From a virus (taxonomy: Duplodnaviria; Caudoviricetes): a stretch of 29,192 nt of DNA. The stretch is from IMG/VR virus record IMGVR_UViG_3300020045_002701, positions 1 to 29,192 of that record, one strand, 5' to 3'. The position numbers were made by a program, and so were the translations under genes. A model generated the notes under the pieces. It was given only the letters and a program-made list of their open reading frames with translations, did no database searches and was not told the origin of the DNA. Numbering within the stretch: the stretch's first letter is position 1; every line of letters begins with the position of its first letter. This document shows positions 1-29,192 of this stretch, piece by piece.

Positions 1-1218
1 GTTATTGACTTTGGTGTTCGTTATAGCCCGATTGCTCTGGCACCTATCGCTGGGAAGGTTTGGAAAAAGGAGATTGACAAGGACTTGGGGGAGAAAGTCT
101 CTCAAATGCTTGTTGGGTCAACTATGATTTACACTATGGCCCATAGAGAAGCAGAGAAAGAGAAAGAAGGGTTACAATGGAACGAAGAGAGGGATGATGC
201 CGGGGGGGTTTATAAAGTAGACAACCTATTCCCTTGGGGGCTTTACAATCTTGCTGGGCGTCTTAGTTTGGGGTGGGCCAGAGGAGAGGGCCTTAATCCT
301 GACCTAATGACTGCTGCTGCACAACAGCTCAGCTTCCCTGCTGCCCTAGGGGACATTGGTAGTCCTCAAATTGTTAGAGATTTGGTAGCTTATGCTGTAG
401 CCCCCACAACAACTGAAGACGATAAAAATGCTTTTTGGGATTTGATGGCTTATGGGGCTAATTTCGTAGCCCCTATTGCTGCTGGCTTCACTCGTCCTCT
501 TGATCCCCTTAACAAGTTTGTGGGGGCTTATTCTGACGCTTATGGGGTCACTTCTAATGTCACGATTGATAAGAAATTGTCGGATGGTGTAGATGGGACT
601 ATCCAAAGCTTTAGTCGTTATACTAACACTTTGTTTGACTTTCTTTTGGGAGAGCCTAACGAAGAGGGAAAACTCCTGTATGGGAGTCCTAAGCACTCTG
701 CTACACAAGAAGGAGAGATTAGGTCTGGTAACGTAGGGGCTGGGATTTTTGGTGCTCAATACGCTCAACGTAGGACACCTATTGATAAACTCTTGGGCAT
801 GGTTAACAAGGCTCCTTTCAAGGCTGATAGCTTTACATCTGGCAACCCTGAATATGACGATTTTATGAACCAGAATGTTCAACCTATTTTGGAGAGAGAG
901 GCAACTCGTCTGCTGAATAATAAGATGTTCATGGGACTGCCAATGTCAGTTAAAATCGCACAGGTTGATACTATGCTAACAGCTGCGAGAGATGAGGTTT
1001 TATCTTCTCTTGAAACTGCTGGTAGAGGTGGTGCTGAGGATCGTCTGCTTAACGAGAGACGTAAGCTACTCATTTTATCTAAGACTGATAGACAGCAGGC
1101 TAAGAAGGAGTTGGGTATCACAACACCAGATCATAAACTGAATGGTACACAAATCCGTATCATTCAAAATAAAATCAAAATCAACAACAAAATGTATAAA
1201 AAAGGGATGGGGTTCTAA
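1..1218 (+). CDS. C-terminal part of a large phage protein, probably an internal virion protein (5' truncated by the window)
   Basis: Frame is open from base 1 (VIDFGVRYSPIALAP...). It is the only long + strand ORF and converges on the replication arm at a terminator. Function is inferred from position only. Confidence 0.6.
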   Translation, partial: VIDFGVRYSPIALAPIAGKVWKKEIDKDLGEKVSQMLVGSTMIYTMAHREAEKEKEGLQWNEERDDAGGVYKVDNLFPWGLYNLAGRLSLGWARGEGLNPDLMTAAAQQLSFPAALGDIGSPQIVRDLVAYAVAPTTTEDDKNAFWDLMAYGANFVAPIAAGFTRPLDPLNKFVGAYSDAYGVTSNVTIDKKLSDGVDGTIQSFSRYTNTLFDFLLGEPNEEGKLLYGSPKHSATQEGEIRSGNVGAGIFGAQYAQRRTPIDKLLGMVNKAPFKADSFTSGNPEYDDFMNQNVQPILEREATRLLNNKMFMGLPMSVKIAQVDTMLTAARDEVLSSLETAGRGGAEDRLLNERRKLLILSKTDRQQAKKELGITTPDHKLNGTQIRIIQNKIKINNKMYKKGMGF

Positions 1219-1243
1219 CGAACCCAGCCTTAGAAATGATTAA

Positions 1244-1278
1244 GCCCCGCTCAGCATAACGCTGGCGGGGCCTTTTTT
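1244..1278 (+). terminator. Rho-independent terminator between convergent arms
   Basis: GCCCCGC-T-CAGC-ataac-GCTG-GCGGGGC hairpin followed by CTTTTTT, lying between the stops at 1218 and 1283. Confidence 0.85.
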
Positions 1279-1282
1279 ATGT

Positions 1283-1984
1283 TTAAATGGCCTCACCATA
1301 GAAGGCAGTGAGCCATTGCTTACAGATGTCACTACGAACAACATCGTCAAGAGTAAACTCAACCACTGCTGCATCAATGTTATACTTGTTAATCAAGTCT
1401 AGAGCGAGAGACAGACCAGAGCGGTCTTTAATGTCACTTTGCCTAATGTCCCCATTCAACACCAACTTACAATTCTCACCAATACGAGTGACAACCATTT
1501 TAAATTGAGCAATGTCTAGGTTCTGAGCTTCATCCAACAAGACAAGAGCATTATTGTAAGAAGCTCCTCGCATGTATTCCAGAGGAGCCATCTGAATGTT
1601 GCCATTCTTAATGCCTGTCTCTACAACACCTTTACCAAGCTTCTCTTCTAGCACAGAGAGGACAGGGCTGAGCCAAGGACCAAACTTCTCTCCTAGATCA
1701 CCGGGCAAAGCCCCCAGAGACTTACCTACAGATACAGCAGGACGAGTGATGATGATCTTGGTGATCTTCTTCGTCGCGTACAGATTAGCTGCCATAGTGG
1801 CCGCAATGTAGGTTTTACCAGTGCCTGATGGGCCTAGCACAATGATTTGATCATGTGTGTCAAAGGCATCAATGTAAGCTGCTTGGTTATCGTTGTAAGG
1901 AGTGAGGCTGCTCATCTTAGCAACCCCCTCCTCCTCAGCCTTTTTGTAGCGGGATACACGTTTCCCAGTTGGCTTTTGAAGCAT
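1283..1984 (-). CDS. phoH: PhoH-family ATPase
   Basis: Walker A GPSGTGKT; IITRPAV, LGALPGDL, PLEYMRG, LLDEAQN, TRIGE, GDIRQSD and DVVRS motifs. Confidence 0.95.
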   Translation of the reverse strand: MLQKPTGKRVSRYKKAEEEGVAKMSSLTPYNDNQAAYIDAFDTHDQIIVLGPSGTGKTYIAATMAANLYATKKITKIIITRPAVSVGKSLGALPGDLGEKFGPWLSPVLSVLEEKLGKGVVETGIKNGNIQMAPLEYMRGASYNNALVLLDEAQNLDIAQFKMVVTRIGENCKLVLNGDIRQSDIKDRSGLSLALDLINKYNIDAAVVEFTLDDVVRSDICKQWLTAFYGEAI

Positions 1985-1985
1985 T

Positions 1986-2215
1986 TTATTTCTTTCTTGT
2001 TAAATCAAAGCCGATTGGTTGCTTAGGGACGTATTTAGCATATGGGTCTCCGAACATATTCAACACAGACGAGGGATGAATTTCTGTATCCTCAAAGACT
2101 GTAATGTTCTTCAAACCAAGTTGATCGAAGTGGTCATAGTAACTACTCGCAGGTTCTGATCCCCGTTGCTGGATCAAAGTAGCAAGCTCCACCAGTTTTC
2201 TCGTCAATGAAGTCA
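1986..2215 (-). CDS. Small hypothetical protein, start uncertain (overlaps RNR 3' end)
   Basis: Fills the gap between RNR and phoH, with its stop 1 nt before the phoH ATG. No clean start codon lies outside the RNR ORF, so the upstream coordinate is approximate. Confidence 0.4.
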
Positions 2216-3882
2216 TCTGTTTCCTCTTCAGGCTCTTCAGCCACATCTTCTACAGCAGCCGCATTAAGAATGCCGTAACGTTTACCTGCCAGACGGAATG
2301 TAGTGCAGCCAGAGGCTCCACCTTCCCATGCAGTCATATACACTTCTTTAAACTCATCCCATGTTACGTCATTACCAACATTACAGGTTTTAGAGCAAGC
2401 AGAGTCTACATACTGACTAGCAAGGTTAAGAACAGCTACGTGGTCTTGTACAGGGGTTTGATCAGCAGTTCGACCTTTAACACCATAGACACGATAGGCA
2501 TAGTCTTCCACTCGTTCTACAATAGGGCCATCAAAGGTTTGAATGGTTCTGTCGTAGAAGTGGGAGAAGACAGGTTCGATGCCTGAGCTTACATTGTCAG
2601 CAGACAAAGAAATAGTGCCAGTAGGAGCGATGGAAAGAAGATGACTATTGCGAATACCGTATAGTCTAATATCCTCCCGGAGTTCTTGTGGAAGTGTAAG
2701 CGCAAAGCCTGACTGAAGAAACTTGTCAGTCTCAAACAGGGGGAAAGCACCTTTTTCTTTAGCCAGTTCGATAGACGCCTTATAAACCTCATCTCGATAT
2801 ACCTCCATAACCTCTTCAAGCCATTTAAGGAATGAAGGAGAGCCGTATTGTAGCCCAAGGATTTCCCCTGTATTAGCAACACCAGTGAGACCAAGGCCCA
2901 TACGACGTTTGCTCTTAGCTTCCACCTCTTGCTCAGGAAGAGGGTAGGTCGCACGATCTACAACGTTGTCCATAGCACGGACAATATGTGGAATGTCTGC
3001 CTTAAACTGTACGTAGTTAAATACTCCGTCTTTAAGGTACTTGACAAGGTTTGTAGAACCAAGAAGACATGCACCATAAGGAGGCAAAGGTTGTTCGCCG
3101 CAAGGATTCGTGGCTGCAATCGCCTCACAATAGAACAAGTTGTTCTTCTTGTTAATCGTGTCTAGAAACAACACACCCGGCTCTGCCCAATCCCAAGTAA
3201 AGCGTAGGATTTTATTCCACAGTGCGACAGCGCTAACTTGCTTATACACTTGCCCTTCAAAACGAAGATTGAACATAGTGTTAGCTTTAACAGCTTCCAT
3301 AAACTCATCAGTGATACCAACAGAGATGTTGAACTGAGTGAGACGAGAGCTATTAGTCTTAGCCTCAATAAACTCTTCAATGTCTGGATGGTCTACACGT
3401 AGCACACCCATCTGAGCGCCTCTACGATGACCAGCAGAGGCGATAGTCTTACAGATGGCATCAAAGATGTCCATGAAAGCAATAGGCCCACTAGAGCGTG
3501 TGTCTAGGCTCTTAATGAGGGCACCACGGGGACGTAGCGTGGAGAAGTCATAACCAATGCCTCCACCAAGCCTCATAGTCTCAGCAGCTTCCTTAGCCGC
3601 TTCCATAATCTCTTCCATGCTGTCTTTAATCGTTCTACTAACGAAACAATTATAAGGAGTGACAACACGAGGACTGCCCATAGCAGACTGAACACGACCA
3701 GCAGGGAGAAAACGCATATCGAGAAGAATGTCTTTAAGCGCGAGATAGTGGGGTTCATCGTCCTTAAGAGCGTCCGCCACTCTAACCATTGCATCTTTGA
3801 AACTCTCTCCTTTCGACCTGTATTTCATAGCATGGATTTCTTGGCTAACTTTTAGCGTAGGTCCGTAATGTTTTTCTGTCAA
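2143..3882 (-). CDS. nrdJ: Class II (adenosylcobalamin-dependent) ribonucleotide reductase
   Basis: FLPAGRV, NCFV, GGGIGYDFS, RRGAQM, TNPCGEQPL, SIAPTGTIS and SSGIEP motifs; C-terminal Cys pair (GACYFD...RTCE); no ATP cone and no beta-subunit gene in the window; TTG start. Confidence 0.9.
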   Translation of the reverse strand: MTEKHYGPTLKVSQEIHAMKYRSKGESFKDAMVRVADALKDDEPHYLALKDILLDMRFLPAGRVQSAMGSPRVVTPYNCFVSRTIKDSMEEIMEAAKEAAETMRLGGGIGYDFSTLRPRGALIKSLDTRSSGPIAFMDIFDAICKTIASAGHRRGAQMGVLRVDHPDIEEFIEAKTNSSRLTQFNISVGITDEFMEAVKANTMFNLRFEGQVYKQVSAVALWNKILRFTWDWAEPGVLFLDTINKKNNLFYCEAIAATNPCGEQPLPPYGACLLGSTNLVKYLKDGVFNYVQFKADIPHIVRAMDNVVDRATYPLPEQEVEAKSKRRMGLGLTGVANTGEILGLQYGSPSFLKWLEEVMEVYRDEVYKASIELAKEKGAFPLFETDKFLQSGFALTLPQELREDIRLYGIRNSHLLSIAPTGTISLSADNVSSGIEPVFSHFYDRTIQTFDGPIVERVEDYAYRVYGVKGRTADQTPVQDHVAVLNLASQYVDSACSKTCNVGNDVTWDEFKEVYMTAWEGGASGCTTFRLAGKRYGILNAAAVEDVAEEPEEETDDFIDEKTGGACYFDPATGIRTCE

Positions 3883-3884
3883 TC

Positions 3885-4103
3885 TTAGTACCCCACTTCA
3901 TCAGGTTCTTCATAAGTGTCTTCATATTTCCAAGAGATTTTAACAGCTTCATCTTCTAGTGTGATGGTGCCGTTATTCACCCCTTTTCGTCTGGTCAAGA
4001 ATACATACATCCCCGGCCAGATATTTTTAACAATGTCTTCTTCTTGGTAGTTGTCAAGACGGTCATTCATTTCAACAACCATAGTAAATGTTTTTGTGCT
4101 CAC
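3885..4103 (-). CDS. Hypothetical protein
   Basis: Tightly packed ORF; GTGA overlap with the upstream gene and a GGAG SD. Confidence 0.7.
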   Translation of the reverse strand: MSTKTFTMVVEMNDRLDNYQEEDIVKNIWPGMYVFLTRRKGVNNGTITLEDEAVKISWKYEDTYEEPDEVGY

Positions 4104-4339
4104 TCATAAAACTCCTTCAGTAGTTTGTACAAACGTCTTGGGCTTCGCAATAAAACTTGCCCAAAGTAGTTCTCCATGTTTGGAAAACTAGCACCTTTTT
4201 CACGAATAATATTTTGAATAGCTTCTGAGGCTTTATGATCAATAAGTTCTTCCTGCGTCTCAAAGTACCTGTTATCGTACTTATAAACAGATACAAGCTT
4301 TTCTGGTGGCGGACTAGATTCTTTAGAGAATAGTCTCAA
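4100..4339 (-). CDS. Hypothetical protein
   Basis: Fills the gap in the operon and overlaps both neighbours. Confidence 0.65.
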   Translation of the reverse strand: MRLFSKESSPPPEKLVSVYKYDNRYFETQEELIDHKASEAIQNIIREKGASFPNMENYFGQVLLRSPRRLYKLLKEFYE

Positions 4340-4745
4340 GAAGTGTCTCCATATCTGGGGGGAGATAGTTTGGCCCCTTCAATACCTTCCCATCTTCACG
4401 ATAGACAGGCTTACCATCGTCACCAAGCTTGCTTAGATTAGATTTGTGAACACGAATGAAAGCCTCTTCAAGAGGCAAGCCCAATGCCACAGCCAACCCT
4501 GATAGGACGTATTGCACATCTGCCATTTCCTTCAGCATACGTGCCTTCACCTTCATAGGGATGCCTGTCTTAAACCCACTCTCTGCCATAGCAATGGCAA
4601 TCTCTTCACCAAGCTCTTTAAGCTCCTCTACCAGCAGGTTGTAACGAAACTCAAGGAGAGTGGCAGTGGGAGATTTGTTGTCAACATCTTGCCCCATCAG
4701 TCGATGGAACTGTCGAACGTAGTCTTCTCTATTTTGTTGATACAT
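4323..4745 (-). CDS. MazG-like/PRA-PH-like all-alpha NTP pyrophosphohydrolase
   Basis: EELKEL...KEMADVQYV...VHKSNLSKLGDDGKPVYREDGKVLKGPNY signature. Confidence 0.9.
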   Translation of the reverse strand: MYQQNREDYVRQFHRLMGQDVDNKSPTATLLEFRYNLLVEELKELGEEIAIAMAESGFKTGIPMKVKARMLKEMADVQYVLSGLAVALGLPLEEAFIRVHKSNLSKLGDDGKPVYREDGKVLKGPNYLPPDMETLLETIL

Positions 4746-4987
4746 TAGTCGTCATACCCCTCATCAACATTGTTCACCATATTTGTACAGAATTGTTGTA
4801 GACGGAAGACATCATAAACAATATCTCGTCGATCAGTGGAGTTGGTCCCTACAGCTACAGTGCCATCTTTTCGTTCTACAATGAACACAGCTCGGACAGC
4901 TTCATCTTTCAGACTGTCGATAAAAGCCATATAGTTCTCATCGTCTTCGTCTAGGGAGCCTAGTTGGATAATTTTAGCTTCAGTCAT
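4745..4987 (-). CDS. Hypothetical protein
   Basis: ATGA and TAATG coupling with its neighbours. Confidence 0.75.
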   Translation of the reverse strand: MTEAKIIQLGSLDEDDENYMAFIDSLKDEAVRAVFIVERKDGTVAVGTNSTDRRDIVYDVFRLQQFCTNMVNNVDEGYDD

Positions 4988-5526
4988 TTTGTTCTTCCAT
5001 AAAATTGTGTGGCGTTGCCCACATCTTTGTTTTTGTCAAAGAAGTACCAAGCATAGTTCTCTACACCCGCTCCTTTACTGTCTTCAATCCACTTCACTCT
5101 GCCAATAGACACCACTCTCTCACACACATCTAGGTAGGGGGCAAAGCGGAGGTTGTGCAGGAAGTCAGCAGGGAGAAGGAGGACAGTTGGTTTCAAACTA
5201 ATCCACTTGTCCATAAGGGGCTGTAGCACATTCCACGTAAAAGGTGGATTGGTGATAATAGCATCACAATATTGAACAGCTTCTTCTGTAAGGCTATTAC
5301 CATCTCCTTTCGTAATCCAATCAGCTTGTGGTTCAATGTCAACAGGGAGGAAACACACAGCATTGAACATACGTTCTAGGTGTCCTACCAAAGCCCCATC
5401 ACCTGCACAAGGCTCACAGAACGAGAAGTTCTGTTCTAGATGGTTGGCTAGAGGTAGGACAGCCTTAGCTGGGGTTGGATAGAAGTCTCTAGGCTTCTTC
5501 TCATACACCCCTTGTGTCTTTGTCAT
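4984..5526 (-). CDS. DNA amino (N6-adenine/N4-cytosine) methyltransferase
   Basis: RDFYPTP, SAM motif EPCAGDG and catalytic ITNPPF. Start moved to the ATG at 5526 (GGAGG SD, ATGA overlap). Confidence 0.88.
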   Translation of the reverse strand: MTKTQGVYEKKPRDFYPTPAKAVLPLANHLEQNFSFCEPCAGDGALVGHLERMFNAVCFLPVDIEPQADWITKGDGNSLTEEAVQYCDAIITNPPFTWNVLQPLMDKWISLKPTVLLLPADFLHNLRFAPYLDVCERVVSIGRVKWIEDSKGAGVENYAWYFFDKNKDVGNATQFYGRTK

Positions 5527-5714
5527 TGAACCTCCATTTCTACACAATCTTGACGGATATAGTACCCTAAGTCATAGTTAGCTGAATCCTCCTCTTGAAC
5601 TCCCGGTCCCATACCTTTGATAAAAGCCTTTGCTTTTTCTTTGGTGGAGTAAATACTGTGGACCCAAGTATCCTCACCGTCACCAGAAAAAGCCTCTACG
5701 TAATAAACTTTCAT
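5523..5714 (-). CDS. Small hypothetical phage protein
   Basis: MKVYYV...SIYSTKEKAKAF pattern typical of small phage proteins; ATGA coupling. Confidence 0.75.
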   Translation of the reverse strand: MKVYYVEAFSGDGEDTWVHSIYSTKEKAKAFIKGMGPGVQEEDSANYDLGYYIRQDCVEMEVQ

Positions 5715-6361
5715 TTAGCCCCCAGTACATTTGGAAATGCTGGGACCAACACCTCTCTGATTTTACGAGCAAGGAGGACATGTTCCCACTGTGTAACTCC
5801 TTCATCGTCTCTTACTTCTAGATAATGAAGCCATGAACGAAGAGTGCCATTGACGTAGAGCTTGCTCATTGTAAGCCCTTCTGGGAGGAACACACGAGCA
5901 CATTCTTTAGCTACACCTTTTTTAATTGCAGCTTGATAAATGTTATTAGCCCGATGGATAGCAATCCCCACTTCAGTAGAGGCCAAATCTCTTGTAGCCT
6001 TATCAAGGTCATCAATAGAATTTTGTCTGTTCTTGCTATCTTGTCGTCTAAACTCTCGGTTGGTGTAACCAACCTCCTCACTATATCGTTGGCTAAACTC
6101 TTGGAACGAGAAGCTACGGTGACGTAGTAGTTGTCTAGTGATATCTCTAGGGGCTTCCACTTCTACAACAGCGTTAGCCATCTCAAAGATTGAGAAGTGT
6201 TTATTACGAACACAATAGTCTAGGAGGCTTCCAAGCTCTTTGTCTTGGTGTTGAGGGTTGCTGACACGAGCACAGAAGGCGACCAGCCCCTCTGGGCTGG
6301 CCTCCCTAAGTTCAATGGTGGGTTGGGTGAGGGCTACAAGCCTCGCTGTAATTTTAGTCAA
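5711..6361 (-). CDS. thyX: Flavin-dependent thymidylate synthase
   Basis: HFSIFE; RQLLRHRSFSFQEFSQRY (RHRx7S); ECARVFLP; TQWEH. Confidence 0.95.
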   Translation of the reverse strand: MTKITARLVALTQPTIELREASPEGLVAFCARVSNPQHQDKELGSLLDYCVRNKHFSIFEMANAVVEVEAPRDITRQLLRHRSFSFQEFSQRYSEEVGYTNREFRRQDSKNRQNSIDDLDKATRDLASTEVGIAIHRANNIYQAAIKKGVAKECARVFLPEGLTMSKLYVNGTLRSWLHYLEVRDDEGVTQWEHVLLARKIREVLVPAFPNVLGAK

Positions 6362-6506
6362 TGATCACCTCATTTGCTGCTTCTTTAAGACGAGACATCA
6401 CATCGTCCAATAGAGCTTGGTTCTCTTTACTTTTGTCTTTCGTAAATCGTGCAGCAACACCATTGTACTCCCGGACAACTTCATTTAGTTTTTTAAATTT
6501 CTTCAT
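6354..6506 (-). CDS. Small hypothetical protein (about 50 aa)
   Basis: ATG at 6506 (MKKFKK) preceded by a GGGAG SD; overlaps the thyX start. Confidence 0.6.
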   Translation of the reverse strand: MKKFKKLNEVVREYNGVAARFTKDKSKENQALLDDVMSRLKEAANEVIID

Positions 6507-6561
6507 GTTATAACTCCCACTGCTACGATTAGTAGCAACACACAAATAGTGGTAAAATACA

Positions 6562-7338
6562 TCAATTAGCTTGGTTCGCAATTAGGTTTGCATTCTTTGT
6601 AAGAACGCTATAACGTCCACGTCCCCAGCCACTACAAGCAACACACTGGAAACGATGGTACTTACCTACGCTAGTGTAAGCATAGCCACGCCATTGGACA
6701 TGACTACCCCCACACTTAGGACAAACAACATCCTCAACATTCTCTGCGTATACAGCAAGGTTAGGGTGCTTAGTGTCCCAAGGACGAAGTTTATAGTAAA
6801 GCTCTTCAAGAGCAAGAATGTCAAGAATGTTATACTCTCTCATTTCTGCCCAAGCTTCATCGTCTCCACGAAGACAAGCAAGCCACAACTCAAAGCCGGG
6901 GAATTTCTTATGTCCACCTTTCTTAATTTTACAACCAAGGATGGTGGTGAGATATTCCAGAGAATTGGACGCAAATCCAAACTCATTCTTAGCGATTTTG
7001 AGAGTGTCAATAACCTTGACGGGAGAAGGAGGAGCAATGCCATGAACCACAGCCCTACCACGGATTTGTTTCATATCGAAACGCTCACCATTATGAGCAA
7101 TAACCATGTCAGCCTGATCTAGTAGATGGCACACTTTCTCAATCAGAAGCTTGTCGTTATCTTTTCTATTTTCTTCGTAGAAGATTTCATCACTGTCAAG
7201 CCACTTAGCTGCGAAAGACATCATGTGACCATGTTCTTTCACTTGTTTAGCAGAGATGTTCTCTTTGAAGAACCGCCAGACATAAGCAACCTTTGGGGCT
7301 GTCTCGATGTCTAGGACTAGAATTTTAGGTTGAGGCAC
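6562..7338 (-). CDS. DnaQ/RNase_H_2-like exonuclease with C-terminal Zn ribbon
   Basis: LDIETAP, AHNGERFD and YNILDI motifs; CPKCG...CVAC. Confidence 0.88.
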   Translation of the reverse strand: MPQPKILVLDIETAPKVAYVWRFFKENISAKQVKEHGHMMSFAAKWLDSDEIFYEENRKDNDKLLIEKVCHLLDQADMVIAHNGERFDMKQIRGRAVVHGIAPPSPVKVIDTLKIAKNEFGFASNSLEYLTTILGCKIKKGGHKKFPGFELWLACLRGDDEAWAEMREYNILDILALEELYYKLRPWDTKHPNLAVYAENVEDVVCPKCGGSHVQWRGYAYTSVGKYHRFQCVACSGWGRGRYSVLTKNANLIANQAN

Positions 7339-7660
7339 TGGTTTGATCCTCCAAATGAGCGAGGAGCATTTCAGCGTAATGAATAACCTTCTTTACGTCT
7401 TGTACACCATTTTTCTGTTTGTAACGAGAAATGTATTTGACAATGTTAGCTTCACAAAAGCCTAGATCATTTGCTAGGATGTATTCGATAGGCTGGATTT
7501 TCATTGTCTTGTAGTGATCACCCCCCACCTGTTCTTTGAATGGGTCTGTCTTATCTGGCATTAAAAAATTTGGTGGGAGGGCTGTAGCCCAGCTCCGAGG
7601 GCTTACTTGCAAGTGTGCAGGAACAGAAGAACTTGGGTCGTAGTAGTTAATGTGGCTCAT
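7325..7660 (-). CDS. DUF3310 protein (T7 gp1.7-like putative nucleotide kinase)
   Basis: QVGGDHYK...QPIEYI...GFCEANIVKYISRY..KNG..DVKK..HY signature. Confidence 0.85.
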   Translation of the reverse strand: MSHINYYDPSSSVPAHLQVSPRSWATALPPNFLMPDKTDPFKEQVGGDHYKTMKIQPIEYILANDLGFCEANIVKYISRYKQKNGVQDVKKVIHYAEMLLAHLEDQTSAST

Positions 7661-7917
7661 ACATTACCCTTCCACTCATCATCTACAAAATCTACACCAG
7701 CAGTGACAAGTTCTTTCACTTTCTTAGGACCAATCTTCTTAACAAGAGCAGTCATTTGAGCAATCTCTAGACGCTCTTCTTTAGTCAAAGCGTCAACATA
7801 TTCTTTAGCGGTGTGTGCCCCCTGATCCTCATACAGGTTGTGGAACATTACAGAACGGTTATAGATACGAAGCGGACGGTGTTGGATGTCACGGAATAGA
7901 TTAAATTGAGTTTTCAT
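7657..7917 (-). CDS. Hypothetical protein
   Basis: Likely start MKTQFNLF at 7917; ATGA overlap downstream. Confidence 0.7.
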   Translation of the reverse strand: MKTQFNLFRDIQHRPLRIYNRSVMFHNLYEDQGAHTAKEYVDALTKEERLEIAQMTALVKKIGPKKVKELVTAGVDFVDDEWKGNV

Positions 7918-8323
7918 TTTGTTCTTTCTTATTATCTCTAGCAATTTTAGCTAGGTTGCGTTCTTCTGACGACTTTTTATCATGGCAGGCTTTGCACAGA
8001 ACTTGTAGGTTCTCCACTTCACAGTAGAGATTATTCACAAAGTCGTCCCAGCCACTGAAACCCGTGGTGGGGTCAACAATGGCATTCTTGTGATCTACGC
8101 TAATATTATTCACCCTCTTACCATTTACTACAATGGATTTAGGGACTTCTTCTTTACATTCATTGCAAAGATAGACACCTCTTCTTAGATTAGCTGCTTT
8201 CAGTGTGTCCGTAATGGGCTTCCAAAATCTTGATGCCCTACGCAAATGCCCCTTAACGAAAGAGACAAATGCTGCTTCAGTCATTGTGCCCGATGATCTG
8301 GGCTTAATTACAGGTGACTTCAA
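7901..8323 (-). CDS. HNH endonuclease
   Basis: CNEC...VDHK...NLQVLCKACHDKKS. Confidence 0.88.
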   Translation of the reverse strand: MKSPVIKPRSSGTMTEAAFVSFVKGHLRRASRFWKPITDTLKAANLRRGVYLCNECKEEVPKSIVVNGKRVNNISVDHKNAIVDPTTGFSGWDDFVNNLYCEVENLQVLCKACHDKKSSEERNLAKIARDNKKEQNENSI

Positions 8324-8651
8324 TAACCTTCACCCCTTTCTTTCTAGCAATAGACACCATATGGGCTGTGCCCTTGCCGCCGGGGAAGGCTACAACGAGG
8401 TCAGGGGTTTCCTCTTCTAACATTTGAATGTTACGAAGTATGCCAGCAGACTTCCCATATTTTTCCCAATCAGGCTTACAAACTTTTACCTGTGTGTTGG
8501 TATCTCTTGCCCATCTTCCAGCAAGTGAGTCAGCTCCTTTTGCCCCACCATGAATAACTACCTCAACACCTTCATCGTAAAGCTTATTTAGTTCCTCACA
8601 GAGCTTTAGATAGTCATCATACCCCCTTCCTCCACAAACTAAAATCTTCAT
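8304..8651 (-). CDS. DUF2493 / YspA-related SLOG family protein
   Basis: ILVCGGR, IHGGAKGADSLA, GKSAGILRNIQM and VAFPGGKGTAHM motifs. Confidence 0.9.
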   Translation of the reverse strand: MKILVCGGRGYDDYLKLCEELNKLYDEGVEVVIHGGAKGADSLAGRWARDTNTQVKVCKPDWEKYGKSAGILRNIQMLEEETPDLVVAFPGGKGTAHMVSIARKKGVKVIEVTCN

Positions 8652-9559
8652 TTAGGTGGCCTCCATTTAATCTTCTCTCCTTGTCCGTCAACTTCTTTAA
8701 TCATGTACAACAAATCTACTTGCTCCCTAAACTTAGGTTTCCAATCATCTCCCCATGCTTTCACATAAACCTCTGCCGTAAGCTCGTAAGCTTGTCTAAC
8801 AGATTCTGCATCTTTAAGGAGAGTGTAAGCAAACACAGGGCCTCTTCCCTTCATACCTCCAATATTATCTACAGCGTCACCAACGAGCATTTGATAGTAC
8901 AAGAATTTAGCCCCTGTACCAAAGATTTTAGCTGGTTTAGCCCTTCCCTTGCTATCTTTCTCACCGGGGTTCCTGTGAATTAGCTCGCCCAATTCGTCCA
9001 CCATGATAGGGCCAATAGACGCTTGCCCTCCACATTCCCATGAATAGTGCCATCCCGGACATTGACGTACATCTTTGTCACGAGAGCAGATGATTGTATT
9101 TAGCTCACCGTTTTTATAAGCGGAGTATTGCATAATCACCATAGCATCGTCGGCTTCTAACCCTGTCTCATTAACATGTACATCATAGGATGCAAGAACA
9201 TAATGTAGGAGGTTAGTGAAGTGGAATGGTTTGGTTGTCTTACGACCCCCTTTGTACTCTTTCTCCTTTGCTGCTTCAATCCGAAAGTTCTCAACATACT
9301 CTTTAGGCTCTTCACCTTGTCGTTCTCTCTGCTTGTTTAAGGTTTTGTTGACCTTATGTGTGTTGGTAATGAAGAGGAGAGGAGGACCAGTGGCCTGCAC
9401 CTCATCACAGATGAGAGCAATCTTCTTATCAAACAAGTCTTGGCAGAAGTCCCATGTTGAAGGAACCACCACCTTCTCTCCATTTTCGTCTGTCTCAATC
9501 TTCTCTGACGAGAAGCCAATCTCGTAGAGGAGCACGTCACAATCAATTAATGGTCTCAT
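8648..9559 (-). CDS. 5'-3' exonuclease (T7 gp6-like)
   Basis: LIDCD, YKGGR, EADD, SRDKD and GDAVDNIGGMKGRGP motifs; start MRPLID at 9559 by ATGA overlap. Confidence 0.9.
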   Translation of the reverse strand: MRPLIDCDVLLYEIGFSSEKIETDENGEKVVVPSTWDFCQDLFDKKIALICDEVQATGPPLLFITNTHKVNKTLNKQRERQGEEPKEYVENFRIEAAKEKEYKGGRKTTKPFHFTNLLHYVLASYDVHVNETGLEADDAMVIMQYSAYKNGELNTIICSRDKDVRQCPGWHYSWECGGQASIGPIMVDELGELIHRNPGEKDSKGRAKPAKIFGTGAKFLYYQMLVGDAVDNIGGMKGRGPVFAYTLLKDAESVRQAYELTAEVYVKAWGDDWKPKFREQVDLLYMIKEVDGQGEKIKWRPPK

Positions 9560-10212
9560 GCTTGCAACCCTTTCCAAGCTGTAACCATGTGAACAGCAAT
9601 AGGCCCACCAGCTACATCTTTATCAAACTCAGCAATGTAGATGATATTGTGGTAGTAGGCACCAGTGTCAAGATTGCAACGATGCTTTCCCACAAATGGC
9701 ACCTTCTGAGGAGTGTGACCATGCACTACATAACGATTAAAGATTGGGTAGTCATCACCACTACCAAACCTACTCCATTGTGTTACTTCTGGGTGTTGAT
9801 GTGCCAATGGCTTTTTGTCACTAATAGCCGCATGGACAAAAATACGATGATCGTCCCAAATGTAACGGGGGAGTTTTTTACAAAACTCAATATATTTTGT
9901 AGGGGGGTAGGTGTCTTTAAAAGATTGTAGGGCTTTATCTCCTCCATTATCCACCCACATACTATAGGCATGTTTATTATCTCGTGCTTCAAGCATCATG
10001 TCTTCGTGATTACCACGAATGATAGTCCATTTCCATCCTTCAGGAGGACCAGCCATTAGCTTGTCCAACACCCCTTTGCTATCTGGACCACGATCAATGT
10101 AGTCGCCAGTGAAGATGATCTCCCCACTGGCTTCTTTTGCTTCGACAGCTTCAATAGCTTTATTTAGGATGTTTAGGTTTCCGTGAATATCAGCTATTAC
10201 AAACTGTTTCAT
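9556..10212 (-). CDS. Calcineurin-like metallophosphoesterase (Ser/Thr protein phosphatase-like)
   Basis: DIHG, GDYIDRG, RGNHE, FVHA, HGHTP and LDTG motifs. Confidence 0.92.
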   Translation of the reverse strand: MKQFVIADIHGNLNILNKAIEAVEAKEASGEIIFTGDYIDRGPDSKGVLDKLMAGPPEGWKWTIIRGNHEDMMLEARDNKHAYSMWVDNGGDKALQSFKDTYPPTKYIEFCKKLPRYIWDDHRIFVHAAISDKKPLAHQHPEVTQWSRFGSGDDYPIFNRYVVHGHTPQKVPFVGKHRCNLDTGAYYHNIIYIAEFDKDVAGGPIAVHMVTAWKGLQA

Positions 10213-10913
10213 TACCAAGCTTCCTCATCTACGTCAGGAACATCTTTCAAGGCCTCGTCAGCGACCTTTACAGGGGCCTTCTCCTTTTTCTTGGTGGTAG
10301 GTGCCCCAGAAGCAAGAGCAGCCTCTAGAGGGCTTCCCTCGAAGTCTACGGCCCCCTTAGCTTCTTCTTGCAGCCAATCAGGCAACGAGTTGAACACCTC
10401 CATGTCAGGAGAATAGAAGTCGAAGATTTTTCCTTCGTTAACCAGAGGAGGGGCTTTAGCTGCCTCTTTAGGACGCATAGCAGAGACGGCTGCTACATTA
10501 TTATAAATCTTCCCTTTGCTTTCAGATTGTACCAACGTCACCATACAAGGACTGCCAAGAAGCTGTGCCCAATCACCACCATATTGGCTGTCAGCGTCAA
10601 GAGCATAATAACGCTTAGTGCTCTTAGCCAAATCTGCTTTAAGGGGGAAGAAGGGGAGGTCTTCACTAATCCACCGAGGCTTTTCAGGAATGTCGTTATC
10701 ATCCTCATCTTTCATAAACTCGTCCAACATCTCATACGTCAGACGAATTTTAAGGGAGGGGGCTTTCTCCTCACCTTTGTAAGGACGATTTTTCTGAACC
10801 CCCATCAGAAGGATTTGTACCAGACGTGCTGGATACGAACCAGCATCGAGAGGAGGGATTGGTTTAGCATTTGAGGTGCTAGGGAGTTTAGATGCGTTCA
10901 GGCCATTTGCCAT
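10212..10913 (-). CDS. Putative single-stranded DNA-binding protein
   Basis: Located beside the polymerase; OB-like core (AGSYPARLVQI...LLGSPCMV...YNNV) and an acidic tail ending in an aromatic residue (DVPDVDEEAW). Confidence 0.65.
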   Translation of the reverse strand: MANGLNASKLPSTSNAKPIPPLDAGSYPARLVQILLMGVQKNRPYKGEEKAPSLKIRLTYEMLDEFMKDEDDNDIPEKPRWISEDLPFFPLKADLAKSTKRYYALDADSQYGGDWAQLLGSPCMVTLVQSESKGKIYNNVAAVSAMRPKEAAKAPPLVNEGKIFDFYSPDMEVFNSLPDWLQEEAKGAVDFEGSPLEAALASGAPTTKKKEKAPVKVADEALKDVPDVDEEAW

Positions 10914-10938
10914 ATGTAGTTCCTTTTGTTATTAGTGA

Positions 10939-11442
10939 TTACCAATCAACATGAAAACTGACGGACTCTCCGTCATAGTATTCAGGATGATCTTTAACTT
11001 CTTCTAAGACAGCCCGTAGAAAAGTTTTAACAAACTCTGGTGTGCTTTCTTCTTCTATGTTGTCAAGGAGATTAAGATAATTAAGACCTCCTCTGCGTAG
11101 CTCACAAAAATCGTTATCAAGAAGCCAGTGCCAAACGTCTTGATACGGGATAAGGTCGTCTTGTCGCCGATACTTTGTATTAATCTCAATACGAAGAGCT
11201 ATTTCAGGGCTATCTTTAGACCAATCTTCTTGCTGTCCTTCGGGCTTATCTAAAACATACTCTTTTCCCCCAAACCCATTATCTTCCATCCATTGCTGCT
11301 TGTGAGTTTTTTGTTTGTCAAGACTTCCTTTTGAGTACTTCCCCGCCATATCCCGGAAATAAAACCCGTATTTTTTCTCAAGTTCATCTACGAAAGGGTG
11401 AAAGTCTAGTGCTTTTGGGTAGGTGTATTCTTTTAGCTGCAT
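10939..11442 (-). CDS. Hypothetical protein
   Basis: 167-aa ORF coupled to the polymerase stop (TGATG). Confidence 0.75.
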   Translation of the reverse strand: MQLKEYTYPKALDFHPFVDELEKKYGFYFRDMAGKYSKGSLDKQKTHKQQWMEDNGFGGKEYVLDKPEGQQEDWSKDSPEIALRIEINTKYRRQDDLIPYQDVWHWLLDNDFCELRRGGLNYLNLLDNIEEESTPEFVKTFLRAVLEEVKDHPEYYDGESVSFHVDW

Positions 11443-13322
11443 CAGTGAATCTCCGAATATCGTTTACCTACATGCGAGTCAATCGCAAGGGTGATGTTAA
11501 GTTTGAGTTTGTTATTAACAGCATCAATTGCTTCTTGTTGGAGAGCTTGCAACTTAGCTGCAAATCCTTCCTTTACTTCACTGATGCTTTCATCGTGGAA
11601 TTGTGCTGTTAGTTGAGGACGACGAAGACGGCATTCTCTGACCCAACTGTCAAAACAATAAACACCTGTTCCTTGGTTAAGTGTGGAAAAGCGATCTTTG
11701 TCATTACGAAGAGAATACCAGAACTTAGACACTGGGTTGTAAAGCCACATCTGACCGTTCACCTTCTTGGTGATACAATCCTCTGCCACTTTTTTAACAG
11801 CCCAATTACGTTTCCAATATTTCTCCAACATATCTTTAGCTTTAGCAACAGAACATTTAAGCTCTCTTGCAAGTTTCTTGGCTCCTACACCATACACACT
11901 TGAATAGTTAACCACTTTATAAGATTTACGTAATCCTGTTACAGATTGTATGACAGAAGATAGGTTTGAACCCAAGTCTTTGTCGTCTTTAAATTCTTTG
12001 TAAAGCTTAACATCTTCTGCTTCTACAGCACCTGCTCTAATAGCTAGGTCAAGGTGTGGATCAAAGGAGGGATCAGACATCTCATCTACATAATCTGGAT
12101 CATGGAAATACATGAAATGTCGTTTAGTGTTGTCTTCCAACGAAACCATGTCAGTGCCTACCAGTTCATAACCATCTCTAGCTACGAGGCAACCACGCAT
12201 CTCTTTCCCATAAGGTTTATTAATACCGGGAAGATTGACAATCTCAGTGTGCTTAAACCGAAGGGTGTTGGTAAATCCTTGCACCCTTGCCTTCAAGCAC
12301 CCCTCTTCGTCTACGTTTTCGAGGAATCCATTGAGAACACCAAGTCTGTGTTTAACAATGGAAAGCCCCTCAAGTTCCAATATGGCTGGCTCGTCTTCAC
12401 TAAGTGCGAGAACACTAGGGCAAATATCAGGGGATTGAGGAATTTTAATTTGAGGGATTTTACGTTCTGTACCATCATCTTCTTTCACAAATTTGAATGT
12501 TTCTGGTTCCCACCCCAAAGAGAACAACCAATCTTTGATTTGTTCTGGACTGTTGGGATTAGGCTCTTCTTCTTTCGCTAATACATATATAGGAGCATTA
12601 TGGGGCGGTGTCAACCCCTGATCCAATAAATGTTTTTGCCATTTAGCGCCTTCTACAGAAAGTGTCCCGTCTTTTTTATACGGTTTTGCTGGGGGACTCT
12701 TTAAAACACGTTTCTGCACCATAGGCATAGCGAGACGTAGAGCGTCAATACGAGGTTGTTGCTCAGCCTCTAGTCGTTCCTTAGCTTCCATGCACCAAGG
12801 AATGTCTAGCTTCCACTTACTACGTTCCTGTTCTCTCGCACAATCAAGCTTGAATTGCAGGTAGTTAACGATAGCTAGGGATTCAGGTTTGTCTGTATTG
12901 TATAGGGTTGAGAGGTAGGTTTTACATTTCTCCCACAAACGTTGGTTAATCTTAACATCTTCTTGACAACGGTGGACATACTCTGCGAGAGAGAGATTAA
13001 TCCAGTTGTCAATCTTAGGTTTCTCTACACCAAATTCCACCCCCCACCATTCAAGGCCATGCCTTTGTCTCTCAGGCCATAGATACCAAGAGAGAGCTAG
13101 TGTATCAATGATACGGGCTGTAATCTTAATTTTAAGAACACGCTCAAGCTGGGGAATGTCCCAGAGTGTGATGTTGTGCCCTACTAACACCTTCTGAGAG
13201 AGAAGCCATTCCTTCATCTCTTCGTGAGAGGTGAGCGAAATCACTTCGTCCCCCTCTTGGTACGAAAGGACGTAGAATTTAGATGGATATAGTCCGTCGG
13301 CCTCGCAGTCAAATACGCACAT
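11442..13322 (-). CDS. Family A DNA polymerase with 3'-5' exonuclease domain
   Basis: Exo motifs FDCEADG, GHNITLWD and CQEDV; motif A TDMVSLE; motif B RKSYKVVNYSSVYG; motif C FHDE. Confidence 0.95.
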   Translation of the reverse strand: MCVFDCEADGLYPSKFYVLSYQEGDEVISLTSHEEMKEWLLSQKVLVGHNITLWDIPQLERVLKIKITARIIDTLALSWYLWPERQRHGLEWWGVEFGVEKPKIDNWINLSLAEYVHRCQEDVKINQRLWEKCKTYLSTLYNTDKPESLAIVNYLQFKLDCAREQERSKWKLDIPWCMEAKERLEAEQQPRIDALRLAMPMVQKRVLKSPPAKPYKKDGTLSVEGAKWQKHLLDQGLTPPHNAPIYVLAKEEEPNPNSPEQIKDWLFSLGWEPETFKFVKEDDGTERKIPQIKIPQSPDICPSVLALSEDEPAILELEGLSIVKHRLGVLNGFLENVDEEGCLKARVQGFTNTLRFKHTEIVNLPGINKPYGKEMRGCLVARDGYELVGTDMVSLEDNTKRHFMYFHDPDYVDEMSDPSFDPHLDLAIRAGAVEAEDVKLYKEFKDDKDLGSNLSSVIQSVTGLRKSYKVVNYSSVYGVGAKKLARELKCSVAKAKDMLEKYWKRNWAVKKVAEDCITKKVNGQMWLYNPVSKFWYSLRNDKDRFSTLNQGTGVYCFDSWVRECRLRRPQLTAQFHDESISEVKEGFAAKLQALQQEAIDAVNNKLKLNITLAIDSHVGKRYSEIH

Positions 13323-13505
13323 TTACCACTCAGCCCAACCGGGGTAGAAAACCTCTGTTCCGTCTTTTAGATAGAATGGCTCATCACCACCTCCCATATC
13401 TTCTGTTGACATCTCTCCATCAGGAGTGGATACTAAACAACCACCACCCGGTAGATCATCAATAAAGAGGCACGTACATTTATTTGCATCTTTTGTAGAC
13501 CGCAT
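13323..13505 (-). CDS. Hypothetical protein
   Basis: GAGGA SD; abuts the polymerase start. Confidence 0.65.
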   Translation of the reverse strand: MRSTKDANKCTCLFIDDLPGGGCLVSTPDGEMSTEDMGGGDEPFYLKDGTEVFYPGWAEW

Positions 13506-13506
13506 G

Positions 13507-13692
13507 TTATTCCTCTTTCATTAACGAGTAGACATCAATCTCTCGTGCAATTTCTAGAATTGTCAGGTCATCATAAGAACGATCAGGACGATGAGAGTTT
13601 TCTCTAACCCAAGACTTAACATCCTCTAAAGTAGACACCCATTCATAGTGAGTTCCTTCATAAGGTACATTCCACTCAATCTTAAAGCTCAT
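13507..13692 (-). CDS. Hypothetical protein, paralog of 14221-14403
   Basis: AAGGA SD; shared PYE...T.E[DE]VK...EIDV..[LF]M pattern. Confidence 0.75.
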   Translation of the reverse strand: MSFKIEWNVPYEGTHYEWVSTLEDVKSWVRENSHRPDRSYDDLTILEIAREIDVYSLMKEE

Positions 13693-13695
13693 AGC

Positions 13696-13977
13696 TTATC
13701 CTTTGTTATTACTGTAGCACCTCTTACCAATGGAATAAGAGACCCAACTACCCTGCGTATAGTGGGCAATGGCAGCAGGATGATTTTTATTTACGTAGCT
13801 TGCGTTTTCTTGGTAGAGAGAAAGAGAACCGTTATCAAAAACCTTAACACTTTTTGCGTAATGTACTACAGTAGGTGTATGTACAAAATGTACAGAAACT
13901 CTTCTAGGTTTTGTCGTAGGTTTAAACTCAGATTCAGTTTTAGTCTTATTCCCAAAGAACCAGTTAAAAATATTCAT
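13696..13977 (-). CDS. Hypothetical protein
   Basis: Strong GGAGAGG SD; packed within the operon. Confidence 0.75.
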   Translation of the reverse strand: MNIFNWFFGNKTKTESEFKPTTKPRRVSVHFVHTPTVVHYAKSVKVFDNGSLSLYQENASYVNKNHPAAIAHYTQGSWVSYSIGKRCYSNNKG

Positions 13978-13987
13978 AATCCTCTCC

Positions 13988-14221
13988 TTACATATGATCA
14001 GCCAAATTAGTTTTTAGTGGGGCGAAGGTGAGGTGCCTTTGGTCAAAATAGTTTTTTACCGTCTCTAGACTATTAGACTTACAATGTCGGAAATAGCTTT
14101 CATCTTGATAACACGACATTGTATCCCCCAACCACAGGAATTTAGGCCTCTTAAACCAACCCCCTCTCACTTGAATACCAAAACTACCATCACTAAATTT
14201 TACAATACGTTCTTTAAACAT
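13988..14221 (-). CDS. Small protein with C-terminal motif variant (NLADHM)
   Basis: TAATG coupling; ends PLKTNLADHM*. Confidence 0.75.
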   Translation of the reverse strand: MFKERIVKFSDGSFGIQVRGGWFKRPKFLWLGDTMSCYQDESYFRHCKSNSLETVKNYFDQRHLTFAPLKTNLADHM

Positions 14222-14403
14222 TAATCTTTCTCCATAAATTCATTGACATCAATCTCTTGCACCACTTCGTACAAGGTGAAATATTGACTTTGAAAGCCCC
14301 AACCTGCTTTAGCTTTTCTTAGGTAGGCTTTTACCTCTTCTTCGGTGTCAAACTCCGATACGACACAATTTTCATAGGGACGAAATTCAGACAGGATGTA
14401 CAT
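14221..14403 (-). CDS. Hypothetical protein, paralog of 13507-13692
   Basis: Internal ATG at 14403 (MYILSEFRPYE...) gives a 60-aa protein that aligns end to end with 13507-13692. Confidence 0.65.
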   Translation of the reverse strand: MYILSEFRPYENCVVSEFDTEEEVKAYLRKAKAGWGFQSQYFTLYEVVQEIDVNEFMEKD

Positions 14404-14565
14404 ATTCTTCACACCCTTTGCTGAAATCTGAAAAGGCAATTGGTGGCTTGCCGGGAAGGTCTTTCCACCAACGTTAAGCTCCCTCTGTTCCTGAGAGAAA
14501 TTACGAAAGCACTTTGTATTAGTGCAATCTGATGCACAGAAGGTTTGGTCTTTAAAGCACATCAC
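14387..14565 (-). pseudogene. Cys-rich small protein, probably frameshifted near 14475
   Basis: MMCFKDQTFCASDCTNTKCFRNF... continues plausibly in another frame as RWWKDLPGKPPIAFSDFSKGCEEYVHPV* (14473-14387). Confidence 0.5.
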
Positions 14566-14852
14566 TTCTCAAATTCCTTCTTCAAAGCTTCGTACTGTTG
14601 ACGACGATAATCATCTTGTTTACGTTTGTCCAAATATTCTTTAGCCATTTCAGCTTCTGTTTGAAGACGTTCAAATTCTACAATCATTTTTACATTTGTG
14701 TCTCCATAATCATCATACACCTCAAAATCAATACGAGTTTCCTCTGGATATTGTTCTGCCAGTGTTGTAAGTTTTTTAATGGCATCTTTAATTTTCAAAT
14801 ATCGAACAGAACTTGTAATATTTTCTGAGACGTATTTCATTTTAGGTTTCAT
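14562..14852 (-). CDS. Hypothetical protein
   Basis: Likely start MKPKMKY at 14852; charged helical C-terminus. Confidence 0.7.
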   Translation of the reverse strand: MKPKMKYVSENITSSVRYLKIKDAIKKLTTLAEQYPEETRIDFEVYDDYGDTNVKMIVEFERLQTEAEMAKEYLDKRKQDDYRRQQYEALKKEFEK

Positions 14853-15303
14853 TATCAAATCCCATTCTATATCGTTGCACAATTTTTCTAACATTACCTT
14901 GTTGCTCTTTACTAATGTCAGCAGTTTCTGCTAACGAATAACCAAGGACAAGGTGCAAAACCAAAACACGCCGATGCGCTACATTCTTAACCTCATCAAG
15001 GGTTTTAATCAAAGATTGATCTTCATGATACGCAAAGTCTCCTGAATCTAAATAGTCCATTACATCTACAGTGAAGGGTTGTCGTTTGATAGAGCGTTTA
15101 TGATTCCACATAACAGAGAAGAGGATGGAATTAAACCACCCTTTTAGTGGTCCTTTAGTTGGGTCATACTGGTCTAGTTTTGAGAAGGCTTTAACGAAAG
15201 CCTCTTGAACCAAGTCCTCTGCCATAGCATAGTTACGTAGGTAGTAGTTGATTTTGTATACGTAGCCTTTACGTCCTGTTTTGTATAGGTGTTCTAAGGT
15301 CAT
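14842..15303 (-). CDS. ECF-like RNA polymerase sigma factor
   Basis: Region 2 AEDLVQEAFVKAF...YDP.KG.LKGWF; region 4 HTH (RRVLVLHLVLGYSLAETADI...NVRKIVQR). Confidence 0.88.
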   Translation of the reverse strand: MTLEHLYKTGRKGYVYKINYYLRNYAMAEDLVQEAFVKAFSKLDQYDPTKGPLKGWFNSILFSVMWNHKRSIKRQPFTVDVMDYLDSGDFAYHEDQSLIKTLDEVKNVAHRRVLVLHLVLGYSLAETADISKEQQGNVRKIVQRYRMGFDNET

Positions 15304-17003
15304 GCTTCCACAAACCTCCCTGTTGCTTTGTTATAGAACAAACTGTATTTACCGCTAGAACCCCACACCCGATCCTCGAGCACTCTAAGCTCTCTCGTAT
15401 CTCTAACACTCTCCTCCAAGTCAGGGTCTTTATTCCCCAACAGAGCAAGCATTAGGTGGGCAGAACGTTGCATAGCTCTCGAACCAGCAAACTGTGACGA
15501 GTAGACACTTCCTCCCATTTCGTGTGAGCAATTACCCAAATCGACATATTGTTCTTTCTTGTAATATTGTTGACGTTTATCCTCTGCAATTTGTCCCTCT
15601 GCTGCCTTTAGGTGACAGAAGACGAAAGCTGTAAATTTCAGGTCAGCTGCCATAGCTGAAAGCTCCTGAGAGAAGGCTTGTAGCATAGTGTTAGCTTCCC
15701 CAGAGTTTACACCATTAGACAGTGACGTGATAGGATCAATAAACACAGCCTTTACACCTTCACCAGCAGCTTGCTGAATGTCTTTCTTCAACGTGTCCCA
15801 ACCAAGATATTGATAAAGATTAAGCATGAAAAGCTTGTCTTTCATAATAGCACCAGCACGATCATAGGCTTCTTCATCAAACTTAATCTCTGGGTCGTGG
15901 AAAATCTTTCCTGTAAGTTGATTAGCTAGAAGTTTGTACGTGGTGTCATTAGGTTCTTCTGGGCAAGCCATAAATACCTTAGCGTCATGGTTTTGCATGA
16001 AGTGGGCACCAAGAGCATTCTTCATTGTCGTCTTACCCATCTTAGTACCAGCCCCTAGATAGATAGTTTCTCCAAGACGAATGCCTCGCAAGTCTTTATT
16101 CATACGTGTCCAAGGCCACGACAGTTCTCCCACCTTAGCAGGCTCCTTAGCCTTCTCATGGATTTCTGCTGCTGTAACAATACGGGTGTTCTTAGGGGCC
16201 TCTGCATGGAAAGCTAGGGCATTATAGGCAGCCTTAGACTTACCTTCCATGAGGGCTTGGTTTGCGTCTTTAGTAGGCAGTTTAACACTCTTGGCTGTGG
16301 GGATAGCTAACATAGCTTTCTCAACGGCTAGGTGTCCTGCTGCATCATCATCAAAACATAACACCACCTCTTTAAATAGGCGACGAATATCTTCTGAATG
16401 TTTATTCAGTGTACGTTTAGCTGAGGCACTTCCATGAGGAAGAGACACAACAGCAGGTTTGTAATCGTCTTTACCATACATTTCATAGAAACGGGATACA
16501 GAGGCCATATCTTCTGGCCCCTCTGTGATGATTAGACGATAAGCTCCACTTGACTTAGCATTTACCCAGTTAAGAAGATCACAATCTTTAGTGTCTCCCA
16601 TGTTGAATGGTGGACGGCCTTTATCAAGAATTTTAACATGATAGCCTGTAAGTTTTTCGTTCTTAGTCACAGGCCAATAGATAGCTGTAGGTGTTTTACC
16701 ATCTGTCTCAGACACAGACACCTTAGCATCAAAATCTTCTAATGTAGCTGCCCTAAGTTTACGCTGTGGGACATCTAGTGTTTGGTAGCCGTCAACCTCT
16801 GCAATCTCAGCAGCAATCTCAGCCTCTGTCTTTTCTCGTCGCTTTGGTAGATCAGAGACAGTGCGATTATCGCCGTATGGGTTAGGCACAGGTTTGTGGC
16901 AGAAGAAACAAAAACCGTCCACTGTCCCATCATCTTGTGCGAAAACCTTTAATGCTTTTCTTGTTCCACATGAATGCGGAAGTGAATCAATTTGTATTCC
17001 CAT
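15300..17003 (-). CDS. DNA primase-helicase (T7 gp4-like)
   Basis: Zn-binding N-terminus (HSCG...FCFFC); TOPRIM ITEGPED and CFDDD; Walker A GAGTKMGKTT; FIDP. Confidence 0.95.
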   Translation of the reverse strand: MGIQIDSLPHSCGTRKALKVFAQDDGTVDGFCFFCHKPVPNPYGDNRTVSDLPKRREKTEAEIAAEIAEVDGYQTLDVPQRKLRAATLEDFDAKVSVSETDGKTPTAIYWPVTKNEKLTGYHVKILDKGRPPFNMGDTKDCDLLNWVNAKSSGAYRLIITEGPEDMASVSRFYEMYGKDDYKPAVVSLPHGSASAKRTLNKHSEDIRRLFKEVVLCFDDDAAGHLAVEKAMLAIPTAKSVKLPTKDANQALMEGKSKAAYNALAFHAEAPKNTRIVTAAEIHEKAKEPAKVGELSWPWTRMNKDLRGIRLGETIYLGAGTKMGKTTMKNALGAHFMQNHDAKVFMACPEEPNDTTYKLLANQLTGKIFHDPEIKFDEEAYDRAGAIMKDKLFMLNLYQYLGWDTLKKDIQQAAGEGVKAVFIDPITSLSNGVNSGEANTMLQAFSQELSAMAADLKFTAFVFCHLKAAEGQIAEDKRQQYYKKEQYVDLGNCSHEMGGSVYSSQFAGSRAMQRSAHLMLALLGNKDPDLEESVRDTRELRVLEDRVWGSSGKYSLFYNKATGRFVEA

Positions 17004-17015
17004 TTAGTTCCTTTA

Positions 17016-17261
17016 TTACATATAATCTTCTAAGTCTACTTCTTCTTCCCTACAAGGGACAAAGTATTTAATTTTGGTACAAGCTTCACATTTCCCATCT
17101 AAAGACTTAAATGTCGCTACCTCTTTGTCCCATGAAGAAACGTTAGAGAGTACCCAAACAGCCTTGTCCCAATCAATATTGTGCCTATTAAAGTAGTCCT
17201 CATGGGACTGCCTATTAACCTCCCCGCACAGGGACATCATAAACTTATACTTTACAACCAT
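17016..17261 (-). CDS. Small tagged protein (ends DLEDYM), family A
   Basis: AAGGAG SD; C-terminal motif; similar to 17252-17491. Confidence 0.8.
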   Translation of the reverse strand: MVVKYKFMMSLCGEVNRQSHEDYFNRHNIDWDKAVWVLSNVSSWDKEVATFKSLDGKCEACTKIKYFVPCREEEVDLEDYM

Positions 17262-17491
17262 TCTGACAGCTCCTTTGTTGGAACAACGAGGTGGAAATAG
17301 GACATCTGTGTATATAACTCTCTACCTGTTTTCTCGTCTTTGACAAAAACTTGGAAGGAGTTTTTATATTTCACATCTGCAACCCAGACCACATTTTTCC
17401 AATCTACTCCATAGTCTTTAAACCACTCAAGATAAATCTCTTTTGTATAGTTGTCTTCTATAAGGTCGATATCAAATTTTAATCTAAGCAT
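17252..17491 (-). CDS. Small tagged protein (ends ELSEWL), family A
   Basis: GGGAG SD; C-terminal motif. Confidence 0.8.
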   Translation of the reverse strand: MLRLKFDIDLIEDNYTKEIYLEWFKDYGVDWKNVVWVADVKYKNSFQVFVKDEKTGRELYTQMSYFHLVVPTKELSEWL

Positions 17492-17494
17492 GTC

Positions 17495-17764
17495 TCACTC
17501 CCAATGTTCTAAAGGTTTAGGATTTAAAAATGCCAACTCTGAGCTATCTACAGCAACAGAGGGATCACCAAAAAAGTCTGAGGGGGTTGCAAGAACAATT
17601 TCAAAAGGGAAATTTGTCCCATCTTGTACAACCCTCTTAATTACAACAAGTTGGTTTGTGTTTTTCTCGCCTCTTCTCCAATCCCCTAGATAAATATCTG
17701 TGGACAAAACCCCCAGAAAAATAAGCTGATCCCCCACTTTAGGAATGTGGTCTCCAATGCTCAT
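17495..17764 (-). CDS. Small tagged protein (ends KPLEHWE), SH3/KOW-like, paralog of 18754-18999
   Basis: IGDHIPKVGD...ELAFLNP. Confidence 0.8.
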   Translation of the reverse strand: MSIGDHIPKVGDQLIFLGVLSTDIYLGDWRRGEKNTNQLVVIKRVVQDGTNFPFEIVLATPSDFFGDPSVAVDSSELAFLNPKPLEHWE

Positions 17765-17765
17765 A

Positions 17766-18023
17766 TTACATCCACTCCTCTAAATTTGTTTTAGTTTCCA
17801 ACTTAGTCAAATCATCCCTACGAAGTAGAAAATCTAACCTAAGTTTGTCCTCATCATAAACCTTAATCCCAACCCTGTTTTCAAAAGATGGCTCATTATA
17901 CCTCTGAGGGTCTTTAACCTCAAACACTGTGTCAAACGACACACCCACCGCTGGGAGCCACTTTTCGTATTGGGCATAACGTCCATTTCTTACCACCTTA
18001 TTGATATCAATTTTTACGAGCAT
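17766..18023 (-). CDS. Small tagged protein (ends NLEEWM), family A
   Basis: C-terminal motif; Y..WL..VG pattern. Confidence 0.8.
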   Translation of the reverse strand: MLVKIDINKVVRNGRYAQYEKWLPAVGVSFDTVFEVKDPQRYNEPSFENRVGIKVYDEDKLRLDFLLRRDDLTKLETKTNLEEWM

Positions 18024-18024
18024 G

Positions 18025-18270
18025 TCACATCCAGTCTTCTAACGGTTTAGCTGACAATGGGAGTAGCACTTTTCTGTACCAATTGTATGTTTTGTCCTCA
18101 ACACCTGCAATCACTGTGCCCCCATTAAACCCCCCAGAATCAACTAGAGTTTGATTTCTTCCCAGTGTGAGGATAACATCAGGAGTCCAACCAACACTAC
18201 TCAGCCAGTGTAGGTAAGCTTTTTCTTCATGAGCCTCCTTAATCACATCCCAATTAATTATCACTCGCAT
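18025..18270 (-). CDS. Small tagged protein (ends KPLEDWM), family A
   Basis: TAATG coupling; C-terminal motif. Confidence 0.8.
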   Translation of the reverse strand: MRVIINWDVIKEAHEEKAYLHWLSSVGWTPDVILTLGRNQTLVDSGGFNGGTVIAGVEDKTYNWYRKVLLPLSAKPLEDWM

Positions 18271-18545
18271 TACATGTAATCCTCTAGGTTAACTGGTGTA
18301 GAAATAACGGGCCTCAGTTCACTTTCATGCATACGATAATGCCAACTTCCTCGCTGTTTTCCATTGTCTTTTACCATTATGCAGGTGTACACACCTTCTT
18401 CTGGCCCCCAGCGGTTTTCATGTCCGGGAACATGACGGATAACTTTATAAAGACGTTTCTCTCCGTCTCTAAAAGCCCTGTACTGAGCTTCCCACCCAAA
18501 ATAATTATCCGCCACCACTTCTACAAGTGTTCCATTTGGAAACAT
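18270..18545 (-). CDS. Small tagged protein (ends NLEDYM), SH3-like
   Basis: Start MFPNGTLVEV at 18545 (TGATG overlap); ends ...HESELRPV and then the motif. Confidence 0.8.
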   Translation of the reverse strand: MFPNGTLVEVVADNYFGWEAQYRAFRDGEKRLYKVIRHVPGHENRWGPEEGVYTCIMVKDNGKQRGSWHYRMHESELRPVISTPVNLEDYM

Positions 18546-18757
18546 CACATCCAATCCTCTAGTGATTTAACTTCTACACCCCGTTCAAAGAACTCCTCTA
18601 ACCAAACTCCACCCACCTCTTTAAATACAACTTCTGGGGAGTTATAGGTTAACACAGTTACGGGTTGATTAGGGAGAATCCAAGCTTTTTTACAATAGGT
18701 GGTCCAACCCCCATCTTCATACCTTTTCCCCCTAAACCATTTTTCACCAACTTTCAC
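18545..18757 (-). CDS. Small tagged protein (ends SLEDWM), SH3-like
   Basis: GTG start overlapping the upstream stop; MKVGEK. Confidence 0.8.
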   Translation of the reverse strand: MKVGEKWFRGKRYEDGGWTTYCKKAWILPNQPVTVLTYNSPEVVFKEVGGVWLEEFFERGVEVKSLEDWM

Positions 18758-18999
18758 ATCCAGTCTCCTAAATCAGATACAGAGGGTTTGAGGAAGGCCA
18801 GCTCTGTTGCACGTAGATTATATCCGTATTCTGGTTTTCCTTCAAACAGCCCAATCACTTGATAACAAAAATCTCCTTGACTGTAGACACGTTGAATGGT
18901 GACAATCTTGCCATTGTGGATAGACCCACTTTTTTCTGCAAAATTTACCACCCTAAATCTCTCTCCTACTTTAGGTGTGTAGTCTCCAATATGGTCCAT
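18754..18999 (-). CDS. Small tagged protein (ends DLGDWM), SH3/KOW-like
   Basis: IGDYTPKVGERFRVV...ELAFLKP. Confidence 0.8.
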   Translation of the reverse strand: MDHIGDYTPKVGERFRVVNFAEKSGSIHNGKIVTIQRVYSQGDFCYQVIGLFEGKPEYGYNLRATELAFLKPSVSDLGDWM

Positions 19000-19012
19000 A
19001 ATAATCCCTTTG

Positions 19013-19855
19013 TCAAGATGCGAAGAGAGATTTATTTTTATTGAAGATGTTCAGGTCAATCTCAGACCAGTTACGAGAGTAGAGGGCGTACTGGATATTA
19101 CGAATACCCGTGCGGATACGGTCTTCCGTAACAAAAGGACGAAATACTTGATAGGAACTACCAAGAGCCGTCTTAGCAAACTCCGTGAAACCAAGAGCAG
19201 AAGCTTCCCCAAGGATGTCTGTGGGGCAGGAGATGGTCTTGGCAAACTCCTTAAGTTGGTTCAGAACAGCAGCCCACTGCTTGATCTTATTAAAATCAAT
19301 AGTAGACTCAAGGGCACGAAACTCAACAGAACCATACTTAAACAAGCTGGTGATGTTCAAGCTTGCATAACGCAAATCTTCTGTGTTCAACGACTGAAGA
19401 TCGGAGTTGGCAATGGCTTCACTGATCATGTCCAATGTATAAGAGGCATCAGACATACGGAGACAGAAGTGGTTCCCGCTACGAGTTTTATCGCAATATG
19501 ATAGGAGAACTTCCTCAAACATAAAATACACAGCAAGGAAAGTCATTAGCTGCTTTGGTGTGAGGTCTTGGACATTAACATGAACATGGATACCAGCGCG
19601 ATAGGTTGGTTTCACATTCGTGTTGTGAGAGGTGAGAGCTTTACTAAGCTCCCCAAAAGCCTTGTCAAGGTCTGCAATAGGGAGGGGCTTACGGAGGACA
19701 AATTCCCCACTCTCTCCCCGAAGGGATGGGTCTCTCTCAAGACGCCAATGTTTGCAAACTGACTCTGCGCTAGGCATACCATCAGCTTCCATTTCAATTT
19801 CTACACCTACATCCCCAATTTGCGGGGAACAAGGGATAATATCTACGATTCTCAT
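19013..19855 (-). CDS. Putative amidoligase (COOH-NH2 ligase, glutamine synthetase/GCS fold)
   Basis: GVEIEME, DPSLR...EFV, AGIHVHVN, RYASLN and GSVEFR motifs. Confidence 0.88.
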   Translation of the reverse strand: MRIVDIIPCSPQIGDVGVEIEMEADGMPSAESVCKHWRLERDPSLRGESGEFVLRKPLPIADLDKAFGELSKALTSHNTNVKPTYRAGIHVHVNVQDLTPKQLMTFLAVYFMFEEVLLSYCDKTRSGNHFCLRMSDASYTLDMISEAIANSDLQSLNTEDLRYASLNITSLFKYGSVEFRALESTIDFNKIKQWAAVLNQLKEFAKTISCPTDILGEASALGFTEFAKTALGSSYQVFRPFVTEDRIRTGIRNIQYALYSRNWSEIDLNIFNKNKSLFAS

Positions 19856-20421
19856 GCGGCCTCCATAGCGGATGTAAGGTGTTGTTCAAGGAAGAATTTG
19901 TCTGGGGACAGAACAGGAACGTCTTTGATAATTCTTCCTACAGTGTATTTTCGATAGATCAGCAACAACTCACCAGTTTTGTCACTTACCCCAAAATCAC
20001 GAGAGAAGGCCATAGACCTATTTCTCGTTTTCTTGTTGTAAGTCAAAGCTTCTTGATAACTGGGGAACTTATTAAGAATGGTGTGCGTCAAAGAAGAGAG
20101 GTTAAAATCTCGTTTATCCGCACCATACAACACAAGGCTATTGGTTGACAACCCTTGTCTCCAATCCTTCCTCATAGGTTTTCTACATGCAAAAACCATT
20201 TTTCCCCCAATATTGAAAAACCCTAGTGGGACAGGGGTGAGGTCAAGATCATCCAAAGCAATCTCAGATGCTTCCATTGTCACCTGATCCACACCAAGAC
20301 AAAACACTCGCCCACCACTTTTAGATGTTGAGTGGACATAGAAAGGATTGCCATTGGCTTTCCTAATCAATGTCATGTCAAGTCTTTTAGCAGCATATTC
20401 AAGGTTATCGTTATACATCAA
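19852..20421 (-). CDS. Hypothetical protein in the ligase cluster
   Basis: 189-aa ORF with an AGGAG SD, lying between the two ligases. Confidence 0.8.
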   Translation of the reverse strand: MMYNDNLEYAAKRLDMTLIRKANGNPFYVHSTSKSGGRVFCLGVDQVTMEASEIALDDLDLTPVPLGFFNIGGKMVFACRKPMRKDWRQGLSTNSLVLYGADKRDFNLSSLTHTILNKFPSYQEALTYNKKTRNRSMAFSRDFGVSDKTGELLLIYRKYTVGRIIKDVPVLSPDKFFLEQHLTSAMEAA

Positions 20422-20428
20422 TGTCTCC

Positions 20429-21310
20429 TTAAAACTCAGCTGGGTCTTTTTTCTTTTTCGTCTCTGGGGCTGGGATCAAATTCTCACGATAGAACTTGGG
20501 GGATTTAACACCACCATACTCAAACAAGTAGGAGAGGACATCTTTCCACCCCTCTTGTTTGTTGATCACTTGTTGAGCCGTCAAACCGTAGTGATTTTTC
20601 TCACCAATAGTAGGGTCGTCAAACGTAGCTTTGATAGCGTCAATAGTGTTGTGATAAACCAAGGAACGAAGGATAGGGTTGTTGATCCACTTATTGCTAA
20701 GGACTCGGTATTCCATACCATAAGGTTTGGGACGGAATGCCCCTGCGGCCCCGTACAAGCCTCGCCGACGTTCATCTTGGTCCCAGACAAGGGAGGGTAC
20801 ACCAAGGTATAGGTCAAGGCTCTTGGTGAGCGTTCTACAAGCCTCTAGATGGCCCGGATCATTGATATCAACACCACTGGTCCAACCAACATGGACATGA
20901 CCAGAGGCTGTACGGAAAGGAGTGTTCTCGTTAGGACGAGGATTGGCCTCTCTCGTATAAGCGTTGTAGTCAGGAGAGCAACCAAGCTCACCAGCTTCTT
21001 TGGGTTGAGACTTGATATAGTCCAAGCCAAAATCTGCCACAGGCTCAATGAACAACTCATAACCGGGGACCATCTTTGTAATTTCCTCAAAGACAGTGGA
21101 CATATTCTCCTCAAACTGAGAATACGAATCAGCGGGGTCAATATTAAACTCCAAAGCCATACCGTCAACTTGGACAGCCCCTTTGTCCACCTTAAAGGGA
21201 TTTTCTTTCGATCCGGGGATTAGGCCATGTGCAGACCACAGTTTCCCGAAACGCTTAACGAAAAATTCCGGGTCAGCACCAATTTTAATATCGTAGCCAT
21301 TGACTTTCAT
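20429..21310 (-). CDS. phiEco32-like COOH-NH2 ligase type 2
   Basis: IGADPEFF, DGMALEFN, GCSPDYNAY, RTASGHVHVG and RRGLYGAAGAFRPKPYGMEYRVLSN motifs. Confidence 0.92.
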   Translation of the reverse strand: MKVNGYDIKIGADPEFFVKRFGKLWSAHGLIPGSKENPFKVDKGAVQVDGMALEFNIDPADSYSQFEENMSTVFEEITKMVPGYELFIEPVADFGLDYIKSQPKEAGELGCSPDYNAYTREANPRPNENTPFRTASGHVHVGWTSGVDINDPGHLEACRTLTKSLDLYLGVPSLVWDQDERRRGLYGAAGAFRPKPYGMEYRVLSNKWINNPILRSLVYHNTIDAIKATFDDPTIGEKNHYGLTAQQVINKQEGWKDVLSYLFEYGGVKSPKFYRENLIPAPETKKKKDPAEF

Positions 21311-21313
21311 TCT

Positions 21314-22693
21314 TCAGTTTCCTTGTTTTTTGGTGTAGGTTTCAACATAAGGCAGTAGACGGCAAGCGCCACAATAGAAGGTGGTTTTATCTGCCCACAA
21401 CAGGTCTTCTCTTTCTCCCCACTCAACGGAGATACCACAGCAGTCACAACCTTTTTGCGTGTGTTCTTTGAAGGCTTCAACATTAAGACGAATTTTTGGA
21501 TCAAACCAAGGAGCAGATTGAGACTCTGCCCCCTTAATAATAGAAAATCCGCCCTCTTTCTTCAGCTGAATCCTGACATCAGGGAGCAGCGTGACAAATT
21601 TCAAATCAGACCAGTTGCACCAATAATCTTCTTTTTGTTGCAACACATTTTTGAAAAGCTTAGGGGCCACATAGAAGCCATTACCTTTGGGTGTGACAAG
21701 CTTGTCTTTCGCCTCTAGATACTTACTTTGAGGGATAACAATCCTCACTGACGACCCATCCATAGTCGTACCAAAAGCTGTAGGTCTGTTTGGGATGTTA
21801 TGAAACTCTGTGATGATCAACTGACTAGCAGTTTTCTGCACAGGTTTCTTTGTTTGTGGTTGTTGTTGATTATTTTGAGAGGGGGGAGTCCAACCCTCCC
21901 AACCATCGTAATAATTTCCACCTCGGCTTTGCCCGTAATTGTAAGAGGCTTTCCACTTTTCGACGAAAGGGGGGACCGGGGTTTCCGTGTGAAATACCTC
22001 CTTTGCGTCATTGAGCTGGAAAGTGTAGAGCTGATCTGGCTTACACTCCATAATGTCGTGTCGATTAATACCATTCCTACTCATACCTACAGCAAGCATC
22101 CAAGATTCTGAAGCCCAAAACACTTGCTTGTTGTCTTTGCTGTAGCAAAAGAACAAGGGACGTTGAATATTACGAATAAGGTTAAGCTGCTTTCGTTGTT
22201 TGTCATACCATGATAGGGCTAAAGCCCCATCAGCGTCTTTCCAAACTTCTTTCACATCTTGGGTATGAGACAGATGGCTATAGATAATTTGAGAGTCAAT
22301 CTCAAAGTCTTTATACCCAGCAAAGTCTTTCATAGACCATTTATTGACAGTGCCATTATGTGCCCCAACAGCATTATCAAACTCAAATGGGTGAGCATTG
22401 GCAGAGGTGACAGCCCCTTGTGTGGCATAGCGATTATGCCCAATGAAGATGTCTACAGGTTTTGCTGTAAGCGAACGTCCCTTTTTCCAAAGATTGTGCT
22501 CCCAGAAGAACTCTGAAGCTCCACCAAGGCTCTTAAACAGTTCAATTTCAGTTTTACCGTCATACGCATTTGAGATGGCAGCTACACCAGTGGAGTCTTC
22601 TCCACGAAGAACGTCAAGATAAAGAAGGTCGTAAAAGACTTTCTTAGCATTTTCCGGGAGGGCTTCCCCGATTACCCCTACAAGGCCACAAAT
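21314..22693 (-). CDS. Class II (Ntn) glutamine amidotransferase with C-terminal extension; ATT start
   Basis: Frame extends 120 codons upstream of the listed ATG to ATT-TGT-GGC-CTT-GTA-GGG (xCGLVG). It includes RGEDSTG, GHNRYAT, NAHPF, HNGT and DSQ. An AAGGAG SD lies 7 nt upstream. Confidence 0.9.
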   Translation of the reverse strand: MCGLVGVIGEALPENAKKVFYDLLYLDVLRGEDSTGVAAISNAYDGKTEIELFKSLGGASEFFWEHNLWKKGRSLTAKPVDIFIGHNRYATQGAVTSANAHPFEFDNAVGAHNGTVNKWSMKDFAGYKDFEIDSQIIYSHLSHTQDVKEVWKDADGALALSWYDKQRKQLNLIRNIQRPLFFCYSKDNKQVFWASESWMLAVGMSRNGINRHDIMECKPDQLYTFQLNDAKEVFHTETPVPPFVEKWKASYNYGQSRGGNYYDGWEGWTPPSQNNQQQPQTKKPVQKTASQLIITEFHNIPNRPTAFGTTMDGSSVRIVIPQSKYLEAKDKLVTPKGNGFYVAPKLFKNVLQQKEDYWCNWSDLKFVTLLPDVRIQLKKEGGFSIIKGAESQSAPWFDPKIRLNVEAFKEHTQKGCDCCGISVEWGEREDLLWADKTTFYCGACRLLPYVETYTKKQGN

Positions 22694-22704
22694 AGCGAAG
22701 CTCC

Positions 22705-23325
22705 TTACAGATTAAAGAAGGTTTGAATGTATCCGAAATACGTTGTCTGACAATCGTGGTCAATATCAACATACTCTGGATGAGGTTGATAACACAAACT
22801 ATTGGTGTTTGCGTAGAACACAGCCTCAATGTCTGGATTTGTACCTCCCACCTCTTGCACTTCCCAACCTTGCTTGAAAGTTGAGCAATCAGCAGTTAGG
22901 AGGACAATTGCGTCAGTGGAAGGGATCATCATTTGGTGATGTGTAGAAGTCACCATAATCTCTTCCCCAGTCATTTGGTCAAGAGCTGTGTGAACCCCAC
23001 GGAGAGCATGGCCTGTTACATGTTGCCACATTTTCCCCCCATTCATAACGTTTAGGAATTGTGCTCCACGACAGATACCAGCCATAGGTACTCGTCCATT
23101 AAACTCTAGATAAATCTCTGCTTCTCGTGCATCCCTGTTTGGGTTAGAAAAGGTGGCAGGGTGAGCTTTCTCTCCGTAGTAAGAGGGGGTTACATCTTCC
23201 CCTCCCGTGAATTGGACAAGAGAAATGTTGTCGTCCAACGCATTGTGCGTAACCTCCCAACCGTTCATAGCAAACATCTGGGAAATCTGGCTGTCTAGCC
23301 CAACAATCAGCACTTTATTCCGCAT
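22705..23325 (-). CDS. Class I glutamine amidotransferase-like / peptidase C26 (gamma-glutamyl-gamma-aminobutyrate hydrolase family)
   Basis: TGGEDV.P..YG, RD..E, GICRGAQ, STHHQ and QPHPE motifs. Confidence 0.92.
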   Translation of the reverse strand: MRNKVLIVGLDSQISQMFAMNGWEVTHNALDDNISLVQFTGGEDVTPSYYGEKAHPATFSNPNRDAREAEIYLEFNGRVPMAGICRGAQFLNVMNGGKMWQHVTGHALRGVHTALDQMTGEEIMVTSTHHQMMIPSTDAIVLLTADCSTFKQGWEVQEVGGTNPDIEAVFYANTNSLCYQPHPEYVDIDHDCQTTYFGYIQTFFNL

Positions 23326-24193
23326 TTAGAATCCTCTCCAAGATTTGCTCAAGAACGTTTTTAAAGCCTTCTTCAGTGGTGTACTCCCAACCATCTGTCT
23401 TAATCTTTTCAAAGATGTTAAGATTTTTCTTACTCTGACTGTCTTTTGGACGGACAGTCTTGATCCACCGCATAAAGGCATCAGTGGAAGCAACAGAAGG
23501 AGTTTTCCAAACAGCATTTACATCAACATCATAACCCTTGTAATCTCTTAGGGTAATGTTTTGTAGATTTTTTGGCGTGCCAAGGAGGAAGTTTCTGTAA
23601 TAGGACTCAGCTTGCCCCCCTAGATGGAAGATGCCATGTCCTGCAACCAAGTCTGTAAAAACTACAGAGTAGCGAGATGTGTTGGATTTAACGAAAAGGT
23701 AGGAGAGAATAAGGGCTTCTTCTTCCTTAAAACCCAAACTCAAGATATGTAGATAAGTGGCAAACCTGTTTGCAATGGAGGGGGTGTAGCTTTCACTGAA
23801 AGCCCTAGTGGCAATAAGCGCACTAGCAACGAAGTTTGCAGGAAAGTTGGCATCTACCACCCAACCAAGGGAAAGAACGGCGTCTGCGTCTTTCTCAACG
23901 TGCATTGCCGACCAAGGACTTCTATTCACCATCCAATCAATATATGGTTTTACCTCCTTTTCTGTGTACTTGTGGTCTTGCACAGACGACAAAATGTATT
24001 TGATAGGAAGCTTCACGCCTTTATCAAACAACTGGTATTTTTGCAGAGCACCGTGACAAGGGCCATCCCCCAATTTTTTGTAGGTTAGTTCTCCTCCATC
24101 TTCTAACACCAACCCTACAAAAGCATTACGTGCTGGAAAAGATTCTGCTTGTCCAGCAAAACAACCCCTAATATCTTTAATATTCTCTAACAT
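23315..24193 (-). CDS. Hypothetical protein in the ligase cluster
   Basis: 292-aa ORF with a GAGGTG SD; no family recognised. Confidence 0.8.
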   Translation of the reverse strand: MLENIKDIRGCFAGQAESFPARNAFVGLVLEDGGELTYKKLGDGPCHGALQKYQLFDKGVKLPIKYILSSVQDHKYTEKEVKPYIDWMVNRSPWSAMHVEKDADAVLSLGWVVDANFPANFVASALIATRAFSESYTPSIANRFATYLHILSLGFKEEEALILSYLFVKSNTSRYSVVFTDLVAGHGIFHLGGQAESYYRNFLLGTPKNLQNITLRDYKGYDVDVNAVWKTPSVASTDAFMRWIKTVRPKDSQSKKNLNIFEKIKTDGWEYTTEEGFKNVLEQILERILNAE

Positions 24194-24201
24194 GTATCAC
24201 C

Positions 24202-25068
24202 TCAGACAAGGATTGCATCAGGAGTGAGGGCAGGATGGATGAATTTTTTCCATCCACCACGTTCCTCGGTTACAGGGATAGCAGCTTTGCCGTGCTCAAT
24301 CAAATAGTCGAAACATTTCGACATACACTCTTGACGATAAGGGCTGGTTTGCGAGGGGGCAGAATTGATCTCAATAACATATGGACGACCATCTGCATCA
24401 AGCATCACATCAACAGCGCCAAAATCAAGCCCTGATAGGAGGAAAGCTTCACGGCTAACCCTAACAGCTTTGAGAGGCCACTCTCCCCAATTCACATTGT
24501 CAAAGCGACCTCCACGGGCCACATTCCATGCAACATCTTGGGGATTGCCCGGTGTCTTCTTAGCTACCCAACATACACGGCCCTGTACGAACGTCACACG
24601 GTACTCAGAGACCTTATCAATGAAGGGGCTGGCATACCACCCTGCTCCACATTGCTGCGTTGCTAGGGCCATCTCAGCCTCTGTACGGGCCAAGTGAACA
24701 TTACGTCCTTGGGAATGTGTTGCGGGGCGAACGACAAGAGGAAAATCATACCCTCCGTGAGGTGTATCCTCCCCATCAAAATACGTGAATGGACATAGCG
24801 GGTAGGGTTGATCTGGGTCATCTACGTAATCATCCATCAACACTTGACGGAAGCCAGCCTTATTCCCTACACGATGAATGGCCTCTGCCGTATTAACAAC
24901 ATCACGACAAGGGACATTGCTTGTCGTCCCCCAACGAATGACCATAGTGGTGTCAGCAGGGAAGGGCTTGTCATTGCGAATGACAGCATCAATTTTGCTC
25001 GACATACGAACAATTTCTTTACAGGAAGTGCGCCCAAGTTTCTGGCGACGAAGCATTACAACGGTCAT
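24202..25068 (-). CDS. ATP-grasp peptide ligase (RimK/YheC-D-like)
   Basis: IRWG, FPLVVRP..HSQG, EYRV, WNVARGG, LDFGAVD and VIEINSAP motifs. Confidence 0.9.
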   Translation of the reverse strand: MTVVMLRRQKLGRTSCKEIVRMSSKIDAVIRNDKPFPADTTMVIRWGTTSNVPCRDVVNTAEAIHRVGNKAGFRQVLMDDYVDDPDQPYPLCPFTYFDGEDTPHGGYDFPLVVRPATHSQGRNVHLARTEAEMALATQQCGAGWYASPFIDKVSEYRVTFVQGRVCWVAKKTPGNPQDVAWNVARGGRFDNVNWGEWPLKAVRVSREAFLLSGLDFGAVDVMLDADGRPYVIEINSAPSQTSPYRQECMSKCFDYLIEHGKAAIPVTEERGGWKKFIHPALTPDAILV

Positions 25069-25394
25069 AGATAGTCTCCTAGGTTGATTTCTTTCTGAGG
25101 GGCACGAAGTCTTTTCAAAACTTCCATCACCATACCTGCGCCCAGACTTATCGGCACTCCGTAACTCAAATCGCTATACTCACTAAACCAGTTCCATCTC
25201 CAAGGAACACCTTTTTTACGAATTTCCTCTGCTGCAAAGTCCCAGATAAAAGCCCCACTAATATGGCCGGGATTTGCTAGGAGATTGTTGGCAATTACTG
25301 GTAGTGGGAGGTATTTTCTTTGTGTCCAGAGGGTGTCTTTATAGTAAGCCTCTCTAAGAGCATCAGCTGCTTTATCTAAATCCTCCGGTGACAT
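25065..25394 (-). CDS. Tagged protein (ends NLGDYL), family C
   Basis: Start MSPED at 25394 (TGATG); similar to 25394-25726 and 27607-27924. Confidence 0.8.
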   Translation of the reverse strand: MSPEDLDKAADALREAYYKDTLWTQRKYLPLPVIANNLLANPGHISGAFIWDFAAEEIRKKGVPWRWNWFSEYSDLSYGVPISLGAGMVMEVLKRLRAPQKEINLGDYL

Positions 25395-25726
25395 CACATC
25401 CAATCCTCAAGTGATTTGGCAACAGGGGGGTGGATCATCATTTTAAAGACTTGTTCAAACAACACAGCTCCCAGTCCAAACCCATCTCTATAATCTTTAA
25501 AACGCTCTCTAGAGATATCCACACCATACTCGGACAAGGCTTTTACAGCACCGTCCCAAAATAGTAATATATCTATATTACAACGTGCATCAAGACAACT
25601 TTCTGCCACTTCTTTTGGTGAAAGACCTCTTTGGTAAGACGTTTGGCAACCCCTAAACACATCTGGTCTTAAGAGAAGGTTAGCAATTTTTGGTGCTAAA
25701 GAGATTAACTCAACCCCATTGGGCAT
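25394..25726 (-). CDS. Tagged protein (ends SLEDWM), family C
   Basis: GGGAG SD; aligns with 27607-27924. Confidence 0.8.
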   Translation of the reverse strand: MPNGVELISLAPKIANLLLRPDVFRGCQTSYQRGLSPKEVAESCLDARCNIDILLFWDGAVKALSEYGVDISRERFKDYRDGFGLGAVLFEQVFKMMIHPPVAKSLEDWM

Positions 25727-25995
25727 ATCTGCAAACTCCCTGTTTTTCCTTCGTCAAGTTTTAGTGGTTCTGGTTGCACCCAACCAACAGCAGGAATGAC
25801 GTATAGTGTGTCAGGTTGATCACCATCCCCTTGAACTACGAGGAAAGAGTGACCACCAAGGTTAAATTCAATCTCGGTATCTGCCCAAGCGGTTAGACGA
25901 TTGGTATAAACCACTTCGTCACAAGCTTTGTGTGATAGGACCACCTCTGAATACGAAGAGGGGTAGCCCCATTGATAGTGAAGATCAGCGTCCAT
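25705..25995 (-). CDS. Hypothetical protein
   Basis: Likely start MDADLHY at 25995 with an AAGGA SD. Confidence 0.65.
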   Translation of the reverse strand: MDADLHYQWGYPSSYSEVVLSHKACDEVVYTNRLTAWADTEIEFNLGGHSFLVVQGDGDQPDTLYVIPAVGWVQPEPLKLDEGKTGSLQICPMGLS

Positions 25996-26629
25996 TTTCT
26001 TTTCCTTTGATGATGGCGCGGATTTCTTCTGCATGCCGTCCGAAATGTAAAGGCGTTTCAGCACATTGCGCCCACACTTCCAACTGCGCCACTGTCACCA
26101 CCCGCGTCTGCTCATTTTGAGCTACATCCGCTGCGGGCTGACCAGCTAGATTACGGATCACGTCAACAAGCTGACATTTCAGCGTATCCTTGAAGTTCTG
26201 GCTATCGCAGTATTCCCCCAATGCCCTTGCTGCGTCCGCTAACCCTGCAATGTAACCTTTACCGCTACGCGCTGCGGGCTGTGGAGCGGGGCGGGCGTCG
26301 TGTTGGGCGGGTGTGATGAGGGCGCGGATGCGACGTGCCGCCTCTCCAGTAGCTTCACAGTATCCTTCGGACCAATCATCAGCCCCATCACCTCTGCGCA
26401 TTGGCCGATCATCAGATGTATAGGCAGCGACCTTTGCCGCTGCCTCCAGCGCAGCGGCGACCGAGGCTTGGGACAGGTCGGTGCGGGTGCGGTCGTTCCA
26501 CGTCACTTTCATAATTGGCCCAGATGCGCCGCAGTTTGTGCAATACGGGTATGGCCGAAGCCTCGTAAGTTCGCGGTCAATTCCGTGGCTTCCGCAAAAC
26601 GGGCATGGCAATAATTCAATCGCGCTCAT
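25985..26629 (-). CDS. Protein with N-terminal Lar-like (restriction alleviation) Zn ribbon
   Basis: ELLPCPFCG...YCTNCGASGP...WNDR, followed by Ala-rich segments (AALEAAAKVA, ARRIRAL) typical of temperate-phage early genes; GC-rich. Confidence 0.75.
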   Translation of the reverse strand: MSAIELLPCPFCGSHGIDRELTRLRPYPYCTNCGASGPIMKVTWNDRTRTDLSQASVAAALEAAAKVAAYTSDDRPMRRGDGADDWSEGYCEATGEAARRIRALITPAQHDARPAPQPAARSGKGYIAGLADAARALGEYCDSQNFKDTLKCQLVDVIRNLAGQPAADVAQNEQTRVVTVAQLEVWAQCAETPLHFGRHAEEIRAIIKGKENGR

Positions 26630-27117
26630 GTCTTCGGCTCCTTGTCGGCTGTGGGGGTGAGGGCTTGGCGGGCAGCGATAAGCACCTGATGCGCGTGATA
26701 TTCACCCATATCGACAGGGCTGTGTCCGCAATTCATCGGTTCGCTGTGGCTTTCCATTTCGTCTCCGCAGCAACAAACACCGTCCGCCATGTCTGCATGT
26801 TCAATCGCGGCAACGCATCCGGTCAGCGCCTCGGTCAGCGCCTTCACCCGCCCCACTGCGGCGGCTTCGGATGCCCGCAGCGTGGCGTTCTCGGCGGCGA
26901 GGGTGAGATACGCTGCTTCAATGTCGGGTAGGCGGGCTATGCGGCGGGCATCAATCTCAGGCGCACCAGCATTGTTTGAACCGAAGATGCGGTCCATAGC
27001 GCCCGGCTGACGCACTGTATGGCCGACGCGCGTGTATTCGTACACCCACGGCCCCGGCGTTCCTGCTTCGCGGTCAGCCACCATCTGCGCCACCGCTTCC
27101 GGCGATAATCTAGTCAT
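26626..27117 (-). CDS. GC-rich hypothetical protein of temperate-phage type (Ead/Ea22-like)
   Basis: Start MTRLS at 27117 with a GGAGG SD; TPGPW...DARRIA..PD motif, coiled coil, CCCG...CGH. Confidence 0.7.
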   Translation of the reverse strand: MTRLSPEAVAQMVADREAGTPGPWVYEYTRVGHTVRQPGAMDRIFGSNNAGAPEIDARRIARLPDIEAAYLTLAAENATLRASEAAAVGRVKALTEALTGCVAAIEHADMADGVCCCGDEMESHSEPMNCGHSPVDMGEYHAHQVLIAARQALTPTADKEPKT

Positions 27118-27152
27118 CTCAACCTCCAAAAATATTTATTTTCTCAGACCCC

Positions 27153-27182
27153 TTGACAAGGCCCCAAAACAAACTATATACT
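27153..27182 (+). promoter_or_regulatory. sigma70-like promoter, antisense to the surrounding genes
   Basis: TTGACA (27153-27158), an 18-nt spacer and TATACT (27177-27182), with an AT-rich upstream element, in the largest clear intergenic gap. Confidence 0.55.
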
Positions 27183-27215
27183 ACTAGGGGTTTAATTATT
27201 AAAACTAATTAATAA

Positions 27216-27605
27216 TCATTCTCCCCAGTAATAATACTTATTATTATTATACTCTAATGTACTACAAATACTAAGACGAGAGGGTTGTTCTAGCATCTCG
27301 TAGATGTATGTCTCTACATCATCACCATTCACTGTTGCTTTAATCGTATTACGACGATACCAATCAGGGTGTCCTTCCAGACGATCACAACGAGCAACAT
27401 GATTGTCGTCTACTTCCCAAATTTCCCCTTTGATAGGAAGCATTGGAAACCCATCTCTGTATTTCGTATAAGCAATGGGGAAGCCACCATTAGCGAGAGC
27501 ATAGGATTTGTGTGAGTAAGCGTCTCCAACAAACCTAGCACCTTCAAGCAAACGATTGTTCCCCCAACCACGCTTCAATGTTCCATAAACCATAAGTAGT
27601 TTCAT
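27216..27605 (-). CDS. Gamma-glutamyl cyclotransferase (AIG2-like)
   Basis: VYGTLKRG..N..LL, GEIWEV and DRLEGHPDWYRR motifs. Confidence 0.93.
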   Translation of the reverse strand: MKLLMVYGTLKRGWGNNRLLEGARFVGDAYSHKSYALANGGFPIAYTKYRDGFPMLPIKGEIWEVDDNHVARCDRLEGHPDWYRRNTIKATVNGDDVETYIYEMLEQPSRLSICSTLEYNNNKYYYWGE

Positions 27606-27606
27606 A

Positions 27607-27924
27607 TTACATCCAATCTTCTAGGGGTTTAGTAGTAGGGGGGTTAAGCATAGCCTCAAACATAGCTTCAAAGAACTCGTAATTATACTCATAATCTGAG
27701 TAGGATTCAAAATCCTCCTCGTCAATCTCTATCCCATACTCTTGAAACAACTTAGCACACTCTCTCCATTCAAAAAGGTTTGAGAAAGTGTCTGTTGGGT
27801 CTTCCCGGTAATAGCTTAAGAAAACTTCCACCCCAAGCTCATCGTTGTCAAACCTAACCTGCTCAAAGTTACCGGGAGTTAACAGGATCATACCTGCTGT
27901 AATCCCTTCTGATCTTGTCACCAT
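27607..27924 (-). CDS. Tagged protein (ends KPLEDWM), family C
   Basis: Start MVTRSE at 27924 (TAATG); acidic. Confidence 0.8.
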   Translation of the reverse strand: MVTRSEGITAGMILLTPGNFEQVRFDNDELGVEVFLSYYREDPTDTFSNLFEWRECAKLFQEYGIEIDEEDFESYSDYEYNYEFFEAMFEAMLNPPTTKPLEDWM

Positions 27925-28142
27925 TACAACCAATCCTCAAGAGGTTTTGGTTTGGAGAGGACCAGATCAAAATAGGTTGTAGTCCAAGTAAATTCCACTT
28001 CTTCTAACGTGATAATGCTACCAGAAATCGTCTTAATCGTCACAACCTCGTCAACACCACGTAATCCTTTTCTACAAAAGGTTTTCCACAACCCCTCTTG
28101 GTCAATGAGTTTACGTCTAATTAAACTCCCTACAACAAACAT
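27924..28142 (-). CDS. Small tagged protein (ends KPLEDWL), SH3-like
   Basis: AGGAG SD; FVVGSLIRRK. Confidence 0.8.
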   Translation of the reverse strand: MFVVGSLIRRKLIDQEGLWKTFCRKGLRGVDEVVTIKTISGSIITLEEVEFTWTTTYFDLVLSKPKPLEDWL

Positions 28143-28151
28143 AGTTTTCTC

Positions 28152-28379
28152 CTACATATATGATGATAGGTCAATACCCTCAGAAGAGATGTATGGTTCA
28201 AAACATTTAGCTGCAAAAAGCTTTGTGCTTCCTACGAGCCAGAGTTCTACTAGGTTTTGATGGTCAACCACAAACACTGCATCAGCGGATGTCTCTATGG
28301 GCCTGTATCTCCCCCAAAAAGGGTCTTTTTGCGCCTCAACCTTCCTACGAACTTTTTGACCTCTGCTAAATGTTGTCAT
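28152..28379 (-). CDS. Small tagged protein (ends DLSSYM), SH3-like
   Basis: FSRGQKVRRK; motif variant. Confidence 0.8.
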   Translation of the reverse strand: MTTFSRGQKVRRKVEAQKDPFWGRYRPIETSADAVFVVDHQNLVELWLVGSTKLFAAKCFEPYISSEGIDLSSYM

Positions 28380-28465
28380 TTTCCCTTGCCTTTTTCAGCC
28401 TGCTTCTTCATCGCCTCTACAGCGTAGTCCCCCAATCACGAAATGCCATCTGCTTTTCCTTCCCG

Positions 28466-28699
28466 TTAAAGCCAATCAGTTAGCGGTTTTGGTTTAGGTC
28501 TTGAGATAAGAACAAAGCAGTTGTGGTCAAACCCACAACTAATCTCTTTAAATCTCAATACCCCCATATAGTTTTTAACTACTGTTAGAGGGCTGTTAGG
28601 AGAAATCTCTCCTGTCTTACAAGCATACAACCATGCAGGAGAATCCTGATATGTTTTGTGTCGCCTGACGACAGCTCCGGGTTGCATATCTTTTGTCAT
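28466..28699 (-). CDS. Small tagged protein (ends KPLTDWL), SH3-like
   Basis: MQPGAVVRRH; ATGA coupling. Confidence 0.8.
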   Translation of the reverse strand: MTKDMQPGAVVRRHKTYQDSPAWLYACKTGEISPNSPLTVVKNYMGVLRFKEISCGFDHNCFVLISRPKPKPLTDWL

Positions 28700-28953
28700 A
28701 ACCAGTCCTCTAGAGGCTTAGCCTCCACAGCAAAGTCAAACCATTTGGCTCTCCAAGCCCCCCTACCAATTAGGTGTCCTTGGTAGGTAACATGGACCTC
28801 ACAGTTCACCGACTCTTCTGCCAGAAGTCTAGTAATAGTAACAGCGGTATGTGGACTTACTCCTAAATCCTTCATGTATTCACACCAATGATTCCAACCA
28901 TAGCCGCTGTCTGGCTTACGGACAATCAAATCCCCAATTTTAAACTCTGCCAT
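28696..28953 (-). CDS. Small tagged protein (ends KPLEDWL), SH3-like
   Basis: GGAGG SD; FKIGDLIVRK. Confidence 0.8.
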   Translation of the reverse strand: MAEFKIGDLIVRKPDSGYGWNHWCEYMKDLGVSPHTAVTITRLLAEESVNCEVHVTYQGHLIGRGAWRAKWFDFAVEAKPLEDWL

Positions 28954-28964
28954 AACCCCTCCAA

Positions 28965-29147
28965 TTAACGTTCAAGAGAAAATTGTACGCACATCAAATC
29001 TTCCACCTTCAATCCTTGTTGTGTCAAATTCTCTGTGCCAATATCCAATTGTTTGACACATTCGTCATAGGTCTTAGATAGCTTGGGGGATTTTGCAACA
29101 ACACACTCATTGTGGCTATTGCATACCAACAAGAGAGCGAGGAACAT
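28965..29147 (-). CDS. Small Cys-containing protein with hydrophobic N-terminus
   Basis: AAGGAG SD; MFLALLLVC...C...YDEC...C pattern. Confidence 0.75.
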   Translation of the reverse strand: MFLALLLVCNSHNECVVAKSPKLSKTYDECVKQLDIGTENLTQQGLKVEDLMCVQFSLER

Positions 29148-29192
29148 TTGTCATCTCCTTATCAAATGATGTGATGTGGTGGGATGTTGTGC

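Follow-up and report, generated by a model that had tools for sequence, protein, structure and literature searches.

Internal proteins of phage T4 are small, early and hypervariable, and they share a single capsid-targeting sequence that is N-terminal and cleaved. In LysW, an amino-group carrier protein, the side chain of the C-terminal Glu is ligated, while Pup is disordered and ends in Gly-Gly-Glu/Gln. The PIP-box or clamp-binding motif has a Gln three residues ahead of its Leu. For phiEco32-type phages, an amidoligase neighbourhood of PF14395, PF12224, class I and class II glutamine amidotransferases, ATP-grasp and GGACT was reportedly described by Iyer et al. in 2009. Cell-wall modification has been proposed for this cassette, and in the accessible text its role in phages stays putative (PMC10580990); hundreds of cultured phages, in 319 records, carry it. 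SspB-type adaptors bind ClpX at its zinc-binding domain by means of their XB tail (PDB 2DS8, as cited in the accessible text of PMC12373786).

The full phiEco32-type set (COOH-NH2 ligase type 2, Amidoligase_2, ATP-grasp, glutamine amidotransferases) is also found in the Zobellviridae PA11, Klyazma, CVT22 and GP100, and in the window analysed here, a stretch of 29,192 nucleotides that forms an arm of a Zobellviridae-like phage. The cassette is known; on a tag of this kind, a tail shared by small proteins, a literature search found no paper. The main text of the Klyazma paper mentions neither LENK nor "C-termin" nor amidoligase. The sixteen tagged genes of the window are the following:

13988..14221, minus strand: 77 aa, TNLADHM; outlier 3' of the sigma factor, with the next gene having its own ribosome-binding site
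17016..17261, minus strand: 81 aa, VDLEDYM; last before the primase-helicase, uncoupled (GAA GAT)
17252..17491, minus strand: 79 aa, KELSEWL
17495..17764, minus strand: 89 aa, KPLEHWE
17766..18023, minus strand: 85 aa, TNLEEWM
18025..18270, minus strand: 81 aa, KPLEDWM
18270..18554, minus strand: about 91 aa, VNLEDYM; family common to several clade genomes
18545..18757, minus strand: SH3-like, 70 aa, VKSLEDWM; top match of the window to the SspB-tail profile
18754..18999, minus strand: 81 aa, SDLGDWM
25065..25394, minus strand: second payload family, INLGDYL
25394..25726, minus strand: second payload family, KSLEDWM
27607..27924, minus strand: second payload family, KPLEDWM
27924..28142, minus strand: SH3/KOW-like, 72 aa, KPLEDWL; structure modelled
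28152..28379, minus strand: SH3-like, IDLSSYM; uncoupled, tag without Shine-Dalgarno
28466..28699, minus strand: SH3-like, KPLTDWL; uncoupled
28696..28953, minus strand: SH3-like, KPLEDWL

All sixteen C-termini listed by the first-pass annotation are present, each at its low coordinate on the minus strand. Of the 58 coding-strand genes of the window, 16 terminate in the strict motif, L-x-x-[WYH]-[MLE]-stop, which is confined to small products (16/36 proteins below 150 aa vs 0/22 larger ones). Inside the window proteins, 10 of 8,640 internal positions match it, and co-oriented open reading frames of related phages outside the clade carry it at 5 of 4,166 C-termini. Against this background of 0.12%, 0.07 tagged ends would be expected by chance, compared with the 16 found (binomial P ~1e-33), an enrichment that bears out the motif first proposed. 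No match in Pfam or PHROGs was obtained for any of the sixteen proteins.

The tag marks a single clade, with 101 tagged ends on 10 contigs and 9-16 different tagged genes per genome. Scanning viral contigs with the tag DNA matched 10 stretches; arrays were found on clade contigs only, and six others had none. In four clade genomes that are complete or nearly so (G001-G004), the tagged genes lie close to the cassette on the early strand; elsewhere in these four, two open reading frames of 40-41 aa also fit the tag pattern. The clade-wide core, derived from the 101 ends, is [S/N/D/K/P/E]-L-x-[DE]-[YWF]-[ML]-COOH; the "KP" of the earlier consensus KPLEDWM is a flavour of the window. Flavours are specific to genomes, such as ITSLEEYM in G002 or a Lys/Arg at -4 in L145, and the terminal residue varies among M, L, A, K, I and V, with Glu in 1/101.

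The DNA of the tag also serves as the Shine-Dalgarno of the following gene, an overlap on which the first-pass annotation, right about the C-termini, was silent, as it was on the flanked amidoligase cassette. Shine-Dalgarno-like words lie within the tag in 50/57 coupled vs 6/43 uncoupled genes, and the Glu codon is GAG in 40/43 coupled vs 4/16 uncoupled ones. At 17495, the atypical Glu that closes KPLEHWE coincides with a GGAG positioned for a start 6 nt past the stop codon's first base. The "ED" codons of the tag are owed to this double use, and since the choice of Glu codon tracks translational coupling, the variety of Glu and Asp codons, once cited as a sign of selection on the peptide, is not independent evidence for it. 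That selection is nonetheless supported by the six codons used for Leu at -5 and by the 43 uncoupled tagged genes, 37 of which keep the tag with no Shine-Dalgarno there. Among LENK genes, Glu is GAG in 23/23 coupled and 1/4 uncoupled ones, counted likewise for a selection on the peptide that is independent of the ribosome-binding site.

The shared end might still be a DNA cassette of Shine-Dalgarno, spacer and stop/start overlap, spread by recombination, with the peptide as a by-product. LEDW, LENK, EELI and KGNK tags alike overlap the ribosome-binding site of the next gene, the genome-specific flavours are compatible with concerted evolution, and SLINE is the reading of one CVT22 copy. This origin of the peptide is nevertheless improbable. 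Coupled untagged genes have Leu/Ile at -5 in just 7/98 cases and an aromatic residue at -2 in 2/98, so that the Shine-Dalgarno fails to explain either position; the last 21 nt of the sixteen genes share a mean identity of 56%, the Leu-5 codon differs synonymously in 88/120 pairs, and Trp, Tyr, Phe and His interchange at -2. The isolated, uncoupled gene at 13988 keeps [ND]-L-x-x-H-M in 5/5 orthologues at 56-84% identity. The ribosome-binding site as sole cause of the tag was rejected on the two unexplained positions and on the tags kept in uncoupled genes.

The domains in front of the tag are modular, as had been claimed: for one family, a homologue that lacks the tag exists beyond the clade, and the barrel is found elsewhere with different tails or fused domains, being joined N-terminally to other domains (DUF3310 in 4/33 long matches scanned). 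When the payloads only were used as query, 48 of the family members recovered were tagged and 3 untagged; in 2 of the untagged ones a slip of one base has left the tag in a different frame. The payloads fall into SH3/KOW-like barrels, one family of helical proteins and strays that were captured, the main family being predicted from models to be a SH3/KOW/Tudor-like small beta barrel. In the model of 27924..28142 (pLDDT 87), a barrel with a helical insert is followed by a linker and the tag, which forms a one-turn helix (68-71). Its best structural matches belong to the SH3-like type (Z 5-6, with rmsd 1.7-2.9 among the top three), and fold searches gave generic SH3/KOW/Tudor matches only and no specific family.

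Fifteen of the sixteen tagged genes form two arrays on either side of the amidoligase/ATP-grasp/glutamine-amidotransferase cassette, whose genes, together with a cyclotransferase within the upstream array, are these:

19013..19855, minus strand: Amidoligase_2 (PF12224), 280 aa, without the long acidic-aromatic tail of many untagged relatives
19852..20421, minus strand: conserved cassette protein phrog_11055, 189 aa, with a predicted N-terminal SH3/Tudor-like barrel (pLDDT 96)
20429..21310, minus strand: phiEco32-like COOH-NH2 ligase type 2 (PF14395)
21314..22693, minus strand: class II glutamine amidotransferase; the frame opens with an ATT codon, likely the start, followed by Cys
22705..23325, minus strand: class I glutamine amidotransferase / peptidase C26
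23315..24193, minus strand: conserved cassette protein, 292 aa, with invariant C46 and R130 and near-invariant E134 and H186
24202..25068, minus strand: RimK-like ATP-grasp ligase
27216..27605, minus strand: gamma-glutamyl cyclotransferase (PF06094), present in 7/10 clade contigs

No tRNA genes were found in the window, and a promoter/terminator scan of it was uninformative. A PDB sequence search with the 189-aa and 292-aa proteins gave no significant match, and the ESM Atlas gave no match of at least 0.9 for the 292-aa protein or for one payload.

Other clades bear other tags. Cultured CVT22 has LENE/LENK on 17/41 genes in the region examined; LENK/LENE, KGNK and MEEYL genes are interspersed among cassette genes, EELI arrays lie 3' of the primase and distant from the cassette, and no tag array was found in Slicky01 or PA11. 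Amidoligase_2 ends in an acidic stretch and a terminal aromatic residue in 37/111 untagged vs 1/19 tagged sequences, the remaining 74/111 untagged ones having no such end, and in 23/113 untagged amidoligases the tail is short and no tags were detected. In six loci and in the cultured phage GP100 it ends in PLEDY, which by its sequence looks like the tag in cis. A phage SSB-like protein likewise ends in acidic and aromatic residues in 73/85 sequences.

The shared tail, kept at the protein level on small variable domains, is probably a docking tag of some kind. The reader tentatively favoured for it is the cassette itself: through the tail, every domain would dock at a single pocket of the amide-ligase cassette that the phage itself encodes, with the 189-aa protein as a candidate reader. 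The variable domains would then serve as interchangeable substrate receptors that carry host targets, possibly defence proteins, to the cassette enzymes, perhaps to be modified covalently. The likely source of the tag is a Shine-Dalgarno/stop/start junction, whose DNA may also help the exchange of payload genes. Tag flavours differ between genomes, whereas candidate hosts hardly vary in the ClpX zinc domain, which fits a reader encoded by the phage. This reading is also favoured by the selection on the peptide, the two arrays around the cassette, the early-strand position of the tagged genes in G001-G004, the LENK/LENE, KGNK and MEEYL genes among cassette genes, the acidic-aromatic amidoligase ends and the fusions of the barrel elsewhere; the untagged amidoligases that lack such an end or are short-tailed, and the EELI arrays distant from the cassette, speak against it. 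Of 150 loci scored untagged, 108-145 contain the cassette genes, so the cassette does not depend on tags. The tagged genomes represent a handful of lineages only, so that the counts are not independent. A search for charge covariation with the tag of L145 pointed to a single site, Lys175 in the 189-aa protein, which is the background rate; within 10 kb, no gene family is exclusive to tagged phages except small clade-specific genes; and the adjacency of tagged genes and cassette may simply reflect that both lie in a variable early region.

It is unlikely that the tag mimics the tail of the host SspB and tethers the small proteins to the ClpX zinc-binding domain as phage-encoded ClpXP adaptors, which would deliver host targets to the protease, or as competitors. 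Its appeal comes from a partial likeness to roseobacter SspB tails, of which 24, found in the family to which a Roseovarius MAG belongs, have the sequence E-[VI]-V-S-L-D-x-[FW] and then R-K; the G002 tails EVVNLEEYM and IVTSLDQYM come close. A roseobacter is plausibly the host, judging from a ribonucleotide reductase 74% identical to that of Roseobacter phage CRP-9; a GC-rich insert had no relative found, and a G002 structural gene matched mixed MAGs and was not diagnostic. According to the accessible text of PMC12373786, ClpXP is brought to tethered targets by XB peptides. On the SspB-tail profile, which was selected after the resemblance had been noticed, the median is 6.4 for tags vs -0.5 for untagged C-termini and 1.3 for shuffles, but the 99th percentile of other termini is exceeded by 28/100 clade tags and by just 3/16 in the window. 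Moreover, the Asp of SspB immediately follows the Leu, whereas the conserved acid of the tag comes one residue later; the tags end in hydrophobic Met/Leu instead of R-K; the LENK/LENE of enterobacterial relatives are unlike the betaproteobacterial tail LTRVK; and the host itself is deduced from sequence.

Docking on another single hub of host or phage, in a pocket for acidic-aromatic C-terminal peptides such as a site of the SSB-tail or clamp type on the replication machinery, has an equally small chance. The L-x-x-aromatic-hydrophobic pattern is reminiscent of PIP-box and T4 clamp-binding tails, the SSB-like ends point the same way, and one tagged array adjoins the primase-helicase gene in all displayed clade loci; but the aromatic residue is second to last, before a terminal Met/Leu, and Gln at -8 is found in 2/101 tags, on which PIP-box membership was rejected. 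Tag DNA gave 6/61 scattered matches in Rhodobacteraceae-family genomes, the control level, and no conserved host gene of these 61 genomes ends in it. That the tail is a chemical substrate, its C-terminal carboxylate activated by a cassette ligase and conjugated to a target or metabolite, would suit its strictly terminal position, the E-D-W that recalls the LysW tail and the neighbouring RimK-like ATP-grasp, two carboxylate-amine ligases and gamma-glutamyl hydrolase/cyclotransferase. It is hardly likely, however, with a variable last residue and no Gly-Gly: the single terminal Glu among 101 tags led to rejection of LysW membership, and the folded barrel modelled for a payload, along with differing termini, to rejection of a Pup-like modifier. 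Least of all is the tag expected to be a virion-packaging address for payloads injected with the DNA; hypervariable early small proteins with one terminal peptide follow the logic of T4 internal proteins, but the T4 signal sits at the other end and is cleaved, and the literature search found no virion proteomics.

It is conceivable, if doubtful, that Zobellviridae possess a programmable protein-modification (or protease-delivery) system, with a conserved amide-ligase core and fast-evolving, swappable substrate receptors whose tails were co-opted from ribosome-binding-site junctions independently in several lineages. Such a system would be the viral counterpart to modular E3 ligases. The tags would also show how an overlap with a ribosome-binding site can become an address label for proteins on more than one occasion. 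With nearly half of its small proteins tagged, this phage offers a direct way into the question of the cassette, which cultured CVT22 opens to experiment, and the reader of one tag peptide would classify more than 100 hypothetical proteins together.

Compared with known systems, the modelled tagged protein has the layout of SspB-type adaptors, with a folded binding domain, a linker and a short C-terminal peptide; it differs from them in the register of its acid, in the lack of a basic end and in its many paralogues with unrelated domains, the likeness being one of sequence. With LysW and Pup it shares small size, a conserved acidic C-terminus and RimK-like and glutamine-synthetase-fold ligases alongside, but tagged proteins as a rule have no terminal Glu/Gln, carry barrel payloads and are encoded by several different genes in each genome. 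One address peptide shared by small early proteins that are hypervariable resembles the T4 capsid-targeting sequence, although here it is C-terminal and belongs to a podophage. In gene content the window resembles the phiEco32-type neighbourhood, for which, unlike the window, the accessible text mentions no tagged small proteins (PMC10580990).

The window covers the arm of a Zobellviridae-like podophage genome that encodes replication and early functions. Its genes include those for a family A polymerase, a primase-helicase (52% identity to PA11), a sigma factor, ThyX and PhoH, together with a ribonucleotide reductase with 74% identity to its counterpart in Roseobacter phage CRP-9; a roseobacter is a plausible host. 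All sixteen C-termini listed in the first-pass annotation as ending in L-x-x-[WYH]-[MLE]-stop were confirmed. This tag, for example KPLEDWM, is carried by 16 of the 36 small genes and none of the 22 large ones, against background frequencies of 0.12% both internally (10/8,640) and at related-phage termini (5/4,166). Eight tagged genes lie between the amidoligase and the primase, seven upstream of the ATP-grasp gene around the cyclotransferase, and one (13988..14221, minus strand, ending TNLADHM) stands apart. The amide-bond enzyme genes of the region are the following.

19013-25068, amide-bond cassette: Amidoligase_2, 189-aa unknown protein, COOH-NH2 ligase type 2, class II and class I glutamine amidotransferases, 292-aa unknown protein, RimK-like ATP-grasp
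27216, gamma-glutamyl cyclotransferase, outside the main cassette span

The 189-aa protein is predicted to have an N-terminal SH3/Tudor-like barrel, and the 292-aa protein (23315-24193), in which Cys46 and Arg130 are invariant and Glu134 and His186 nearly so, is possibly a metal-dependent enzyme. The class II glutamine amidotransferase (21314-22693) has an apparent ATT start before the Cys at the catalytic position, and standard ORF calling shortens the gene. A GC-rich stretch at 25985-27129 (59% in 26001-27000 vs 44% overall), which sits between the two upstream tagged groups and holds two genes, one of them with a Lar-like restriction-alleviation domain, looks like a recent acquisition.

Viral and metagenome contigs were scanned for cassette genes, and nine further contigs were found to carry the tag of the window. 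The tagged contigs form a single clade (support 0.993 in the phylogeny of 135 COOH-NH2 ligases), with 101 tagged ends across its ten members. Tag flavours are genome-specific, such as ITSLEEYM in clade genome G002 or Lys/Arg at -4 in 10 of 12 genes of locus L145. Separate lineages have different tags (LENK/LENE, KGNK, EELI, MEEYL); LENE/LENK-type tags are found in the cultured phages CVT22 (L351:346-13250; 17 of the 41 genes of the region examined) and Klyazma (L223; 12 genes), and have no mention in the main text of the Klyazma paper (PMC9960094). Klyazma also encodes an annotated putative proteasome beta subunit (L223:25075-25554), for which the Pfam match is weak (E 0.09). Most cassette phages are without tags: 150 of 168 cassette loci of at least 8 kb were untagged by scoring, weak tags being later seen in three (L019, L105 and L055). 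L055 has two additional mini-tags, EVAYG-like and YAPK-like, L022 has small genes with SSB-like tails (DEIPF, EAIPF), and L006, a sister lineage of the clade, has a KEEEML-like tag and two COOH-NH2 ligase genes.

The main payload family, that is, the part before the tag, is modelled as an SH3/KOW-like barrel that contains a helical insert, followed by a linker and the tag, which is predicted at lower model confidence as a one-turn helix. A second family of ~100-130 aa aligns separately and, judged by its sequence, appears helical, and many payloads are singletons. The main family profile has 409 protein matches among 1.84 billion representatives; the best 150 comprise 89 short tagged proteins, 26 short ones whose tails are variant or of another kind, and 35 proteins of greater length, a distribution skewed to tagged proteins because the tag was part of the profile. 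Elsewhere, the barrel occurs in tandem repeats or N-terminal to DUF3310 or DUF6378 domains, contexts expected for what would be a portable binding module. Three long proteins (P0018, P0024, P0082) have 4 to 13 stretches matching the barrel profile, those in P0024 being possibly noise from low complexity. A payload of G002 is closely homologous to an untagged protein from outside the clade (E 9e-22), which suggests that the payload gained its tag by capture.

The usual tag DNA is CTA GAG GAT TGG ATG TGA TG, and the Shine-Dalgarno sequence of the next, overlapping gene falls inside it. Coupled genes (next start at -1 or +2) and other tagged small genes therefore constitute a natural experiment. 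Of the tagged small genes, 50 of 57 coupled vs 6 of 43 others contain a Shine-Dalgarno-like word, and Glu-4 is encoded by GAG in 40 of 43 vs 4 of 16. GAG follows coupling in LENK genes as well (23/23 coupled vs 1/4 uncoupled), so that the choice of acidic codons is dictated by the ribosome-binding site. Leu-5 and the aromatic residue at -2 are not: among coupled genes in these genomes that lack the tag, 7/98 have the former and 2/98 the latter. P values here overstate the certainty because genomes within one clade are not independent samples, but the pattern recurs in a second lineage. The selection on the peptide that had been proposed from codon variation is thus supported, although the variety of Glu and Asp codons is no independent evidence for it. 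As the motif itself had selected the tagged genes, a payload-only search was run with the last ten residues removed, giving 48 tagged and 3 untagged matches in the clade. Two of the latter have the tag in a different frame after a one-base slip within a short run (L144 near 3456, L145 near 12488), which would be either a mistake of assembly or a natural switch that turns the tag on and off. Conservation of the peptide extends to the uncoupled 13988 gene, five orthologues of which keep [ND]-L-x-x-H-M. A shared end that is a DNA-only cassette is accordingly improbable, ranking below a cassette reader.

No description of the tag turned up in the literature searches. New here are the natural experiment on the ribosome-binding site, the link between amidoligase tail and tag, a comparison with SspB tails that also brought out mismatches, and the cultured tagged phages as test systems.

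The shared C-terminal tag on modular proteins seen at first reading is real at the peptide level and the library is modular; the tag is probably a docking tag, and we infer docking, partner and targets alike. Its reader would be the phage's own amide-ligase cassette, the likeliest partner and a tentative one. No reader gene exclusive to tagged phages was found within 10 kb. In most cases Amidoligase_2 carries a tail that is long and variable, with an acidic and aromatic end in 37/111 untagged vs 1/19 tagged sequences, and it ends in FP[ND]EPLEDY in cultured GP100 (L352:9063-9947) and six loci (L017, L020, L087, L091, L092, L100), phages without tagged arrays. Together, these ends suggest that the small proteins may supply in trans a tail otherwise carried in cis on the ligase. 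However, 74/111 untagged amidoligases lack such an end, 23/113 untagged ones have short tails although no tags were seen, EELI arrays stand away from the cassette, and few lineages are involved. Covalent ligation of the tail is also improbable beside a cassette reader, and virion packaging slightly more so.

ClpX or another hub as the reader is in either case unlikely and ranked below the cassette, though slightly above a DNA-only end, covalent ligation or virion packaging. For ClpX, clade tags outscore controls against a profile of SspB tails from the candidate host family (EVVSLDx[FW]RK), yet only 3 of the 16 window tags score highly. The roseobacter-family SspB tail ends in basic RK, whereas the phage tag has no basic end and its acid is shifted by one residue.

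Follow-up and report, generated by a model that had tools for sequence, protein, structure and literature searches.

A tagged array of small proteins around a phage amidoligase cluster and its predicted docking on a COOH-NH2 ligase

Why would a phage surround a set of amide-forming enzymes with many small genes that differ in their bodies, but share one ending? The question is raised by a stretch of 29,192 nucleotides from a Zobellviridae-like phage (IMG/VR record IMGVR_UViG_3300020045_002701), here called the window. A first-pass annotation had proposed that the common tag attaches all the small proteins to one and the same phage enzyme, and that each binds a different host target through a variable domain. 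We have followed up this proposal by sequence comparison and structure prediction.

The tagged genes and the enzyme cluster

Sixteen small genes of the window share the C-terminal ending x-L-[ED]-[DE]-[WY]-[ML]-stop, 15 of them strictly and one in a degenerate form. The strict pattern, [LIM][EGADTSN][DES][WYFH][MLAI]-stop, is matched by 15 of 181 open reading frames of at least 45 residues, all on the coding strand, versus a mean of 0.04 and a maximum of 1 in 200 base shuffles of the window, so that the common tag is borne out. The tags end in W, Y or H followed by M or L, with a single WE. All tagged and cluster genes lie on the minus strand, where they had first been placed, and 15 of the 16 tagged genes flank an amidoligase cluster of the phiEco32/PA11 type. 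Along the transcript, five tagged genes come first, four of them SH3-like members of family A4 (28696..28953, KPLEDWL; 28466..28699, KPLTDWL; 28152..28379, IDLSSYM; 27924..28142, KPLEDWL) and one of family A3 (27607..27933, KPLEDWM), followed by a gamma-glutamyl cyclotransferase (GGCT; PF06094; 27216..27605) and two further A3 genes (25394..25726, KSLEDWM; 25065..25403, INLGDYL). The latter, in which only the tag resembles the SH3 profile, overlaps by ATGA the start of a RimK/TTL-like ATP-grasp ligase (24202..25068). Next come the conserved protein gp23315 (phrog_34254; 23315..24193), a class I glutamine amidotransferase (GATase)/peptidase C26 (22705..23325), a class II (Ntn) GATase of 459 residues (21314..22693), the phiEco32-type COOH-NH2 ligase of 293 residues that is the predicted tag reader (20429..21310), the conserved protein gp19852 (phrog_11055; 19852..20421) and the amidoligase of 280 residues (19013..19855). 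Eight tagged genes follow: 18754..18999 (SDLGDWM), 18545..18757 (KSLEDWM; SH3-like, A4), 18270..18554 (VNLEDYM), 18025..18270 (KPLEDWM; A2), 17766..18023 (TNLEEWM; A2, weakly matched by an SH3-like profile without the tag columns, E 0.007), the degenerate 17495..17764 (KPLEHWE; with an SH3-like N-terminal signature), 17252..17491 (KELSEWL; A2) and 17016..17261 (VDLEDYM; A2). After them lie the primase, which has its own ribosome-binding site, the sigma factor and one tagged outlier (13988..14221, TNLADHM). Some tagged genes are 5-8 kb from the nearest cluster enzyme, and a GC-rich untagged insert (25705-27129; 59% GC in 26001-27000) separates the GGCT from the 25065/25394 pair. The proposed placement of eight tagged genes downstream of the amidoligase, two upstream of the ATP-grasp gene and five upstream of the GGCT is therefore accurate; of the claim that they surround or interleave the cluster, the flanking stands, but zero tagged genes lie inside the seven-gene core in this window.

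A Pfam search bears out the enzyme names. The COOH-NH2 ligase (PF14395, 35 bits, cut-off 25) and the amidoligase (Amidoligase_2, PF12224, 48.4 bits, cut-off 22) share one operon with an ATP-grasp ligase, a class II GATase with an N-terminal Cys, a class I GATase and a GGCT. We corrected the start of the class II GATase from 22333 to an ATT codon at 22693, followed by CGLVG; its PHROG match is strong (E 2.7e-36), and its Pfam match fell just under the cut-off because the truncated reading frame was scanned. For gp19852, an N-terminal Tudor/SH3-like barrel is predicted (Z 6.0, rmsd 2.0 Å over 53 residues), and an Atlas search with gp23315 gave matches below thresholds.

Many bodies of the small proteins are diverged SH3/Tudor-like paralogues, and three are helical; the domains called variable are indeed varied, but not all unrelated. 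Folded alone, the 28696-28953 protein forms an SH3-like barrel (pLDDT 80.6). The family A4 model is a five-stranded small barrel (Z 6.6, rmsd 2.5 Å over 58 residues versus KOW6-7), an assignment of fold class only because many rows of the structure comparison are tied. The Atlas search with the 27924 protein gave matches below thresholds, and word-index searches for homologues gave few. Short homologues carry a tag in 81 of 120 cases, longer fusion proteins in 0 of 34, and homologous bodies bear different tags in different lineages. Paralogues number 10-19 per genome and turn over fast, the sets differing even between phages with 76-77% identical primase.

Arrays and clusters in other phages

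Tagged arrays also occur in CVT22, Klyazma, Pecta, T2S1, CW02, phiM6 and in metagenomic loci, and those of related phages often have one tagged gene inserted between successive enzymes. The tag is particular to each lineage, all classes being rich in Glu/Asp. The terminal residue is nearly uniform within a phage (E in 16+2 of 19 in CVT22, K in 12/12 in Klyazma, D in 16/17 in Pecta), and it differs among three enterobacterial phages, while being uniform within each. Together with synonymously varying codons, this uniformity points to a phage-specific reader. In two of the loci, L138 and L112, a tail that varies from 0 to 5 residues comes after the motif; the tags of phiM6 and L204 are long, that of L204 reading PxQQGDKDEDI. 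The cluster is shared by phiM6 even though its structural genes resemble HMO-2011 (PMC6256558).

The amidoligase cassette was found in 319 GenBank phage records. As to the expected association of arrays with it, no array without a cluster was found, every array found adjoining one, but the cluster is mostly tagless (84/100 loci and 13/22 named cluster-bearing genomes), and obligate co-occurrence is rejected on that account. The array counts are lower bounds, since a first 3-of-6 motif scan missed L112, which a similarity scan found. Other scans added little: a single-tag DNA scan gave 0 matches, a tandem-tag scan one match and no array, a YKxEDFL scan 12 stretches with neither array nor cluster marker, and a metagenome scan one 2.4-kb contig. 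An A5 profile had 0 matches in 18 GenBank records although four of these carry arrays, and is thus lineage-limited. Tag-like endings of cluster enzymes themselves, such as LEENMY in Ab22 and KPLENNP in G003, are not systematic across 21-22 genomes; a Pecta exonuclease ends in PILENE.

Predicted docking on the ligase

We modeled a four-chain complex of the 28696-28953 protein, the COOH-NH2 ligase, the amidoligase and gp19852, that is, one tagged protein with 3 of 8 cluster proteins. In the predicted complex, the tag docks in a C-terminal groove of the COOH-NH2 ligase with a score of 0.62 (0.65, 0.56 and 0.62), while the best of three controls scored 0.00; with the ligase replaced, the score is 0.00. 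Of 157 solved complexes 116 attain the score mark, as do 2 of 215 mismatched pairs, counts that hold only roughly here. At least 97% of contacts are common to the runs, with a partner pLDDT of at least 79. In the model, residues L81, D83, W84 and L85 of the tagged protein lie against ligase residues 174-178 and 254-275, with K272 and R275 adjoining the acidic and the terminal residue of the tag; residue 241 also belongs to the predicted reading site. All confident contacts in this model were with the COOH-NH2 ligase. The amidoligase and gp19852 had none, a result that does not argue against their binding the tag; of the three candidate partners modeled, the prediction points to the 20429 protein. 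A sequence search with the ligase profile found no solved structure up to E 1.

Across 117 ligases, K272 and R275 occur together in exactly seven, those of the window and of L107, L108, L109, L111, L117 and L188. The tags of these seven phages all end in an acidic-aromatic-hydrophobic triplet, and none of the 97 untagged ligases combines the two residues. L112, nested between L188 and the clade of the window, has a different tag and neither K272 nor R275; the correlation is confounded by descent and comes down to this one independent contrast. In phiM6 and L204 the ligase stops short of the predicted groove although both phages have long tags, so the docking site is not universal. With the modeled complex, the co-variation at K272/R275 and the interleaved arrays of several lineages, the proposed docking on a shared phage enzyme acquires a named, predicted partner, and we consider it likely that the tag docks on the COOH-NH2 ligase.

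What the tagged proteins may do

The reading that we prefer, and to which we assign a probability of about one half, is that the shared tag docks on the ligase and the bodies act as exchangeable recruitment modules. The tag would occupy the groove in the C-terminal part of the enzyme, and the varied SH3/Tudor-like or other bodies would bind targets, bringing the amide-forming cluster to different substrates or sites, where it would add or remove glutamyl or amide groups. Host defense proteins are one candidate target, and the small proteins may accordingly be adaptors that aim the ligase at host proteins. More tentatively, the whole could be a modular protein-modification machine, in which 10-19 fast-evolving SH3-like adaptors, plugged into the carboxylate-amine ligase through a phage-private peptide code, would select the host proteins, such as defense systems, that are to be glutamylated, amidated or joined by an isopeptide bond.

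Alternatively, the tag may dock and the small proteins themselves be substrates or modifiers, the carboxylates of their tags receiving amide or glutamyl groups or being joined to lysines of other proteins. The ligase, amidoligase and RimK-like ATP-grasp families act on carboxylates, the tags of all classes offer Glu and Asp, and contact residues 174-178 lie shortly before the invariant R182/R183. The likeness to pupylation by PafA lies in a ligase of the carboxylate-amine kind alongside small acidic-tailed proteins. Pup, however, is a single disordered modifier ending in GGE/Q, while the window has many proteins that end in M or L rather than E or Q; a C-terminal GG-Glu/Gln is absent from all 16 tags, and the one member folded is an ordered barrel. 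Since the complex model has no confident tag contact with the invariant E15, E54, H138, H140, R182, E200 and R202, and since the tags of L138 and L112 stop short of the C-terminus, we regard this Pup-like alternative, also raised in the first-pass annotation, as unlikely.

Equally improbable, in our view, is that the tag is read outside the cluster, whether by a host protein (clamp, protease or other) or by the primase-helicase or capsid of the phage. Sliding-clamp tails (PIP box, T4 gp45 clients) place an L-x-x-aromatic-hydrophobic helical plug at the C-terminus, and the tag resembles such LxxFF-type tails in pattern; phage SSB ends in EEAW or GEDW; and arrays also flank primase and sigma. 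A sigma70-like promoter candidate (TTGACA-17-CATATT, a consensus match; 18988..19016, minus strand) overlaps the amidoligase stop and would group the eight-gene tagged block with the primase; TTGACA stands at this place in 7 of 8 loci compared. However, the tags that other lineages carry at corresponding gene positions are unrelated, and these complete differences, like the one uniform residue that distinguishes the three enterobacterial phages, fit a conserved host reader poorly. Neither in the window nor in the 98% complete genome G001 is the tag found on polymerase, primase, sigma or exonucleases, and the complex model selects the ligase. T4 internal proteins are hypervariable small genes sharing a terminal capsid-targeting sequence. 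The tag of the window is instead C-terminal and tracks the ligase cluster. In G001, where structural genes were recognized by position and size only, the strict pattern has 14 matches, each of them a small gene of the early arm; the large genes, among them the candidates for capsid and scaffold, all lack the tag, and capsid targeting is rejected.

Slightly less probable still is that the small proteins, once docked, activate or inhibit the ligase or tether it to nucleic acid, to RNA polymerase or to the ribosome, as regulators or localizers that select no targets. In fold, A4 resembles the KOW, Tudor and NusG domains, of which many are binders of nucleic acid or of large machines, and other phages carry this SH3-like domain in fusions with DUF3310/gp1.7-like nucleotide kinases, but so many fast-turnover paralogues per genome exceed the needs of simple regulation.

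Finally, the tag DNA often doubles as the ribosome-binding site of the next gene. It is Shine-Dalgarno-like: GAG makes up 20 of the 25 Glu codons at -4 (background 52%) and 18/18 in CVT22. Overlapping junctions have GAG, and tags followed by a gene with a separate ribosome-binding site have GAA/GAC. Both E-to-G changes in tags create AGGAG, as in 18754..18999, LDDYL-stop overlaps the MTTFK of the next gene, and the GP100 amidoligase ends in PLEDY at such a junction. One phage group has runs of two to three LENK/LENN endings with no cluster marker in the stretch examined. That the tag is just a by-product of such translational coupling, homogenized by recombination and without protein function, is nevertheless very unlikely, given that the amino-acid pattern persists at uncoupled junctions, that all genic TGGAGAAYG sites in CVT22 (16/16) are read in the LENE frame, that synonymous variation is in excess in L204 (p 2.7e-6; all four Gly codons, no fixed Shine-Dalgarno), phiM6 (p 9e-4) and the position-defined CVT22 set (p 0.006), though not significantly in the window (p 0.12), G001 (0.11) or G002 (0.07), and that docking on the ligase is predicted. 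We thus reject coupling as the sole cause and keep it as a second role of the tag, one that accounts for the way in which genes can be inserted in the operon.

The recruitment reading brings to mind the F-box, SOCS-box and BTB adaptors of cullin-RING ligases, in which a short shared docking motif serves variable interaction domains on one ligase. The window likewise has one motif on many otherwise different proteins, in an analogy of how things may work and not of descent: the enzyme is a carboxylate-amine ligase, the putative docking motif has 5-15 residues and is lineage-specific, and a Pfam scan of 32 window proteins found no cullin, RING, E2 or ubiquitin components.

In its enzymes, the cluster equals the phiEco32/PA11/LUZ24-type cassette (Iyer et al. 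2009, as cited in later papers; Hardies et al.). Proposed roles of such cassettes are peptidoglycan modification or a block to superinfection (PMC6256558, PMC10580990) and the metabolism of gamma-glutamyl amide linkages (PMC4819975). Tagged small genes go unmentioned in the available parts of that literature, and the literature searched contained no description of such arrays. An array predicted to dock on the ligase of the cassette points to protein-directed, not only cell-wall, chemistry. The cassette so far has only an untested cell-wall hypothesis in the portions consulted. Now that a docking partner and an interface are named, it can be tested directly, with the tagged proteins as baits for substrates, and array-bearing phages are in culture (CVT22, CW02, phiM6). 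If the small proteins are adaptors, phages would have a new route to diversify host manipulation with the enzyme unchanged, each body reporting a host target; the logic would parallel that of cullin-RING adaptors, but in a virus of prokaryotes. Because tag and groove change together between lineages, they would form an orthogonal lock-and-key set.

Tagged gene arrays around the ligase cluster and their lineage-specific spelling

The C-terminal tag reads x-L-[ED]-[DE]-[WY]-[ML]-stop, and a strict search pattern for it fits the ends of 15 of the 181 open reading frames of the window, every one on the coding strand, against a chance level of 0.04 in 200 shuffles of the window; a sixteenth gene (17495) carries a degenerate tag. 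The window comes from a Zobellviridae-like podovirus and represents its early and replication arm; the primase-helicase shares 52-53% identity with its counterparts in PA11, TC6 and KZY1. Pfam and PHROG confirmed the identities of the amidoligase, COOH-NH2 ligase, class II and class I GATases, ATP-grasp protein and GGCT, and two further cluster genes, gp19852 and gp23315, are conserved and unnamed. Peptidoglycan modification has been proposed for a seven-ORF module (PMC6256558). The first-pass annotation had the tagged genes surrounding or interleaving this cluster; the layout it described holds, except that in the window none lies inside the seven-gene core and all flank it. At the amidoligase stop lies a promoter-like site, shared by seven of eight loci, which suggests that the eight-gene tagged block is also transcribed with the primase.

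The tagged block is interrupted by an untagged, GC-rich insert (25705-27129, 59%) that carries a Lar-like restriction-alleviation gene (PF14354, 25985-26629); the IMG/VR relatives G001 and G002 have other, GC-rich-looking inserts downstream of sigma. Two untagged small genes share a second ending, EIDVNEFMEKD (14221-14565, which resembles two fused reading frames when compared with G001 and G002) and EIDVYSLMKEE (13507-13692). The SSB-like protein (10212-10913) ends in EEAW, with GEDW in G001 and G002, EGDW in KZY1, and PW, PF or PY in most relatives. The class II GATase start (22691-22693, minus strand; near 4369 in locus L001) is ATT in the window and G002, TTG in L111 and L117, and ATG in L109, and a weak start codon may limit expression of this enzyme. 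A short motif common to the amidoligase tail (DLNIFNK, 19013-19855) and gp23315 (NLNIFEK, 23315-24193), with counterparts NLNIFRG/DHHIFRK in G002 and SHNIFRN/HIFRK in G001, is possibly a second docking motif within the cluster.

The window's tag recurs in G002 (10 genes) and in G001 (98% complete), where all 14 strict matches are small early-arm genes, and a fold match to three CVT22 proteins provided the route to phages in culture. A sample of 25 genomes or records, which is no gauge of association, included 21 GenBank entries hand-picked from ligase and primase match lists; nine of the 25 have both array and cluster, 13 have only the cluster, and three have neither. The nine are the window, G001, G002, CVT22 (tag LENE, 19 genes), Klyazma (LENK, 12), Pecta (LEND, 15), T2S1 (MENE, 10), CW02 (LEENV, 11) and phiM6 (YKxDQEPLEEEETL-like, 13); in CVT22, Klyazma, Pecta, T2S1 and CW02, most enzyme pairs are separated by tagged genes. 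At 100 ligase-anchored loci (the best 80 of 269 from IMG/VR plus 20 MAG contigs, some of them fragments and three repeating genomes of the named sample), a common tail occurs on at least five small genes in 12 and on three in 4, while 84, fragments included, have no small genes with a common tail; the antisense control gave 0 of 100. Further tags at such loci are SLEEYM, KxDWL, LMEEYL, FxxEEEML, TDEEYEELLV and PxQQGDKDEDI.

The tagged state requires six changes (three forced) on the ligase tree, in which L205 is scored as untagged despite an L204-like tag, and four on the primase tree. On this 2.5-kb fragment, sister to L204, the gene at 1253 ends in PTQAGDTEDDI, a variant of the L204 tag. Cluster-independent DNA scans, insensitive enough to miss L109, L111 and L117, detected arrays on 2 of 11 contigs in one pass and on 4 of 13 in another, each with the cluster, and the remaining contigs had 0-2 tag-like endings and no cluster marker within the stretch examined. 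In a large AT-rich phage group (L210, L222), runs of two to three genes end in MENN, LENK or LENN, with no cluster marker in the stretch examined. The early region of untagged phages can hold small paralogue arrays of other kinds, with three MxALFLES-type genes in GP100 (4489-5392) and three W..Y.P endings in L165.

Overlap of the tag with ribosome-binding sites

Tag DNA often supplies the ribosome-binding site (RBS) of the next gene. The Glu codon at -4 is GAG in 20 of 25 cases versus a 52% background (p 0.008), and across 39 junctions, judged by eye, an overlapping or abutting next start goes with GAG and a separate RBS mostly with GAA or GAC. The tag residues are kept even at those of the 39 junctions that have a separate RBS, and all 16 TGGAGAAYG sites within CVT22 genes lie in the tag reading frame. 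L204 (p 2.7e-6), Pecta, phiM6, Klyazma, CVT22, T2S1, L117, CW02 and L188 show an excess of synonymous tag variants, which falls short of significance in the window (0.12), G001 (0.11) and G002 (0.07), the sets having been picked by position for the window and CVT22 and by motif for all others. We read the tag DNA as dual coding, for a protein tag and an RBS. Some large proteins have tag-like ends (GP100 amidoligase PLEDY, Ab22 amidoligase LEENMY, G003 ATP-grasp KPLENNP, Pecta exonuclease PILENE), which are either by-products of RBS overlap or true tags.

A predicted partner of the tag and the bodies that carry it

In a four-chain prediction (gp19852, amidoligase, COOH-NH2 ligase and the tagged protein 28696-28953), the complex scored 0.62 versus 0.00 for the best of three controls, which supports binding at the level of a model; of 157 solved complexes 116 attained the mark, as did 2 of 215 mismatched pairs, a calibration only rough for this prediction. 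Contacts agreed between runs to at least 97% (partner pLDDT at least 79), and the confident ones involve solely the COOH-NH2 ligase (residues 174-178, 241 and 254-275), L81, D83, W84 and L85 of the tag lying closest; replacing this ligase dropped the score to 0.00. The ligase profile matched no PDB chain, making a pass through memorised structures less probable; likeness at fold level may exist.

When contact residues were checked against 117 ligases after modelling, W176, F263, K272 and R275 were invariant in the six ligases of the LED type, the tag type of the window. The K272/R275 pair occurs only in these six and in L188, whose tag ends in DWL, and in none of 97 untagged ligases, L205 again being counted as untagged. 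L112, placed on the tree between L188 and the LED clade, carries a different tag and does not have the pair. The co-variation amounts to one independent contrast, the rest being shared descent. The earlier proposal of docking on a common phage enzyme gains a candidate in the COOH-NH2 ligase. In phiM6 and L204 the ligase stops short of the contact segment, which counts against a general site. We put the probability that the tag docks on the COOH-NH2 ligase at about 0.65.

Five window genes form one family by alignment, with a predicted SH3/KOW/Tudor-like barrel (pLDDT 80.6; Z 6.6 and rmsd 2.5 Å for 58 residues, with many tied matches). A second family can be aligned to it along 48 columns, tag included (95% probability), and a third (25065, 25394, 27607) has the tag alone in common with the others. 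A profile search with the SH3-like family gave 164 relatives, the best 150 of which were listed; in a tally of 154 proteins the tag ends 81 of 120 short relatives, a share biased upward by tag columns in the profile, versus none of 34 long ones, among which are fusions resembling DUF3310/gp1.7-type nucleotide kinases. With tags removed, the bodies are homologous across lineages and carry different tags in each, indicating that which tag a protein bears depends on its genome rather than on its domain family. The SH3-like array gene 60990-61196 of G001 is untagged, and its tag was likely lost recently, a close homologue (P0111) ending in KDLEDYM. In L138 and L188 some bodies and tags look duplicated within the genome, and their identical tails (ELMEEYLCSK, KPINKEDWL) point to recent copying. 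The N-terminus of gp19852 is likewise a Tudor-like barrel in the predicted structure (pLDDT 95.7; Z 6.0), and, speculatively, may give untagged clusters an integral module that belongs to the fold class of the tagged bodies.

Standing of the adaptor model

The tag would dock on the COOH-NH2 ligase clear of the invariant catalytic residues of that enzyme, and the bodies would recruit substrates or sites for glutamyl or amide chemistry. The complete adaptor model, with host proteins as targets, we consider less likely than not. F-box proteins, Pup, PIP and T4 internal proteins are the systems with which the tagged arrays were compared. In the open literature searched, apart from supplements and the subscription papers about CW02, RIO-1 and phiEco32, no description of the tags came up (PMC6256558, PMC3890496, PMC7824862, PMC9960094, PMC4819975, PMC10580990). 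The architecture is real and, within that literature, undescribed, and it is attached to a known but unsolved cassette.
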